A DNA stretch of 64,000 bases, taken from positions 160,001-224,000 of IMG/VR virus record IMGVR_UViG_3300037247_001786; one strand, written 5' to 3'. The position numbers and the translations under genes were made by a program. The notes beneath the pieces were generated by a model. That model did not search any database and was not told where the DNA came from. It saw nothing but the letters and a program-made list of their open reading frames with translations. This document shows positions 1 through 64,000 of the stretch, piece by piece. How positions within the stretch are numbered: position 1 is the first letter of the stretch; each line of letters begins with the position of its first letter. The DNA comes from a virus (taxonomy: Duplodnaviria > Caudoviricetes).

Positions 1-2
1 AT

Positions 3-3000
3 GATAAATATGTCTCTACTGCTCTATTAAGAGGATTACCGACTCAATCTGGAATATTATCTCCCGCTGAAAATTTAGTAGTAACGATTAACGTGGTTGA
101 TGTTGATTTAACATGGGATTTTACATCAGGGGCTTTTGATGGATATGAGATATATAAATCTATAGGTAATAAATATTCATTTGAACTTATAGATCATGCT
201 GCTGCGTCAGCAATCAGCTATACAGATGAAGATGCTTTGTTAAAAGATGGAGAGACTTATTATTATTTAGTAAGAAAGTATAAAGATGAAACTATTATTT
301 TTGTATCTAGTTCAGGGGTAACTCCTTCTGAGTCTATTCTTTTAGGTTCGGTTAGAACGTATACCGATAGCGGGCAACAAATAGAGATTACAGATTTATC
401 GACGACATTGAAAGACTTGCAAACCCCCCTTGAGACTATTGTTCAAGAAAGGATAGCAAATCATAAGCATAATATAGATGATATTGGACAGGATAAAAGA
501 ATAGAACTTAGATCGAATAGTATTGTGACGGACTGGATAACTACAGACTTTCAATTATATACTACGGAAGAAGATATAAGTGGAGCAGAAAATTATATAG
601 TTAGGGTTTTTGCAGAGGTAAATGAAGATTATTTTACGGACGATAATGGGATTCAGAATACAGCTGCTATCAAACAAGCACAATCTAGCTCTCCTCCCAT
701 ATTGTATACAATAGATTCTGAAAATGGAACAATTACTTTTGAGACACCATTATATACTATTTGCGAAGAGCCAGAAAACCCAGATCCCCTAGACACAACT
801 AACGTCTGCCCTGTAACCCCATACTCTTCTACTCCTTCTGTCTCTATTGAGCTTCTAGGTATTTCTGAAGTTAGTAATCTTATTACTGATGGTACAATAG
901 AGGATATTAACGCTACTCAAATCACAAGTGGGATTATAGATATCCTTCAAATGCCTTCTGTGAAACATGACGGGAGGATTGCAGAAAGGCTGCTGCCTAT
1001 TAGATTATTTACTCAATCTTTTGACAATTTTACTTATAGCCTATCAGATACCTATATCGATGATTCTCGAAATCGTATGGGAACATCTGTTACTTTTTAT
1101 GATATTATAAATATTGCCGGGAATAGCGATGAAGAGGATGACATTCTCGCTGCGACTAGTAGCGGTATTTGGTTTAGTCCTGATTGGGGGAATAACTGGT
1201 CACAGAAAGAAACTTTTCCAGAGCCAGTTCATAGGGTGTACCAGTCTTCTGATAATAAAACTTATGCTATTACTAATTATGACGTTTTCCTTAGCGATGG
1301 TAGTAATTTTGAATCTTGGCTACAGATGGCTGGGTTATCTGGAGTAAAGGTTATTAGAGATATCACAGAAGATTCAACTGGGAATATTTACATTACTACT
1401 GATTTGGGAGTGTTTAGATTAAATGAAGATAAGCCATATATCGAGGATACGTGGGAACAGCTTTCTATCTTTGGAGTAAGAAGTACTGAAGCTTATGGTA
1501 TTATTTATATTCCAGAAGAAGATAAAATATTTACAAGTAATGAATTAGGGATACTTGAATCTGGCAATGAGGGGGCTAGTTGGTCTTTCATAAGCGAATT
1601 TGACACAACTACAAAGGTTATAAGATTTTTAAGAAGCGATAACTATATTTTCGCATTAACCAATAATAAAGTTTATAGGAAAGAAATAGGAGTTGTAGGT
1701 TTTAATGAAATCTCATCTTTAACTGGAGTTGAAATTAGTAGGCAAATAGTTATTTATCAAGATAAAATATACATAACTACTGATGATGGAATAAAGGTGT
1801 CTTCTTCAAATAATATTTACACTGATACATCTATAACCTTTTTATCTTTGTGGTCAAATATTAATGAAAAAGGCGTTAATGCAATTATGACATCTTTAAA
1901 TGTCATTTCGGATAGTTTATTCGCGGGTAGAGATAAAAAACTTTATGTTTTTGACGGGGAAGAGTTGTGGTTGCAATATGAACAGCAGGGAACTATTATC
2001 CCAACTGTTATTGTTAATAATGTAGAGCAGAAGTTGGGCTATTATTATAATAATGAAGGAGAGTTTCATAATATAGCTTTTTATGAACAAGTTAATTACG
2101 AAGATATCGTTCAGATATCGAATAGATATGATATTTATATTTCACAATCTAGAGGTTGGGTGGAACAGAAATTTGACGCAAAGGTGAACTTATGGAAAAA
2201 TAGATTATTTCATTCAGAATCTACAGAAGAGATAACTATAGATCAAAATGAATTTATACAATTTCAATTTCCAGAATATGATGACTCTAATTCTAATCAA
2301 GAGACAGCTCTTGAGTATCAAACTTTAATGGAAGATTATCTAGAAATTTTGACTGGATTAACCCTCCCAGAAGGCGACGATCTTAGAGAGTTAATCACAG
2401 ACACTCATAATGTTTATCAAAAATTTATCTCTCAATTATATAGAGACGCAAGAGTTATTGTTACTGAAAATTCAGACGGAACGACAACTTCCACTAGTTT
2501 AGTATTCCCAAAAATAAATATTTCTTTAGTTACGAGAAGTCCTATTATTACTGTAACAGGTAGCGTAGATTATGAAGAGACCTCGGCCGGTGTTTTTTAC
2601 AATGCTTCAAATGGTCAATTCGATTTTGAAGATGATTTGGACAAGGGAGATATCTTAGAAATAGACGTTTTAGGAAGTACGGTTGAGAATGCAGGAGATC
2701 TAACTCATAGGGAGTTAGAGGATGAGTTAGAGTTAGTTAATTCAGGGTTCCCTTCTGTTTTGTCTCAAGTTAGTCAAATTAACAATGTAAAATTAGGTAT
2801 ATTTACAGAGATTAAATGGCCTGGGCAAAGAGAGCTATACGTCTCTCCTTTACAAGCAGAGTATATCATTCCAGATTCTGGCAATTGGTACGACACATTC
2901 AATTCTACAATAAATTATGAAGAGCAGATATCAGAAGACGATATTTCTTTTGCGGTACTGTATCCTACTTCTGTCCTTTATATTTCAGAAATAAATAGTA

Positions 3001-3797
3001 TACTCGTAGGAGGAAGAGGGGGAGCAATAAAAATAGAAGTTGACACTTTAGATATAGACGAGATAGATATTTTAGACATTTCTTCAGAAACAACAAGACA
3101 GATAATCAGAGATGGAGATATTATTTATATCTTAACAGATATAGATATCTACAGCTCTGAAGATTTTGGAGCAACATGGGAAATAGTTGATAAAGCAGGT
3201 CTTCCTAGCAATCTTGGATCAATTAGTTTTGCTCAAAATAATATGATTATCGGGGCATCCGATGGAATCTATTTTAGAGCTTCTCAATTTAGCAATTGGG
3301 AGAAAGTTTTATCTTCTAATAATATGGTAAGTATCTTATCTAATCCTGATATATTATTTGCGGTAGTAGATAATCAGATATACACATCTGCTAATGGATA
3401 TAGTTATATTAATTTAAACGTCTCATCAGTAGGAAATATTACGCAATTAGTAAAACATGTCTCAACAATATATATCGCTACTGATCAGGGTCTTTATAAT
3501 GATACGGCAACTTTTTATGGAGGAAATCCTAGACTTACTCAGGTTACATTAGAGGGTAAAGAGGGGGTAGGTATTAATGATCTATATACAGATCAAACAG
3601 ACTTAATGGTAGGCATGGAAGATGGTTCCTATTTTCAGATAAATACTGAAGGGTCGGTTCTTAATGAATTTTCTTCTTTAAATTCTATACATAAAATTTT
3701 ATTAGTTAACGGAGAGATTTATTTGTTTGGTTTCGACAAAATGAAAGTTTTTGATATTGATTATCCGATAAGATTAACAACGGGAGTACCTTTATAA
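3..3797 (+). CDS. Large acidic virion/adhesin-type protein (N-terminal FN3-like domain, two BNR/WD-like beta-propeller blocks); 5' end lies outside the window
   Basis: The frame is open from base 3 (DKYVSTALL...PAENLVVTINVVDVDLTWD), so the GTG at 93 is internal. FN3-like LTW...EIYKS...SYTD...GETYYY; repeated Asp-box-like SxDxGxxW / SGNEGASW / SEDFGATW motifs. Confidence 0.65.
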   Translation, partial: DKYVSTALLRGLPTQSGILSPAENLVVTINVVDVDLTWDFTSGAFDGYEIYKSIGNKYSFELIDHAAASAISYTDEDALLKDGETYYYLVRKYKDETIIFVSSSGVTPSESILLGSVRTYTDSGQQIEITDLSTTLKDLQTPLETIVQERIANHKHNIDDIGQDKRIELRSNSIVTDWITTDFQLYTTEEDISGAENYIVRVFAEVNEDYFTDDNGIQNTAAIKQAQSSSPPILYTIDSENGTITFETPLYTICEEPENPDPLDTTNVCPVTPYSSTPSVSIELLGISEVSNLITDGTIEDINATQITSGIIDILQMPSVKHDGRIAERLLPIRLFTQSFDNFTYSLSDTYIDDSRNRMGTSVTFYDIINIAGNSDEEDDILAATSSGIWFSPDWGNNWSQKETFPEPVHRVYQSSDNKTYAITNYDVFLSDGSNFESWLQMAGLSGVKVIRDITEDSTGNIYITTDLGVFRLNEDKPYIEDTWEQLSIFGVRSTEAYGIIYIPEEDKIFTSNELGILESGNEGASWSFISEFDTTTKVIRFLRSDNYIFALTNNKVYRKEIGVVGFNEISSLTGVEISRQIVIYQDKIYITTDDGIKVSSSNNIYTDTSITFLSLWSNINEKGVNAIMTSLNVISDSLFAGRDKKLYVFDGEELWLQYEQQGTIIPTVIVNNVEQKLGYYYNNEGEFHNIAFYEQVNYEDIVQISNRYDIYISQSRGWVEQKFDAKVNLWKNRLFHSESTEEITIDQNEFIQFQFPEYDDSNSNQETALEYQTLMEDYLEILTGLTLPEGDDLRELITDTHNVYQKFISQLYRDARVIVTENSDGTTTSTSLVFPKINISLVTRSPIITVTGSVDYEETSAGVFYNASNGQFDFEDDLDKGDILEIDVLGSTVENAGDLTHRELEDELELVNSGFPSVLSQVSQINNVKLGIFTEIKWPGQRELYVSPLQAEYIIPDSGNWYDTFNSTINYEEQISEDDISFAVLYPTSVLYISEINSILVGGRGGAIKIEVDTLDIDEIDILDISSETTRQIIRDGDIIYILTDIDIYSSEDFGATWEIVDKAGLPSNLGSISFAQNNMIIGASDGIYFRASQFSNWEKVLSSNNMVSILSNPDILFAVVDNQIYTSANGYSYINLNVSSVGNITQLVKHVSTIYIATDQGLYNDTATFYGGNPRLTQVTLEGKEGVGINDLYTDQTDLMVGMEDGSYFQINTEGSVLNEFSSLNSIHKILLVNGEIYLFGFDKMKVFDIDYPIRLTTGVPL

Positions 3798-5791
3798 TGG
3801 CTTTTAAAGAAAAAATAAATTTTGACGGGCTTATAGCTAGTCAGAAGGCTGGCCAGAAAGTTGCTATTTATGATAAATATATGGCAACAAGCGGTTATGA
3901 TCTTAGTGATGTTACTATTTATGAAAGAAATAATAAAGGAGAGTGGGAGCATTTAGAAGATTCGAACAAATTAGCGAATTGGGAACATGGAATATCTCTG
4001 GATATGTATAAAGGTGTCCTGGCGATTGGGTCCCCTAGATCCACTGTTTCCAATCTTGGAAGAGCCGTGGTGGCTTCTTCTTTAGACGATTTTGTCGATG
4101 AACAAAATTTTACTCCAGATGATAGTGCTTCATCAGTTGTATTTGGTTCTTCAGTTTCGTTGTCAGATAGCTTTTTCGCGGTTGGCGATCCAGGCCACAA
4201 TTCTAACAGAGGGGTTGTTTACATTTATGTAAAAACAGGAGACAATTGGGTAGGAGTGACAAAAGAAGATTATATGGTTATTCCAAATGACGCGATAGCT
4301 AATCAAAATTTTGGAACATCTGTTTCAATAAATGAAAATTTCTTAATTGTTGGAGCAAGAGGCGATAGCGGCAGTAAAGGAGCTGTTTATATTTTTGAAA
4401 GAGATAGCGACACGGGTGCATGGGAGCAGTCTCAAAAGATAATTGCTTCAGATGGTCAATCAGGAGACGAGTTCGGAGGTGAAGTCTCCTTATCGGGTGA
4501 TTATTTTGCAGTTGGTGCTGAATTTACTGATGCATCTGATCAAGAAATAAATGTTGGTGCAGTTTATATATTTAGTTATTCAAATAGTTGGAATGAATTG
4601 AGGAAGATAACAGGAGTTGGAGAGTCTGGATTAATAGCTAATAACTTTGGACATTCAGTTGATTTGCAAGATGACTATTTAATTGTAGGATCTCCTGGAG
4701 CTAGGAATAGTGGAGTAGCGGATGTTTTTTACAAAAAAAGAAATTGGGGACATCTAAAAAAAATAGTAAGCGATTCAGTCTCTACAGGAGATTCTTTTGG
4801 GGAAAGTGTTAGTATCTATCATCCATATTTAGCAGTTGGTTCTCCTGAAATTGCTTCTGGTCTTGGTAGATTTTATATTTTTGAAGACCCTCCAATTAGA
4901 CTGCGTCTTGCACAGGAGTTCGAGGTTAACGAAGAATTCGTACCAACAAAAGCATCTGTTTATTTAAAAAGAAGTGGAGATAATTTAAGTTCTTCGTGGG
5001 CATTGCGGAGTAGTAGAGCTTCCATTATAGATGCTTCTAATTTTTCTTCTATTAGTCAATCTGATAATAAAGTTATTTTTGATGATAGAGTGTCTGGGTA
5101 TACCGGAAATGGATATATGGTTTTATCTCCAGAAGATGAATTTGATATTGTGGGAGGAGACGACAATAGTTATCCTATAGTTAATTATCCAATAAGAAAT
5201 TCAATTCCAGATTATTATAATTTATGGATACGATGTTTTTCTGCTGATTTTGGAGACCCTAGTTCATCTAATTTCGAAGCTGATATATTATTGGATGGAA
5301 TAGTTGTTAAAAATATATCTTCAGTTGTAGGGAGCGACGAGTGGTTATGGCTTAATACTTCTTTTATTTTGCCGGATACTCAACAGCATATTTTAGGAAT
5401 AAGAATGAAGGAAAAGGGAGCAATAATAGATAAGATATATATAGATGCAGATTCTGGAACTGTGCCAGAAGGAGACGGTCCTCCTTATTTAACATCTCCA
5501 TATATTACTGCTCATATGAAAGTCTATGATGGGTATGGGTACTCCTCTCCAGTCGATCCTCTATATATTTATGACTACAAAACTTCATTAGATGAAATTA
5601 TACAGGACGATTGGTATAACTTTGACATAAATGTATTAGATAGTAGACGAGGATATGACATTAAAGAAGATTTTACTAGTAATTTCTTTTTGGTTATGTC
5701 TACATCTGGATCAAATTCAGATAATTTTATTCTTTGGGAGATATTAGAAAAAGATGAATACTCTTCTCAAAATTCAGCAATTAAAATTTAG
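3797..5791 (+). CDS. FG-GAP (integrin-alpha-like) beta-propeller protein with a C-terminal beta-sandwich region
   Basis: Six clear FG.SV.L....L.VG.P...G.VY.F repeats (e.g. FGSSVSLSDSFFAVGDP, FGTSVSINENFLIVGA, FGESVSIYHPYLAVGSP) plus a degenerate N-terminal blade; TAATG coupling to the upstream gene. Confidence 0.8.
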   Translation: MAFKEKINFDGLIASQKAGQKVAIYDKYMATSGYDLSDVTIYERNNKGEWEHLEDSNKLANWEHGISLDMYKGVLAIGSPRSTVSNLGRAVVASSLDDFVDEQNFTPDDSASSVVFGSSVSLSDSFFAVGDPGHNSNRGVVYIYVKTGDNWVGVTKEDYMVIPNDAIANQNFGTSVSINENFLIVGARGDSGSKGAVYIFERDSDTGAWEQSQKIIASDGQSGDEFGGEVSLSGDYFAVGAEFTDASDQEINVGAVYIFSYSNSWNELRKITGVGESGLIANNFGHSVDLQDDYLIVGSPGARNSGVADVFYKKRNWGHLKKIVSDSVSTGDSFGESVSIYHPYLAVGSPEIASGLGRFYIFEDPPIRLRLAQEFEVNEEFVPTKASVYLKRSGDNLSSSWALRSSRASIIDASNFSSISQSDNKVIFDDRVSGYTGNGYMVLSPEDEFDIVGGDDNSYPIVNYPIRNSIPDYYNLWIRCFSADFGDPSSSNFEADILLDGIVVKNISSVVGSDEWLWLNTSFILPDTQQHILGIRMKEKGAIIDKIYIDADSGTVPEGDGPPYLTSPYITAHMKVYDGYGYSSPVDPLYIYDYKTSLDEIIQDDWYNFDINVLDSRRGYDIKEDFTSNFFLVMSTSGSNSDNFILWEILEKDEYSSQNSAIKI

Positions 5792-5803
5792 GAAAAGTTT
5801 AAT

Positions 5804-5971
5804 ATGAGCGTTAGATTCGGTTTCATAACAGATATACATGCCTATCCGATAACTTACTATAAGGCTAAATCAGGTGATTCTGAATTAGATGAAGATACTT
5901 GGTATATAAACACAAATAAAAAACATGCTTTTAAAATATATAGCGATTTTGATCCGATAGAGGATGTATAA
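5804..5971 (+). CDS. 55-aa ORF missed by the track; begins with a metallophosphoesterase motif-I-like sequence
   Basis: Hand translation MSVRFGFITDIHAYPITYYKAKSGDSELDEDTWYINTNKKHAFKIYSDFDPIEDV*; fills the gap between two large genes exactly. Confidence 0.6.
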   Translation: MSVRFGFITDIHAYPITYYKAKSGDSELDEDTWYINTNKKHAFKIYSDFDPIEDV

Positions 5972-5973
5972 AG

Positions 5974-8900
5974 ATGACAAAAAAAATAGTAGTTCCCCCA
6001 GTTGTTGACACTGAGTTAGATGTTAATGTTTTCTCAGATAAGATAAATCAAGTTCTTAATAATGTTAAGATAACTGATAATGGAGATGGTACAGAGTTAG
6101 TCGAACTTAGCCTTGATGGAAGGGTTGTTACTTTTATTATTGATCAAAGTGGGAGTATGACATGGAACGACAATGACGGTTTTCGTCATGAAATAGCTAA
6201 AAAAATAATTGAAGACATTGAAGCTAATTATCCTGGGGAGATTAGGTATAATCTTTTTCAATATGGAGCTATATTGTCAACTACTTTATTTTTTGGAGTA
6301 ATTGAAGAGGATGGATTTAATCCTAATGATATCGATTCTTTAAACGCTTTATATTTTGCCGATGATGAAGCGAATTTTGCAGGGATAAGAGTTGTTAGAA
6401 ATATAGAAAGAGTGGTTGATGGGGATATTTTAACTTATCCTACTTCTCCTATAGATGGAGAAATAGTTTTAGAAGGTTTTATCTCTAAGGCTTTTGAAGA
6501 TAGCCTTGAGGAAGGCACAACTTATTACTATACGGTTTATACCTTTGATAAAGAATTACGTTTTAGTCGGGGAAGGAATGTTAGTGTAGCCCCTAGAGAT
6601 AGGATAGTCCCTAGAGGGGTTAGTATTTTTAATTCTTTTAAAAAAATAGACGAAACTTCATTATCATTAATAGGAAGTGCTGTTCAGAGAGATGAGGATA
6701 TTATTGGCTTATGGCATATGGACGAGGGCGAAGGTCACAGGTTGTTCGATTTCAGCGACACAAAGGCTAACCTGACGTTATTCGATACAGAGCCATCTTG
6801 GGTAGGGGAAAACTTTTCGCCTGCTGGTGAAGGAGCTATGTACTTTAATGGGGTAGATGATTACGCCACCATAAACGATGTGGATGCACTAGACTTAGGA
6901 ACTCCCAAGACTCTTATGGCCTGGATTTTACCTTACTCCGTGAGCGGTAGTTCAGATATTATTTGCTCTACAGACGGAGAGGATGTAAGTTACACTCTTG
7001 GAATTAGAGATGGTAAATTATTTTTTAGTGAAGGTATTCCTGGTACTGGAAGTTCTGAGTGGAGTACCGACTCTGCTGTTATTGAGGTTAACGCATGGCA
7101 GCATGTGTGCGTCACTTTATTAAGTGGAAGTCCTATTTTTTATATCAATGCGAATATTGAACCGTCATCTACCACCTCTTCTGGACCTCAGTCTAGCAAT
7201 GATGGCAATTTATACTTTTCCATAGGAGCGTGTAGGAGAACTTCCGGAATAATGAACTATTTTTATGGGAAGATAACGGAAGTTAGTGTTCATGGCGTTG
7301 TAAGGGATTCTGATTATATTAGTAATCAAGTATCAGTGGAGGAAGTTATAGACCCAGATACAGGGATAGCTTTTACTGATCCATTGACTGGATTGCCAGC
7401 AACTCAGGCATTAGGATTAAAGGGAGATAATGGTGACAGGTTAAACGTATTTAAATATACTGTTCCTGAAGACGCCAATTATCTCGGCGGCGAGGTGATA
7501 ATAGTTAAGAATGAAAAAAATATTCCTACATGGGAGGGGGATGGGACTATTATTCATACGAATACATCGGTTAGTTCAGGAGAGTATTTCTCTACGGATG
7601 CCGATGATTTTGTATTGGGAGAGGAATACTATTATAGAATTTATTCTCAAAATACAACTGGAAATTTTAGCTATTCTTCTGATTCTCCTTCGTTATCTAT
7701 AGATATCTCAACAGGCATTCTTCCAGAATATATTCCAGAATTATTAACTAATATAGAAGGACCATCTAATCCTTTTGGGGTTCCTGTCTCTGTAGGAGGA
7801 AATAGGAAAGTTGGATTACGGTGGAGAAATGATCTGATTTCAGATGACAGAGTAAAGAGAGTAAAAATATATGTCTCTACATCTCTTTTTCCAACAGTTA
7901 ATCCAGATGGAGGATCAAGCGGTTCATTAATTTTTACAGGAGATGTATCTGATGGAAGCTTTGTCCATAGGGATATTTCTAATGATATTGAAAGGTTTTA
8001 TACTATAACAAATATAGACAGATATGGAAGAAACTCTTCTGCTCAGATAACAAGTTCATCGACAACTTCCGCTTCTTCGACATCAGCACAAGAAGCTCTT
8101 ATCCCTTTACTTGAAGTGGAAAATTTACATTATGAAATAGTTAATGACGAGTCTGTAAGTATCATTTGGGATCAGCCAATTCAAAGACCAGAAGATTTAC
8201 ATAGTTTTTTCGGAGAAACTGTATTATTATACGCCACTATTACTGACCAATTTGGACAGCCTATACCAGAGGATTCTCTTGTTGAGATGGTAATAGAATC
8301 GAAGATTACAAAAGAAACAGCAGTAGATGATGTATTTTCTTCAGGTGAGCCATTATCATTTACGGATGAAGAGTCTTATTCTTTTGTTGTATCAGGTATT
8401 AAAGATGGGATAATTCAAGCAAGTCTTAGTATGTCTAATGATTCTAGCGTTTTATCTCAAATAAAAGAAGCTAAGTTCACAGTTAAAGTTAAGTCATTTA
8501 TTCCTGGCAATTCATCTAATTTAAATAATTCTTCTGATGGGCAGGCTAGCTCCAATGTCTCTAGCTCCGCACTTGGAGCGATCGCCGATTATATAAATAC
8601 GATTAACGAATTAATTGAAGATATAGAGGGGGCTGAAGAAGAGGTTGAGTCTTCAGGAAATATATTTGAGTACACTTCTCAGCCACTAAATATTGTTTTT
8701 TCTAATCCATGGGATCTCGAATTAGTTAATAGAGATAATAGAAAGGTTGAGCAAAGATGTTTTTATTATAAAAAAGATACAACTACAAATGTCGATGTTT
8801 TAACTCAAACTGTTGAAAGTTTTGATGGAGCCTATATTCGCTCAACAAATCCTTTTGTTGCTAGAGCAAAAGTTACATATAAGGGAGACGTTGTCTCTTC

Positions 8901-11900
8901 AGGATTTGTTGATATTGCCGTATGGGATGCAGAAGCCGACTTATGCAGTTGTGCTACAGAAGACGCCGATCCTGGTTGCAAACCTGTTTTTAGTAAAACG
9001 CAAGTTAGTGAAATTGTAAGTTTACCATCTTATAGATTGCCAATAATTAATGGGACAGAGAATACTGTTAACTCTGTAGGAGAGACAGTCTCTACCCCTA
9101 TTTCATATATAGATGTGTCTCTTTCTTCTACTGATCTGCCTTTAAATATTAAGTTATATGCTAAGGGACAATTTGCAGGATTCTCGTCATTAAAAGAATT
9201 AGATATCGTATTTCAAAATATTTTAAGGATAGATCTAAACGCACAGGCTCCTCAAGCAGATGGAGTTAATATAGTCGAACAGCAATCTACTGTTTATATT
9301 ATTAATCCTGATTTCCCCGAAAATCAAGATCTTTATACTTTTCCAGTAAACCAGTCTATAGTTGAGTGGAAGATAGATCCTAAGCATGCTTTTAGAAGTA
9401 GAAGTATAGGAGGGGGATCGCTAACTGGTTTAACTGGAGTAGATATCATACCTCGCAATTTATATTCTATAGACAACGTTCCTGTTTTTAACGGGATATT
9501 TTCTTACACTAGAACAGGTACAGCAAGAAATGTCTTTTTGGGTCCAGCCGAAAATAGAAATGAAAGCATAGCAGAAACTTATGAGTTATCGGCGTCTATA
9601 TCATACGAGGGATTAAGTGATCAGTCTAAGCAAGAAATTATTATTAGTCACGGCGGGTCTAACTTGCAGTCATTTGGTGCAAGATTTTTAATGGAAACTG
9701 AATATAGTTATAAAAACGCTCGCGGAAATAGAATATGGACAGATGGTATTGACTATAAGAAAATTTATATCAGTAGGGATCCGACAGTTGCTGATTATCC
9801 AGAGTTTTTATTTGGAGATATATTTAGAAATTGTGCCGACGAAGAGGGGTCTCCTGTTCTAGAACTTAATCCCTCTGGACAGGTGGTTACTTTAATAGGT
9901 GACGAGGATATCGAATTTTTATGGGGAGAGATAACAGAAGTTGTTGATCCATATACAGGGCAAGAGTATCTAGAGATAGGTGATGACGGCTTTATAGCGT
10001 CTGGAACTGCTGATGTGGAATTAAATGATGAATCTATTTCTGACAGGACTACTGTTTATTTTAGATTTAATAAATTTACTCAAGGTTCTAAATGCAATAG
10101 AGATAACACTCCTCCATGTAGGGAGGTCAACCTCGGATGCTTAGGTCTTACTTCTTGCGACTTACCTCTCGGTAATTCTTTTATATCAGGTGAAACATTT
10201 ATTTTTGTAAATGGAGAACCTTTAAGGCTCGCAGGTGGAGGAGGTGATTCTGGGGGAGTTCCTCCATGTCCTGTTTGTTTTAATGAGCCTCTAAGAGTTT
10301 CTACAGTTTGGACAAAGATAGATGGGAAAGATACTCCTGAATTAGGAGTATTTCCTGAACCTGAATTTGGAGTACCTCCTAAAGATCCTATAACTGTTAA
10401 TTCGGTTATGGATATTAGGGTTGAGGTGTCTTTTGCTGGCAAACCAGTTCCTAATAATACTCCCATTACAACAGTAGTTGGAAATAATGATGGGAGATCC
10501 GTGTTTAGTGCTTTGAGAAATATAGTTTTTACAGAGATTCAAGACACTGATGTTATCGATGAATATACTGGAGATATTGTAGTTGAAGCAGATGGAAAAA
10601 GTTATGCGGATATTAGAATCGTCATATTAAACGTTCCTGAAGTTACTTCATCAGAAAAAATAAAGATATTTTCTACATATGATGAAACGGAATTAACAGA
10701 GAGAAAAGTCGAAAACATCTATAGTATGACTTTAATAATTAAGGACATACCGGACGAAGAAGAGGAGGAGGATGTCCCGGACGTTATTGTTCCTCCGGAA
10801 GAAGAGCAAACAGTATATTCTAAAACATTAGAGAGATATGATATAGATTTAGATCAGTGGAGTTACTCTACGGATATGAGCATTGCCAGATCATCACCAT
10901 TTGTGGGAGTTGTTAATAATATCGTTTATGTTTTTGGAGGCTTTATAAATAATGACACAGATATTGCTCCTGAAACAGAAGTTTACTATCCTTTAACAGA
11001 TAGTTGGTCTTTTGCTTCTGATATTCCTACTCCTCGTTTTGGGGGGAGTACGGTTGTTGTTGAAGATAAGATATATACGATAGGAGGTTGCTATTATAAT
11101 GATCAACAACAAAACATAGAGGTAAGCAATTTAATAGAAATGTATGACACGACAACAGGAGAATGGTCTACCCTAACAGATATGCCTTCAGTAGGGATAG
11201 GTATAAGTGAGCAGTCTTACGGGGTAGCTTACGGAACAGCGGTTCATGTGGCTTTAGAAACTGGTAGCGATATCTTTAATTATATATATGTGTTGTCAGG
11301 TGCAATCGAGGTTTACGATGGGAATAGTGGAATTGAAATAGAGGCAGTAAATGATAGAATACTAAGATATTGTATAGAGACTGATAGTTGGGAAATCAGT
11401 TCTATTCCTTTATTCGGTTCAGATCTAAATACCTATCAAAGAATATCGCCGTTATGTTTTTCTGTAGACAATCAAATTGTTGTACTTAACGGAGCATTAG
11501 TTGATTTAAGTACAACTGTAAATGAATTTGTTTTTATTAATGAAGTATATACCATTACCGTAGTGGGAGATATAGATTTAACAGATTTTATATCATCTAG
11601 TTTTATCGGGACAAAACCGTTAGCTAAATATCAATCATCTTTAGTAGAATATCTTCCAAATCCTGCTTATGAGCCTAGTTCTAGTTTGCAAAGATTTTAC
11701 TTTATAATAGGAGGAGCAAACCAGGATTCATTGAATCTAGACATAGTTGAAAGACTTGACCCATCGGTTCAGCCTTATGGGTACACAAATAGCGAACTGT
11801 CTTTGGACTCTTTATCTAAAGGAAGAAATGCTCTTGGGGCTGCTTTTGCTTATGGTCTTGATGATGAATATGGAAGTATATCACCTTTTATATATGTGAT

Positions 11901-11958
11901 GGGAGGCAAGACTTCTGGCAATGAGGACGGTAGTATCGAAATAGGATTTGGTGATTAA
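5974..11958 (+). CDS. 1994-aa multidomain virion/adhesin protein: N-terminal part of vWA (DxSxS), FN3-like repeats, LamG domain, Cys-rich segments, C-terminal Kelch propeller
   Basis: VTFIIDQSGSM; LWHMDEG...YFNGVDDY...WQHVCVT...FYGKITEV (LamG); Kelch repeats W..MSIARS...VYVFGG, PTPRFGG...IYTIGG, YVMGG. Confidence 0.8.
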   Translation: MTKKIVVPPVVDTELDVNVFSDKINQVLNNVKITDNGDGTELVELSLDGRVVTFIIDQSGSMTWNDNDGFRHEIAKKIIEDIEANYPGEIRYNLFQYGAILSTTLFFGVIEEDGFNPNDIDSLNALYFADDEANFAGIRVVRNIERVVDGDILTYPTSPIDGEIVLEGFISKAFEDSLEEGTTYYYTVYTFDKELRFSRGRNVSVAPRDRIVPRGVSIFNSFKKIDETSLSLIGSAVQRDEDIIGLWHMDEGEGHRLFDFSDTKANLTLFDTEPSWVGENFSPAGEGAMYFNGVDDYATINDVDALDLGTPKTLMAWILPYSVSGSSDIICSTDGEDVSYTLGIRDGKLFFSEGIPGTGSSEWSTDSAVIEVNAWQHVCVTLLSGSPIFYINANIEPSSTTSSGPQSSNDGNLYFSIGACRRTSGIMNYFYGKITEVSVHGVVRDSDYISNQVSVEEVIDPDTGIAFTDPLTGLPATQALGLKGDNGDRLNVFKYTVPEDANYLGGEVIIVKNEKNIPTWEGDGTIIHTNTSVSSGEYFSTDADDFVLGEEYYYRIYSQNTTGNFSYSSDSPSLSIDISTGILPEYIPELLTNIEGPSNPFGVPVSVGGNRKVGLRWRNDLISDDRVKRVKIYVSTSLFPTVNPDGGSSGSLIFTGDVSDGSFVHRDISNDIERFYTITNIDRYGRNSSAQITSSSTTSASSTSAQEALIPLLEVENLHYEIVNDESVSIIWDQPIQRPEDLHSFFGETVLLYATITDQFGQPIPEDSLVEMVIESKITKETAVDDVFSSGEPLSFTDEESYSFVVSGIKDGIIQASLSMSNDSSVLSQIKEAKFTVKVKSFIPGNSSNLNNSSDGQASSNVSSSALGAIADYINTINELIEDIEGAEEEVESSGNIFEYTSQPLNIVFSNPWDLELVNRDNRKVEQRCFYYKKDTTTNVDVLTQTVESFDGAYIRSTNPFVARAKVTYKGDVVSSGFVDIAVWDAEADLCSCATEDADPGCKPVFSKTQVSEIVSLPSYRLPIINGTENTVNSVGETVSTPISYIDVSLSSTDLPLNIKLYAKGQFAGFSSLKELDIVFQNILRIDLNAQAPQADGVNIVEQQSTVYIINPDFPENQDLYTFPVNQSIVEWKIDPKHAFRSRSIGGGSLTGLTGVDIIPRNLYSIDNVPVFNGIFSYTRTGTARNVFLGPAENRNESIAETYELSASISYEGLSDQSKQEIIISHGGSNLQSFGARFLMETEYSYKNARGNRIWTDGIDYKKIYISRDPTVADYPEFLFGDIFRNCADEEGSPVLELNPSGQVVTLIGDEDIEFLWGEITEVVDPYTGQEYLEIGDDGFIASGTADVELNDESISDRTTVYFRFNKFTQGSKCNRDNTPPCREVNLGCLGLTSCDLPLGNSFISGETFIFVNGEPLRLAGGGGDSGGVPPCPVCFNEPLRVSTVWTKIDGKDTPELGVFPEPEFGVPPKDPITVNSVMDIRVEVSFAGKPVPNNTPITTVVGNNDGRSVFSALRNIVFTEIQDTDVIDEYTGDIVVEADGKSYADIRIVILNVPEVTSSEKIKIFSTYDETELTERKVENIYSMTLIIKDIPDEEEEEDVPDVIVPPEEEQTVYSKTLERYDIDLDQWSYSTDMSIARSSPFVGVVNNIVYVFGGFINNDTDIAPETEVYYPLTDSWSFASDIPTPRFGGSTVVVEDKIYTIGGCYYNDQQQNIEVSNLIEMYDTTTGEWSTLTDMPSVGIGISEQSYGVAYGTAVHVALETGSDIFNYIYVLSGAIEVYDGNSGIEIEAVNDRILRYCIETDSWEISSIPLFGSDLNTYQRISPLCFSVDNQIVVLNGALVDLSTTVNEFVFINEVYTITVVGDIDLTDFISSSFIGTKPLAKYQSSLVEYLPNPAYEPSSSLQRFYFIIGGANQDSLNLDIVERLDPSVQPYGYTNSELSLDSLSKGRNALGAAFAYGLDDEYGSISPFIYVMGGKTSGNEDGSIEIGFGD

Positions 11959-11960
11959 TT

Positions 11961-14900
11961 ATGGCTAATACGATTAGATGTAAATTAGATGGAAAACAAT
12001 CGGTAACTTTTCCAGTTACTCTTAAGAAAAATGGTAGATTTCTTACTGATCCTATAAATATTGTAGTTAGGGGTTTTGTAAAATTTAAAGATGAATCTAA
12101 TCCTAACGTTAGTGAATACGAATCTGATGAGTATCAAAAAGATTCGGCTAGTTTATTAAATGATAAAACAATTGTTTATCCTGTATTATTTACTTCTGAT
12201 GAGATAACTATTAATAATGGTAAAGGAACGATAACTCTTTTACCTAGATCAGAAGACATTTTATCTGATTTTGATACAATATCTGGTAGGTCTGGAGAAT
12301 CTCGAACTTCTGTTTCTGAGACTGAGGTATTGGAAGGTGGATCAGGTGTAAAAATTATTATTGAGGTGGGTACAGAAAGAGTTCCTTATAAAATTTCTGT
12401 AGAGGTAACTGTCGTTGATGATAACGGTCAATTTTTCGGACAGAGTGTAGATAGAGGAAGTACCTCTGCATCTAAAGATGGAGACGGACTGTTTGAGCAA
12501 GAGATGAAACAGGTGGTAAGTAACTTAATAGTAGAATTTTATAATGATGACGAATGGATCCCTTCTATTAAATCGTCACTTACAGATAATGCAGGCACCT
12601 CTGAAGAGGCTCTTGAGGCAATAGACGAATTGTCAAATGAGATAGCTTTTGGGTCTTCTGCTATGTATGATGCGATCAAGGCATCTGCTGTAATGTTATC
12701 AGATAATTCTATTGATCCTTTCAGAAAAGTTATATATTTGTTTACAGATAATGATTCTAATATGTCTGTCGCCACTGCCGATGAAGCTATAAATGAAGTT
12801 AACTCTATCGATGGGAATAAGCAAACACCAGTATTAACAGGTAATTTACAAATAGTAGAGCCTATAACTCTTTCCGTAAAAGCCAATACTACTGACACCG
12901 TCAATTTAAATAAGATAGGATTTTTAACAGGGGGACAAAGCGTAACTGTTGTCAGTGAAGAATTTCTTGACGAAATAGTAGATATTTTTTACGGAGAAGC
13001 GGTGGGGGCATTAGGTTATGGATACTATGAATTTGATGTAGACCTACTTAATATCGTTTCTATCGAAAGCATAACTGGAGATTTTACTATCTCTGACTCA
13101 AGAAGTAATGCCAGTTGGCAAATAGAATTAAGTGATGATGGTTATACTTATGTTTCTGTAGCTGATATTTTTTCATCAACGGATATTTATCAAGTTGATA
13201 ATATATCAGCCAGATTTTTAAAATTTAAGGTTACATTATTAACTGGATTTTCAAGTGATGAATATTTAGGGGAACCTCAATCTCCAGTTTTGAATGGTTT
13301 TGAAATTGTATATAATGAGAGCAAGACTGTATTTTTATTTTTTAATTCACAAGATGATGGATTTCCTCCATATCAGATGGTTATAGGGATTGATGGTAAT
13401 CCTATTAATCAAGATCAAATAGAGGTTGGTTTATCTAAATCTGATTCCAGTAATTGGTCAGATTTTTCTAACGGTTCCCAGCCGACTATTAATCAAAATG
13501 GAAAAATAGTTGTTCCTTTGAGATTTTCTCAAGATATAGAAGAATTTGCTCAGGAACCTCTTTCAAAGATTGATGGGTTCACACTAAAAACTTTATATGG
13601 ATCTTGGGATCCTTATTCTTCCGTTACTATATACGACAAAGTTAATGATATAGTCTTTTCTAGTGAATATAAATTATATCCGAGAGATGGCATAGTTGTA
13701 TTTAAAGGTACGTTGCCTAATGATTATGTAGATGGAGATTTCTCTATTGGAATATTAAATGGTAATGATTATAAGATAGGATTAAAATTAACTAATATTT
13801 CTAATGCCAATTCTTTAGAGTTATATGGCATTGGTAAAATGTATACTACTGGTAAAGATCTACTTCCTCCGATAGATAAGCAGGCTCCTGAAGCTCAAGA
13901 CGTTACCATATCTCCTGATGTTCCTAACATGTATAGCGTGATGAGTTCTAGTTATGTATATTTTGATGCTAATTTTGAATCTGAAGATTTATCACAAAGA
14001 GAAATAAAATGGTATATAAATGGAGTCAGGGTTAGTTATCTAGATGGGCTTACTTCTTGGAATGATCTTGCAGATGCTAATGACCCATTATACCAGCATA
14101 TCTTATCATTTACAATAAATGATATTGAGCAGGGAGAGACGGCTGAAGAGAAGGCTAGATTATTGGGAGAATCTATATTAAAAGTGGGAGATACTGTATA
14201 TTATACTATCAAAGTTAGTGATGGAGATTTGCTTAGTCAACAGTCTAAATCAGAAACAGTTAATGTTGCGGAGGGGTCTCCTACTATTTCCCAGTTAGAG
14301 ATAAAGTCTCTCGATGATGCAGGAGCTGTGATAGATAGAATATCTACTGACAATGTTGTATTTGTTAGTTTTAATTTGCAAGGAGATACTAGAGGAAATA
14401 GTTCTGAAATAATATGGTATGTTGATGGAACTGAATTTAAAAGAGGCATATACGGAGACCCTGTACTTAAAGATGAGATTCCTCATGATAGATTACTCCC
14501 AGGAGAAGTTGGTCTTAATACGGGAGATTGGGCTTTGAAGTTAGGAAATGAAATTTATGTACAAATCATACCTAACACGGGAACATCTGTCGGAGAACTA
14601 GTAACTAGTAATACATCTACTGTAGAGAACGCTTTGCCAGAGATAGCAAATGAAACTATATTACCAACAGTTGTAACTCAATTTTCATCAATAACATTGA
14701 CTTGGGATTTTATTGATTTTGATATAGATGCATTGCAGGATGCGACGCAGTCAGAAGAAACAGTTGTTAAGTGGTTTTTAAAAACTCCTCCTGCTGACAT
14801 TAGTCAGTCTACTATCTTCCGGGAGGTAACGGATCCTGATTTATTATCTTTTATAAATACTGATACGGTTAACCATACTTCAGTCGTAGATGCTGCGATT

Positions 14901-15002
14901 CTAAGTGCAGACCAGCAATGGTATGCAGAGTTAACACCGAATGACGGATTTGACGATGGTGAAGTAGTAACGACAGATATAAAAACTATTACGAGTGGAT
15001 AA
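11961..15002 (+). CDS. 1013-aa virion-type protein with the C-terminal part of a vWA domain and Ig-like repeats
   Basis: GSSAMYDAI...RKVIYLFTDND...LNKIGFLTGG (vWA C-terminal elements); repeated WY.NG / WYVDG / YY.IKVSDG / AELTPNDG Ig-like patterns. Confidence 0.65.
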   Translation: MANTIRCKLDGKQSVTFPVTLKKNGRFLTDPINIVVRGFVKFKDESNPNVSEYESDEYQKDSASLLNDKTIVYPVLFTSDEITINNGKGTITLLPRSEDILSDFDTISGRSGESRTSVSETEVLEGGSGVKIIIEVGTERVPYKISVEVTVVDDNGQFFGQSVDRGSTSASKDGDGLFEQEMKQVVSNLIVEFYNDDEWIPSIKSSLTDNAGTSEEALEAIDELSNEIAFGSSAMYDAIKASAVMLSDNSIDPFRKVIYLFTDNDSNMSVATADEAINEVNSIDGNKQTPVLTGNLQIVEPITLSVKANTTDTVNLNKIGFLTGGQSVTVVSEEFLDEIVDIFYGEAVGALGYGYYEFDVDLLNIVSIESITGDFTISDSRSNASWQIELSDDGYTYVSVADIFSSTDIYQVDNISARFLKFKVTLLTGFSSDEYLGEPQSPVLNGFEIVYNESKTVFLFFNSQDDGFPPYQMVIGIDGNPINQDQIEVGLSKSDSSNWSDFSNGSQPTINQNGKIVVPLRFSQDIEEFAQEPLSKIDGFTLKTLYGSWDPYSSVTIYDKVNDIVFSSEYKLYPRDGIVVFKGTLPNDYVDGDFSIGILNGNDYKIGLKLTNISNANSLELYGIGKMYTTGKDLLPPIDKQAPEAQDVTISPDVPNMYSVMSSSYVYFDANFESEDLSQREIKWYINGVRVSYLDGLTSWNDLADANDPLYQHILSFTINDIEQGETAEEKARLLGESILKVGDTVYYTIKVSDGDLLSQQSKSETVNVAEGSPTISQLEIKSLDDAGAVIDRISTDNVVFVSFNLQGDTRGNSSEIIWYVDGTEFKRGIYGDPVLKDEIPHDRLLPGEVGLNTGDWALKLGNEIYVQIIPNTGTSVGELVTSNTSTVENALPEIANETILPTVVTQFSSITLTWDFIDFDIDALQDATQSEETVVKWFLKTPPADISQSTIFREVTDPDLLSFINTDTVNHTSVVDAAILSADQQWYAELTPNDGFDDGEVVTTDIKTITSG

Positions 15003-15004
15003 AA

Positions 15005-15718
15005 ATGATAGCAATTTTAATTTTGACGTATAATAATATTGAGGCTACAAAAAAGTGTATAGAAAAACTATACAGCAACACTCAATCAGATTTCACCTTG
15101 TTCGTTCTCGACAATCACTCTACTGATGGAACGCAAGAATACCTACACTCCCTTACATGTGAGAATTTTCTATATAGTTTAAGCGAAGAGAATAAAGGTA
15201 TTATTAATGGCAGGAACCATCTATGGCAATTATCTAAGGACTACGCTGATTACAAACACACCAATTACGATTATTTTATATTTCTCGATAACGACCAATT
15301 CGTTCAAGAAGGTTGGGACAGTGCTTATCTTGACTTAATGAAAGATTATGATGTTGTAGGAATAGAGGCTTGGCAGATGAAGTCTGGTTTTAGACCTTTC
15401 CGCAGAATAGAAAACGAATCAGAGCATTTTAGTTATGTTGGTTGCGGAGGCATGATGATTAAGAGGAAAGTTATCGAAGACATCGGTCTTTTTGATGATC
15501 AGTTTAATCCAAAATATTTTGAAGATCCGGATTTTTGTTTTAGAGCTATTCAAAAAGGGTATAAAATTGGTTGGTGTTCTGATAAACTTATAGAGCATCA
15601 AAAACACGATTTAACATTATCAACTATGGAAAGAGTTTTTTTTATGAGGAATCTTAGGATTATCCAAAACAAATGGATAGAGTTCCCTTTGCCTAAAATA
15701 AAAAATATAAGGAAATAA
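15005..15718 (+). CDS. Glycosyltransferase family 2
   Basis: ILILTYN...VLDNHSTDGT...FLDND (DXD)...FEDPDFCFRA. Confidence 0.9.
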   Translation: MIAILILTYNNIEATKKCIEKLYSNTQSDFTLFVLDNHSTDGTQEYLHSLTCENFLYSLSEENKGIINGRNHLWQLSKDYADYKHTNYDYFIFLDNDQFVQEGWDSAYLDLMKDYDVVGIEAWQMKSGFRPFRRIENESEHFSYVGCGGMMIKRKVIEDIGLFDDQFNPKYFEDPDFCFRAIQKGYKIGWCSDKLIEHQKHDLTLSTMERVFFMRNLRIIQNKWIEFPLPKIKNIRK

Positions 15719-15719
15719 A

Positions 15720-15941
15720 ATGGATAAAGATACACTTCTTATAAAAATTAATGAATTGGATGCAATACTAAAAAAGATAGACAAAAAGAAAAAAGAAATA
15801 GAAAAAGAATTATCTTCGTTACGTTATAAATTTTATGCGATATTAGAAGAAGAAGAATTGAAAAAAAAAGAAGAAGAATCTAATCGCCCTCCACCAGACA
15901 CCTCGTTCTTAGATAATGAAGATTGGTCAGGTTTTTCTTGA
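15720..15941 (+). CDS. Small coiled-coil hypothetical protein
   Basis: 73-aa ORF tightly coupled to the GT2 gene; charged heptad pattern. Confidence 0.6.
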   Translation: MDKDTLLIKINELDAILKKIDKKKKEIEKELSSLRYKFYAILEEEELKKKEEESNRPPPDTSFLDNEDWSGFS

Positions 15942-15966
15942 AAAGTGAAACTTAATGATGTAGTAT
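15938..15966 (+). promoter_or_regulatory. Promoter TTGAAA-A-GTGAAA-N10-TAGTAT; probably gives a leaderless mRNA
   Basis: -35/-10 spaced 17 nt; ATG at 15973 is 6 nt after the -10; no SD sequence. Confidence 0.7.
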
Positions 15967-15972
15967 AAAACG

Positions 15973-16944
15973 ATGAATAAACATAAAAACAAAGAACAGC
16001 ACACTGTCCCTAATTGTTATTTAAAAAGATTTGCTACAGTTAGCGAATATAATAACAAGCAGCACGATATCTTTTATTATAACAAAGAGACAGGTTTATC
16101 TAAGAAGACATCTACAGATAGCGGTAAGATGACAGAAAAGCATTTCTACACTATTTCTCCGCAGTTTTTAAAAAATCCCTCTTCTATCGATGATTCTCTA
16201 CTTGTAGAGGGAGAATTAGCCAAGATAGAAAGTGATTTTATATTAAATTTGAAGTATTTAGATAATGTTTTTAACGATAACAAGAGTAGGTCTTTGTCTG
16301 AAATTTTTGGAATTAGGAATGCTAAGATTATAAAAGAAAATATATCTTTTTATATTGGTGTTCAAGCGATGAGAACGGAAGTTAAAAGAAAAGATTACAA
16401 AGACAGTTTTATGGGGTTGTCAAGTAAAATAGATAAAATGTTTAGATGCGGCGATTCTTCTAAATTATGGCCAGATATGGACGACGACAGAGCTAATTTG
16501 GAAAGTTCGTTGCTTATTTTTTCTCTTGCAGATATTTATAAACAATTATTTTCATCCGAAGATTATTGTTGGTTTTTCGGGGTGAATGGGAGTAAAACTT
16601 CGTTCTATACTTCAGATAATCCTGTAGTGATAGATTATCAGGATTGTCCCGATAGGGGATTAGTGAGTAGTAAAATACATTTGTTTTTCCCCTTGTCTCC
16701 TAAGAGGATATTGTTTATTGTTAAGAAAAAGTTTGTCGGTGAGAATTACTTATCTTGGTTAAAATTAAATAACGGGGTGTTACTCTTTACAGAAGATATG
16801 GTGGAGATGGTAAATAAGCTACAAATTCGTCAATCATTTCGATACATATACAGCATCGAAGATAATTTTTCTTTAGCTCGCTTAGAGTGTAATAGAAATC
16901 CTGTTTTGAAGGACATTCATCGTTCTCGTATCCAAATTTTATAA
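15973..16944 (+). CDS. DUF4238-family protein
   Basis: N-terminal QHTVPNCYLKRFA and internal FYTSDNPV, FFPLSPKRIL motifs typical of DUF4238. Confidence 0.75.
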   Translation: MNKHKNKEQHTVPNCYLKRFATVSEYNNKQHDIFYYNKETGLSKKTSTDSGKMTEKHFYTISPQFLKNPSSIDDSLLVEGELAKIESDFILNLKYLDNVFNDNKSRSLSEIFGIRNAKIIKENISFYIGVQAMRTEVKRKDYKDSFMGLSSKIDKMFRCGDSSKLWPDMDDDRANLESSLLIFSLADIYKQLFSSEDYCWFFGVNGSKTSFYTSDNPVVIDYQDCPDRGLVSSKIHLFFPLSPKRILFIVKKKFVGENYLSWLKLNNGVLLFTEDMVEMVNKLQIRQSFRYIYSIEDNFSLARLECNRNPVLKDIHRSRIQIL

Positions 16945-16947
16945 TTC

Positions 16948-17241
16948 TTATTTATTTAATCCCCTACCTTTAGTATCTTTTATCCTAGTTAGTTTTCTTG
17001 TGTTCTTCTTACAATCTATTTGCATACAATAATTTTCTCTTAACATTTTGTTTCTATTTTTAGCCCCAGTATGACATAAATCATATTCAAGTTGTTTCAA
17101 TCTGTTATTCTCTTTTAGCTGTTCTCTCATTAACTTGATTGCTAAACACAAATCACAGTCGCAGTCTTCATTATTCCCACATTTATAGTTCGGCTTAAAT
17201 GCATATAGAAAATCTTCTACTGTTTTTATTTTTTTATTCAT
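16948..17241 (-). CDS. Cys-rich hypothetical protein, the only credible minus-strand gene
   Basis: Occupies otherwise empty space, converges on DUF4238, and has a consensus promoter ending 6 nt before its ATG. Confidence 0.7.
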   Translation of the reverse strand: MNKKIKTVEDFLYAFKPNYKCGNNEDCDCDLCLAIKLMREQLKENNRLKQLEYDLCHTGAKNRNKMLRENYCMQIDCKKNTRKLTRIKDTKGRGLNK

Positions 17242-17247
17242 TACTGT

Positions 17248-17275
17248 ATTCTATCATATATTTAATCACTTTCAA
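17248..17275 (-). promoter_or_regulatory. Promoter TTGAAA-GTGATT-N10-TAGAAT (extended -10 TG); probably leaderless
   Basis: Reverse complement reads ttgaaaGTGATTaaatatatgaTAGAATacagtaATG. Confidence 0.75.
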
Positions 17276-17277
17276 AT

Positions 17278-17337
17278 AAAAAAGAAGGATATTCTTACTT
17301 AATTATGTAATTATATAATATTAAGTAATTAAATAAT
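17278..17337 (+). promoter_or_regulatory. Bipartite element AAAAAAGAAGGA-N36-TAATTAAATAAT upstream of an RHH gene (copy 1)
   Basis: The same two 12-mers with the same 36-nt spacing recur at 56221-56280. Confidence 0.65.
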
Positions 17338-17349
17338 GGAGATTTGTTA

Positions 17350-17523
17350 ATGAGTAATATAAATGTCACTGTAAGAATGGATAAAGAAAAAGTAAAAGAA
17401 TTAAAAGATATCGCCAGAGAGAGGTCTTTTAAAGAAAAAATCAATATTAGTTATAACGACTTAATTATCTCCTCTGTTTATAAAGAGTATTTTAAGGAAG
17501 AAGAGTCTGAAGATGGAGAGTAA
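17350..17523 (+). CDS. 57-aa ribbon-helix-helix (CopG/Arc-like) protein missed by the track
   Basis: Hand translation MSNINVTVRMDKEKVKELKDIARERSFKEKINISYNDLIISSVYKEYFKEEESEDGE*; alternating beta strand then two helices; GGAG SD. Confidence 0.7.
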   Translation: MSNINVTVRMDKEKVKELKDIARERSFKEKINISYNDLIISSVYKEYFKEEESEDGE

Positions 17524-17524
17524 A

Positions 17525-18274
17525 ATGAGAAAATGTTTAAATTGCGATACAGAATTAACGGGCAAGCAGAAGAAATATTGCTCTAATATCTGCGGTAATA
17601 TCTATTATTTATTAAATAATATGGATTCGGAAAACAAGAGGAAAAAAGAATATCGGGATGCTCATAAGAAAGAAATAAAAATATACAATAAGCAATATAA
17701 TAAAAAGAATAGAGATGTCTTAATAGCTAATAAAAAAGATAGTTATAGAAAAAATATAGAAAAAATCAAAAAATATAACGAAGAAAATAAAGATAGAGCA
17801 AATAAATATTATCAAGAGAATAGAGAAGATATATTAAAAAGGGTTAAAAGGCGATATCAAGATAATAGAGAAGAAATGCTAAATTACTCTAAAGCATATA
17901 TCCGACGCAATAGAAAGAAGATAAGGGAGTACCATAAGGCTTGGGAGCAAAAACAGCCTCTATATAGATTAGGGCATAATATCAGTTCTGGGATGAGGCA
18001 TACTCTTAAAACTCAAAATTTATCTAAAAATAGAAAACATTGGGAAAATATCGTTGGTTATCTCGTTCAGGATTTAAAAGAACATTTGGAGGGTTTGTTT
18101 CAGGAAGGGATGACTTGGGATAATTATGGCGAATGGCATATAGACCATATCATACCAAGGGTTTTTTTTGAATATACTTCTCTCAAAGATGTTGAGTTTA
18201 GATATTGTTGGTCATTAGATAATCTTCAACCTCTTTGGGCAAAAGATAATTTAAGTAAAGGAGGGAGATTATGA
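17525..18274 (+). CDS. HNH-type homing endonuclease with N-terminal Zn finger and basic repeats (track start 17513; coupled ATG at 17525 more likely)
   Basis: CLNC...YCSNIC; MTWDNYGEWHIDHIIP...NLQPLWAKDNLSKG. Confidence 0.85.
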   Translation: MRKCLNCDTELTGKQKKYCSNICGNIYYLLNNMDSENKRKKEYRDAHKKEIKIYNKQYNKKNRDVLIANKKDSYRKNIEKIKKYNEENKDRANKYYQENREDILKRVKRRYQDNREEMLNYSKAYIRRNRKKIREYHKAWEQKQPLYRLGHNISSGMRHTLKTQNLSKNRKHWENIVGYLVQDLKEHLEGLFQEGMTWDNYGEWHIDHIIPRVFFEYTSLKDVEFRYCWSLDNLQPLWAKDNLSKGGRL

Positions 18275-19350
18275 AACTTTGTATAATATGCAACTATGGA
18301 CCTCCTCATTGCGGTGGCTCTGAAGAGGTTATTAAAAATATATCTAAATGTTTGATTAATCAATATGATTATGACATAACTATTTTTGCTCGCAATTATC
18401 ATAAATCTTCTTTTTGGAATGGAATTAATCTCCTCCCTTGCCCAAAAGGAAATGCTTTGATTTCTCAATTAAATAATTTCGACCATACCTTTGTATATAG
18501 CGATTCCCAATGGAACTGGGAAGATATAGTTAAGAATATAAATAAGATTGATAGTAAGGTTTCAGTTGCTTTAGTAGGGGCTTACCATATGAGGTCTAAT
18601 TTAGATGTTCTCAATTTAGTTAAAAAAGATATCGATAAATTCAATTTAATCACTCACTCTTCAGCAACTCCTGATTACGAATGGTGCATCGATAATAAAT
18701 TAGTTGCGGAAGTTGTCCCTAATGGAGTTAATCTTACAGAGTTTCAAAATGATACTATAGATTTCCGCGAAAAATATAACATCAAAGAAAAGTATATTTT
18801 ATTGTTTGCTGCAAATTTTTTCTATGGAAAAGGATTTGAGGTTCTTCCTGAAATATGTAGAAACATAGCGAGAGAGGATATTGCGTTTCTCTCTCTCTCT
18901 AATACTATAAAATACCCTTATGATAAAACATTCCTACAAAAGACTAAGCAACAAAGCATTGGTTTGAATATCAGATTTCTTAGAGATTTACCGAGAGAAG
19001 ATGTAATCGCAGCTTTTAATGCGTCAGATATATTTGTATCTACTTCAAAAAAAGAAGTAGCTCCATTAGTTATTTTAGAATCCCAAGCGGCGGGGACTCC
19101 TTGGATATCTATGGATGTAGGGAATACGGGAGAAAGAGCTGGAGGAATAATTATTAAAAACCCTGATATCGACTCTAAAGGATATAAAGTGGTAAATGAT
19201 AAGATAGTTGATAAATTTGCGGAAAATATAAAAAGCATATTATTATCTAATGAATTAAGAAAACAATTGATAAGTGAAGGATTAAAAGATATATATCAGT
19301 TAGATTGGAACGATATAGTTCCAGAATATAATAGGATATTTAATTCGTAA
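18271..19350 (+). CDS. Glycosyltransferase family 4 (GT-B)
   Basis: GGSEEV, VVPNGVN, KGFEVL, ASDIFVSTSKKEVAPLVILESQAAGTP. Confidence 0.9.
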   Translation: MKLCIICNYGPPHCGGSEEVIKNISKCLINQYDYDITIFARNYHKSSFWNGINLLPCPKGNALISQLNNFDHTFVYSDSQWNWEDIVKNINKIDSKVSVALVGAYHMRSNLDVLNLVKKDIDKFNLITHSSATPDYEWCIDNKLVAEVVPNGVNLTEFQNDTIDFREKYNIKEKYILLFAANFFYGKGFEVLPEICRNIAREDIAFLSLSNTIKYPYDKTFLQKTKQQSIGLNIRFLRDLPREDVIAAFNASDIFVSTSKKEVAPLVILESQAAGTPWISMDVGNTGERAGGIIIKNPDIDSKGYKVVNDKIVDKFAENIKSILLSNELRKQLISEGLKDIYQLDWNDIVPEYNRIFNS

Positions 19351-19352
19351 AT

Positions 19353-20090
19353 ATGCCAAAACCAAAAGTTAGTATAATATTCCCATTTTATAATTGCGAA
19401 AAATTTATTGAGCAATCACTCTCTTCTTTTAGATATCTTTCATCAAGTGATTTTGAGATTATAGCGATAAATGATGGCTCAACCGATGATAGTCTTAAAG
19501 TAGCAAAAAAGGCTCTGTGTGGCTTCACTATCGATTGGAGTCTTATTAATAGAACGGTTAACCAGGGATGTTTTAAGGCTCGTATGAAGGCGATAGAGGC
19601 TTCCAGAGGTAAATACATAGCTATCGCCGACTCAGATGATGTAAATTGTAATAGAAGGTTTGAAAGGCAATTAGATTTCCTTGAAAATAACAAAGAAATA
19701 TGGGGTTGTGGGGGCTGGGCTACTAAAATCACACAAAAAGGATGTTATATTGAGACGATGGATTATCCTCCCTATAATAATGAGCTTATTATTAAGAAAA
19801 TAGTCTCTGACCCGACTTCTAATCCTATTATTGACCCTACTACGATGTTTAGAAAAAGTGATTTTTATGACTTAGGAGGGTATAGTTTCTCGGAGGATAG
19901 AAATCTTGTTGCCGATATGGATTTATGGTTTAGATCATTGTTAAGTGATAAAAAATTTGTTAATATCCCCATAGAACTTATTCAGTATAGGGTTAATCTA
20001 AATAGTAACACAAATAGGTATCAAAAAGAAATGATAAAACAACATGTGGCTGTCCGAAGAGAATTTATAAGAGATCTAAAAAGGATTTAA
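19353..20090 (+). CDS. Glycosyltransferase family 2
   Basis: VSIIFPFYN...INDGSTDDS...GKYIAIADSDD...DMDLWFR. Confidence 0.9.
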   Translation: MPKPKVSIIFPFYNCEKFIEQSLSSFRYLSSSDFEIIAINDGSTDDSLKVAKKALCGFTIDWSLINRTVNQGCFKARMKAIEASRGKYIAIADSDDVNCNRRFERQLDFLENNKEIWGCGGWATKITQKGCYIETMDYPPYNNELIIKKIVSDPTSNPIIDPTTMFRKSDFYDLGGYSFSEDRNLVADMDLWFRSLLSDKKFVNIPIELIQYRVNLNSNTNRYQKEMIKQHVAVRREFIRDLKRI

Positions 20091-20145
20091 AGCTGGATTA
20101 TAGAATGTTAAAAGAGAGTTTTAACTATATAAAGAGGAGACTGCT

Positions 20146-20682
20146 ATGAAATACATTCCGAACTGGATAATAGATGCTTTATTGTCAAAGAACTTTAAAT
20201 GTCATGAATGTCAAAAAATATTCATTGTTAAAGATTTAAGGGCGTTGGGAATAAGAGAAAGTTATATGGATGCTAAGAAGGAGTTTTTTTTCATAGAATT
20301 AAAATGCAAAGCTTGCGGCAAAGCGACATCTTTTGAAATGCAGGAAATGGATATAATCCAATTATCAGAAGAAGTTGTTGCCGAGAGTGAAGATCTAGGA
20401 GAGGATATCTATGAAGATATGGAAGATATAGAAGAGATGGATGGTGCCGTCGAAAGAGCGATAGAAAAAGCTATGGACGAAAAAAGGGAAAAAGGATTAA
20501 ATGATCTAGTAATTCCTCATAATGATAGTTTTAAAAAGAAACAAAAATTTAGTAAAATAACTTTAAAAGATGTTAGAGAAACAGCCAAAGCTCTTAAGCC
20601 GAAAGATTTCAAACATGAAAGTTTATTAGAAATGATGGGTATGTCTCCAGAAGAGATAATAGAATACAGGGAGTCAGAATGA
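20146..20682 (+). CDS. Zinc-ribbon protein with acidic middle region
   Basis: CHEC and CKAC pairs; GAGGAG SD. Confidence 0.65.
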   Translation: MKYIPNWIIDALLSKNFKCHECQKIFIVKDLRALGIRESYMDAKKEFFFIELKCKACGKATSFEMQEMDIIQLSEEVVAESEDLGEDIYEDMEDIEEMDGAVERAIEKAMDEKREKGLNDLVIPHNDSFKKKQKFSKITLKDVRETAKALKPKDFKHESLLEMMGMSPEEIIEYRESE

Positions 20683-21692
20683 ATATAACTAATTTTTCTT
20701 TAGCACAACATATACTTAAAGATATATGTCGTGAAGAAAGAGTCCCTTTTGTGGACGTTTCTATTTCCTTTGAGAAAGAGGGGGAAGGAATCTATATATC
20801 AGATAGCCGAAGCGTCTGCCAAACTATCTATAAAATAATATGTGCGTATATCGATAATTCGATAGAGATACTAGGAAAGCAGTTATTGGAAGACAGTAAT
20901 AAAAAGGATGATTTTTTAACAAATTTAGCTACATCTTTAAGATCGATAGCTTATTCAGAGAACGGATGGACTTCAGATGTTAAAGAATTATTTTTGCAAG
21001 GAATATATCAGAGACCTATCATCTGGATACTTATGAAGGATATTATTTGTCCTATTTATGACCTACCTTTAAAGAATGTTAGAGTTGTTACCGGAAAAAA
21101 TCCTCAAGTTGATATCGCTAGGTATTATGAAGAAGGAGAGATAGATACGGGTGATTTTGAGAATTATCCTTTTATATTTGTTAATGAAGTGGCTAATAAG
21201 CCTGTTTTAAATGCTTTACTATTTATTGAAACGTTAAAAGCGTATGGAGTTGACCCTGTAGAGGTTCTCTTAGATATTTTTGAAAGTGAGTTATTTGATA
21301 AATTTGAGGGATTACTAACTTTAGCTTTTGATGATAATCCAAATGGAAAAGCGGTATTTATTCATACTTTAACGAATGTGTTGAGGATTAATTATAATTA
21401 TAAAATAATTACAGCTCAGGGTATGAATATGGAGAGGCAAAATAATTTCTGGTTCCTTGGATTAATAGAGGGGATGCTAGATAAAACAAGAGGATCAGAC
21501 TGGTCAACGACTAAGGAACTTCAGCCGTATGTTGAAGCGTTTTGGAATAAAGTTGAAAATGTTAAAAAAGCTAAAGGTGGACAAAATGTCACTTTTAATG
21601 AGCTTTTGCAGTTAAAAAGAGAAGAAGGTCCTAAAGGGATAGATCCCACTAGGACATTGCAACAGCTTTTGTCGTCAGATAGGGTTTGGTAA
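20679..21692 (+). CDS. Hypothetical protein
   Basis: 337-aa ORF with ATGA overlap; no recognised motif. Confidence 0.6.
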   Translation: MNITNFSLAQHILKDICREERVPFVDVSISFEKEGEGIYISDSRSVCQTIYKIICAYIDNSIEILGKQLLEDSNKKDDFLTNLATSLRSIAYSENGWTSDVKELFLQGIYQRPIIWILMKDIICPIYDLPLKNVRVVTGKNPQVDIARYYEEGEIDTGDFENYPFIFVNEVANKPVLNALLFIETLKAYGVDPVEVLLDIFESELFDKFEGLLTLAFDDNPNGKAVFIHTLTNVLRINYNYKIITAQGMNMERQNNFWFLGLIEGMLDKTRGSDWSTTKELQPYVEAFWNKVENVKKAKGGQNVTFNELLQLKREEGPKGIDPTRTLQQLLSSDRVW

Positions 21693-21710
21693 TTAAATAG
21701 GAGTAGCAAG

Positions 21711-21926
21711 ATGAAAAAAGAAGAATTATTGCAAGAGTTATGTCAGTGTGGAGAAGAGATATTAAGTATCTATAACAAAATACAAGAAGCTATTAATTTA
21801 TCTAGAGATGGGAAGTGGTACCATTCAGATACTAAATTGCAAGGTACAAAACAGAAAATATCTAATTTATATGAGAATCTCGGTTCTTTAAGAAAAGAAA
21901 TACAAAATGAAGATAATAAAGACTAA
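21711..21926 (+). CDS. Hypothetical protein
   Basis: 71-aa helical ORF with AGGAG SD. Confidence 0.55.
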   Translation: MKKEELLQELCQCGEEILSIYNKIQEAINLSRDGKWYHSDTKLQGTKQKISNLYENLGSLRKEIQNEDNKD

Positions 21927-22137
21927 AAATTACATACAATCATCAGGAGGTCCAAGCGGCGACTACGAAACGCAGAAGTCTATTTGGGGACCTTCTAAAA
22001 GTGGTCCTATGGATCTTTTTAGAGAGAAAAGTGATAGCGAAGATAGTATAAAGAAGAAATGGAAGAGAAAAAAAGTACCTATGGTAGGAGTGAAAAAGCC
22101 ATATCAAAAAGATGGTGTTCCCGAGAGTACGATGTAA
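21907..22137 (+). CDS. Hypothetical protein
   Basis: 76-aa ORF filling the gap before the helicase gene. Confidence 0.5.
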   Translation: MKIIKTKNYIQSSGGPSGDYETQKSIWGPSKSGPMDLFREKSDSEDSIKKKWKRKKVPMVGVKKPYQKDGVPESTM

Positions 22138-22141
22138 TTAG

Positions 22142-23692
22142 ATGAATATAACATTAAGAATAGATAATAATTCAACTTACATTATAGGTAGGTTGTCAAG
22201 TCCAATATATCAAGACCTCAAGAAGTGTCTAGGGTACATGCCCGAAAATGCGATCTTTATGATTAAGCAAGTTGAAGAAAAAAATGAGAGAGATAGGCTT
22301 TCGGGCAAAGACGTATCTTGGAAGACAGAATGGGATGGTCGTATCAGTTCAGTTTGTTACTCAGCAGCTAATTGTAAGTGTTCTATAAAAAAACAAGGGA
22401 CTCACTTCCCCACTGGATTAGCTTCTAGAGCAATTAATCTATTAAGGTCAAAAGGGGTAATTGTGACTGTCGAAGATTGTAGGCAAGAAGTTGATAAATC
22501 TTTAAGCCTTTCCATGTCGGAAGATTTTGAAACAAGAGATTATCAAAAAGAAGTTATAGATGCGGCCTGCAATGTCGATAGAGGCATCATTAAGTGTGCG
22601 ACTGGATCTGGTAAAACCTCAATAGCTTCAGCGATAATAGCTAATCGAGCAGTTTCTCCAATGATATTTTATGTTACCTCTATAGATCTTTTGACTCAAG
22701 CAAAATCAGAATTAGAAAAATTCATAAAATTAAACGGTTCTGATCTAAAGGTCGGAGAACTAAGTGGTCTTAAAAAAGATATACAGGACATTACGGTTAT
22801 GACCGTTCAGACTGCGGTGAGGTCACTAGGTGGGGTATGGGTCAAATTCGACGAAGAAGATTCTAAAAAAGAAAAAGAAGATATTTCAAAAATCAAAAAA
22901 GAGGTTAGGGATTTAATTCATTCATCAAAATTGATGGTATGTGATGAAGTCCAGCACTGGGCTGCTGAAACTTGTCAAATTATTTCTGACCATTCCTACT
23001 CTGCTAGATATAGATATGGAATGTCCGCCACTCCTTTTAGAGATAAGGGAGATGATATACTTATAGATGGATGTTTTGGTAGGGTTATCGCAGACATTAA
23101 TGCCTCTATGCTAATTAGATTGGGTTATTTAGTGAAGCCTAAAATAACTTTTATTCCAATAGATAATAGTATGGGGTCAAAGAAATTAAATTATGCAAAT
23201 ATTTATAAAGAAGCAATAGTTTATAACTCATACAGGAATAATATCATTTCTACTCTTGCCCAGAATATGGCTAATGACGGAAGAATAGTCTTAATACTTT
23301 GCAAACAAATAGCTCATGGAAAACTTCTAGAGAAATTAATCCCTGAAAGTACTTTCCTGCATGGATCCCATTCTGCCAAAAAACGCAAAAAGCATATAGA
23401 TCTAATGAGAAGTGGAGAGGCTAATATAACTATAGCTTCAACGATACTTGATGAGGGAGTTGACTGTAAACCATTAGACGGTTTAATATTGGCTGGTAGT
23501 GGAAAGTCTCCCACAAGAGCGTTACAGCGAGTAGGAAGGACATTGCGTCCATATACATATCCAGATGGAAGAGTTAAGCAGCAGGCAATGGTAGTTGATT
23601 TTATGGACAATTGCAAATACATGAGAGACCATAGTAAAAAAAGGTTAAAAATGTACAAATCAGAACCTGAATTTGAAGTGGAGGTAATGTAG
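22142..23692 (+). CDS. Superfamily 2 DNA helicase (UvsW/SSL2-like)
   Basis: RDYQ, ATGSGKT, DEVQH, MSATP, LDEGVD, QRVGR.LR motifs. Confidence 0.9.
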   Translation: MNITLRIDNNSTYIIGRLSSPIYQDLKKCLGYMPENAIFMIKQVEEKNERDRLSGKDVSWKTEWDGRISSVCYSAANCKCSIKKQGTHFPTGLASRAINLLRSKGVIVTVEDCRQEVDKSLSLSMSEDFETRDYQKEVIDAACNVDRGIIKCATGSGKTSIASAIIANRAVSPMIFYVTSIDLLTQAKSELEKFIKLNGSDLKVGELSGLKKDIQDITVMTVQTAVRSLGGVWVKFDEEDSKKEKEDISKIKKEVRDLIHSSKLMVCDEVQHWAAETCQIISDHSYSARYRYGMSATPFRDKGDDILIDGCFGRVIADINASMLIRLGYLVKPKITFIPIDNSMGSKKLNYANIYKEAIVYNSYRNNIISTLAQNMANDGRIVLILCKQIAHGKLLEKLIPESTFLHGSHSAKKRKKHIDLMRSGEANITIASTILDEGVDCKPLDGLILAGSGKSPTRALQRVGRTLRPYTYPDGRVKQQAMVVDFMDNCKYMRDHSKKRLKMYKSEPEFEVEVM

Positions 23693-23696
23693 ATAA

Positions 23697-24902
23697 GTGT
23701 CACGATGGGATTTAAGCAAAAGGGATAAAAGAAAAGAGACGGGACTTGTAGGGGAAGTTATAGATTTTTCTCAGTTGGGTGGAGGAGACAATATCGTCAC
23801 CGACGGGTCAAGGATTGGGAGTATCGTTTCTGTCCTTAAAAATTTTAAGAATCCTTATGTTGGCAACAAGAGAAAACTCATTCCCTTTATTATAGAAGTG
23901 ATAGACAAGCATGACATAGAATATAATTCTGTTTTAGACTTATTCTCTGGTAGTGCTTTTTGTTCAATGGCGTTTAAGATGCTTGGTAAAAAAGTAATCT
24001 CTAACGATTTGCTTTCTTGCTCATACTTAAATGCTGTGGCATTTGTTCAAAATAAAGATATCGTTTTGTCGGAAGAGGAGCAAGGTTATTTATTCGCGGG
24101 AGAAGATCCTGTAGAGTGGATTATCGATGATAAATTTCTGAACAGACTCGACGAGGGTGAAATAGAAATTATTTCTTCTTACTATAAGAGAGCTATGGAG
24201 AGATGGGGAAGCCCTATAGGTAGAAAGATATTAGACAAATCTACAGAAGATAATATTAAATCTGCTTTGGCTATTGCTTATATGCAGAACTATATTATAG
24301 AAAATTGTTTTGTTGGAGGAGGATTAAATAGTGGTCAAATTTTAGCTGAATATGACCACCGTATAGACCACCCGAGGAACAAAGGTTATAACATGTTCTT
24401 TAATGGGAGAGATTTTTCGTATAGCAATATGCGTTGGCAAAGTCCAATCTACCCAACTGATACTAATCAACATGAATGTTATAATCTTGACGCTATTGAA
24501 ATGTTATGTATAGTCCGACCAGAAGTAGACCTTGTTTATATAGACCCTCCTTACGGAGGTGGTCAAAGTGACTATAGCTCGATGTATGAATTATTCGAAG
24601 GAATGCTTCATGGAAAACTACACCATACGAGCGGAGAGTTTAGGCATGGGGCTGACAGGTTTATTAATAAGGATAACTATAAAGAGAACTTTTCTACGCT
24701 AATGGCTGATTGTAAAGATATCCCTAATATGATTATTAGTTATAACGATACGAGTTGGGGAACGATAGATGAAATTTGCGAAGTAGTTAGAGAGCATCGC
24801 AACAATGTTGTGGTTGAAGAGTTTGATTACTCTTACAAGTATAGAGATAAGAAGAATAATAATAAAGGAACAAAAGAATATATAATTATAGCGAAGGAGT
24901 AA
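23697..24902 (+). CDS. D12-class (Dam-like, alpha) N6-adenine DNA methyltransferase
   Basis: PYVGNKRKL, DLFSGS, SND, VYIDPPY. Confidence 0.85.
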   Translation: MSRWDLSKRDKRKETGLVGEVIDFSQLGGGDNIVTDGSRIGSIVSVLKNFKNPYVGNKRKLIPFIIEVIDKHDIEYNSVLDLFSGSAFCSMAFKMLGKKVISNDLLSCSYLNAVAFVQNKDIVLSEEEQGYLFAGEDPVEWIIDDKFLNRLDEGEIEIISSYYKRAMERWGSPIGRKILDKSTEDNIKSALAIAYMQNYIIENCFVGGGLNSGQILAEYDHRIDHPRNKGYNMFFNGRDFSYSNMRWQSPIYPTDTNQHECYNLDAIEMLCIVRPEVDLVYIDPPYGGGQSDYSSMYELFEGMLHGKLHHTSGEFRHGADRFINKDNYKENFSTLMADCKDIPNMIISYNDTSWGTIDEICEVVREHRNNVVVEEFDYSYKYRDKKNNNKGTKEYIIIAKE

Positions 24903-25832
24903 ATGATGCAAATGGTTTCTGATCCTGATAAAATTATACTTGAAAGTATGGCGAAGGCAAAAGGGATAACTGTAGAAGAAGTTAAAGATAATATTAAGAA
25001 AAATAAGAAAAAATCACAAAAAAAACGAAACAATTCTCCTGTTGAAATAACTATAAGTGATAAAGCTAGATCAATAGATTTTTCTCAAATTAAAGGAAGC
25101 ATAAAGAGGAACACTCCTAAAGAGAATGTTTTTGAATGGGGCATTAAAGATGTCGCTTTGTATGTGAAAGATAAATATTATAAGAAATTCAAAAAAGACT
25201 GGATGCATAGAGTCATTGGTAGCTGTCCAGAATTAAGAAGAATTCATGATAGGATATTAGATATTTATGGGCTTTGCGATTTTTTAGTGATGAGAGATTA
25301 TATCGACTACATATTTTCCGAAAAGATAGAAGGGATTATAGATCGAGCAGGCGGAGTTTTTTATGTAAGAAATTTTAGAGATGATAATTATATTATTGAC
25401 TTTATTCGAAGTTATGATTATAAGGATAGTTTTGGGAGAGAGATGTGGGGGAATGATGATCAAGAACAGCTATCGGAAAAACCCTCTATGTCAAATGAGA
25501 GTATCGGGGAAATATTTTTATTAAGTGAGGAATCGTTTGTAACTACTTATGGGATAGTTGTATGTATTTTTTGGTTAATAAAATATAAGAAATATGCGAA
25601 TGGAGATGCTGCTCGAAGAGTTTTAGATATTTGTCAAAAATTGAACAATAAAGGGAAATTTAAATTAGCTAAAGAGAGAACAGAGCAATTATCTCCTTAC
25701 CATGAGAGTATTAGATTTCCTAAAATGAAAGAATTTTTGAAAAATATTGATGGTAGATACAAAATAGAAATAGAATATAAGGAGAACCCTATTATTAGAA
25801 GTAAATTTAATTTTTTAGAGGAACAAGAATGA
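24903..25832 (+). CDS. Hypothetical protein in the replication region
   Basis: 309-aa ORF abutting the MTase and overlapping infC. Confidence 0.6.
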   Translation: MMQMVSDPDKIILESMAKAKGITVEEVKDNIKKNKKKSQKKRNNSPVEITISDKARSIDFSQIKGSIKRNTPKENVFEWGIKDVALYVKDKYYKKFKKDWMHRVIGSCPELRRIHDRILDIYGLCDFLVMRDYIDYIFSEKIEGIIDRAGGVFYVRNFRDDNYIIDFIRSYDYKDSFGREMWGNDDQEQLSEKPSMSNESIGEIFLLSEESFVTTYGIVVCIFWLIKYKKYANGDAARRVLDICQKLNNKGKFKLAKERTEQLSPYHESIRFPKMKEFLKNIDGRYKIEIEYKENPIIRSKFNFLEEQE

Positions 25833-26329
25833 AAAAACAATGTGCCAATGAGCAGATTAAAGAAAGAGAAGTGAAATTAGTTATGAGCGATGGAAGCATG
25901 AGGGGGCTTGTTCCGACACATCTCGCATTATCCATTGCTAAAGATAGCGAATTAGACTTAGTGCAAGTATCGCCTGCAAAAGGGAATAATCCTGCTATTT
26001 GCAAACTTATGGATCTCGGAAAAATAAAGTACAATAGTTCTAGGAATAAGAAACATCAACACAAAGATGTAACAAAAGAAATAAAAGTCGGTTTTAATAT
26101 TTCTGAACATGATATGGGAACAAAGTCGAAACAGATCGCTAAGTTTTTATCAAAAAAATATAAAGTTAGATTCACTTTGGAGTTGAGAGGAAGATATAAG
26201 TACATGAAAGATCTCGCTTCTGCGAAAATGGATAGCCATTTAAAATCATTTGAAGAAGTCGCCCAATGGGATGATATAAAAGAAAATAATAATAATTTTT
26301 CAGTAATGTTAAAACCTCTTGGAAAGTGA
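25829..26329 (+). CDS. infC: Translation initiation factor IF-3
   Basis: NEQIKEREVKLV...ALSIAKDSELDLVQVSP...PAICKLMDLGKIKY...KEIKV...ISEHD...KFL....KVRFTL..RGR. Confidence 0.9.
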   Translation: MKKQCANEQIKEREVKLVMSDGSMRGLVPTHLALSIAKDSELDLVQVSPAKGNNPAICKLMDLGKIKYNSSRNKKHQHKDVTKEIKVGFNISEHDMGTKSKQIAKFLSKKYKVRFTLELRGRYKYMKDLASAKMDSHLKSFEEVAQWDDIKENNNNFSVMLKPLGK

Positions 26330-26347
26330 AAAGATACTTGTTAAGTT
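26319..26347 (+). promoter_or_regulatory. Variant promoter TTGGAA-A-GTGAAA-N10-TAAGTT upstream of the AAA ATPase
   Basis: Same geometry as the consensus class; TG extended -10; two deviations from consensus. Confidence 0.5.
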
Positions 26348-26387
26348 ATGTGATGTAGATATATAAAAATTTTGGAGACGTAATAGT

Positions 26388-28061
26388 ATGGAAGATATTC
26401 CAGTAGAAGAAAGTAGACAAACACTTGAGATGATGGCAACGAAGGATTTTAGAGACGATTTTTTAACACAGTTAAAAGCTCGGTACCCATTATTTTATGT
26501 TACGACGAATGAGGAAAAACGTTTTTATTCATTTCTAGAACATTTTTGCAGAGTTCATGGGTACTCTTGTTATCTGTGGGATTGTTTTAGAGGATTAATA
26601 GATATTGAGACGGCAGAACCAGTCGGAGGGACAGATGAGACAATTAGGCTTCCCAATTCGATACTAGAGCATATTCGAGAAGAATCTTCGCGTCTTGCAG
26701 GAGATAATGATAGATTAACTAGTCTAAAAAGTAGAGGTAAGAGAGGAGTCATATATATTCTTCTTGACTTCTTTAGATTTATTGATCCTAAGCACAGGTC
26801 TCCTCAATGGGATATTGAAAGGAGATTGAAGTCTTTAACAAATATCGATGGAGTTGTTTCTACAATAATGACCGGACCCAGATATGCTATTCCAGAAGTC
26901 CTTGAAAATTTAGTTCAGACGATAGATTTTCCGTATCCTAATAAAAATGAAATTAAAAATGTTCTTTGGGGAGCCGTATCTAGTGTCGAGGCGAAGATTA
27001 AGAATATTAGGGAAGATACAATCGATATCGAAGAAAATTTAGTTAATTCAGTGAGTGGATTAACTTTGCTAGAGGCTCAAACGGCTTTTGCGAAATCTCT
27101 TGTATTGCATAAAGGATGGGATATCCAAACCTTGCTAAAAGAGAAGAAGCAGATTATAGCGAAAAGTGGTATGCTTGAGTTCTATGACAAAACCGTAAGT
27201 GTAGACGAGATAGGAGGTCTCAAACATTTAATCAACTGGATAAAAGATAGGAAACATTGTTTTAGTGAGGAGGCGGAAGCCTATGGTCTACCTAAGCCAA
27301 AAGGTATTTTAACAATAGGCTTTCCAGGAACAGGTAAAAGTTTAACCTGTAAAGCTGTTTCTGGATTATGGGGGATGCCTTTATTGAGATTGGATTTTGG
27401 AAAAATGTTTCAATCTCATGTTGGTGCTTCTGAGGAAAATATTAGAAATGCTATTAAGCTGGCGGAAACTGTCGCCCCTTGCGTTTTGTGGATCGACGAA
27501 ATAGAAAAAGCTATTTCGGGAGTTCGTTCTAGTGGAAGTACAGATGGAGGGACTACAAGTCGTGTTTTAAGTACCTTTCTAACTTGGATGCAAGAAAAAG
27601 AAGCTCCAGTTTTTGTTGTTGCAACGGCTAATGATTACACATCTATTCCTGCTGAATTTTTAAGAGCAGGCAGATTTGATGAAATCTTTTTTGTTAATGT
27701 TCCAAATAGAACGGAAAGAAAAGAAATATTTTCAGTTCAATTAATAAAAAAAGGTTATGATCCTAAAGATTTCGATATTGAAGAGTTGGCTAGAATAACT
27801 GACCATTACACAGGAGCAGAAACTGAAAAGGCGATAGATAAAGCTATGCTAGCTGGTTTTGTTGATGGTAAAAGACCGATAACAACAAAAGATATTATTA
27901 TTGCTGTAAAGGCGTTCACTCCTCTTGCAATAATGAGAGCAGAAGAATTTGAGGGTATGTCTGAGTGGGCCGCCGATAACTGTGTCTCTGCTAGTGAGGA
28001 GGAACCTGTAGTTAAAGAAACTATGGGAATTAGTCACATAAAGAATATAGATATAGAGTAA
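26388..28061 (+). CDS. Ycf46-like AAA+ ATPase (degenerate N-terminal AAA plus active C-terminal AAA)
   Basis: [43 protein letters not shown]. Confidence 0.9.
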
Positions 28062-28086
28062 GGATATAGAGCAAGGATATAGAGTG
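28051..28086 (+). repeat. Tandem 13-bp repeat, about 3 copies (ATATAGAGYAAGG)
   Basis: atatagagtaagg|atatagagcaagg|atatagagtg spans the AAA stop and the GTG start of the next gene. Confidence 0.8.
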
Positions 28087-28908
28087 AAAAATATTGCCAC
28101 ATTAAAAAAAATATATTATCAAAATTATATTAGTAAGTTCAACTTTGCGAATATGAGCGAAGAGGAGGCGAGTAAAACCAAATTGCGTTGCAAGTCGGTA
28201 TCCGAAGTTAAGTCTCTTATCGATATAGTCATTGATAGAGAGTATAGAGGTTTGACTATATTCGATATGACAGGCGAGACTAAAAATAAGCAAAAGGTAC
28301 TGGACTCTAAAGAGGCGATAAGAGCAAAGAATTTAATATGTAAATATATTTGGGGCTATAGTTGGGAAGAGTTGAAATCCAAGTTTGGCGAAGAAAAAAA
28401 TATAAAAAAATATATTTCTTTTAATTCTGTTTTAATGAGAAGATTAGAGAATGGGAATAATGTAATTATTTACGGTGGAACTAATGGACCTTGTGGTAGA
28501 ACATTAGTCGCCTCTATTATTATTAAAGAAGCTATTAAGATGAGATTATTTACTCCAGATATTATTTCTCAAACATATGGTTGGGTTGATTTTCAGACTT
28601 TAACTAAAGACTTAAGAGATGATAGTAAGGCTGCGGTTCATTACAGAACAGCAGATTGGTTAGTTGTTGATAGTATTTATTTTCCAAAAGGTGAAACAGA
28701 TGGTCAATTCGCCTATAGAACTAATTTGCAAGATCCTTTTTTTATATATAGACTAAAAAATAATTTACCTACTATACTTGTGTTTCAATATGATATAAGA
28801 TTAAAGATAAGTCCATTATATAAAACTTTTGGCATAGGTATCTCCAATATCGTTAATAATCCGAGAGCTTGTAGAATTCCATTAAGTAAGAGAGAGGAAA
28901 ATGAGTGA
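28084..28908 (+). CDS. DnaC/IstB-like helicase loader with degenerate P-loop
   Basis: NVIIYGGTNGPCGRTLVASI (Walker A-like), ADWLVVDSI (Walker B-like), RLKNNLPTIL; directly upstream of dnaB. Confidence 0.6.
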   Translation: MKNIATLKKIYYQNYISKFNFANMSEEEASKTKLRCKSVSEVKSLIDIVIDREYRGLTIFDMTGETKNKQKVLDSKEAIRAKNLICKYIWGYSWEELKSKFGEEKNIKKYISFNSVLMRRLENGNNVIIYGGTNGPCGRTLVASIIIKEAIKMRLFTPDIISQTYGWVDFQTLTKDLRDDSKAAVHYRTADWLVVDSIYFPKGETDGQFAYRTNLQDPFFIYRLKNNLPTILVFQYDIRLKISPLYKTFGIGISNIVNNPRACRIPLSKREENE

Positions 28909-30391
28909 AAGTGTATTAAAACAAGAGAAGCAATTTATTTACCTTCTTTTAAAAAATAAAGAGTTGGTTAATGATTATATCGAGAGCACTCTCTGTCCAG
29001 ATTTTTTTCATATAGATCATCAAAATATCTTAAGGGCTATCGAAGACGCCTATGAAAAAAACGTATCGTTGACAAGGCGTTCTTTTTCTGAATTTATTAA
29101 AAGGTTAAAGAGTCCTAAAGAAAAATTGCAGGAAGAAACAACATTCAATAGTTGCCTTGTCTCTGTCGCTAAGATAGATGATTTTCCTTTATTAGCAAAT
29201 GCAATATCAGAAGATTTTATTCTAAGAAAGACGGGAGACCAGATACATGATTTTAAAAAGAATATTGAGACAAGAGGAGTGTCATCAGCATTTAAGGATT
29301 TTGTAGAAAATATTCAAAATATTTCTGTAGATAATGCTGCTTTAGGTAGGCAGTCGTATTACGATGATATTGGATTATTGTCGAGAGAACATTTTATTTA
29401 CAAAGAAAAAGTTAGAAGTGGAGAGATAAAAACACCTCCTAGAATTTTAACAGGCATAAGAGAAATAGATGATACGATGGGAACTGGACTAGCTCCAGGA
29501 ACGATGACCTTAATTTGTGCTGATGTCGGCGGTTTTAAATCTATGATGATGATGAATATAGGTCTGAATGTTTGGGAAAGTGGATATGATGTTCTTTTTA
29601 TTCCTATCGAAATGGCTAAAGAACAAGTCTATGAGCGTATTTGGTCTCGACAGTCAAATGTCGAGCAGGAAAAAATACAGAAAGTAGAGTATTCTGATGA
29701 AGATGCAGCAAAGGTGGGAATTGTTATTGATAAATTCGAAAATAGTGATAACAAATTTTTTATTATGCAATCTCCAGGAGACACTACGGTTTCTATTATT
29801 GCAAGGCAAGTTAAAAAATATCATGACATCTTTAAGCCACAGTTAGTTGTTGTTGACTATATTGATAATCTTGAAAGCGATAAAGCAAAAGATAGACACG
29901 ATCTAGAGATTAGCGATATGTTGCAGAAATTAAGAACTATGGGAAGGGATTTAGGGTTTGCTGTTCTTTCAGGAGCACAAATAGGCAGGGATGCTTTGAA
30001 GAGAATTAGAAAAGCGGGGGCAAGTAAAGATGGTCAGTCGGTTAATTCTGAGGATATTAGAGGTGCTCATAGTTTTGCAATGGACTCTGATTATATACTC
30101 GCTCAAATTCCAAATACAGCACAGACTGAATCTTTATTAGATATATATGTAGTTAAAGCACGTAATGGTAAAAAGACATTCGCTAATGGTCACTTAAAAG
30201 CTAGTCTTGAAGTAATTCCAGAAGTACAACTAATAAGAAGTGTTCTCGATTTTGATATGTCTGACGATGCTATATTAGATAAGGTTGAGATGTACGAAAG
30301 TGTCGAAAATCAGATATCTAAAACTGACGACTTTGACAAAATGATGGGAATAGATTCAACAGTAGATAATTTTGACTTTGAGGATTTTTAA
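28901..30391 (+). CDS. dnaB: Replicative DnaB-like helicase
   Basis: TGIREIDDTM, ADVGGFKS, EM, LVVVDYI, LSGAQIGR, IRGAHSFAMDSD, VVKARNG. Confidence 0.85.
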   Translation: MSESVLKQEKQFIYLLLKNKELVNDYIESTLCPDFFHIDHQNILRAIEDAYEKNVSLTRRSFSEFIKRLKSPKEKLQEETTFNSCLVSVAKIDDFPLLANAISEDFILRKTGDQIHDFKKNIETRGVSSAFKDFVENIQNISVDNAALGRQSYYDDIGLLSREHFIYKEKVRSGEIKTPPRILTGIREIDDTMGTGLAPGTMTLICADVGGFKSMMMMNIGLNVWESGYDVLFIPIEMAKEQVYERIWSRQSNVEQEKIQKVEYSDEDAAKVGIVIDKFENSDNKFFIMQSPGDTTVSIIARQVKKYHDIFKPQLVVVDYIDNLESDKAKDRHDLEISDMLQKLRTMGRDLGFAVLSGAQIGRDALKRIRKAGASKDGQSVNSEDIRGAHSFAMDSDYILAQIPNTAQTESLLDIYVVKARNGKKTFANGHLKASLEVIPEVQLIRSVLDFDMSDDAILDKVEMYESVENQISKTDDFDKMMGIDSTVDNFDFEDF

Positions 30392-30393
30392 AA

Positions 30394-32199
30394 ATGTCGT
30401 CTAATTCAATTTATACAAATGAGATTTTTCGTAAAAGAAAAATAACGGATTATCTTGCTAGTAAGGGGATATTTCCACAGAAAGAACATGGAAATAGAAA
30501 GCTATATCGATGCCCTGTTCATCAAGGGGACACCTCTCCATCTATGACCGTCTTTACAGATTCTGAATATGAAAATTATTATTGTTTTGGTTGCATTGAG
30601 GAAAATGAATTAATCTGGACATCTTCTGGTTTAAAAAAAATAATTGACATACAAACTGGTGACAAGGTTCTGGATATTCATGGCAACTTCTCAAGAGTAG
30701 GAAGAACGAAAATATCAGAAAAAAATATTTCTAGTATAAAATTAGAGTGTTGTTCTGACCCCCTCTATCTGACTCCTGACCATACTTGTTTATATCTATC
30801 AAAAGAAGACGTTGGAGAGAATCTTCCCTATATAAAAAAATATAAAAACTCATTTGTCTTTAGCAACAAGGATAAGCAGAGGAAGAGAGGGAAAAAATAT
30901 AGAGATAAATTAGAATTTTTAGAATTTAGGGAGAACAATCTTAAGGATATTAAAGAAGGTGACTTTTTCGTTTTTCCCGTTATAGATGAACGTAAACGAG
31001 TTAATAAGGATTTGGTAAAATTATCTATTTTAAAAGAATATACAAAAGGTCCTAAAAATAAGAGGATTAAAGGATTCAAAGCTAATAAAAATTCTGCTTT
31101 TATCATCGGTATATGGTTGGCAGAGGGGAGTATTTGTTCTGAAGGAAGAGTTGTAAGGTGGACTTTTAATATTAATGAAAAACATATTGCTGAAAAACTT
31201 TCGAATGCTTTATATAGTGAATTCCAGTTAAAATCTCAAATAAGAGAGTACCCTAAAAAGAATACATGCGAACTTGATTGCTGTAATGTTGATTTGGCGA
31301 AACAGTTTAAATATTGGTTTAATACTGGGTCTAGTAATAAAGATATTCCAATAAGTATTTTAAATTGGGAAGGAGAGTTGCAGTCGATATTAATAGAGTC
31401 TTTTGTCTTAGGTGATGGATGTAAATCCGGAAGGCAATGTTATACAGTTTCTCAAAAACTTGCATATTCATTATTTTGCTTATCGATACAGTCTGGCAGA
31501 TATCCCTATCTAACTCCGAGACAAAGTAGAGTTGATAAAAAAGGAGTTTCTCATAAAAAATCTTACTGTATAGGATTTAGTTCAAAGGAGAGAATGAACG
31601 GCTTTTATGAAACTATCAAAGGAGTTAAGTATTATATAGCAAAAATAAAAGAGATACAACATTATTCTAAAAAGAAGAAAGTTGTAGATATAGAAGTAGA
31701 AGGGTCGCATTCTTTTGTTACAAAATTAGGAGCGGTTCACAATTGTCATTCCGGAACTACTATAATAAATCTTGTATCTGATATGGAGAATATTAATACT
31801 AGAGAAGCTTTTAAGATACTTATTACCGGACTCGAAATATCTGGGTCAAAGGCTCTCGATGATTTCTCAACCGATTATGACGAGTTCGTTAAAGCTGGGT
31901 CTTATGACGATATTAATAGTATAATAGATATAGAGGCTTTATCTCTTAGGATAAGTGTTGAGTGTTATAATTTTTTAAAATCTAATACTGATTTTGATAG
32001 CGGAGAGATAGAATTTTTTGAGAAAGTATTGCAAAAAGTTGACACTCTAACAAGAGCTAAAAATAAAAAAGATTTAGAGAAGATATTTTCTTTTTTAGTA
32101 GAGATAGGTATCCCTTATAGAGCAGAAGTTTTTTATGATAGGCAAGAGCAAAAAATAATAGAAGAGAGTTCCGAAATAGAAGTATGGAGAAGTATATAG
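30394..32199 (+). CDS. Stand-alone primase-type CHC2 zinc-finger protein interrupted by an intein (about 217 aa after splicing)
   Basis: CPVHQGDTSPSM...YYCFG|intein|CHSGTTIINLV; no Toprim domain in this ORF. Confidence 0.85.
   Translation: MSSNSIYTNEIFRKRKITDYLASKGIFPQKEHGNRKLYRCPVHQGDTSPSMTVFTDSEYENYYCFGCIEENELIWTSSGLKKIIDIQTGDKVLDIHGNFSRVGRTKISEKNISSIKLECCSDPLYLTPDHTCLYLSKEDVGENLPYIKKYKNSFVFSNKDKQRKRGKKYRDKLEFLEFRENNLKDIKEGDFFVFPVIDERKRVNKDLVKLSILKEYTKGPKNKRIKGFKANKNSAFIIGIWLAEGSICSEGRVVRWTFNINEKHIAEKLSNALYSEFQLKSQIREYPKKNTCELDCCNVDLAKQFKYWFNTGSSNKDIPISILNWEGELQSILIESFVLGDGCKSGRQCYTVSQKLAYSLFCLSIQSGRYPYLTPRQSRVDKKGVSHKKSYCIGFSSKERMNGFYETIKGVKYYIAKIKEIQHYSKKKKVVDIEVEGSHSFVTKLGAVHNCHSGTTIINLVSDMENINTREAFKILITGLEISGSKALDDFSTDYDEFVKAGSYDDINSIIDIEALSLRISVECYNFLKSNTDFDSGEIEFFEKVLQKVDTLTRAKNKKDLEKIFSFLVEIGIPYRAEVFYDRQEQKIIEESSEIEVWRSI
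30592..31743 (+). mobile_element. 384-aa intein with LAGLIDADG homing endonuclease
   Basis: Starts CIEENELI; block B LTPDH; LAGLIDADG blocks IGIWLAEGS and ESFVLGDG; ends VVDIEVEGSHSFV...VHN with Cys at +1. Confidence 0.92.
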
Positions 32200-33042
32200 A
32201 TGGTAAATAGAATAATTTGTGCAGATGTTATAGACGGTTTGAAGAAAATTAAGAATGATACTATTCATTTAACATTCACTTCTCCACCTTACAATGTGAG
32301 ATTAGATTATGACAATTCATCTGATGATTTAGCATATGCGGATTATATACAATGGTTGAAGAAGATATTCTCTTCAATTTATAAGAAGACTGTCAGCGGA
32401 GGCAGAATAGCTATTAATATCGATGCTATAACAAATAGAGAAAGCGATAAAGACCAAGAATATGTAAGAGCAATATATCCTCATCTTTATAATATAATGA
32501 AAGAGATAGGTTGGAAATTCAGAACAGAAATTTGTTGGTATAAACAGAATGCAGTTGGAAGAGCCACCGCTTGGGGGAGTTATAAATCTGCATCGAACCC
32601 ATGTCTCCGTCGGAACCATGAATATATTTTAGTTTGGAGTAAAGATGATTGGAAAATAAATAGCGAAGAAAAATCAGATATGACTAAACAAGAGTTCGAA
32701 TTATGGACTTTAAGCACTTGGCATGTTCAACCTCAAACAAGAAAGATGGCAGGGCATCCGGCGGCGTTTCCAGAAGAGCTTGCTAAAAGGGTTATTAAAT
32801 TATTTTCTTTTCCTGGTCAGACTATTTTAGATCCATTTTCTGGAACTGGTACGACAGCAAAAGTTGCTTATATGTGGAATAGAAATTATCTTGGCATAGA
32901 TAACTCAGAAGATTATTGCGAGTTCGCTAGAAATAGGATCGCTGAAGTCGAACAAGTCGAAGCGATGGAAGAGCTTCTCTCGCCCAAGAAAGATAAGTCT
33001 ATTAAAAAAGGAACAGAGTCTACAAATATTTTTGGAGATTAG
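32200..33042 (+). CDS. Beta-class N4-C/N6-A DNA methyltransferase
   Basis: TSPPYN precedes HPAAFPEEL...LDPFSGTGT. Confidence 0.9.
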   Translation: MVNRIICADVIDGLKKIKNDTIHLTFTSPPYNVRLDYDNSSDDLAYADYIQWLKKIFSSIYKKTVSGGRIAINIDAITNRESDKDQEYVRAIYPHLYNIMKEIGWKFRTEICWYKQNAVGRATAWGSYKSASNPCLRRNHEYILVWSKDDWKINSEEKSDMTKQEFELWTLSTWHVQPQTRKMAGHPAAFPEELAKRVIKLFSFPGQTILDPFSGTGTTAKVAYMWNRNYLGIDNSEDYCEFARNRIAEVEQVEAMEELLSPKKDKSIKKGTESTNIFGD

Positions 33043-33471
33043 ATGGATAGAGAAATAGAAATACAATTGGATTTTACAGACGTTACTATGGCTGAAGCGG
33101 ATGGAGATTTTGAAGAAGTTAAAGATATAATGATTCAAGAAGTCCCATACGATGATAGTTGGATGATAAGAAGCACTATTACTATTACTAGCGAATTTGG
33201 TGTCGGAGTAATGGTTGTTCATTTTTTCGGTACAGGAAAAATACTTATAATGGAATATAACCCCTCTGTTAATGATGTTTTTTATAATCCAGATGTGAGA
33301 GCTTTTTGTACATGGTCTCAAGATTTTGGATGGAATATCCCACAGCCAAGTATTGATTTAGCTAAGAAAGATAAAGAATTTTGGAAATATTTCTGGGATA
33401 CCTTATTAATAGATAGTGATTATTTTGATAAGGCTTATGGAAAAAGAGATGTCCTGGATGGGGAAGAATAG
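33043..33471 (+). CDS. Hypothetical protein
   Basis: 142-aa ORF, TAGATG-abutted to the MTase. Confidence 0.55.
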   Translation: MDREIEIQLDFTDVTMAEADGDFEEVKDIMIQEVPYDDSWMIRSTITITSEFGVGVMVVHFFGTGKILIMEYNPSVNDVFYNPDVRAFCTWSQDFGWNIPQPSIDLAKKDKEFWKYFWDTLLIDSDYFDKAYGKRDVLDGEE

Positions 33472-33488
33472 GCTATAAGTTCGATAAT

Positions 33489-33689
33489 ATGATATGTGAT
33501 AAATGTGATTATGAATATGAGATAGGACCAGACGGTTCTTATAAAAATGTATATGGAACGAGATGTCAGAAGTGCAACCATTTGATAAGACCTGATCAAG
33601 AGCCTAAATTTATAAGAGATAATAATAAAAAAATAAATGAGTTAATTTCCGAGATGAGAAGAATATGGTTAAAAGGAAATAAGGAGTAA
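33489..33689 (+). CDS. Small zinc-ribbon protein
   Basis: CDKC and CQKC pairs. Confidence 0.55.
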   Translation: MICDKCDYEYEIGPDGSYKNVYGTRCQKCNHLIRPDQEPKFIRDNNKKINELISEMRRIWLKGNKE

Positions 33690-33694
33690 CTAGA

Positions 33695-34300
33695 ATGCCT
33701 ATTAAAGAAGAACCAGTTAGAATTGAATTCCAGTACGAGCAAGAAGGCGGAGTAACAAGTGACGGAGTATTTGACGTTGAATATTTTTCCGAAATGAATG
33801 ATGGAAAAGAGAAGAAGTATGTGAGGGTAACTCCTCATGGAGCTACAGAGGGTAGTATTTTTGAGCTTGATTTCCTTGTAGAAGTTGTAGATTTTTTAAG
33901 AAAAAAAGGAGTTATAGATAATAGTTCTCCATTGCAAGAAAATGTAGCTACTGGAACTTTACCCTTGCCTCAGATAGATGTTTCTGGTAATATCTCAAAG
34001 CCACAGCCTCAAGCCATTGCGATTGATAGCCCCCCTCAGGCTCTTCCGGTATCCACTTTCTCTACAGAATTGACTCCTGATATCGATACTCCAACAGTTA
34101 AGGCTATTGATGCGTCAGTGGGTCCTAGTGTTATCGTTTCTGGAGTTGCAGTAGATAATAATGTTATTATTGATAGACCAGTCGTTAGGACTAAAGTGGG
34201 TGCCAATGAAGACCCTCTTAAGAGTATTGAAGATTCAGCAAGACAAAGAAATGCTATGCAGAAGACAACGAAGAAAACTATTAAACGAAGAGAAGACTAG
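33695..34300 (+). CDS. Hypothetical protein with Pro-rich linker
   Basis: 201-aa ORF with GGAG SD. Confidence 0.55.
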   Translation: MPIKEEPVRIEFQYEQEGGVTSDGVFDVEYFSEMNDGKEKKYVRVTPHGATEGSIFELDFLVEVVDFLRKKGVIDNSSPLQENVATGTLPLPQIDVSGNISKPQPQAIAIDSPPQALPVSTFSTELTPDIDTPTVKAIDASVGPSVIVSGVAVDNNVIIDRPVVRTKVGANEDPLKSIEDSARQRNAMQKTTKKTIKRRED

Positions 34301-34524
34301 TGAAGTATAAGTGCAGATCAATTCCGTTAACAAAACTATTCGTTACAAATAAGGGATTCCTAAAGCCTCTTTGTACTAATTGCCAAACTATAGATTGTGA
34401 AAACGATATAGAAATACAAAAAGTTAGCATAATGGGAATAACGACGGAGTATAGATTACTGACGAAAAAAGATGGCTCATATATCGTTTCATCGTGCGAG
34501 GGATTTATTGATGACAAAAAATGA
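34300..34524 (+). CDS. Small Cys-containing hypothetical protein
   Basis: TAGTG stop/start coupling; C..LC.NC...C pattern. Confidence 0.5.
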   Translation: MKYKCRSIPLTKLFVTNKGFLKPLCTNCQTIDCENDIEIQKVSIMGITTEYRLLTKKDGSYIVSSCEGFIDDKK

Positions 34525-35311
34525 CATGACGATAAATGATGCTATGGAAATAAATAATAGGTGGGAAGAGTATAGAAAAAAACAAATAAATTTGACAGTA
34601 GACTTATCAGCTAAAATAAAGAAAAATTTATCTACTAAAAAAGTGAGCTATAATGATTACAGGGAAGCTTTTGATTATGTCGGAAAAATATTTCCTGATA
34701 TAGAGGTTAAAGACATTGATGTAAGATTAGCTACTCCTATTTTATTAAAAAAATTAGGTTATAATGGCATAGGCGGTTTTTTTGAAAGAATAAGCAAAAC
34801 AGTTATTGTCTCGTCATATCAATTAGTTTCCAATGATTTCAATAAGAATTCTGTAAAAGCAAAATTGAATAAAGATGAGATTATAGTTCACGAATTATTG
34901 CATTATTGTCATGATGTTATAGGATCAAACTCAAGCGTTAACTTAAAAGAAGAATTTGCCTATGGATGGTCTCTGGGGTATTTAAGGGGTAAAGGATATA
35001 CGGATGAAGAGATAGTAAAAGATAATTACCTTCCTTATCTGTATAAAGTTTGTTCTGAAGATGGATATAAGAACATTTTAAGATCGGAAGAAATTAGTCT
35101 TGAAGAACTGAAGAGATCGTCAAGAGTTCACAGAGAAAAAGTTTTTAATAGCCGCTTAAGAAGTAAGATACATAAGGAAATTTTAGAATTATCAACAGTA
35201 AAAGGAAAAGAAATAATAAGAATCTACGACAAGAAGATAAAAGAGGGAAAGCCATACAGGTGCATAAATAAATCGAAAAATACTGTTTTTGACGTTTTGG
35301 ATTTGGAATAA
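34511..35311 (+). CDS. Zincin-like (HExxH) protein with shared C-terminal tail (KNTVFDVLDLE)
   Basis: IVHELLHYCH...KEEFAYG; ATG 34511 preferred over 34472. Confidence 0.6.
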   Translation: MTKNDMTINDAMEINNRWEEYRKKQINLTVDLSAKIKKNLSTKKVSYNDYREAFDYVGKIFPDIEVKDIDVRLATPILLKKLGYNGIGGFFERISKTVIVSSYQLVSNDFNKNSVKAKLNKDEIIVHELLHYCHDVIGSNSSVNLKEEFAYGWSLGYLRGKGYTDEEIVKDNYLPYLYKVCSEDGYKNILRSEEISLEELKRSSRVHREKVFNSRLRSKIHKEILELSTVKGKEIIRIYDKKIKEGKPYRCINKSKNTVFDVLDLE

Positions 35312-35751
35312 TGTATACACATATAGAAAATAATCATGAAATATATTTTGCCGATGAAAAAGATTATCTAAGATGCAAATTAGAATATCTTGAAGATTAT
35401 ACTTATGACGTTTCGGGTCCTATAACTTTTACTTTTTTTGTTGATAGAAGATTATATGATAGGTCACAGGTTAGGGTTCTTGAAGTAAAACATATAGAAA
35501 CCCATCCATCGCAACAAAATTACGGAAGAGAAGACGAATCGGGCAGAAATAGATTTATAGGTTACGCTGCTGGTGACCAGGACGCAGGAGACGAGGGGCG
35601 TGTAACGGTGAGTATCCCTGCTGATTCTCTGCTGGCTTTTAACATAAAGGAAGGGAATGACGAAGCTTTTCTCGACTGTTTAATATGTCCCACACCAGCG
35701 ATACCTTCTAAAAAGAAGAAGTCTTATTTTGATATTATTGATGTAGATTAG
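35311..35751 (+). CDS. Hypothetical protein with shared C-terminal tail (KKKSYFDIIDVD)
   Basis: 146-aa ORF, TAATG coupling. Confidence 0.6.
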   Translation: MYTHIENNHEIYFADEKDYLRCKLEYLEDYTYDVSGPITFTFFVDRRLYDRSQVRVLEVKHIETHPSQQNYGREDESGRNRFIGYAAGDQDAGDEGRVTVSIPADSLLAFNIKEGNDEAFLDCLICPTPAIPSKKKKSYFDIIDVD

Positions 35752-35772
35752 TGATTCCGATTATTGTAAGAT
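35751..35772 (+). promoter_or_regulatory. Promoter GTGATT-N10-TAAGAT
   Basis: taGTGATTccgattattgTAAGAT; overlaps the upstream TAG stop; ATG follows 10 nt after the -10. Confidence 0.7.
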
Positions 35773-35782
35773 AGGAAAAGAT

Positions 35783-36070
35783 ATGACGCGTTTTTATTAT
35801 TATAAACATCCTAATACAGATGAGATTTATTCAGATCAAAGAATGATGGGCTTCGAGACAAGACCCTACATAGCCCCAGATGGAGAAAAGTGTGAATTAT
35901 TAGAAGACTATGTTCCTCCTGCTAAAGATACTAAAAACCAAATAGGAATAATAAATAAAAATGCAGAAGTTTTTGAAAAAGATGCTGATTATGTAAAAAA
36001 GTGCAATCCAAAATATATTAAGTTTCGAGACGGGCATAGAGAGAAGTACGACCCTACAAGACACTGTTAA
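35783..36070 (+). CDS. Hypothetical protein
   Basis: 95-aa ORF behind a consensus promoter. Confidence 0.55.
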   Translation: MTRFYYYKHPNTDEIYSDQRMMGFETRPYIAPDGEKCELLEDYVPPAKDTKNQIGIINKNAEVFEKDADYVKKCNPKYIKFRDGHREKYDPTRHC

Positions 36071-36081
36071 AAGGAAGTGAA

Positions 36082-36441
36082 ATGACGAATAGAATTTTAG
36101 GTAAAATAGGGCAATTTAAAACTGCTAAAAAACAATTGAAAAATATAGATAATTTAGAAATTATTGAAATAAAATATAAATATAGCGATGTGTATGAATT
36201 TGTAATAGATTTTAATAAAAGCAGGGTAGAAACCGTAGATGAAGATATCTTAAAAGAATCAATTGAAAGAAATTTTAAAAGCATTAAGAAAGATATAAAA
36301 GCCCTTTATAAAGAAAAGATAAAAAAATTAAATGAAGAGGCTATCGAAGAGGCTTATGAGTTTCTTGACGATAAAGAAAATGGCACAAAAAATATTTCTA
36401 AAAAGAAAAAAATATGGGACTATATTGATCTGGAGAGATAG
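36082..36441 (+). CDS. Hypothetical protein with shared C-terminal tail (KKKIWDYIDLER)
   Basis: 119-aa ORF. Confidence 0.6.
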   Translation: MTNRILGKIGQFKTAKKQLKNIDNLEIIEIKYKYSDVYEFVIDFNKSRVETVDEDILKESIERNFKSIKKDIKALYKEKIKKLNEEAIEEAYEFLDDKENGTKNISKKKKIWDYIDLER

Positions 36442-36810
36442 ATGAGGTTTATAAGACAAGAAGAAATTATAACAACTATTTGCAATAAAGAAATAGAAGA
36501 TAATAAAAATATAGCTTTTGTTCTTGAAAGATTAAAAGAAGAGGGAGTATATTTCGCATTAACTATAAAAAAAATGTTTAGTAGTGATTACAGAGATCGT
36601 ACAATAGCGTATGAAAAAGTTAAAGTTAAAAATGTTAATGCCGAAACAGACAAAGTTGATTTTATAGTATATAAAGGAAGCTCTCTTATTAAACTAACTA
36701 ATATGGATTTTGAAGATATCAACGAGATATTTGCATTAACTAAAAAAACTAATTTATTAGATAGTAGTCAAAATAAGGGGTTCTTTGATTATATCGATAT
36801 CGAGGAATAG
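36442..36810 (+). CDS. Hypothetical protein with shared C-terminal tail (NKGFFDYIDIEE)
   Basis: 122-aa ORF, TAGATG-abutted. Confidence 0.6.
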   Translation: MRFIRQEEIITTICNKEIEDNKNIAFVLERLKEEGVYFALTIKKMFSSDYRDRTIAYEKVKVKNVNAETDKVDFIVYKGSSLIKLTNMDFEDINEIFALTKKTNLLDSSQNKGFFDYIDIEE

Positions 36811-36812
36811 AA

Positions 36813-37151
36813 ATGGAAGAAGAATTTGACTGTATATATTGTGGGAGATCAGTTTACATCGAAGAGGGACTAGAGGCTGAGATGGATAATACTTATCACC
36901 ACATGTGCCATATAGAATATCTTGAGTCCGAGATCTCTCGTTCCCAGTGGATAAGCGTCGAAGATAGATTGCCAAAAAAAGAGCGTATAAATTATTTAGT
37001 AATAGATGATCAAACAGGATATGTATCAACAGAACTATTTATGGTTAGGATGAAGTTTAGGTGGGACAAAGACGAAGCAGAGGTTGCTGAATTTTCAGAT
37101 TGGGTTACTCATTGGATGCCGATACCTAAATTACCAGGAGAGAAAATATGA
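36813..37151 (+). CDS. Zn-finger plus DUF551-like protein
   Basis: CIYC...HHMCH; WISVEDRLP...VTHWMPIP. Confidence 0.75.
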   Translation: MEEEFDCIYCGRSVYIEEGLEAEMDNTYHHMCHIEYLESEISRSQWISVEDRLPKKERINYLVIDDQTGYVSTELFMVRMKFRWDKDEAEVAEFSDWVTHWMPIPKLPGEKI

Positions 37152-37636
37152 CAGAAGAAATAAAACCATGTTGGTGTTGTGGGCATGAAATGTTCGTTGG
37201 AGAGCATAAGCGTTCTCCTGGCAAATATGTTGTACGTTGTGGTTCAGATGGGACTAATTGTATATGGTTCCCATCATCTGGAGCTATCGAAAAAAAAGAT
37301 TTGCCGAGATATATTGCTATATGGAACGCAAGAAAAACAAGGAAATCAAACACTCATTACCAAAGGTTATTCGATAAATCCCTGAAGTTAAATATGATTT
37401 TAGCTGTAGAAAACTCCGAACTCAAAGATCCTTGGATAAGCGTCAAGGATAGGTTGCCAGAAAAAAAACATGAGGTTTTAATTTATTACACATATAAAGC
37501 AAACCAAAATTCATACACAGGAATTGCATTTCTCGACAAGGAGTTATGGTATAGCGATGACGGAAAAACAGTATTTAGGAAAGAAGAAGTAACTCTCTGG
37601 ATGCCAATACCCGAACTATCTAAAGGAGGCGAGTAA
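37148..37636 (+). CDS. Lar (restriction alleviation)-like Zn domain fused to DUF551-like domain
   Basis: KPCWCCG...VRC...C...AIWNAR; WISVKDRLPE...VTLWMPIPE. Confidence 0.65.
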   Translation: MTEEIKPCWCCGHEMFVGEHKRSPGKYVVRCGSDGTNCIWFPSSGAIEKKDLPRYIAIWNARKTRKSNTHYQRLFDKSLKLNMILAVENSELKDPWISVKDRLPEKKHEVLIYYTYKANQNSYTGIAFLDKELWYSDDGKTVFRKEEVTLWMPIPELSKGGE

Positions 37637-37637
37637 G

Positions 37638-38273
37638 ATGGGAAGATGCGTAGGTGTGGGGACTAAGGAATGTTATAGCGTCGTTTCTTCTAATGGAGAT
37701 TTGTGCCGTTCTTGTCAATTCGATAAACTAAAAGCAGCAAACAGTCTATTAAAAGAAGCATTGGAAGAATCGGTTAGATTTCAATCTCATTATGCTAAAC
37801 TTTTAAATATGTACGACGCAGGAGAACGTATGGAATTTAAAGATGCTAATGAATGGATAGAAAGATTAGAGAAAATCGAAGGCGGTCAGATGGCGACATT
37901 AAAATATTCTGATATTAAACACGTTGGAAATGAACCGCAAAGAAAAAAATATTCTTATGAAGAAAAGATTTTTGCTGATAAATGGGAAGAGCTTAATGAT
38001 CGCAAGACAGGAACCAATGGAGGTTACGGTGCTTTAGAGTTGCTACTAGACAAGTCTGGATATGATAGCGGAAACTGGACAACCCACTTCATTCCTGTTG
38101 ATGAGATAACTGAAAGAGATGCTTTTGTCGCCGCGACTACGATTCAATGGTTAGGTACAAAATGTGGATGTGTTTTCTTGTGGGAATGTGAGCAAAAGAT
38201 AAAAGAAGAACATAAAAAAGAGATGGAAGAGTTTCATAAGAAATATAATTTACATGTAGAAGAAAATAGTTGA
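37638..38273 (+). CDS. Hypothetical protein, probably a fusion of two small genes
   Basis: Internal CAG-ATG at 37887-37892 preceded by SD-like GAAGGCGG. Confidence 0.55.
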   Translation: MGRCVGVGTKECYSVVSSNGDLCRSCQFDKLKAANSLLKEALEESVRFQSHYAKLLNMYDAGERMEFKDANEWIERLEKIEGGQMATLKYSDIKHVGNEPQRKKYSYEEKIFADKWEELNDRKTGTNGGYGALELLLDKSGYDSGNWTTHFIPVDEITERDAFVAATTIQWLGTKCGCVFLWECEQKIKEEHKKEMEEFHKKYNLHVEENS

Positions 38274-38283
38274 AGGAAAAAAT

Positions 38284-39705
38284 ATGAGTTTTAGTAATAA
38301 AGATTTTGTACATTTTCACACACATTCTGACAGATCTCGTTTTGATGGATTAGCTAAATTATCTGATTTGGTACTTCAAGCTAGGAAGATGGGGTTTCCC
38401 GCTTTAGCACTTACGGATCATGGGAACGTTATGGGATATGTTCAATTCCTAAAAGACTGTAGAGCTACTTCTAATAAAAAAGGTCCAATTGAGTACGCTC
38501 CGATTAAACCTATTTTAGGCTCTGAATTTTATCTTGCTAGACAAATGAATATAGGGCAATACGAAGTTAAGAGAGATAAAGAGGGGAAAAAGCTCAAACC
38601 AAAAGATTTTCAACCAGATGGAAGAAAGGGCAATCGTCATCTTAATATATATGCTATGAACTGGGAGGGCTATAGTAATCTATGTACTCTCTCACAGCGT
38701 TCTTTTACGGAAGGTTTCTATTCTGACCCTCGTATTGATATTGAGCTGCTCTCAAAGCATTCTAAGGGTCTCATGGGAGGATCAGCTTGTTTGTCTAGTG
38801 TTATTAATGTGAACCTCTTATATGGCAATTACGATAAAGCTAAAAAGATGGCTGGGTTATTAAATGAGATTTTTGATAAAAATTTCTTCCTTGAAGTTAT
38901 GTACCATGGGATACCTGAAGAGAAGGCTATTATCCCAGATATATTTAAATTGTCTTCTGAATTAAACATCCCTATTATTGCTACGAATGATACTCATTAT
39001 ATCCTTCCAGAACATGCAGAATCTCAAGAAGTTTTAATGTGCATGAGCACAAGTAGATGCATTAAAGATCCTAAAAGGATGTCATTCTCTTATAAGGAGT
39101 TTTATCTTAAATCGGCGGAAGAGATGGCTAAAATGTTTGGAAGTACTCCTCATGTTTTGACTAATTCAGTTCTAATGGCAGACAGAGTAGATACGGCAGA
39201 TATCGAAAGAAATCTTTTCGGAGGTATGAGATTGCCTAAGTTCGCTATTCCTGATGAGTTTGAGAACTCTTTTGAATACCTTAAAAAATTATCTTGGGAA
39301 GGTTTGAAGAAGCATGGTTGGGATAAGAGTGAAAAGCATATTAAAGCACTGGAAAGAGAAATAGAAGATGTCAGAGTTGCTAAAGTTAATAATAATTATG
39401 ACTTTGCTACTTATTTTTTAATTGTTAAAGATTACCTTGATGCATCAAAAGATATGGATATATTGATTGGTAGCGGTAGAGGTTCAGGTTACGCATCCGT
39501 TATGCTGCGTTGTCTTGACATTACTTACGGTCCCGACCCACTCAAATTCGATCTTATCTGGGAAAGATTTTTAGGATTTGATGATCTGCGTTTTATAAAA
39601 GATTCAGATTTTGGTTTTGAAGAAGAAGTTAAATCTGTAGAAGTCGATGTATTAGATGTGGATAGAGATTTAGAAGATGACCAGGGTGGAGTTGATAGAT
39701 ACTAA
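38284..39705 (+). CDS. dnaE: DNA polymerase III alpha, N-terminal part (PHP domain through GRGS/WERF), with acidic tail
   Basis: HFHTHSD, ALALTDHG, ILGSEFY, SACL, ATNDTHY, YFLIV, GSGRGS, DLIWERFL; lacks PDIDxD. Confidence 0.92.
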   Translation: MSFSNKDFVHFHTHSDRSRFDGLAKLSDLVLQARKMGFPALALTDHGNVMGYVQFLKDCRATSNKKGPIEYAPIKPILGSEFYLARQMNIGQYEVKRDKEGKKLKPKDFQPDGRKGNRHLNIYAMNWEGYSNLCTLSQRSFTEGFYSDPRIDIELLSKHSKGLMGGSACLSSVINVNLLYGNYDKAKKMAGLLNEIFDKNFFLEVMYHGIPEEKAIIPDIFKLSSELNIPIIATNDTHYILPEHAESQEVLMCMSTSRCIKDPKRMSFSYKEFYLKSAEEMAKMFGSTPHVLTNSVLMADRVDTADIERNLFGGMRLPKFAIPDEFENSFEYLKKLSWEGLKKHGWDKSEKHIKALEREIEDVRVAKVNNNYDFATYFLIVKDYLDASKDMDILIGSGRGSGYASVMLRCLDITYGPDPLKFDLIWERFLGFDDLRFIKDSDFGFEEEVKSVEVDVLDVDRDLEDDQGGVDRY

Positions 39706-39720
39706 AACAGGAGAGAAGTA

Positions 39721-39936
39721 ATGATTAAATGTTGTAAGTGCGATTTAGAGACAGAGGTAAAGCCTCATAATTTTTGTTATAAAAATCAAAGAAATGTAAG
39801 CTATTATAAATGCGATGAATGTATCTTAATAGACGCTAAATGTTTGATTTTAGACGGATTAAAAAAGATAGCACATAATATATCTTTTGAAAAAATAAAA
39901 AGTATTTTAGATGATGGGATTAGCAAGGAGAGTTAA
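39721..39936 (+). CDS. Small Cys-rich hypothetical protein (dnaE gap ORF 1)
   Basis: CCKC...CDEC; GGAG SD. Confidence 0.55.
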   Translation: MIKCCKCDLETEVKPHNFCYKNQRNVSYYKCDECILIDAKCLILDGLKKIAHNISFEKIKSILDDGISKES

Positions 39937-39937
39937 T

Positions 39938-40228
39938 ATGAGATGTAAAATTTGCAATGAGTGGGATTGGGGGGATGGACATCATAAATGTCCTCCAGTT
40001 ATGTATTTTAAACATGAAGATTGGGACGACGAATGGCAAGAGATTAGGGCTAGAGACTATGAGGAAGCAGCTTTGAAATTTGCGGAGATATATAATGATT
40101 GTGATTATGCGTTAATGAATCACGATACAGATGTTATTATATTTGATGGAGAGGAAGAGAAGGCTTTTACTGTTTCTGCTGAACCATCTATAGATTATCA
40201 TGCGACAGAAAAAGAGGTGCTAAAATGA
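39938..40228 (+). CDS. Hypothetical protein (dnaE gap ORF 2)
   Basis: ATG 39938 follows AAGGAG; CKIC...HKC. Confidence 0.6.
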   Translation: MRCKICNEWDWGDGHHKCPPVMYFKHEDWDDEWQEIRARDYEEAALKFAEIYNDCDYALMNHDTDVIIFDGEEEKAFTVSAEPSIDYHATEKEVLK

Positions 40229-40353
40229 AATTTAATATTAGAGAATTTAGAAAATATTTTATGAAGAAATTTAATATAAGTGAAGAAGAGCTGAAAGAAG
40301 CTGAAAAAATGTGGAAGACGGAAGCATGTCGCAGGAGAAAGAATGGGAATTAA
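40225..40353 (+). CDS. 42-aa ORF missed by the track (dnaE gap ORF 3)
   Basis: MKFNIREFRKYFMKKFNISEEELKEAEKMWKTEACRRRKNGN*; GAGGTG SD. Confidence 0.5.
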   Translation: MKFNIREFRKYFMKKFNISEEELKEAEKMWKTEACRRRKNGN

Positions 40354-40525
40354 AGATGATGTTAAAACTTTTGGCTTATTTAGTACTATTAGGTCATTTT
40401 TTAAAAAATGGGGTTATTGTGACGGTTGTAAATATTTTTCTAATTTTAAGTGCGATAAATATGGTAATGGAATGACATATGGTTGTTGTGGGTATGTAAG
40501 GGATGTAAGTCGAAGGAAAAAATAA
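40343..40525 (+). CDS. Small Cys-rich hypothetical protein (dnaE gap ORF 4)
   Basis: CDGCKYF..FKC...YGCCG. Confidence 0.5.
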   Translation: MGIKDDVKTFGLFSTIRSFFKKWGYCDGCKYFSNFKCDKYGNGMTYGCCGYVRDVSRRKK

Positions 40526-40526
40526 A

Positions 40527-40697
40527 ATGGATGAGAGCGAAAAAGATAGAGCTAGTAAAAAGTCAATGATAAAATTTTTAAAGAGCATCGGCTGGACAGA
40601 AAAGGAAATTAGAGAACAGTCAAGACTCAGTGCATCTGATCAGAAAAGAAAAATTAAAAATAAGATAGCAAAATACTATGGAAGAGAAAAAGAATAA
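40527..40697 (+). CDS. 56-aa ORF missed by the track (dnaE gap ORF 5)
   Basis: MDESEKDRASKKSMIKFLKSIGWTEKEIREQSRLSASDQKRKIKNKIAKYYGREKE*. Confidence 0.5.
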   Translation: MDESEKDRASKKSMIKFLKSIGWTEKEIREQSRLSASDQKRKIKNKIAKYYGREKE

Positions 40698-40908
40698 AAA
40701 AATAAAATTTAGTACCTACTCTCCATTATACGTTAGCACCCGTGGTGAAGAAGGATACTTTTATTTAGGAGAGGGTAGAAGAATGACAAGTGAAGAATTT
40801 TTAGAGAAAACTAAAGAGTGGCATAATAATGACTATGAAGGTGAATTACACGAATTTTTACATATGACAGAAAAAGAATATGCAAAATATGTGGAGGGTA
40901 AAAAATGA
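40678..40908 (+). CDS. Hypothetical protein (dnaE gap ORF 6)
   Basis: 76-aa ORF ending in EWH...ELHEFL.MT..EY. Confidence 0.55.
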   Translation: MEEKKNKKIKFSTYSPLYVSTRGEEGYFYLGEGRRMTSEEFLEKTKEWHNNDYEGELHEFLHMTEKEYAKYVEGKK

Positions 40909-41489
40909 CATATTTAGAGTTTTTAAAAGAAATTATAGGTAAGGATTATGCCCAGTATAGTAAAGAAGATATAGATAAGATAGGGGCGACCAGTCATGGA
41001 CTCGACAGAGATTCTTTCAGAGATGCTTATGAGAGTTCCCATTTTCCCGGAGTAGAGATATATCATTTAGACAATCCTAAAACATTGCGTATAGGATTTG
41101 TGGTTGACTGGGGAGAACATCAAATATGGCATACTATTAGAATTCAAGCTTGGAGGGCAGGAGATAAAAGTGACCCATCATATAAGTTTGATTTTCATGA
41201 AAGTTTGCGAGAATATATTTTAAAAAAGGAAAAGAAAGAAATTCAGAATAAACCAATGACCATAAAAGAAGGGTGGTTTTGTTACGGTGCGAATTTTGAT
41301 TGTAAAGAACCTCATATCATTATTGCCGATAATGACTGTAATAAGGAAGAAAAGATATTAATACCTGAAACAGTAGCGTATTATTTAAGAACTCATTTTT
41401 GCGGATCTAATCAAATGAGAGATACTATAAGAGATAACGCTATTAGTGATATGCAATATAAATTTAAGGAATTATTAGGAATTAAATAA
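40905..41489 (+). CDS. Hypothetical protein (dnaE gap ORF 7)
   Basis: 194-aa ORF with GGAGG SD; ends ...LLGIK*. Confidence 0.6.
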   Translation: MTYLEFLKEIIGKDYAQYSKEDIDKIGATSHGLDRDSFRDAYESSHFPGVEIYHLDNPKTLRIGFVVDWGEHQIWHTIRIQAWRAGDKSDPSYKFDFHESLREYILKKEKKEIQNKPMTIKEGWFCYGANFDCKEPHIIIADNDCNKEEKILIPETVAYYLRTHFCGSNQMRDTIRDNAISDMQYKFKELLGIK

Positions 41490-41507
41490 TGCCAGATGTG
41501 AAACAGA
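41475..41507 (+). repeat. 33-bp direct repeat, copy 1
   Basis: ttaggaattaaataatgccagatgtGaaacaga; 32/33 identical to 42114-42146. Confidence 0.95.
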
Positions 41508-41522
41508 AAATTGGGAGTAATT

Positions 41523-42128
41523 ATGAATATTTTAGATGTTAAGTATGATAATTTTGTAGATAGTTTATTTGTAAACACAGATGAATATGAGAGTAAAACT
41601 TTTAATAAAGTTAAAGATTTTAAAAAGAAATATATTGAGTCTTTAAAAAATAACTATTGTGTTATTAGAAGTGACGACCCCTTAAAAAAACAAGTTGGTT
41701 TTAAGGTTATCAATAAGGGGGAGGTAAAAAAATATTTAATTTCAATGAGAAAGATTGTAGAACATCTTCATCTTAAAGAAATAGATGAAAAAGAACTTGC
41801 TCTGTCTTTTGTTAAAAATTATTATAAAAGGATTCTCGATATCCCAGATAACGAAGATGAAATCGTAGATGTTAGATATGAGATTAAAGATAAAATGATA
41901 CTGATTCTTTTTGTAATGTCCGAGGGGTCTGTCTCTTCATTTTTGGAAGATGATTGTAATGTACTTCCTTTATATTTCACTACGATTGATGGTTTAGATG
42001 GTTGGAGTTATTCTATATGCTATTTAAGACAGAATGAATTGGAAGTAGCAGATTTTAGTGAGAGTTGGGGCAGTATAAAAGATTTTATTTCGGAAAAAAT
42101 TATAGATGATGATTTAGGAATTAAATAA
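41523..42128 (+). CDS. Hypothetical protein flanked by the 33-bp direct repeats (dnaE gap ORF 8)
   Basis: ATG 41523 follows GGGAG; ends ...DDLGIK* inside repeat copy 2. Confidence 0.65.
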   Translation: MNILDVKYDNFVDSLFVNTDEYESKTFNKVKDFKKKYIESLKNNYCVIRSDDPLKKQVGFKVINKGEVKKYLISMRKIVEHLHLKEIDEKELALSFVKNYYKRILDIPDNEDEIVDVRYEIKDKMILILFVMSEGSVSSFLEDDCNVLPLYFTTIDGLDGWSYSICYLRQNELEVADFSESWGSIKDFISEKIIDDDLGIK

Positions 42129-42146
42129 TGCCAGATGTAAAACAGA
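42114..42146 (+). repeat. 33-bp direct repeat, copy 2 (contains the dnaE-C start codon)
   Basis: ttaggaattaaataatgccagatgtAaaacaga. Confidence 0.95.
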
Positions 42147-44089
42147 TTAGAAAAGAAATAACCGATGCTATAAAAAAGAAGCGTGGCGATAAGATTTCAG
42201 AAGATCTTTGGAAAGCTATCGAAACAGAACTAGATATCTGCGAGATAACTGATGGATTGGGAGGTAAGAATAATCTTCAAACTTTTTATAATATATGGCA
42301 AAAAAGAAAAGATAAAGTCGGAAATAAGAATGAGATAAATAGTTGGATAGCTTACTCTTTAGGTTTCACAAGTAAAAAACCAGATGGCGAATTCTTATTT
42401 AAAAGAAGAGCTTTCGCTAGAGCAGGCTTCCCAGATATAGATGTAGACTTCGAAGATAGCCGTCAGAACGATGTTTTCGAATACTTGGTAGATACTTACG
42501 GGAGAGATAAGGGCGGCAGGATAGGCACACATCAGTTCTTAACATTTAAATCATGCATCACAAGAGTTGTTAAGGCTTTAGATATAGCCGACGCATTTCA
42601 TAAAGGTAAAGATGTTATGACCACCGAAAATGCGAAAAAGGTTTCAGAAATATTAGAGTCGTTTCCTAAAGGTGGAGTTATCCGTCTTAGAGGCGACGAT
42701 GGAGAGATGCATCTTATTAAAACTATCAAAGATGCATATGAGCATAGCCCAGATTTTAAGCATTATATGGATAAGTATCCTTTACTTAAAAAGCATAGCT
42801 TTGAGGTAGAAAAAACTTTTTCAGCATTCGGATCCCATGCGGCCGGTTATGTGATATCGGATATACCTATCGAGAAGATTGCTCCTTTAAGAAGAGCAAC
42901 AGGAGATGCCTTATGCACTCAATTTACAGGACCAGAATTAGAGAGTTTGGGGCTGATAAAGTTTGATATTTTAGGTTTATCTACTTTAAGTGTTATTAAA
43001 AAATGTTTAGAGCTAATAAAAGAAAATTATGATATAGATATTGATATCGCCAATTTGTCTTTAACTGATGAACCAACTTTTAAATTATATAGAACTGGTA
43101 ATTTGGGAGGAGTATTTCAGTGTGAGCAATCAGGAATGCAACATACCATGAGAGAGATTGGAGTCGATAGATTTGAAGATATAATGGCTGGAGTTGCTTT
43201 ATACAGACCTGGACCTATGGATAATATTCCAGATTATTGTGCCAGAAAAAAGGGTGAGCAACAGATAGACTACTTCCATCCTTCTATTGAGCCTTTTGTT
43301 AAGAAGCATCTTGAAAAAACATACGGCATTCTAGTCTATCAAGAACAGATTATGAATATATGTAGTTCTTTAGCTGGTTTCTCTATCACAGATGGTTACA
43401 TAATGATTAAAGCTATTGGCAAGAAAAAAATAGAACTTATGAAGAAATTCGAGAACCAATTTATTGAGGGAGCTATGAATAACGGAGTTCCTAAAGAGGT
43501 CATCGAACAGTATTGGTCTAAATTTATAGTTCCATTCTCTAATTATGGTTTTAATGCTGCACATGCATGTTGCTATGGTTTTAACAGTTACATCACAGCA
43601 TATCTTAAAGCTAATTATCCAGATGAATTTATTTGTGCTACTCTTATTACGGAAACCAAAAAGAATTCTGGAACTAAGTTTGAGAAGCTGTCTGGTTTTG
43701 AAAGGGAATTTAAAAAGAAATTAGCTGTTAAATTTTTGTCAAGAAATATTAATGACTGTAAATTAGATTATGTTATAGAGAAGAAGAAAGATCTTCAAAA
43801 TGGAGTTATGGTTTCAGAGATAAGACCTTCTTTAATTTGTAAGGGTTTGGGATGGGTTGCTGCTAAGGAAATAGAGAAAAATCAACCTTTTGAGAATTTA
43901 AAGGATTTCGCGGAAAAAAATGGATCATCTGTTGACACTAAAGCGGTATTAGCTTTAGTCGTAGCAGGCTATTTCGGAGCAAAGCCCAAGAAAAATTCAG
44001 AAGCATTCGTAAGGCAATTTGCAATCATTAAAGAAGATATTAAAAAAGTTCGTAAAAAAGGAATTGAATCTGTAGATATATTTGGATAG
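42128..44089 (+). CDS. dnaE: DNA polymerase III alpha, C-terminal part (catalytic palm, thumb, fingers, HhH); no OB/CTD
   Basis: FPDIDVDF, HAAG, IKFDILGL, GVFQ, LYRPGPM, VYQEQIM, YGFN.AH, AYLKANYP; ends ESVDIFG. Confidence 0.92.
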   Translation: MPDVKQIRKEITDAIKKKRGDKISEDLWKAIETELDICEITDGLGGKNNLQTFYNIWQKRKDKVGNKNEINSWIAYSLGFTSKKPDGEFLFKRRAFARAGFPDIDVDFEDSRQNDVFEYLVDTYGRDKGGRIGTHQFLTFKSCITRVVKALDIADAFHKGKDVMTTENAKKVSEILESFPKGGVIRLRGDDGEMHLIKTIKDAYEHSPDFKHYMDKYPLLKKHSFEVEKTFSAFGSHAAGYVISDIPIEKIAPLRRATGDALCTQFTGPELESLGLIKFDILGLSTLSVIKKCLELIKENYDIDIDIANLSLTDEPTFKLYRTGNLGGVFQCEQSGMQHTMREIGVDRFEDIMAGVALYRPGPMDNIPDYCARKKGEQQIDYFHPSIEPFVKKHLEKTYGILVYQEQIMNICSSLAGFSITDGYIMIKAIGKKKIELMKKFENQFIEGAMNNGVPKEVIEQYWSKFIVPFSNYGFNAAHACCYGFNSYITAYLKANYPDEFICATLITETKKNSGTKFEKLSGFEREFKKKLAVKFLSRNINDCKLDYVIEKKKDLQNGVMVSEIRPSLICKGLGWVAAKEIEKNQPFENLKDFAEKNGSSVDTKAVLALVVAGYFGAKPKKNSEAFVRQFAIIKEDIKKVRKKGIESVDIFG

Positions 44090-44110
44090 TGATTCAATTT
44101 ATGTTAGTAT
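44089..44110 (+). promoter_or_regulatory. Promoter GTGATT-N10-TAGTAT (extended -10)
   Basis: taGTGATTcaatttatgtTAGTAT; shares TAGTGATTCAATTTA with the 45816 copy. Confidence 0.75.
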
Positions 44111-44135
44111 TTAAAAAAGTTAAAAGGAGTATAAG

Positions 44136-44468
44136 ATGAAGAAATCAATTATTAAAAAATCAATTACGAGAAAAATTAGTACAGCTCCATACGAGACCCT
44201 TGATGTTCATGTAGAAATACAAGAAGAGATAGAATGGGAGAATATGCAGCAGAGAATTGAAAAAGCCGATTCGGTGTCAAAAATCCTCATTTTAGATTTT
44301 GTAAAGACATTAAATCAAGTAGCGGCTGAGTTGCACGTAGATAAAAAAATAGCATCTATTTCTGGCAAAAAAAATCCTCAAGAAGCTCAAGAAAAACCAG
44401 TGGATACGTCGATAAATAATAGTAAAGATGGTGATGTCGCTGGTGCTGATTTTGACTTTTTAAGCTGA
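44136..44468 (+). CDS. Hypothetical protein
   Basis: 110-aa ORF with AAGGAG SD; ends GADFDFLS. Confidence 0.6.
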   Translation: MKKSIIKKSITRKISTAPYETLDVHVEIQEEIEWENMQQRIEKADSVSKILILDFVKTLNQVAAELHVDKKIASISGKKNPQEAQEKPVDTSINNSKDGDVAGADFDFLS

Positions 44469-44498
44469 TAATTTCCCCTATTTTGAGGTGCAATAGCA

Positions 44499-45803
44499 AT
44501 GGTTTTAGGTAACGATGTAGTCCAAGAAGTAAAAGATATGTTTAACATAGATTATTCTCAAGATAATGTTCAAGATGATGCTCAAGATAATGTAGAAGTA
44601 TCTGTAGAACCTTTTAAAGAGCTTGAGCAAGAAGTTTCTGATATAATATCAGGGATGGAAGACAAGGGGGATATTATAGATAGTCCAGCCGAAGATATTA
44701 CTGAAATCGCTGTCGAGCGGTCAGATGAATCTAAAGAGAACAACATAGAAAATAACAATACAGAGGAGAGTAAAGTGGAAACTATTGAAGATTTGATTGC
44801 TGATTCAGTGGAAGAGGCTTCATTGAAAACTAAAACACAAGATCAGCAGGATGATATAGTCCAAATAGATATAGAAGAAGATTGTTTCGATAGTATCGTC
44901 ATAGAAAAAAGTAGTTCTTGCGAAACGCCTTCTTCAGAAGAAAAGATAGAGACTTCTCCTAAAGAGGAAGTATCTGTTATAGAAGAAGAAGATATAGACA
45001 TAATCCCTCAAAAAGATGATGAGGGCAATGTTAAGGGTGAACTTAAAATGAAAAATGTCGTAAGTATATCTGTTGACGATAAGGGCAAAACCATTATCAG
45101 AGGTGGGGAAATCGTCTGGAGTATCGAAAGTCCTTCTGAGCTTTATGACTCATTTTATAATATCAAAAGAAACCATATAGATACTTTTTCTGGAGGTGAA
45201 CAGTTGGACTTTGATAGTCTCTATGCGGAACTATTTGGGGCTAAAGTCGATACCTCGACAGAAGTTTTAGACCAATATATCTTGGTGGAAAAAATGGATG
45301 CTGTTATGCAATGTATCGAAAGAGTAGCGATGATACAAGTTCAAATTAATCAACAGCATTTTGTTTGGAAGAGGTTTGTAGAACTACTAAGAGGGGCTTT
45401 AGCTAGGGTACAGTATTTGAAACCAGTTTTAAAACAAGATGGTTTAATATTAGAACATATGGGAGATGTAGAGTTTTATTCTGATAGATTGTTAGCTATT
45501 AAGAATTCAGCAAATGATGTGATGGGAACGTTAGAGAAGGCTTTTGAATCTTTGAGTAGAAAAGTTAGCATAATGTTAACCGTCCAGAGTAAACATGTGA
45601 TCAGAACGGCACCGGATGCCTACGGTCAATCCTCTCAGCAGACCTACCAAGCTCCTCCTCCATCTACAGTTGCGGAAGAAAGCCCAGCGTCAATGATTAC
45701 GCCTACTCAGAATTTAGGTGATTATGATGGTTTTGAGATAGGAACAAAAGTAGCTTCAACCAGACTCTCTTCTGGAGTAGTTAGTTGGGGAGAAGTATTT
45801 TAA
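44499..45803 (+). CDS. Hypothetical protein with very acidic N-terminal region and helical C-terminal domain
   Basis: 434-aa ORF with GAGGTG SD. Confidence 0.6.
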   Translation: MVLGNDVVQEVKDMFNIDYSQDNVQDDAQDNVEVSVEPFKELEQEVSDIISGMEDKGDIIDSPAEDITEIAVERSDESKENNIENNNTEESKVETIEDLIADSVEEASLKTKTQDQQDDIVQIDIEEDCFDSIVIEKSSSCETPSSEEKIETSPKEEVSVIEEEDIDIIPQKDDEGNVKGELKMKNVVSISVDDKGKTIIRGGEIVWSIESPSELYDSFYNIKRNHIDTFSGGEQLDFDSLYAELFGAKVDTSTEVLDQYILVEKMDAVMQCIERVAMIQVQINQQHFVWKRFVELLRGALARVQYLKPVLKQDGLILEHMGDVEFYSDRLLAIKNSANDVMGTLEKAFESLSRKVSIMLTVQSKHVIRTAPDAYGQSSQQTYQAPPPSTVAEESPASMITPTQNLGDYDGFEIGTKVASTRLSSGVVSWGEVF

Positions 45804-45817
45804 AAAAACATTTTATA

Positions 45818-45839
45818 GTGATTCAATTTAGGTTACTAT
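45818..45839 (+). promoter_or_regulatory. Promoter GTGATT-N10-TACTAT
   Basis: taGTGATTcaatttaggtTACTAT upstream of the SSB-recA operon. Confidence 0.75.
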
Positions 45840-45880
45840 TATATTTAACGAAAAAACTTTTATTATAGGAGGTTCATGAT

Positions 45881-46618
45881 ATGAACGGAGTATTAGACTG
45901 GGGCGATTTCACCCCTAACAACAACAAAGGAAACAGTGATAGGTTAAACTTTTTATGGTTAAAAAGTGGGAACACTTATCGAGTAAGGCCAGTAGCTAAG
46001 CCAGTTATTTTTTACAAATATTTTTATCGTAATGATGGAAAGTTGAGAACAGCTATTTGTGAAGATCCTGCAAGTTGCATGGTTAAAACTGCCCATCCAG
46101 AATTAGATACACCTGGTGAGCGATTCGCCATTTTGGTTATCGACAGAGCAGATGGTGAGTTAAAGATAATGGAATTCACAAAGGGAGTATTCTTGTCTAT
46201 CAAGGCATGGTGGAACGCAACTCAACAGAGTCCTGGAGGAAATGACGGCGTCGATTGGGCGATTCAGATCACAGGGTCAGGTAAGAATGGTACTAAATAT
46301 ACTGCCACCCCTACGACCCCAACTCCTTTCACTAGCGAAGAGAAGTCGATGATTATTGGCATCATCAAAGATGCTGATGGTAATGATGCTCATTATCTTG
46401 AGGGTATATTTAAGCCCCATAGTGCAGAGGTTATTGAGAAGAAGTTATTCGGTGAATGGGAAACAAGAGGTGATCAGGGAGGTACGCAAACCTCTCAGGC
46501 ACCAGTTGATGCACAACCAGCACCAGTTGATGCACAGCCAGCTCCTGCTGCTGCACAGCCAGCTCCTGCTGCCCCTGCTGCAACTCAAACATCAGGCAAT
46601 TTCGACATTGATTTCTAA
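45881..46618 (+). CDS. Probable phage single-stranded DNA-binding protein (gp32-like) with acidic/aromatic tail
   Basis: YRVRPV..., C-x4-C..H, ILVIDR.DGELKIMEF, G.DW.I...GSG..TKY; Pro/Ala linker then GNFDIDF; directly upstream of recA. Confidence 0.65.
   Translation: MNGVLDWGDFTPNNNKGNSDRLNFLWLKSGNTYRVRPVAKPVIFYKYFYRNDGKLRTAICEDPASCMVKTAHPELDTPGERFAILVIDRADGELKIMEFTKGVFLSIKAWWNATQQSPGGNDGVDWAIQITGSGKNGTKYTATPTTPTPFTSEEKSMIIGIIKDADGNDAHYLEGIFKPHSAEVIEKKLFGEWETRGDQGGTQTSQAPVDAQPAPVDAQPAPAAAQPAPAAPAATQTSGNFDIDF
46499..46582 (+). repeat. Four degenerate 21-bp coding repeats (APVDAQP/APAAAQP linker)
   Basis: gcaccagttgatgcacaacca|gcaccagttgatgcacagcca|gctcctgctgctgcacagcca|gctcctgctgcccctgctgca. 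Confidence 0.85.
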
Positions 46619-46649
46619 AGAAACATAAGTAAAGTAAGAGGATTTAAGT

Positions 46650-47879
46650 ATGGCTAAAAAAATAAATATGAGTGAGAATGCCTTTAAGCATCTTCAAGGT
46701 TTTGGGATAAGAACTGCAAAATTTAATAGTCCTGGCAATATCCCAACTGGGCATTTTAATTTAGATTTTGCTATTAACTTTGGCTCTCCTCCTGATAATA
46801 TTAACTTAAATACCCTAGAGGGATATGATTCTTCTAAACCTCTAGGGTTGCCTCTTGGCAAAGTTATTGAGATCTCAGGGTCAGAGGGCTCAGGTAAATC
46901 ATCTATTGCTTACAGAGTAGTAGGTGCTGCCCAAAAACTAGGGTACAATACCGCATGGCTTGATGCCGAGCATAGCTTTTCAGAAGCGTTAGCTGCTATT
47001 AATGGTTGCGATGTCGATGAAATTATTATGCCTGATAACAACTTAAGTGCGGAGCAGTTTTTAGATTTGATAGAAGCTCTATGCAAGACAGATAAAGTTC
47101 CAATGGTTAAGAATGGTAAAAATGTTCTAGTTGACGCACCAAAAGTAATAGTATTAGATTCTATAGCCAGTTTGGTTCCTAAAGCTGTTGGAGAAAGTTT
47201 ATCTGAGCAGCAATTTATGGGATTATTGCCAAGAGTCTTTAGTCAAAATATGGGCAAGATCGCTGGAGCTGCTGAAGCTAATGGCGTCCTATTAATATTT
47301 ATTAATCAGATAAGAGAAAAGATAGGCGTTATGTTTGGCAACCCTGAGACAACACCTGGAGGTAGAGCTTTAAAACATTTCTATTCTTTGCGTCTAAAAG
47401 TAACACAAAGAAAAGGCAAAGAGTATTTTATTAATAGAATTGATGAAGAAACTGGTGAAGAAATTTTGATAGGTAAAAAGTCTTACGTTAAGATTGAAAA
47501 GAATAGATTCGCTAAACCTATGTTAGACATTATTGATATTCCAATCTATTACGAAAATTATTTTCCTGCGGCTGAAGAGATAGCCTTTGATGTCGGTAGG
47601 CAAATGAAATTAGTTTCTATTCGTAATATGATTTATAGTTGGGATGGTCACAAAAGTGCCGATGAGGGAAAAGAGGCTTTCATTCAGAATCTTAAAGATA
47701 ATGAGTTAATGGGTTTATTTATGGCAGCTATTAAGAGTCAAGCATTAGAAGATAATATATTCTTACCACCGGAATTGATGCAATATAAGGAAAAAGAAGA
47801 TGGAAAGAGTAGAAAAGTTCAGCGAGGTTCAAAGGCTAAAGATAGTACAAGCGGCGAAGGCGTGCCTAAGAAAGACTGA
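46650..47879 (+). CDS. recA: RecA recombinase
   Basis: IPTG...D, GKVIEISGSEGSGKS, AWLDAEH, VLDSIASLVP, FINQIREKIGVMFGNPETTPGGRALK. Confidence 0.95.
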   Translation: MAKKINMSENAFKHLQGFGIRTAKFNSPGNIPTGHFNLDFAINFGSPPDNINLNTLEGYDSSKPLGLPLGKVIEISGSEGSGKSSIAYRVVGAAQKLGYNTAWLDAEHSFSEALAAINGCDVDEIIMPDNNLSAEQFLDLIEALCKTDKVPMVKNGKNVLVDAPKVIVLDSIASLVPKAVGESLSEQQFMGLLPRVFSQNMGKIAGAAEANGVLLIFINQIREKIGVMFGNPETTPGGRALKHFYSLRLKVTQRKGKEYFINRIDEETGEEILIGKKSYVKIEKNRFAKPMLDIIDIPIYYENYFPAAEEIAFDVGRQMKLVSIRNMIYSWDGHKSADEGKEAFIQNLKDNELMGLFMAAIKSQALEDNIFLPPELMQYKEKEDGKSRKVQRGSKAKDSTSGEGVPKKD

Positions 47880-48510
47880 GGGACTAAAAGCTCTTAACTA
47901 TCTTAGAGACCAGCGTGGATTTTCAGATGAAGTTATAGATAGATTTGATTTCGGTTATTGTCCTATAGGTATTAATCATCAGCTTAAAGGGAGGGTGATA
48001 AGTCCCATATACGACCCATATGGAGAGATAGTCTCTGTATCGACCAGAAGTCTTTTTATGAACAAGGGAGATAGCGGGTATTTTTGGCATGAAAGTTTTG
48101 ATAAAGGAAGTTATCTTTATGGTTTAAACTGGGCTAAAGATAGTATCATAAGATACAAAAAAGCAATTGTAGTAGAAGGAGAGTTTGATGTCGCAGCAAT
48201 GCATTCTTATGGATTTACGATGACGGTAGGGGTCTGCGGCAGTACTTTCACGCTGGCTCAAGCTTCATTGTTAGCAAGATATTGTCAAGAGGTTTATTTT
48301 ATGTTTGACAATGACTCATCGGGAGTAAATGGTTTAAAGAGGGTGATGAAACTTCATAAGAATAATTATTTAGATTCTTATGGAATACGATATGCTCCCG
48401 TAAATCTTCCGGTAGGAAAAGATCCTGATAATGTACTTAAGAGTGTAGGAGCATTAGGAATGAAGAAGATATTAGTTAAAGCTAAAGAAGAATTTAAATT
48501 ATGGAGTTAA
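47800..48510 (+). CDS. dnaG: DnaG primase catalytic core (Toprim) without zinc-binding domain
   Basis: YLR..RG....I..F..GY, RVISPI, LYGLN.AK, IVVEGEFDV, MFDND.SG, GKDPD. Confidence 0.88.
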   Translation: MERVEKFSEVQRLKIVQAAKACLRKTEGLKALNYLRDQRGFSDEVIDRFDFGYCPIGINHQLKGRVISPIYDPYGEIVSVSTRSLFMNKGDSGYFWHESFDKGSYLYGLNWAKDSIIRYKKAIVVEGEFDVAAMHSYGFTMTVGVCGSTFTLAQASLLARYCQEVYFMFDNDSSGVNGLKRVMKLHKNNYLDSYGIRYAPVNLPVGKDPDNVLKSVGALGMKKILVKAKEEFKLWS

Positions 48511-49547
48511 AAATGGATTTTAGTTACACACCTAAAGAAGTATCATCATTGATGGGGCTTATAGATACTTATTTAAGACATAAGAATCAAGTTGTAGAAG
48601 CAGGAACAAGAAAGTATGAGCATTATCATCCCAGCGAATGGGGTAAGTGTTTAAGGATGCAACAGTATAAGCATTATGCTCATAAGGGCTTATTGAGTGT
48701 AACTCCGGAGGTCTTTGATAGCCGCATATTAAGACTCTTCGGTAAAGGTCATAATATGCATGAAAGATGGACTCAGTATTTTGAGGAGATAGGTGTTCTT
48801 AAGGGTCATTGGAGATGTAAGAATCGAGCATGTAAGTTATTTGATGATTCGGGACAGATGAGGAATTTAAGTACTCAAGATGTCGCACGTATGTTCGCTG
48901 GGAACCCAAGAGTTTATGGGGAAGAGGAAAACTTTGGCATTTTTAAACCTAATAGGTGTGTATGCGGTTGTGCTGAATTCGACTATGAAGAGAACGATGT
49001 TGTGTCTGAAGAATTAAATATACATGGTCATTGCGATTTAATATTTGATTGCACAAATTTGCCTGAAGATGCTTTTGAAGGAGTTAGACCAACTTATGCA
49101 AGAAAATATCTTCCCATGAATGGCAAAATGGTAGTGGGGGATATGAAGACGATAAGTAGTAGTGCATGGAAGAACCAATTAGAGAAGAAAGGACCACATA
49201 AATATTATCTTATTCAACTTACTTGTTATGTTCATATTCTAGGATGCGATTATGGACTATTGATGTATGAGAATAAAGATAACTCCGAAATGAAGTGGTA
49301 TAAGGTAGAAAGAAATGATGAATGGTGGGAAGCTATCAAGTGGCAGTCAAAGACTATGCAAGATATGTCCCAAGCGACAAATGAAGCTGGCGATCCAAGT
49401 CCGAAATTGCCACCGCCTAGACCAACATGTAAAAGCTCTTATGACTGTAAAGGGTGCGACTTCAGATCTCTTTGTCATAAATCTTCTATCTGGGACAATC
49501 CTAACTTAATTAGCATGAGAAAACAATTTTATCAGTGTTTGCTATAA
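48501..49547 (+). CDS. Cas4-like PD-(D/E)xK exonuclease with Zn-ribbon insertion
   Basis: HPSEWGKCLR, GHCDL, GDMKT, IQLTCY, C-terminal CKSSYDCKGCDFRSLC (4-Cys cluster). Confidence 0.8.
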   Translation: MELKMDFSYTPKEVSSLMGLIDTYLRHKNQVVEAGTRKYEHYHPSEWGKCLRMQQYKHYAHKGLLSVTPEVFDSRILRLFGKGHNMHERWTQYFEEIGVLKGHWRCKNRACKLFDDSGQMRNLSTQDVARMFAGNPRVYGEEENFGIFKPNRCVCGCAEFDYEENDVVSEELNIHGHCDLIFDCTNLPEDAFEGVRPTYARKYLPMNGKMVVGDMKTISSSAWKNQLEKKGPHKYYLIQLTCYVHILGCDYGLLMYENKDNSEMKWYKVERNDEWWEAIKWQSKTMQDMSQATNEAGDPSPKLPPPRPTCKSSYDCKGCDFRSLCHKSSIWDNPNLISMRKQFYQCLL

Positions 49548-49599
49548 TAGCATTAAAGATTTTACGATGATATAGTATAATACAATTTAAGGAGTAAAA

Positions 49600-50241
49600 A
49601 TGCAAGACGGGAAAAAAGACGAGAAAACAACAAGTGACGATTCATTACTTCTAATAAGTGGAAGCAAAGGAAGCAAGAAAGAAGATAAAGAATATGCCAA
49701 GAAGATATCAGGAGCTATTATTTCATGTATCACTAAATATGATAATGCAAAATTAAGATGCGTAGGAGCTGCGTCTTTAAATAATGCAATAAAAGGTATC
49801 ATTATCGCTAAAAATGATATTTTAAAAAGAGGAGAGTATCTGTTAGTTAATCCTAGTTTTACAATGGTTAGATTCGGTGATGAAGAAAAAACTGGACTAA
49901 TACTCGAAGCAATAAGTATAAAAACTTTTGAAAAAGATGGAAATTTAAATAGAGATGAGGCTCTTTTAAAGGTGAGAGGCAATAGGGGGAGCAGAGAAGA
50001 GAATAAAGAGTATGTTAAAAAGTTATCCAATGCTGTGCTTTCCTGTTTTTCAAAACAGGGAATAGCGTTACTTCGCTTTGTAGGAGTTTCATCTGGCAAT
50101 AACGCTCTGAAAGCTGCTACAATAGCTGTAGGAAATGCACTGCTAGAAGGAAAAACTTTAATGATAGATCCTAGTTTTACGACAGTTAAATTCGGTGAAG
50201 AAGAAAAAACAGGAATGATATTAGAAATAATTTCTGTGTAA
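49600..50241 (+). CDS. spoVS: Tandem double SpoVS (Alba-like) domain protein
   Basis: Two copies of KKISGAI...LRCVGAASLNNAIK..IA...NPSFT.V.FG.EEKTG.ILE. Confidence 0.8.
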   Translation: MQDGKKDEKTTSDDSLLLISGSKGSKKEDKEYAKKISGAIISCITKYDNAKLRCVGAASLNNAIKGIIIAKNDILKRGEYLLVNPSFTMVRFGDEEKTGLILEAISIKTFEKDGNLNRDEALLKVRGNRGSREENKEYVKKLSNAVLSCFSKQGIALLRFVGVSSGNNALKAATIAVGNALLEGKTLMIDPSFTTVKFGEEEKTGMILEIISV

Positions 50242-50261
50242 TATTTTATAGGAGATGTATT

Positions 50262-50846
50262 ATGGATTTTGAAAGTAAAAAAGAATTAAGAGAAAGATGT
50301 AGTAGTAACGATGTTAAGCCTCTTGACGATATGTACGATCTTGAAGATGTAGCTTTTATAATAAAAGGATTATCTCATAAAATAGATATCCAAAAGGGAT
50401 ATAAGAAGAAAAAAAATGAAGCTATAAATAATGAGATGAATGTTTTGCAAAATAAAATAGATTATTATAAGAAAGTCATCTCTACCACATTAGAAAAGCA
50501 TAAAGAAAAAAATCTGAATTTTCCAGACGCCTGTAAATTAAGCTTGAGAAAAGCAAGAGCGAAGTGGATTATTGATGATGAAGAATCGTTTATAGAAACT
50601 TTAAAACAGATGAAAGAAATAGAAAATTGTGCTACTAAATTAGAGGGTTGGAAGATAGTTAAGAGGGAAGCTGATAAAGTTTTAAATGATTGGGAAAAAA
50701 GTGAAAATCTTCCTGAAAGCGTTCATAAAGAGCTAGGGGAAACAGGCGTTTCTATCTCTTTCGTAGAAGAGGAAGACGAGACAGAGGAAGAGGTCGATAT
50801 GACAGTTCCTATTAAAGAAGAGGATTATGACGAGTTGGAGTTTTAA
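50262..50846 (+). CDS. Mu Gam-like DNA end-binding protein
   Basis: Coiled coil followed by KNLNFPDACKLSLRK...IIDDEESFIETLK...K.EADK.L; recombination-gene context. Confidence 0.55.
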   Translation: MDFESKKELRERCSSNDVKPLDDMYDLEDVAFIIKGLSHKIDIQKGYKKKKNEAINNEMNVLQNKIDYYKKVISTTLEKHKEKNLNFPDACKLSLRKARAKWIIDDEESFIETLKQMKEIENCATKLEGWKIVKREADKVLNDWEKSENLPESVHKELGETGVSISFVEEEDETEEEVDMTVPIKEEDYDELEF

Positions 50847-50850
50847 ATAA

Positions 50851-51600
50851 ATGGAAACTTTTGGATTTTATAAAAATATAAGAATCAGTTCTGATAAAGT
50901 TAAAAAATCTTGCCCTAAGATTCACAATCTTTATAGCGAGATTCCAGATACTGTGGGGTGCATGGACAATATTGAGAAAGAAGGAGGCTGTAAAGGTTGG
51001 TGCTGCCAATGTCAATCTCCTCAATTATTATATAGTGAGTTTCTTAATTTATGGGGCAGCGTTATGAGAGGATGGGAGGTCTCTGACATCTGCGACATTA
51101 TAGAAAAAAGTTTAAAAAATTATGTTTTAGGATCGACTACTAAAGGATGTATATTTTTTAACGACGAAACAAAGATGTGTAAAGTTCATAAAAAAAGACC
51201 TTATAATTGTCGCATATATGGAATAACTCCTGATGAAGAATTTGCTCCACGATTAAAAAGAATGAAAGAGGTTTATAAAGATATTGTCGGTGCTGTAATT
51301 AAAGATCAATGTCATTTAATAAAAACTTCTGATGATGTGGAAGTTAGTCAAGAAAATACGAATGAATGGTGGGATAAATTAGTAGAAATAGAAAAGAGCA
51401 TAGGTATTGATAGAGGGAATATCAATGACGATATGGGAGGGAGTTATAGAACTCCTCACGATCATGTCCTTTTGTATGTGATGCCAAGTGAAATAATGCA
51501 AAAACTTCAAGAAATCAGATTTATAGACAATCACACTGAAAAGATGGAAGTTATTGATAAATACATGAAAGCTGTTAGAGGGACACTTCATAATGACTGA
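50851..51600 (+). CDS. YkgJ-family Cys-cluster (putative Zn/Fe-chelating) protein
   Basis: GCKGWCC...CIFFN....CKVHKKRPYNCRIYG. Confidence 0.8.
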   Translation: METFGFYKNIRISSDKVKKSCPKIHNLYSEIPDTVGCMDNIEKEGGCKGWCCQCQSPQLLYSEFLNLWGSVMRGWEVSDICDIIEKSLKNYVLGSTTKGCIFFNDETKMCKVHKKRPYNCRIYGITPDEEFAPRLKRMKEVYKDIVGAVIKDQCHLIKTSDDVEVSQENTNEWWDKLVEIEKSIGIDRGNINDDMGGSYRTPHDHVLLYVMPSEIMQKLQEIRFIDNHTEKMEVIDKYMKAVRGTLHND

Positions 51601-51979
51601 AGAAAAAATTAAAATAATAGAAGCTACTTATGATTTAAAAAAAGATTTAGCAAAAATAAAAGTTGAAAAAATAGACGGAGGCAAAGAGATTACTTGGGCT
51701 TTGACCGGAGATAGTTTTGATTCTCTCGTAGGGCAGATAACAGGGATTGCTTTGAGTTATTATCCGCCACAAAGAAATTTACTTTGTACAAAGATTGTTG
51801 GGCTTGAAATTTTAAATCAAATTGAAGTAGATATAGAGAATGCTGACGTTGAAAATGTTAAAGAGAGAAGTGAGACAGATTTTAAACATGGTCTCGATGT
51901 TGTTGATATGTATCCTTTTTATGAGCTTCAAGAAGAGGTAATTGAAAATATACCAGAGCCACAGGAAACTGATGAATGA
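51593..51979 (+). CDS. Hypothetical protein
   Basis: 128-aa ORF with overlap coupling. Confidence 0.55.
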   Translation: MTEEKIKIIEATYDLKKDLAKIKVEKIDGGKEITWALTGDSFDSLVGQITGIALSYYPPQRNLLCTKIVGLEILNQIEVDIENADVENVKERSETDFKHGLDVVDMYPFYELQEEVIENIPEPQETDE

Positions 51980-52233
51980 AAGCAATAGTTAGACTTTTTA
52001 TTGGTCATGCTTGTCCTATCTGCGACCTTGCTATGCTTAAGCTAGAAGCAGAATTAGATAGTTTCGAATATGAATATATCGACGCTTTCGCAGGAGATAC
52101 TCAAGATTTCTGCGATGAACAAAATATTGACGAATTACCACATTTGCAATATATAGATACAGAAGAAAAAGTTATTGAAGAATATATAGGCAAAGATGTT
52201 TTAACACATTTAAGAGATGTCTGCGATAAATAA
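51976..52233 (+). CDS. Glutaredoxin/thioredoxin-like protein
   Basis: LF...ACPIC...IDELPHL (CxxC and cis-Pro). Confidence 0.75.
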   Translation: MKAIVRLFIGHACPICDLAMLKLEAELDSFEYEYIDAFAGDTQDFCDEQNIDELPHLQYIDTEEKVIEEYIGKDVLTHLRDVCDK

Positions 52234-52254
52234 TAATTATAATGAGGTAGAAAA

Positions 52255-54174
52255 ATGAAGATGAAGTTAAACGAACACCAAGAAAAAGCTGCTGACCACT
52301 TTGATGGACCATGTCTCGTAACGAGTTGTCCTGGATCAGGAAAAACATTTACACTGGTCGAGAGAATCGTAAGACTTATTGATAAGGGGGTTCGTCCTCA
52401 AAATATTTTGTGCATCACCTTTACTAATAAGGCTGCGGCAGAGATGAAGGAACGTATTTGTAAAAGGTTAGGAGTTAAAACTCCTGGTTTCTTTATTGGA
52501 ACGTTCCACTCCCTTTGTGCTAACGTCTTACGAAAGATGGGTCATCTTGGAGGATATCCTTCTGATTTTACTATTATAGATGATAAAGAGCAGTTCAACG
52601 TTGTAATGCAGATAGCCAGAAAAATGGGAAGAGAAGTAGATAAGCCAGAAGTATATAATATATTAAAATTCCTTAATCATTATAGAGACCAGCAAGGCGA
52701 TTTTTCCTATGTCGAAGATAGACTGGTTCATGATTATCAAATAGATATAGCTAGGAGATATCTTGAAAAATGTAAAGAATCTCATCTAGTAGATTTTAGT
52801 GCATTGATATATGATGCTATACAACTGATAGAAGATTGTGATGAGATTAGAGATAAATTGCAAAATGGTTTTAAGTATATATTGGTTGATGAAACTCAAG
52901 ATACTAATAACTCTCAATATCATTTGGTAAATCTTTTAGGAGCAAAATGGAATAATATTATGTTAATTGGCGACTTAGATCAGTCTATCTATTTATTCCG
53001 AGGAGCAAGATATAAAAATTTACAAAATTTTATCAAAAAACATGATAACTGCACTGTCATCCCTCTGTCCAAAAATTATCGTTCTACACCTGAGATAATA
53101 GGAGCAGCGGATAAGCTCATTAAACATAATAGTAGCCATATGGGAGGAAAGTTCGAAACAGACAATCCAAGCGGAGAGCCTGTCAGATGCTTCCAGAAGA
53201 GCAATCAAATATCTGAGGCTAATTGGGTAGGAGATCAAATTAGAAGGCTTAAAGAGGAAGGTGGATGGGATGGTGACGATATAGCTGTCTTGTATCGTAT
53301 GAATAAGATGTCTGAGCCGATAGAACAAAGTTTAGCGGCAAGAGGTATCCCATATGAGGTTATTGGAAATTTTAGTTTCTACGATAGAAAGGAAGTTAAA
53401 GATGTTATAGCAATGATTAAATTTTTAATTAATAAAAGAGATGGAATTGCTTTTCATAGAATATGTTCAATACTTCCAGGAATGGGAGATGTTACAGTTG
53501 GTAAAATAGAGAATAGGGCTGAAGAACAAGGAATTACCATACTGCAAGCAGCTAACGATATATTAGAAGGATGCAGATCGGTTAAGGTAAAAAATGCTTG
53601 TCGCAAAATAGTAGAAGTGTATGGCTCAGAATATGATCACTCTAAGCCAGCCCAATCTATTATGTCGCTTGTCGAACAATTTAATTATTCAGATTATCTA
53701 GAAAAATATTATCCTAAAAATGCTATTGAACGTAAAGATAATGTTTCGCAGATTGTAGAGTCGGCGAGTAGTTATAATGATTTTTCTGATGGCATAGAGA
53801 AATATTTACAACAGATATCTCTTGTATCGCATAGCGACAAAGAAGTGGAAGGGAAGAAAGTTTCCCTTATGTCTCTCCATGCCGCAAAGGGTTTAGAGTA
53901 CCCTGTTATTTTTATGATTGGGGTAGAAGAGAGTATATTGCCTCATGGTAGAGCTATTAGCGAAAATCCAGAAGAGGGACTCGAAGAAGAACGTAGGTTG
54001 GCATATGTTGGAATGACAAGAGCGAAGAAAGTTCTTTATATAACGTATTGTTCTAGTCGTTTCGGTTTCGGTAAGTTTGGAAATAAGAACCAGAGAAAAG
54101 TAATTCCAAGTAGATTTTTAACAGAGGCAGGGCTTATAGATGAGCAAAGAGATAGAACGAAAATTTATTATTAA
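52255..54174 (+). CDS. uvrD: UvrD/PcrA SF1 helicase
   Basis: LNEHQ, PGSGKT, ITFTNKAA, ILVDETQD, GDLDQSIY.FRGA, NYRST, SLHAAKGLEY, EERRLAYVGMTRA. Confidence 0.95.
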   Translation: MKMKLNEHQEKAADHFDGPCLVTSCPGSGKTFTLVERIVRLIDKGVRPQNILCITFTNKAAAEMKERICKRLGVKTPGFFIGTFHSLCANVLRKMGHLGGYPSDFTIIDDKEQFNVVMQIARKMGREVDKPEVYNILKFLNHYRDQQGDFSYVEDRLVHDYQIDIARRYLEKCKESHLVDFSALIYDAIQLIEDCDEIRDKLQNGFKYILVDETQDTNNSQYHLVNLLGAKWNNIMLIGDLDQSIYLFRGARYKNLQNFIKKHDNCTVIPLSKNYRSTPEIIGAADKLIKHNSSHMGGKFETDNPSGEPVRCFQKSNQISEANWVGDQIRRLKEEGGWDGDDIAVLYRMNKMSEPIEQSLAARGIPYEVIGNFSFYDRKEVKDVIAMIKFLINKRDGIAFHRICSILPGMGDVTVGKIENRAEEQGITILQAANDILEGCRSVKVKNACRKIVEVYGSEYDHSKPAQSIMSLVEQFNYSDYLEKYYPKNAIERKDNVSQIVESASSYNDFSDGIEKYLQQISLVSHSDKEVEGKKVSLMSLHAAKGLEYPVIFMIGVEESILPHGRAISENPEEGLEEERRLAYVGMTRAKKVLYITYCSSRFGFGKFGNKNQRKVIPSRFLTEAGLIDEQRDRTKIYY

Positions 54175-55012
54175 AGATTATCCTTCGATAGATAAACACA
54201 GAGATAGTATTTACTATTCAGAGGTGAATATAACGCAAGGGTATTTTAAAAATGGGCAAGTCAGAATCAGGCTGACCAGTCGAGGTCTGTATGAAGAAGA
54301 TCCTCAAGCTTTTTTAACTATAAAAAGTAAAAGAGAAGGCATCTCAAGATACGAATTCGAATATGAGATAACAGTAGAAGATGCTCAACAAATGATAGAT
54401 TTGTTTTGCGATCATATTATTGAGAAGACCAGATACAATGTAAAGGAAAATGAAAAGAAGTGGGAAATCGATGTTTTTAAAGGGGACAATGATGGATTAG
54501 TTTTAGCCGAGATAGAATTAGAATCAGAAGATGAAGAAATGACTCTCCCTTATTTCGTCGGCAAAGAAGTTACAGACGATGAAAGATACTATAACTCTTA
54601 TCTTTCCAAAACCCCCTATAAGGAATGGAAAAGATTGTGGACATCTCATTTTAATTCAACTGAATTTGATTATAGCAAAGCCGTCTCTATATGCGGTAAG
54701 CCTCCTGCCTATTATGGAGGAAGAGAATATAAAAAATTAGCACCTAAATATTGGTTCTTTAAAAAATATAAAGAAGATGGAGACAAAGATTTTTATAGAG
54801 AACAATACTATAAAGAAGTTTTAGATAAGTTAGATCCAGAGGAAGTTTATAAAGATTTAGGCAAAGATGCAGTTCTCCTCTGTTGGGAGAACCCAGACGA
54901 GTTTTGCCATAGACATATGGTGGCAGATTGGTTCAATGATAAAATAATACAATATCAAGGTAACGGTTTTGAAGTAGAAGTTAATGAAGTAGGAGAAGAA
55001 AATGAAATGTAA
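54140..55012 (+). CDS. CYTH-domain protein fused to a DUF488-like domain
   Basis: EIERKF...QGY...RIR...YEFEY...EKTRY...WEIDVF...LAEIEL; then TSHF...LAP...Y..EVL..LDP...LLCWE....CHR..VA.W. Confidence 0.75.
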   Translation: MSKEIERKFIIKDYPSIDKHRDSIYYSEVNITQGYFKNGQVRIRLTSRGLYEEDPQAFLTIKSKREGISRYEFEYEITVEDAQQMIDLFCDHIIEKTRYNVKENEKKWEIDVFKGDNDGLVLAEIELESEDEEMTLPYFVGKEVTDDERYYNSYLSKTPYKEWKRLWTSHFNSTEFDYSKAVSICGKPPAYYGGREYKKLAPKYWFFKKYKEDGDKDFYREQYYKEVLDKLDPEEVYKDLGKDAVLLCWENPDEFCHRHMVADWFNDKIIQYQGNGFEVEVNEVGEENEM

Positions 55013-55196
55013 TATTTGTAAAGGCAAGAAATGGTTAAAATATCATACTTTTAAGGAGAAAATAAAGTGTCCTTATTGTGATGCTACTGGGATAAGAGGT
55101 TCTGATTATAGTTCTTCATTAGATATACAAGTGGATGTATATAATCAATATCCAGATGGTGACATTTTTTATAAAAATAAAACAGGAGAAGAGTAA
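55002..55196 (+). CDS. Small DnaJ-type zinc-finger protein
   Basis: CNICKGK...CPYCDATG. Confidence 0.55.
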   Translation: MKCNICKGKKWLKYHTFKEKIKCPYCDATGIRGSDYSSSLDIQVDVYNQYPDGDIFYKNKTGEE

Positions 55197-55197
55197 A

Positions 55198-55455
55198 ATG
55201 AATAGAAAAGAATTAGAGCAAGAGATAATCAAGATAGTGGCATATCAGATATCCTATGATGTAAATGAGATTACGACAAGTGAAAATTTTATCAATGATT
55301 TAGGTTTTGATAGTCTTGATGGTGTAGAGTTGATTATGGGAATAGAAGATAAATTTGATTTAAGTGTTGAAGATGAGGATTTCTACAGATTGACCACTGT
55401 TGACCTTGTAGCTGATTATGTCGAGAAAAATGATTCTAATATTAGCATAAGGTAA
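55198..55455 (+). CDS. acpP: Acyl carrier protein
   Basis: ATG 55198 with GGAG SD; F.NDLGFDSLDGVELIMGIEDKF (phosphopantetheine Ser intact), TTV..V.DYV. Confidence 0.92.
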   Translation: MNRKELEQEIIKIVAYQISYDVNEITTSENFINDLGFDSLDGVELIMGIEDKFDLSVEDEDFYRLTTVDLVADYVEKNDSNISIR

Positions 55456-55458
55456 TCT

Positions 55459-55956
55459 ATGGCAACTGTCCGTAATATTTTTGAGTTATCTCCAGAAGAT
55501 TTTTTTCAGTTAGTCCAGACGGGAGCTTGCTGTAGGGATTTTTCAATTTTATTACACAATGGTGATTGGAAGGATGTTTCCCTTAGAGAGACATCTCTTT
55601 CTATTGATCCTGCTGCTATGAAATCTTCAATATTATTGTGCGGGATTGTCAAGACTGATATAAATTCTATTATGTCTTTTACAGGTCCAACTTTTATTAG
55701 CCTTTTAGGAAAAGAGATCCCGTGCGAAGTTATTAGTTGGCAAACTAATATGTCGCATATTTCTCGCCATGATGGAAGGGAAGAAGTTGTATCGGTTGAT
55801 TCGGATATAGGTATTTATTTATCGTATAGTGGGTATCATTTTAGGCATAGAAGTTGGTGCGATATAGAAGAGGGCGATTCTAAACCCACGATTAAAGAGA
55901 TGGAGAAAAAGATAGAAAAGAAAAAAACATTTTTCGATTGGATAGATATGGATTAA
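55459..55956 (+). CDS. Hypothetical protein with shared C-terminal tail (KKKTFFDWIDMD)
   Basis: 165-aa ORF. Confidence 0.6.
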   Translation: MATVRNIFELSPEDFFQLVQTGACCRDFSILLHNGDWKDVSLRETSLSIDPAAMKSSILLCGIVKTDINSIMSFTGPTFISLLGKEIPCEVISWQTNMSHISRHDGREEVVSVDSDIGIYLSYSGYHFRHRSWCDIEEGDSKPTIKEMEKKIEKKKTFFDWIDMD

Positions 55957-55957
55957 T

Positions 55958-56218
55958 TTGGAGAAAGAAATGAACAAAATTTTTACTTGCCCAATGTTGG
56001 TAGGATGTCATGTCCCTCTATACAAAACTCGTGATAGTTTTTTTGTAGGGGCTAAAAATATAGATGAAGCCAGAACATATGTAGTGGAACATATAGAAAA
56101 TAGATGTAAAGAGTCTGGTCTCAAAATGGTAGAATATTTCGGAGCTATTAAGTTAGAAGGATATATGTGTAATGATGTATATTACATAAAAGAGATAACT
56201 GAAAGAAATTTTAATTAA
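55958..56218 (+). CDS. Hypothetical protein
   Basis: 86-aa frame; likely start ATG 55970 after GGAG. Confidence 0.5.
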   Translation: MEKEMNKIFTCPMLVGCHVPLYKTRDSFFVGAKNIDEARTYVVEHIENRCKESGLKMVEYFGAIKLEGYMCNDVYYIKEITERNFN

Positions 56219-56220
56219 AG

Positions 56221-56280
56221 AAAAAAGAAGGAATATTTCGATAATAATTTAATAAGTTAATTAGTAAATAATTAAATAAT
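56221..56280 (+). promoter_or_regulatory. Bipartite element AAAAAAGAAGGA-N36-TAATTAAATAAT upstream of an RHH gene (copy 2)
   Basis: Matches 17278-17337 in both boxes and in spacing. Confidence 0.65.
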
Positions 56281-56300
56281 AGAAAAGGAGAAATATTCTA

Positions 56301-56636
56301 ATGGGAAAAAAGAAGAAAAAAACGGTACCAGTAAAAATTAACACAAAACCAAAGCCTAGAGATACAAATGACATTCTTTGCGATACTAGGGCTGATATAG
56401 AGCCTATATTGGATTTAAATGTCCAAGGTCAAACTATAGAAGGTCTTTTGAATTTAAAGCAGACATATGACACCAGAGATAACATAACTGTATCTTTTAG
56501 GGTTCCTAAGAACGTTCTCGATTGGGCAAAAACAACAGCCATGAAAGAAAGTTTAGCTCATGATGAAGAGATTCATTACCAAAAACTTATTTTAAGTTGC
56601 TTCCTAGACAGATATCCTCTTGTCGAAAAGGAGTAG
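56301..56636 (+). CDS. Protein with C-terminal ribbon-helix-helix-like domain
   Basis: ITVSFRVPKNVLDWAK..A.KESL...EEIHYQKLIL aligns with the 17350 RHH (NVTVRMDKEKVKELK..ARE.S.....ISYNDLII). Confidence 0.6.
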   Translation: MGKKKKKTVPVKINTKPKPRDTNDILCDTRADIEPILDLNVQGQTIEGLLNLKQTYDTRDNITVSFRVPKNVLDWAKTTAMKESLAHDEEIHYQKLILSCFLDRYPLVEKE

Positions 56637-56640
56637 AGAT

Positions 56641-57060
56641 ATGCCTTTTTATATTATTCAAGAAGATGGTAAAGGTTATATTAAAATCGGCAAGGGCTAT
56701 GCTTATGATAGAATGAGGGAGTTTAGCACGGGGAATCCTCATAATATGGAACTTTTAAAACAGCTTCCAGGTGGATACAGAGAAGAGCATATATTACATA
56801 AGGTATTTTATAGAGAAAGATTAGACCCCAGTCATGAATGGTTTTTTCCTAGTGAAGAACTATTAAAAGCTGCGTCCCTTGAAGATAAAGAATTAGTTAA
56901 TCTCATAAATAACGCAGAAAAGATTATCGCAAGTCATCCCTATGATTGGGATAGAATGTGTGTGAAGTTTGATGGAGAATCAGATGAAGATGTTGAAAGA
57001 AGACAAGAAAAATATGCTGCATATAGAGCTGCCCCATATCTTTGGAAATATGGAGAGTAA
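56641..57060 (+). CDS. GIY-YIG-like (T5orf172/MUG113-type) nuclease
   Basis: FYIIQ....YIKIG.....RM..FSTGNP......L....E..LH..F...R....EWF. Confidence 0.75.
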   Translation: MPFYIIQEDGKGYIKIGKGYAYDRMREFSTGNPHNMELLKQLPGGYREEHILHKVFYRERLDPSHEWFFPSEELLKAASLEDKELVNLINNAEKIIASHPYDWDRMCVKFDGESDEDVERRQEKYAAYRAAPYLWKYGE

Positions 57061-57064
57061 ATAA

Positions 57065-57295
57065 ATGGCTACTTTCTTTAATCGCCCGCATATTAAAATA
57101 GGTGAAAATAAATTTTATGGAGAGATTAAGTTCCAAGAGGGGGTTTTTAATGAGTCAAACGATGCCAACTCTTATAGATATGACAATACGTCCTCTATAA
57201 ATTATAAGAAGAAGGGCAAAAAGAAAAAAGTAGAAAAAAAAGTTAATAAAAAGAAACAAAATATATTCGATATCATTGATTTAGAGGACTCGTAA
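57065..57295 (+). CDS. Small basic protein with shared C-terminal tail (KKQNIFDIIDLEDS)
   Basis: 76-aa ORF. Confidence 0.6.
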   Translation: MATFFNRPHIKIGENKFYGEIKFQEGVFNESNDANSYRYDNTSSINYKKKGKKKKVEKKVNKKKQNIFDIIDLEDS

Positions 57296-57598
57296 ATGAA
57301 AACGCCATCACAAAGAAGACGAGATGGAGCTGCGAATAGGATTAAGTTTAAAACGCAGTTCGATGTGGATATGGCAAATGGTGTCCCTTCATATGAATAT
57401 GGGCGAGATTCTGGTATCAATTATAATGGCGGAACAAGAAGGAAATCTGGAAAAACTAACATTGTGTCGAAAAGAGAATTAGAAAAAGAAGCTAAAAAAG
57501 TAGAAAAAGCAAGAAAGATAAGAGAGGCTAAAGAATTAGCCTTAAAAAAAGAATTAGAAAATAGAACTATATTCGATATCATTGATATCGATGATTAA
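57296..57598 (+). CDS. Small basic protein with shared C-terminal tail (NRTIFDIIDIDD)
   Basis: 100-aa ORF, TAAATG-abutted. Confidence 0.6.
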   Translation: MKTPSQRRRDGAANRIKFKTQFDVDMANGVPSYEYGRDSGINYNGGTRRKSGKTNIVSKRELEKEAKKVEKARKIREAKELALKKELENRTIFDIIDIDD

Positions 57599-57611
57599 AA
57601 AGGAGAATATT

Positions 57612-58487
57612 ATGAAACAAGAAGTTAGAGATATAAGTATCCCAATAAATGTTGATACAAGTAGGCAGTCTTTTAAACAAACAAAAGAAAAAAATGAAAA
57701 TGGATCGCAGATTTCTCATATACAAAAGCCAGTAACGACACTAGTAACTGCTGATGGTAAAGTTAAAAGAGATATAAATGTAGAGCAGTATCTTAAGGGT
57801 TTAGGATCCGTCAAGAAAGCCCCAAAAACAAATGTAAAAAAATCTTTGCAGCATTTAGCTAAGATGGTAAAAGGATGTTATTTAAGCAGAATGGCAGGCG
57901 ATGTAGAATTCTCAATATTTTGCGAAGATGCTATCTCTAATCTTATACAAAAGAAAGCGGAGGAGTTAAGCATCTCGGATAGTTCTCTTGATCCTAATTC
58001 TGTTTATGTGAAAAAAGCAGACAGACCTCTCGGGGGAAAAATAGGAGGCAAGCAGTCTATAAGATCAGACGAGAGGGTTCTCGATTGTATGGAGATAGAA
58101 GATAGCAAGGGTATTTCTAGAGAAGATAAAAAAGATTTGATAGAAAAAATATTTACTCATCCCCAACATGTAAAAAAACTTGATTCAGATCATATTTATA
58201 GATATTTTTCAGAAAAGATGTCGAAGTCAGGTTCTGAAGAGTTCAAAGATATAGCTAAGCATATGGATTTCACTAACTATAATATTGAAAGAATAAAAGC
58301 ATTATTGGAAGAAGAGAAAGGAGCTATAGCTCTTGATACACAGAAAATTTTAGATGCTAAAAAAGAGAAACGTCAAAAAGAGAAGAAAAAAGAAAAAGTT
58401 TCTATAGCTAAAAAATCAGTTAAGAAAGTAACTAAAAAGAAGAAAGTGGTAAAAAAGAAAGCTAAGAGAAGAACTCCTAAAAAATAA
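57612..58487 (+). CDS. Hypothetical protein with a histone-H1-like Lys-rich C-terminal tail
   Basis: ATG 57612 after AAGGAG; ends KKEKVSIAKKSVKKVTKKKKVVKKKAKRRTPKK. Confidence 0.6.
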   Translation: MKQEVRDISIPINVDTSRQSFKQTKEKNENGSQISHIQKPVTTLVTADGKVKRDINVEQYLKGLGSVKKAPKTNVKKSLQHLAKMVKGCYLSRMAGDVEFSIFCEDAISNLIQKKAEELSISDSSLDPNSVYVKKADRPLGGKIGGKQSIRSDERVLDCMEIEDSKGISREDKKDLIEKIFTHPQHVKKLDSDHIYRYFSEKMSKSGSEEFKDIAKHMDFTNYNIERIKALLEEEKGAIALDTQKILDAKKEKRQKEKKKEKVSIAKKSVKKVTKKKKVVKKKAKRRTPKK

Positions 58488-58491
58488 TAAG

Positions 58492-58519
58492 TTGAAAGTG
58501 ATTCTAATTGTGGTATAAT
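58492..58519 (+). promoter_or_regulatory. Promoter TTGAAA-GTGATT-N10-TATAAT (extended -10)
   Basis: ttgaaaGTGATTctaattgtggTATAAT. Confidence 0.8.
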
Positions 58520-58553
58520 GAAGTAAAATTATGTTTTAGATGAAGGAAATACT

Positions 58554-59357
58554 ATGAAAATTACGTTTTTAGGCGTATCTGGGGCTTTGTCAGCCAAATA
58601 TAATTCTAATATGCTGATAGAGTCAGATGGTCAGTGTATGTTATTTGATTGCGGAGAGGATGTAATGCATTCTCTTAAAGCTGCTGGCAGAAAACCAGAG
58701 GAATTAACAGATGTTTATATCTCCCATCTTCATTATGACCATATGGGGGGTCTAAGTTGGCTAGGGTATTATTCTTATTTTATACTTAAGAAGAGATTGA
58801 TTCTTCATATTCATGAGTCTATGGTCTCTGATTTGTGGGCTATGCTCCGTCCAGCGATGGAGAAACTTGATTGTAAGGACGAGATGATGACTCTTGATAA
58901 TTATTTTGATGTTGTGGCGATTAAGGGAGTAAAGACTGAAGAGTATAACCCTTCTTTCTTTTTCGGAAAATGTTATTTTGACCTTGTCGAACAATTACAT
59001 GTTGAAACAGTTAATGGAAATATGTATTCTTATGGTCTCAACATTATAGACTCTACGAATAAGTCTCAAGTATTTATAAGTTCTGATTCCAAAAAGATGT
59101 CAATTCCTTATAGTCCTTATTCCGGGGTATCTTTTCCGCAAAAATACATTTTTTGCGATTGTGATGTTATGAACCTTAATGGCGTTCATCCCAATTATAA
59201 TGATTTAAAAAAATATAAAGCTGACACAAAAAGCAAAATGTGGTTATATCATTACACAAATCTTGATGATTATGAGGGCAAGTTCGGAGAAATGCCAGAT
59301 GCTGTAGCAGATGGTTTTGCAGGATTTGTTAAAGAGGGACAAATTTTTGAGATATAA
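58554..59357 (+). CDS. Metallo-beta-lactamase-fold hydrolase (RNase Z-like / Apyc1-like phosphodiesterase)
   Basis: ITFLG, YNSNMLI, LFDCG, ISHLHYDHMGG, LH, ISSD, GVHP, MWLYHY, GF.GFV..GQ.F. Confidence 0.8.
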   Translation: MKITFLGVSGALSAKYNSNMLIESDGQCMLFDCGEDVMHSLKAAGRKPEELTDVYISHLHYDHMGGLSWLGYYSYFILKKRLILHIHESMVSDLWAMLRPAMEKLDCKDEMMTLDNYFDVVAIKGVKTEEYNPSFFFGKCYFDLVEQLHVETVNGNMYSYGLNIIDSTNKSQVFISSDSKKMSIPYSPYSGVSFPQKYIFCDCDVMNLNGVHPNYNDLKKYKADTKSKMWLYHYTNLDDYEGKFGEMPDAVADGFAGFVKEGQIFEI

Positions 59358-59359
59358 CT

Positions 59360-59779
59360 ATGAATTACTATAACGGATATCTAAATTATACAGAATGGAA
59401 AAGAAAAGATCCAGATAGTTATTGGGCTTTTATTGAAGGTAGAGAAAAGAAACTAAAATTTGAGATTGATGAGAAGTTTGCGGAAAGAATATCTAGAATT
59501 AAAGTTCCCGAAGAAGTAGATCCTTTTTACGGTATGGTAGGTAGGGCGGTTACAAATAAGAATACCTTATGGGATGATATGTGCGAGAAAATAGTAACAA
59601 GCTCGAAACCTCATTTTTTATTAGGAGTTTTTAATAGATTTATAGATGGAAATCTAACTGAGAAAGATTCAAAGAAGATAAATAGGATTAATAAAGGATT
59701 GCATCCTGATATCCTTATTGTTAGATTTTTGAAGTGGCTTAAAAAGAAGATTTGTTTTTGGAGTAAAAATGACGGATAA
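59360..59779 (+). CDS. Hypothetical protein
   Basis: 139-aa ORF in the operon. Confidence 0.55.
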   Translation: MNYYNGYLNYTEWKRKDPDSYWAFIEGREKKLKFEIDEKFAERISRIKVPEEVDPFYGMVGRAVTNKNTLWDDMCEKIVTSSKPHFLLGVFNRFIDGNLTEKDSKKINRINKGLHPDILIVRFLKWLKKKICFWSKNDG

Positions 59780-60257
59780 AAAAACAGAAAGAGAAACAGA
59801 TAGTCATATATTTTTTTGGAAAAGTTATTTATCCCAATGGTATATGAGAGATTTTAAAAGAGAGGACATAGTTTATTGTTGTTGTGAGCAGTATATGATG
59901 GCAGAGAAAGCGAGACTATTTGGAGATGATGACGCTCTTGGGAGAATTATGTCTTCCAATAGCCCATCTACTCACAAAATGGTTGGCAGGCAAGTCAAGA
60001 ATTACGATGACGGTCAATGGCAAGCTATTTCTAGATACGTTGTCTTCCTCGGCAATATGGCAAAATTCGCTCAGCATGAAGATTTAAAAGAAAAGCTCTT
60101 GTTAACTAAAGGTAAAATTTTAGTCGAGGCTAGTCCTTATGATAAATTATGGGGAGTAGGTCTTGAAGCTTGGGATGATAGGATTTTAGATGAAAAGACT
60201 TGGCAAGGTGAAAACTGGTTAGGCCAGGAAATAATGAATGTTAGGGGGGTGTTATGA
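59769..60257 (+). CDS. NADAR (YbiA-like) family protein
   Basis: LSQWY, EQYMMAEKA.LFGD, KFAQH.DLK..LL.T, LVEASPYD..WGVG, G.N.LG..IM.VR. Confidence 0.92.
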   Translation: MTDKKTERETDSHIFFWKSYLSQWYMRDFKREDIVYCCCEQYMMAEKARLFGDDDALGRIMSSNSPSTHKMVGRQVKNYDDGQWQAISRYVVFLGNMAKFAQHEDLKEKLLLTKGKILVEASPYDKLWGVGLEAWDDRILDEKTWQGENWLGQEIMNVRGVL

Positions 60258-60919
60258 GTCTTAAAGGTTATGATTATTTTACGCCAGATCCAGGAACTAT
60301 TGATGAAATAAATTGCACGGTTTGTGGTGAAATTTGTTATGTAGAAAGAGGCGTTAATGGTTATCGAAGTTCTGCTGGTGCTATGGCGAAGATTAAAGTT
60401 CTACACGACTGCTTCTGCTGCCCTCATTCAGATAAGGATTGGCATGAAAAGGCTTTGAATCTTTTACAAGATATCAAAAAGTGTAATAGTCCATCTCTCG
60501 AAAAAATAATGAGAGAAGATTTAAAGTTGCTAATAAGGGAAAAAGACAAGAAAAAGATTTATGTATTTGAAGATTCTTCAGAAAGAATGAAATGGTTTTT
60601 AAGAATCTTCAAAGATTGCGAGATAACCCACACTGAAGATGCCGGCACTGCCTGTCAAGATATTGAACATAATGAGTATGATATTATATTTTTAGATCGA
60701 GATATGGGGCATTACAAATTTAGTGGTGAAGATATCGCTAAATATATGGCAGAAAAAAAGTTGGCGAAAGATGCTACAATTGTTATTCATTCAGTTAATC
60801 CTCTTGGGCAGCGAAAGATAAAAGAATATTTGGACGAATATCATGATAATGTTTATCAGATACCTTTTACAGAATTAAATAAAATGGAAAGAGAAGATTT
60901 TACATGGAATGATAAATAA
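60254..60919 (+). CDS. Zn-binding domain fused to a cyclic-phosphate-processing receiver (cREC)-like domain
   Basis: CTVCG...GAMAK...HD.F.CP.SD..WH; then YVFEDS.ER..WF...IFLDRDMG...SGEDIA...IVIHSVNP.G. Confidence 0.7.
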   Translation: MSLKGYDYFTPDPGTIDEINCTVCGEICYVERGVNGYRSSAGAMAKIKVLHDCFCCPHSDKDWHEKALNLLQDIKKCNSPSLEKIMREDLKLLIREKDKKKIYVFEDSSERMKWFLRIFKDCEITHTEDAGTACQDIEHNEYDIIFLDRDMGHYKFSGEDIAKYMAEKKLAKDATIVIHSVNPLGQRKIKEYLDEYHDNVYQIPFTELNKMEREDFTWNDK

Positions 60920-61140
60920 TGTATAATAAAGAATTAAAACAATTTTTAATAGATGGATTACCGAAAGAGCAGGTAACTGGCAAAGGTACTGGTAAGGTAA
61001 CTAGAATTCATGGAGATCTTGTAAATAATAAAATTATTGAAGAAAGTCTCAACGAAATTAGAGCATCCATGATGGTTCAAGATGAAGATAAACTTGATGC
61101 TTGCCAGCAATTAGTCCTCATATTATTAAACTACACATAG
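60919..61140 (+). CDS. Hypothetical protein
   Basis: 73-aa ORF, TAATG coupling. Confidence 0.5.
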   Translation: MYNKELKQFLIDGLPKEQVTGKGTGKVTRIHGDLVNNKIIEESLNEIRASMMVQDEDKLDACQQLVLILLNYT

Positions 61141-61153
61141 GAAAATATTTCAT

Positions 61154-61378
61154 ATGCAATTAGAGAAAGAAGAAGTGCAGTTTTTGTTAAATTTAGGATT
61201 AGAACCTATTGATATTGTAGGAGGTCCACACGACGATGAATTATATTGGTCTCCTCCAAAAGCAACCAGTAGTGACGAGCCTCATACTGCTGAATTCGAA
61301 AAAGAAGGTGTCGTGTCCTTGTATCGATATGATAAGATTATGAAAGTTATGTTATATGCTAGAGAGATTTTAAATTAG
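61154..61378 (+). CDS. Hypothetical protein
   Basis: 74-aa ORF. Confidence 0.5.
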   Translation: MQLEKEEVQFLLNLGLEPIDIVGGPHDDELYWSPPKATSSDEPHTAEFEKEGVVSLYRYDKIMKVMLYAREILN

Positions 61379-61386
61379 GAGATGAT

Positions 61387-61710
61387 ATGAGACATAAAGG
61401 TTATAATAGTTTTAGTTACCCTCCAGACCTTGTTGAAGAGAAGGGGTGTGAGGTTTGCGGCTGCATTTGTGATGTTAATCGAGGAGTAGTTGGACCTACG
61501 AGTTTCGCTGGAGCGATGGCCAAATGCAAAACTCCTCATGATAGTTTTACTTGCCCTTACAGTGATGAGGAGTGGCATATCTCGGCACTGAGTATGTCTT
61601 TGGAGAGAGACGAATTTCATAGTCCATCATTAAAAAAACTTATACAGAGCGATATCGACGATATTGTATTTAATAATGTTAATCCTTTTATAGAGGCTGA
61701 GCGTTCTTGA
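61387..61710 (+). CDS. Stand-alone paralog of the Zn-binding domain of 60254-60919
   Basis: CEVCGCICDVNRGV.G..S.AGAMAK...HDSFTCPYSDEEWH..AL...SPSL. Confidence 0.7.
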   Translation: MRHKGYNSFSYPPDLVEEKGCEVCGCICDVNRGVVGPTSFAGAMAKCKTPHDSFTCPYSDEEWHISALSMSLERDEFHSPSLKKLIQSDIDDIVFNNVNPFIEAERS

Positions 61711-62444
61711 ATACATATGTTGAGTTAATTAACAAGCATAAGGGAGAGGATTGTTTTATTTTGGCGGCTGGACCAACTCTTTATGATGTTTTTTATAAAG
61801 AGTACAAAGACTATATTGATCTATTTCGAGACAAAGTTGTTATCTCTGTAAATGCTTCGATTATAGCTTGCGTTGAGCATCTTGATTGGATGGGAGACGG
61901 AGATAATAGATATTGGATATCAGATGACTCATTGACTACGAGGTGGTCGTGGTGGAAGTTAGTTGAGCAGAGTAAGTGTACTAAAATAGTAAGAAATAGT
62001 TGGTTGAAACAGAAACATTATGGGGATATCGATGGTTTCCTTCATTTCTCCGCCAGACCGACACCAGAGGACGTAATTAACAAAGATGATGTTGGTCTGT
62101 CATATTGTTCTTCTGCTCCCTCAGCGATAGACCTGGCGATTCAGATGGGTTGTAAGAATATCTATTTACTAGGTCTTGATCATGCGAAGAGAGACGGCAA
62201 AGTGTATTTTTGGGAATATTTCTCAAAAGTTAGGCATCCCAAACAATTCAAACCAGGTAAACCTCCTTGGCATGTTCAGAAGGACATGTACAAAGTCAAT
62301 GCTATGGCATATGAGGCACTAGATAAATTCGCGGAAGAAAAAGGTTCTCAAATTTATAATTGTAGCAAAATAGCACATCAGGAGAAGACCACATATTCAT
62401 TCAAATACAAGGATTTTGCCGATATTATAGCAAGTGAGCAATAA
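61707..62444 (+). CDS. DUF115/MptE-like (Maf-type) protein, putative glycosyltransferase
   Basis: HKGEDCFILAAGPTL, VISVN, SSAPSAIDLAIQMGCKNIYLLGLDH. Confidence 0.75.
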   Translation: MNTYVELINKHKGEDCFILAAGPTLYDVFYKEYKDYIDLFRDKVVISVNASIIACVEHLDWMGDGDNRYWISDDSLTTRWSWWKLVEQSKCTKIVRNSWLKQKHYGDIDGFLHFSARPTPEDVINKDDVGLSYCSSAPSAIDLAIQMGCKNIYLLGLDHAKRDGKVYFWEYFSKVRHPKQFKPGKPPWHVQKDMYKVNAMAYEALDKFAEEKGSQIYNCSKIAHQEKTTYSFKYKDFADIIASEQ

Positions 62445-62456
62445 AGGAGAGTTCTT

Positions 62457-63125
62457 ATGTCGAAAAAATATAAACCTCTAGAAAAGTGGAACGGGATACT
62501 TGAGAAAAAAGAGCCTATTTTTATTTTAGGTAATGGACCTAGCTTAACAGATAATGATTTATCTTTACTTGATACTTATTTAACAATTGGCATAAATAGA
62601 GTTTTTCAAGCTTATGATCCAACTATTCTTTTTTGGCAAGATAGAAGTGTCTGGGCTACAAGCTCAAAAGATATGCAGAAAACCAAGTCTATAAAGGTAA
62701 CTAGGAAGGGAATGGTTGGTCCTAATCTATTTCCTAATTATTTATTTTTTGTTTTAAAAGGCAAACGTAATTCTCCTTATCCTGGACAGTGTGATACCGC
62801 TAAATTAATAGGGCAAGATATAACACATGGAGTTACCACTCAATTTGCAGAAGCTTTATGCCCATCTCATATTGTCTTTTTAGGAATAGATTGTCAGTTT
62901 AGAGATGGTAAAACTGATTTTTATGGTAATAATAAATTTCATAGAAAGGATATGTTAGATAGATGTGCCCAGATTTCTATGAAAATAAAACGGGGATGTC
63001 AGGTTCCTATTTTTAACTGTGGTTTGAGCGATTGCTGGAGAACAAGAAAATTAGAAGAAGTTATTGCAGAAATAAATCCTCCAAAACATGACAGAGAATA
63101 TTATGAAAAACTTTTTGGAAGATAA
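62457..63125 (+). CDS. Second DUF115/MptE-like (Maf-type) protein
   Basis: IFILGNGPSL, TIGINR, HIVFLGIDC...TDFY. Confidence 0.75.
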   Translation: MSKKYKPLEKWNGILEKKEPIFILGNGPSLTDNDLSLLDTYLTIGINRVFQAYDPTILFWQDRSVWATSSKDMQKTKSIKVTRKGMVGPNLFPNYLFFVLKGKRNSPYPGQCDTAKLIGQDITHGVTTQFAEALCPSHIVFLGIDCQFRDGKTDFYGNNKFHRKDMLDRCAQISMKIKRGCQVPIFNCGLSDCWRTRKLEEVIAEINPPKHDREYYEKLFGR

Positions 63126-63127
63126 TA

Positions 63128-63955
63128 ATGGGCAGAGTCAGTTCTAGATACAATTATAGAATATCAAAAAGTAAAAAAGATCCTCAGAAGAAATCTAATA
63201 GGAAAGTATTGTCACCAGATCAAATCATAATACGAAATAAGAAGACAAAACCTAAAAAGGTAAAGAAGATTTTAGAAATTAAGACTGTTGTTGATCCCAA
63301 AAGACATAGAAATAATATTATAAAGAAAGCGGTAAATTCTAAAAATCTACAAGGAGGAGCATCTCTTAATGATATAAAAGATTATTGTTATGATAAGAAA
63401 GTGATACTGGTAGGAAACGCCAGTGATATAATTAAAAATCCTTATGGTTCTCAGATAGATTCATACGATATTGTTATCCGCATGAATCATGGGCATCCTA
63501 TTTTAAAGTTTGCTTCTCAAATGGGGTCGAAATACAATATATGGGCACACGGTTTTTTAAGTTATAAAAAACAGATATCTGAATATGGGCGTATAAAAGA
63601 AAAAATTGACTTTCATATAGAGACTAATGAGAAGAAACTATGCAAGAAGATTTTTGATAAAAAAGCTTTTCTAATTCCTAATAAATGGTATAAAAAAGAA
63701 TACGAAACAAGACATGCAGGAAAAGAAATGTCAACAGGTCTTAATGCGGCAAGTTTTTTCGTCAACTGGGTTGGAACGATGAGAGAGATATCTATTGTTG
63801 GTTTCGACTTTTTAAAAACATCTAATCCTACATTACAGTCTGCACCAGCAAGAAAGTTTCATGATACAAATATTGAAAGGGCGACAATGATATCATTATT
63901 GATAGAAAGTGAAAAATATTTGCCATTTAATGAAAAATATAATTTTGCAAAGTGA
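63128..63955 (+). CDS. GT29-like (sialyltransferase-fold) glycosyltransferase with basic N-terminal extension
   Basis: Sialylmotif L-like VILVGNA...YGSQIDSYDIVIRMN, S-like MSTG...ISIVGFDF, VS-like FHDTNIE. Confidence 0.75.
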   Translation: MGRVSSRYNYRISKSKKDPQKKSNRKVLSPDQIIIRNKKTKPKKVKKILEIKTVVDPKRHRNNIIKKAVNSKNLQGGASLNDIKDYCYDKKVILVGNASDIIKNPYGSQIDSYDIVIRMNHGHPILKFASQMGSKYNIWAHGFLSYKKQISEYGRIKEKIDFHIETNEKKLCKKIFDKKAFLIPNKWYKKEYETRHAGKEMSTGLNAASFFVNWVGTMREISIVGFDFLKTSNPTLQSAPARKFHDTNIERATMISLLIESEKYLPFNEKYNFAK

Positions 63956-63973
63956 TTATAGATAAAGTAAGAT
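63945..63973 (+). promoter_or_regulatory. Promoter TTGCAA-A-GTGATT-N10-TAAGAT for genes beyond the window
   Basis: ttgcaaaGTGATTatagataaagTAAGAT overlapping the TGA stop. Confidence 0.7.
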
Positions 63974-64000
63974 TAAGTAAACGTAAAATATCGAGGAAAC

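Follow-up and report, generated by a model that had tools for sequence, protein, structure and literature searches.

Seven proteins encoded in the window, the whole 64,000-nucleotide stretch of DNA analysed here, end in the same short acidic-hydrophobic peptide. The source genome is that of an uncultured 461-kb marine-sediment huge phage (G000, 460,978 bp), and it belongs to a tag-bearing clade of phages with genomes of 0.35–0.55 Mb, each encoding from 13 (this phage) to about 60 carriers of the peptide. The tail is probably a short, disordered C-terminal linear motif that works as an address or a docking tag, with one receptor that reads it and co-evolves with it.

Tail-bearing proteins of the window

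The carriers form two clusters, both within the replication module (DnaB, primase, split DnaE, RecA and UvrD). The first-pass annotation had placed the tail on four of five consecutive genes and on three more at 55–57.6 kb. The four ORFs of cluster 1 end as it described, the fifth gene (35783–36070) is without the tail, and the three further copies are present in cluster 2:

34472–35311, + strand: carrier 1, zincin-like HExxH protein, probable start 34511, 266 aa; tail VFDVLDLE at 35285–35308
35311–35751, + strand: carrier 2, 146 aa; tail KKKKSYFDIIDVD at 35725–35748 (core), ending ...YFDIIDVD
35783–36070, + strand: untagged conserved neighbour between the carriers, 95 aa; ends ...GHREKYDPTRHC
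36082–36441, + strand: carrier 3, helical, 119 aa; tail KKKKIWDYIDLER at 36412–36438, ending ...IWDYIDLER
36442–36810, + strand: carrier 4, 122 aa; tail GFFDYIDIEE at 36781–36807
55459–55956, + strand: carrier 5, 165 aa; tail KKKTFFDWIDMD at 55930–55953
57065–57295, + strand: carrier 6, lysine-rich, 76 aa; tail NIFDIIDLEDS at 57263–57292
57296–57598, + strand: carrier 7, 100 aa; tail TIFDIIDIDD at 57569–57595

Orthologs of carrier 2 in L020, L021 and G002 keep the tail. The carrier 3 ortholog in L020 ends in KKIWDYIDLE, and those of carrier 4 end in GFFDFIDLEE (L020), GFFDFIDLED (L021) and TRWDILDL (G002). The untagged neighbour is syntenic in relatives and bears the tail in none of them. Pfam and PHROGs searches assigned no family to the carriers, carrier 2 among them, and a word-index search of 5.8 billion proteins found no relative of carrier 5. 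The Atlas model of carrier 4 resembles, at low confidence, a YolD/WYL/Hfq-like barrel. Adjoining cluster 2 is an Apyc1 anti-Pycsar homolog.

Carrier 1 belongs to a family with 182 representatives at E<1e-3; the end [RK][FY]xx[LIM]D[h] is found in most of the 150 listed, and the tail is kept down to about 20% body identity. HExxH is present in 115 of 116 homologs, with H127, E128, H131, E147 and E148 nearly invariant. The AF2 model has a pLDDT of 93 for the body and about 60–65 for the tail, and its fold matches to zincins are weak (E>=0.004, TM<=0.38). The protein has no Pfam family, and a profile search of the family against PDB sequences gave no result. A search of 185,579 prokaryote species genomes gave no member of the family, which appears to be phage-specific. 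As a cis receptor of the tail the protein was rejected, its own tail being undocked in the model.

The motif is concentrated at protein C-termini

Scanning all six frames of the whole G000 genome with the strict core D-h-h-D-h-[DE] (D[h][h]D[h][DE]) gave 13 matches, seven of them 0–2 residues from a stop. All seven are in coding frames on the + strand, and the binomial probability of at least 7 of 12 strict cores lying within three residues of a C-end is 9e-10. A profile scan of the same genome gave about 13 carriers, with further C-terminal copies at genome coordinates 103026–103292, 110727–111215, 312086–312568 and 251819–252226, one copy 20 residues from the protein end (9490–10236, minus strand) and one N-terminal copy (280637–281083).

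Counted only where it ended no more than 4 residues from the C-end, a looser motif exceeded expectation in G000 (11 observed vs 1.8 expected), G001 (31 vs 1.4) and G002 (42 vs 2.3), and was found 0 times in each of the complete, more distant relatives G015, G017 and G019. A DNA pattern for [DE]hhDh-stop matched 33 times in G001, 51 in G002 and 29 in G003, against 2–10 matches in reversed controls. Carriers number at least 31 in G001 and 55–61 in G002, about 7% of G002 genes. The observation is confirmed, and it is much larger in scale than the first-pass annotation had said. Three outcomes had been named there as counting against it, namely a lack of C-end enrichment, loss of the tail in homologs and carriers that are all paralogs; none of them was found.

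The sequence DVLDVD near the end of DnaE-N (38284–39705) was considered as an eighth copy and rejected, since it lies in an acidic linker and matches by chance; over 100 homologs are without it and keep another end, ...GGVDRY. Through DnaE-N, more than 500 relatives of the phage came to light. An IMG/VR search with a DNA pattern for FDIIDLED matched solely an unrelated 162-aa family of small phages, in which the motif is internal. A blastn search against named phages gave no match, related-locus searches with single carriers or the clamp as query gave no result, and no RNA runs are listed with this stretch. The peptide was not found in print, and a literature search for the concept gave nothing relevant.

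The peptide is kept and changes in concert

Common to all lineages is the core [FWY]-[DE]-h-[IL]-D-h. The G000 form is K-K-K-K-x-h-F-D-h-I-D-h-[DE], with a basic patch upstream of the motif, and that of the sister lineages G001 and G002 is P-I-x-[SND]-R-F-E-I-L-D-L-COOH. Four positions distinguish the logo of G001 plus G002 (n=96) from that of the G000 lineage (n=19), and they do so on every carrier. Such concerted change of the motif from one lineage to the next is what would be expected of one shared reader. Orthologs in L020, L021, L023, L024 and L029–L032 keep the tail, as does most of the zincin-like family. Some copies have 1–10 residues trailing the motif, which, together with the N-terminal copy, argues against readers needing a free carboxylate.

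Codons vary synonymously between copies, both in G000 (TTT/TTC/TGG, GAT/GAC, ATA/ATT/ATC, TTA/TTG/CTG; stops TAA/TAG) and among 55 G002 tails (Arg AGA/AGG/CGN, Glu GAG/GAA, Ile ATT/ATA/ATC, Leu TTA/TTG). The G002 tails use all three stop codons, and the DNA 3' of them is unrelated. Tails ending in TTA-TGA or ATA-TGA create overlapping ATG starts. The carrier bodies, 58 to 371 aa in size, include zinc ribbons, small beta proteins, a membrane protein and the zincin-like alpha/beta fold; 72 carriers fall into 52 BLASTP clusters, 45 of which are singletons. The earlier statement that the bodies are unrelated accordingly holds for most of them, with the exception of one 12-member and one 5-member paralog family among the G002 carriers. 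Because codons vary synonymously and bodies are mostly unrelated, selection acts on the peptide rather than on the DNA, as had been proposed at first pass.

A AAA+ ATPase ends in half of the tag

The window also encodes a AAA+ ATPase with a related end:

26388–28061, + strand: Ycf46-type AAA+ ATPase, 557 aa; ends ...HIKNIDIE, with the distal half-tag NIDIE at 28044–28058

The protein comprises a degenerate N-terminal AAA-like domain and a PAN/Cdc48/FtsH-like module that is predicted to be active (Pfam, NCBIfam); AAA and lid domains are recognised, with PAN, CDC48 and FtsH as the nearest NCBIfam matches. It is assigned to the Ycf46 type on a classic-clade AAA module that follows a conserved N-terminal domain, and on a DUF2997 partner gene in the genome, which adjoins holA (E=3.6e-10); a search of the phage for DUF1257 found none. 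In the AF2 model the N-terminal domain is alpha/beta and the tail, with a pLDDT below 40, is not docked in cis. The tails of both this ATPase and the zincin-like protein are disordered in their models.

Most relatives have AAA orthologs that end in x[DNE]LD[LI]-COOH. The end matches the tag of its lineage: -NIDIE in G000 and -DLDL in G001, G002 and G003. In G015, which is without tails, the AAA is without the half-tag end, and G017 has neither an AAA ortholog nor tails. The tail-less G019 has both an AAA ortholog (N-terminal domain about 41–44% identical) and DUF2997, so the AAA machine can do without tags. The end of the ATPase had been described as a partial copy of the tail. It is indeed the distal half-tag, but it is more than that, in that it co-varies with the carrier tails, which ties the AAA to the tag system. 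The ATPase may itself be one more client of the same receptor. Its N-terminal domain has been weakened as a candidate for a dedicated tail receptor, being degenerate AAA-like, kept also in tail-less genomes and unoccupied by the protein's own tail in cis.

A possible reader

One receptor, co-evolving with the tag, would bind all tails and treat the carriers as one group. The first-pass proposal of a targeting system in which one receptor serves many cargoes gains from tails that change in concert, are enriched at C-ends and are kept on unrelated bodies; the link to an AAA reader is weakened by the presence of the AAA in tail-less G019. We give about one chance in three to a reader that belongs to the AAA+ circuit. 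In that case the tails would work in the manner of the docking tails at the C-termini of HslU/PAN-type ATPases, or of the SspB tail that binds ClpX. A single AAA+-linked site would tether or receive dozens of small proteins, probably early or anti-host ones, or have them compete for it, with remodelling or timed removal as examples of the outcome. The fullest form of this proposal, in which addressing is encoded on a proteome scale, with up to about 7% of proteins sharing one C-terminal peptide read by the phage Ycf46-type AAA+ or a partner, is conceivable but doubtful.

Phylogenetic profiling across three tail-bearing and three tail-less genomes, for presence in G002 and absence from G015, G017 and G019, left 109 genes, mostly enzymes and with no clear reader among them. 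A divergence-contrast screen yielded no candidate. A complex prediction combining the zincin-like carrier, the AAA N-terminal domain (1–255) and the last 34 residues of carrier 2, run without controls, scored 0.00 and counts neither for nor against any of them as reader.

The HbYX tails of PAN/Rpt and the ClpX-binding tail of SspB are C-terminal docking tails. Another such peptide is the octapeptide EDLSRFIL at the C-terminus of HslU; it docks on HslV and activates it (PMC4106860). The resemblance lies in a C-terminal peptide of a AAA+ ATPase or adaptor that inserts into a partner, the phage AAA+ ending in a lineage-matched half-tag, and in the similarity of SRFEILDL to SRFIL. Unlike these systems, the phage is without a peptidase ring (proteasome/HslV, ClpP), the fuller motif is found on dozens of non-ATPase proteins, and trailing residues are tolerated.

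Alternative explanations

A degron, or a docking motif for a host AAA+ protease, HslV-type peptidase or other host hub, is unlikely. A terminal tag shared by unrelated proteins is characteristic of degrons, and S-R-F-E-I-L-D-L resembles the HslU octapeptide EDLSRFIL (PMC4106860). A host partner would also agree with the failure to find a phage-encoded proteasome/HslV, ClpP or PDZ_2 domain (the HslV/proteasome-type peptidase PF00227 is absent from G000, G001, G002, G003 and G017) and with GC contents of 33–34% in tail-bearing genomes vs 40–52% in tail-less relatives, which suggest different hosts. HslU- and ssrA-type recognition uses the free C-terminal end, whereas here up to 10 residues can follow the motif, and two phage lineages with equal GC content have different forms of it. 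With ssrA-type degrons the system shares an 11-residue C-terminal tag on unrelated proteins and one machine as reader; unlike them, the tail is encoded in each gene rather than added by tmRNA, and recognition of a free end is not required. A phage tmRNA, found by Rfam (101 bits) and missed by ARAGORN, encodes the tag (A)DNSFAMAA, which is unrelated to the tail; the tail as a tmRNA-encoded tag was rejected.

Less likely still is capsid loading, in which proteins docked by the tail on the inner face of the procapsid would be packaged together with the DNA and leave with it at ejection. Short peptides that target cargo to a capsid or shell are known from encapsulins (cargo-loading peptides), the HK97 protease (its C-terminus) and T4 (the capsid-targeting sequence); like them, the tail is a brief address at a protein terminus, on heterologous cargo and behind a linker. 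It is carried by many diverse small proteins, one copy works N-terminally, cluster 2 lies beside the Apyc1 homolog, and three copies (genome 103–111 kb) are found among genes with an N-terminal MNWYK tag. That separate tag, M[NS]WYK, present on 18 ORFs in G000, 14 in G002 and 9 in tail-less G015 but never on a protein with the C-tail, is a stronger candidate for the capsid signal and lowers the standing of capsid loading as the purpose suggested at first pass. Most carriers, moreover, are encoded in replication and accessory arrays outside the head module, and the 557-aa AAA ATPase has the same end.

We regard as very unlikely that the tails tether their carriers to the phage's own diverged beta clamp. 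In T4, LDFLF-type ends of gp43, DNA ligase and gp33 bind the clamp gp45, and the tail resembles in shape gp43 889-EKASLDFLFG-898 and the ligase loop peptide KKEPEGLDFLFDA (PMC6212786); more loosely, it resembles QL[SD]LF, h-F-D-I-I being readable as x-L-D-L-F. As in T4, unrelated phage proteins carry a short acidic-hydrophobic peptide in a flexible part of the chain, an end or a loop, and a single hub, here a presumed one, would read it; the flavour h-D-h-h is common to both, and this phage also has basic residues upstream. Both clusters lie within the replication module, and the phage encodes DnaX, a diverged DnaN and HolA. The clamp is of the diverged bacterial DnaN type, with no match in the genome to gp45/PCNA-like trimeric clamps (PF02916, PF00705). 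Against a clamp function, a more canonical tail, [KR][KR]G[IV]xx[x][DN][ILM]F, is carried by DnaE-C and DNA methylases, and the existence of this separate clamp-type tail makes the reading unlikely. The replicative polymerase is without the carrier motif, DnaE-C ending in KKGIESVDIFG, and the S-V-D-I-F of DnaE-C and the methylases is closer to the beta-clamp consensus (QL[SD]LF / QLxLxL); their tail is constant across the whole clade, including tail-less genomes, while the carrier tail drifts. A bacterial-type beta clamp is also present in tail-less G015, G017 and G019, and that of G001 is only 51% identical to that of G002, yet the tags are the same. T4 clients are a handful of DNA enzymes and transcription factors, unlike the 13 to about 60 mostly tiny orphans here, and fifty-five tiny zinc-ribbon and orphan proteins are implausible as clamp clients.

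A tail with no function of its own, whether a remnant of diverged paralogs or a translated DNA or RNA element at gene ends (promoter, terminator, cassette boundary or arrest signal), is highly improbable and largely refuted: the two G002 paralog families and the overlapping ATG starts would fit it, but 45 of 52 clusters are singletons of differing folds and sizes, synonymous codons, stop codons and downstream DNA vary freely, the tail outlasts body identity down to about 20%, and an arrest peptide fits poorly with a variable distance to the stop and one N-terminal copy.

Implications for large phage proteomes

Shared terminal tags with one hub are known for few proteins, as in T4 clamp clients, T7 acidic tails and degrons. 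One peptide on 13 to about 60 unrelated proteins per genome, co-evolving across a clade, is likely to be an unrecognised organising principle of large phage proteomes. The tag offers a handle on dozens of orphan genes by grouping them in one functional class, the 12-residue peptide could be used as a cheap bait for the reader, and it is possibly a portable targeting tag. If addressing by a AAA+ reader is true, accessory proteins could be recruited, remodelled or cleared by the phage as a class in one step; degron/adaptor logic would then have a viral counterpart, and the unexplained Ycf46/DUF2997 proteins a first defined substrate signal. Should the reader prove to be the Ycf46-type AAA+, the finding would bear on a long-unexplained family of plastid and cyanobacterial proteins.

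A C-terminal peptide shared by many proteins

The virus genome containing the window (an IMG/VR record of 460,978 bp, 34% GC; here G000, with the window at 160001–224000) is bounded by direct terminal repeats and rated 100% complete, and its genes lie mostly on the + strand. No close relative was found among named phages, and a marine-sediment metagenome, from which G000 may derive, is the sole sequencing run to contain the stretch in full.

Translation of four ORFs at window positions 34472–36810 and three at 55.4–57.6 kb gives exactly the C-terminal ends read in the first-pass annotation. The strict core D-h-h-D-h-[DE] (h, hydrophobic) has 13 matches in six frames of the whole genome. Seven of them fall 0–2 residues short of a stop, and these are all in the window, in coding frames of the + strand; assuming uniform positions of core matches, finding at least seven of 12 within three residues of a C-terminal end has P = 9e-10. 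A profile made from the tails detects 13 strong copies, seven of them those in the window; four others are C-terminal at genome positions 103026, 110727, 312086 and 251819, one lies 20 residues from an end and one is found at residue 10 in a protein of 148 aa. The tail is real and statistically overwhelming, and it is conserved and selected at the peptide level.

Codons vary from copy to copy in G000, and the 55 tails of the tail-bearing sister genome G002 use several synonymous codons at every conserved residue and all three stop codons, followed by unrelated DNA; selection on the peptide, as proposed earlier, is borne out. The claim that the carrier bodies share no similarity stood in part: with tails cut off, the 72 carriers of G000 and G002 form 52 BLASTP clusters, 45 of them singletons, but these include one family of 12, one of five and a few pairs. 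No Pfam or PHROG family was found for the carriers, whose bodies include zinc ribbons, small KYKVGD-type β proteins, a DUF551-like protein, a membrane protein and a zincin-like enzyme. A 122-aa carrier (window 36442–36810) has an Atlas model, of low confidence, that is similar to small barrels of the YolD-like, WYL, Hfq and Rof types (TM 0.5–0.58).

Genes flanking the second group of carriers (window positions)
58554–59357, Apyc1 anti-Pycsar family protein (E=1.9e-17)
54140–55012, CYTH-DUF488 fusion
55135–55455, acyl-carrier protein

Conservation and concerted change among relatives

Split DnaE-N has >500 homologs, and the contigs bearing them reach 548 kb. Orthologs in syntenic loci of related phages keep the tail, with the G000 variant in loci L020 and L021 (82–86% DnaE-N identity) and the form [ND]-R-[FWL]-[DE]-[IM]-[LM]-D-[LI]-COOH in lineages at 64–67% identity, where one 21-kb stretch (L029) bears it on 11 of 32 genes. 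The zincin-like carrier (window 34472/34511–35311) belongs to a family of 182 representatives at E<1e-3, which a search of 185,579 prokaryote species genomes did not find. Of its 116 full-length members, 115 have HExxH, and most of the family keeps a [RK]-[FY]-x-x-[LIM]-D-h end, even at ~20% body identity.

C-terminal copies of a motif looser than the strict core
G000, 461 kb, complete: 11 copies, 1.8 expected by chance
G001, sister genome, 340 kb read: 31 copies, 1.4 expected by chance
G002, sister genome, 548 kb, complete: 42 copies, 2.3 expected by chance
G015, G017 and G019, tail-less relatives, complete: 0 copies each, 0.65–0.83 expected

Under wider rules G002 has 55–61 copies. At the DNA level, [DE]hhDh-stop has 33, 51 and 29 matches in G001, G002 and a further relative, G003, against 2–10 in reversed controls, and background counts in 20 other relatives. 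Both C-terminal enrichment and retention by homologs, which the first-pass annotation had made tests of its proposal, were found, and the tail is part of a clade-wide system.

A 99-aa ORF at L231 (genome 104850–105218) is closed by TAG, beyond which 22 in-frame codons run to ...EDRFEILDL-TGA, the sister-lineage form; this orphan tail either was severed through a nonsense mutation or belongs to a read-through isoform. Similar orphans occur at G001:115942, G002:151007 and G002:520157. In G002 the 17-kb array of tail carriers has a neighbouring array (124.9–134.7 kb) whose genes, about 12 paralogs of 254–293 aa, each end [IL]WK[DN]HPF[IL]NE.

The G001 and G002 tails (n=96) follow [DE]-[ED]-P-I-x-[NSD]-R-F-E-I-L-D-L, and 72 stop exactly at the final Leu or Ile. 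In the G000 lineage (n=19) the logo is K-K-K-K-x-h-F-D-h-I-D-L-[DE], and the motif never lacks at least one residue after it: Arg is lost, the upstream stretch is basic rather than acidic, the third-last core position is I rather than L, and a terminal acid is gained. These differences occur on all carriers together, as a single co-evolving reader predicts.

Candidate readers of the tail

The best explanation, and probably the correct one, is an address or docking tag whose carriers would all be bound by one receptor co-evolving with it. Since the last 20 residues of the zincin-like protein (AF2 model, pLDDT 93) have pLDDT about 60–65 and the AAA end is disordered in its model, the tail is predicted to be a free linear motif. 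Phylogenetic profiling for the reader leaves 109 candidates.

Given a tag and receptor, the reader might lie within or be attached to the Ycf46-type AAA+ ATPase (window 26388–28061, +), a tentative assignment with a minority share of the probability; the remainder is split among a host machine, the capsid and the clamp. By sequence and model, the ATPase has two domains, a degenerate N-terminal AAA-like domain and an active PAN/Cdc48/FtsH-like module. Its end tracks lineage (-NIDIE in G000; -DLDL in G001, G002 and G003; x[DNE]LD[LI]-COOH in most relatives), and this co-variation with the carrier tails ties it to the tag. In tail-less G015 it lacks a tag-like end, and G017 has no ortholog. Tracking the ATPase, from a gene 78 kb away, is a DUF2997 protein (genome 264833–265027, L001:8833–9027; E=3.6e-10), encoded directly after dnaX–sigma–dnaN–holA and found also in G001–G004, G008, G010 and G019, not in G017. 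Tail-less G019 has both, so the ATPase may itself be one of the clients and not the reader. In G007, G010, G013, G016 and G019 (L247–L250, L203) the ortholog is about 1000 aa long and carries an insertion of intein size following residue 367 or so; G011, G012 and G027 divide the ATPase between two genes.

A degron or host-hub docking motif would hold part of that remainder; S-R-F-E-I-L-D-L has a likeness to the HslU tail EDLSRFIL (PMC4106860). No proteasome/HslV, ClpP or PDZ_2 was found encoded by these phages. The phage tmRNA (genome 298,915–299,266, L108:6915–7266; Rfam 101 bits, unreported by ARAGORN) has an unrelated tag, (A)DNSFAMAA.

The sliding clamp, also sharing in the remainder, is encoded (a diverged DnaN, along with DnaX and HolA), and the tail resembles the T4 clamp motif LDFLF (PMC6212786). 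Yet the clamp is present where the tag is absent, is 51% identical between G001 and G002 although their tags are identical, and would have implausible clients in the carriers. Moreover, a separate tail, [KR][KR]G[IV]xxx[DN][ILM]F, is constant clade-wide, tail-less genomes included, on DnaE-C and N6_N4 DNA methylases. In G000 (KKG[IT]ES[VT][DN]IFG(D)) it ends both proteins:

42128–44089 (window), DnaE-C, where it is kept clade-wide
32200–33042 (window), N6_N4 DNA methylase, where it is kept in L025, L026, L043 and L047

This second tail is probably the true β-clamp-binding motif, by which the methylase would be clamp-tethered.

Capsid loading, an option in the first-pass annotation, keeps a share of the remainder but is made unparsimonious, as a second capsid signal, by a distinct N-terminal M[NS]WYK(x)AQ tag in the same genomes (18 unrelated ORFs in G000, for example at 100217, 101697, 6680, 7113, 36233(-), 437613 and 438045; 14 in G002; nine in tail-less G015), which never shares a protein with the C-tail and is an addressing system of its own, possibly for capsid targeting.

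Terminal motifs of the replisome

In more than 100 homologs of DnaE-N (window 38284–39705) an acidic linker of variable sequence leads to the end DRE[LV]E[DE]DxGGVDRY, a candidate handle for joining the halves of the intein-free split polymerase. DVLDVD close to this end is a chance match to the tail: these homologs lack it and keep ...GGVDRY. Other replication-module proteins have conserved acidic-aromatic ends of their own (window positions):

28901–30391, DnaB, ...DNFDFEDF
44136–44468, 110-aa protein, ...GADFDFLS
44499–45803, 434-aa protein, ...WGEVF
45881–46618, SSB-like protein, ...NFDIDF
50262–50846, 194-aa protein, ...DYDELEF

The replisome of G000 seems to be wired through several distinct tail motifs. 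A literature search found no description of the tail peptide, in agreement with the first-pass annotation. Shared linear docking motifs are a known kind; the scale of this tail system is unprecedented.
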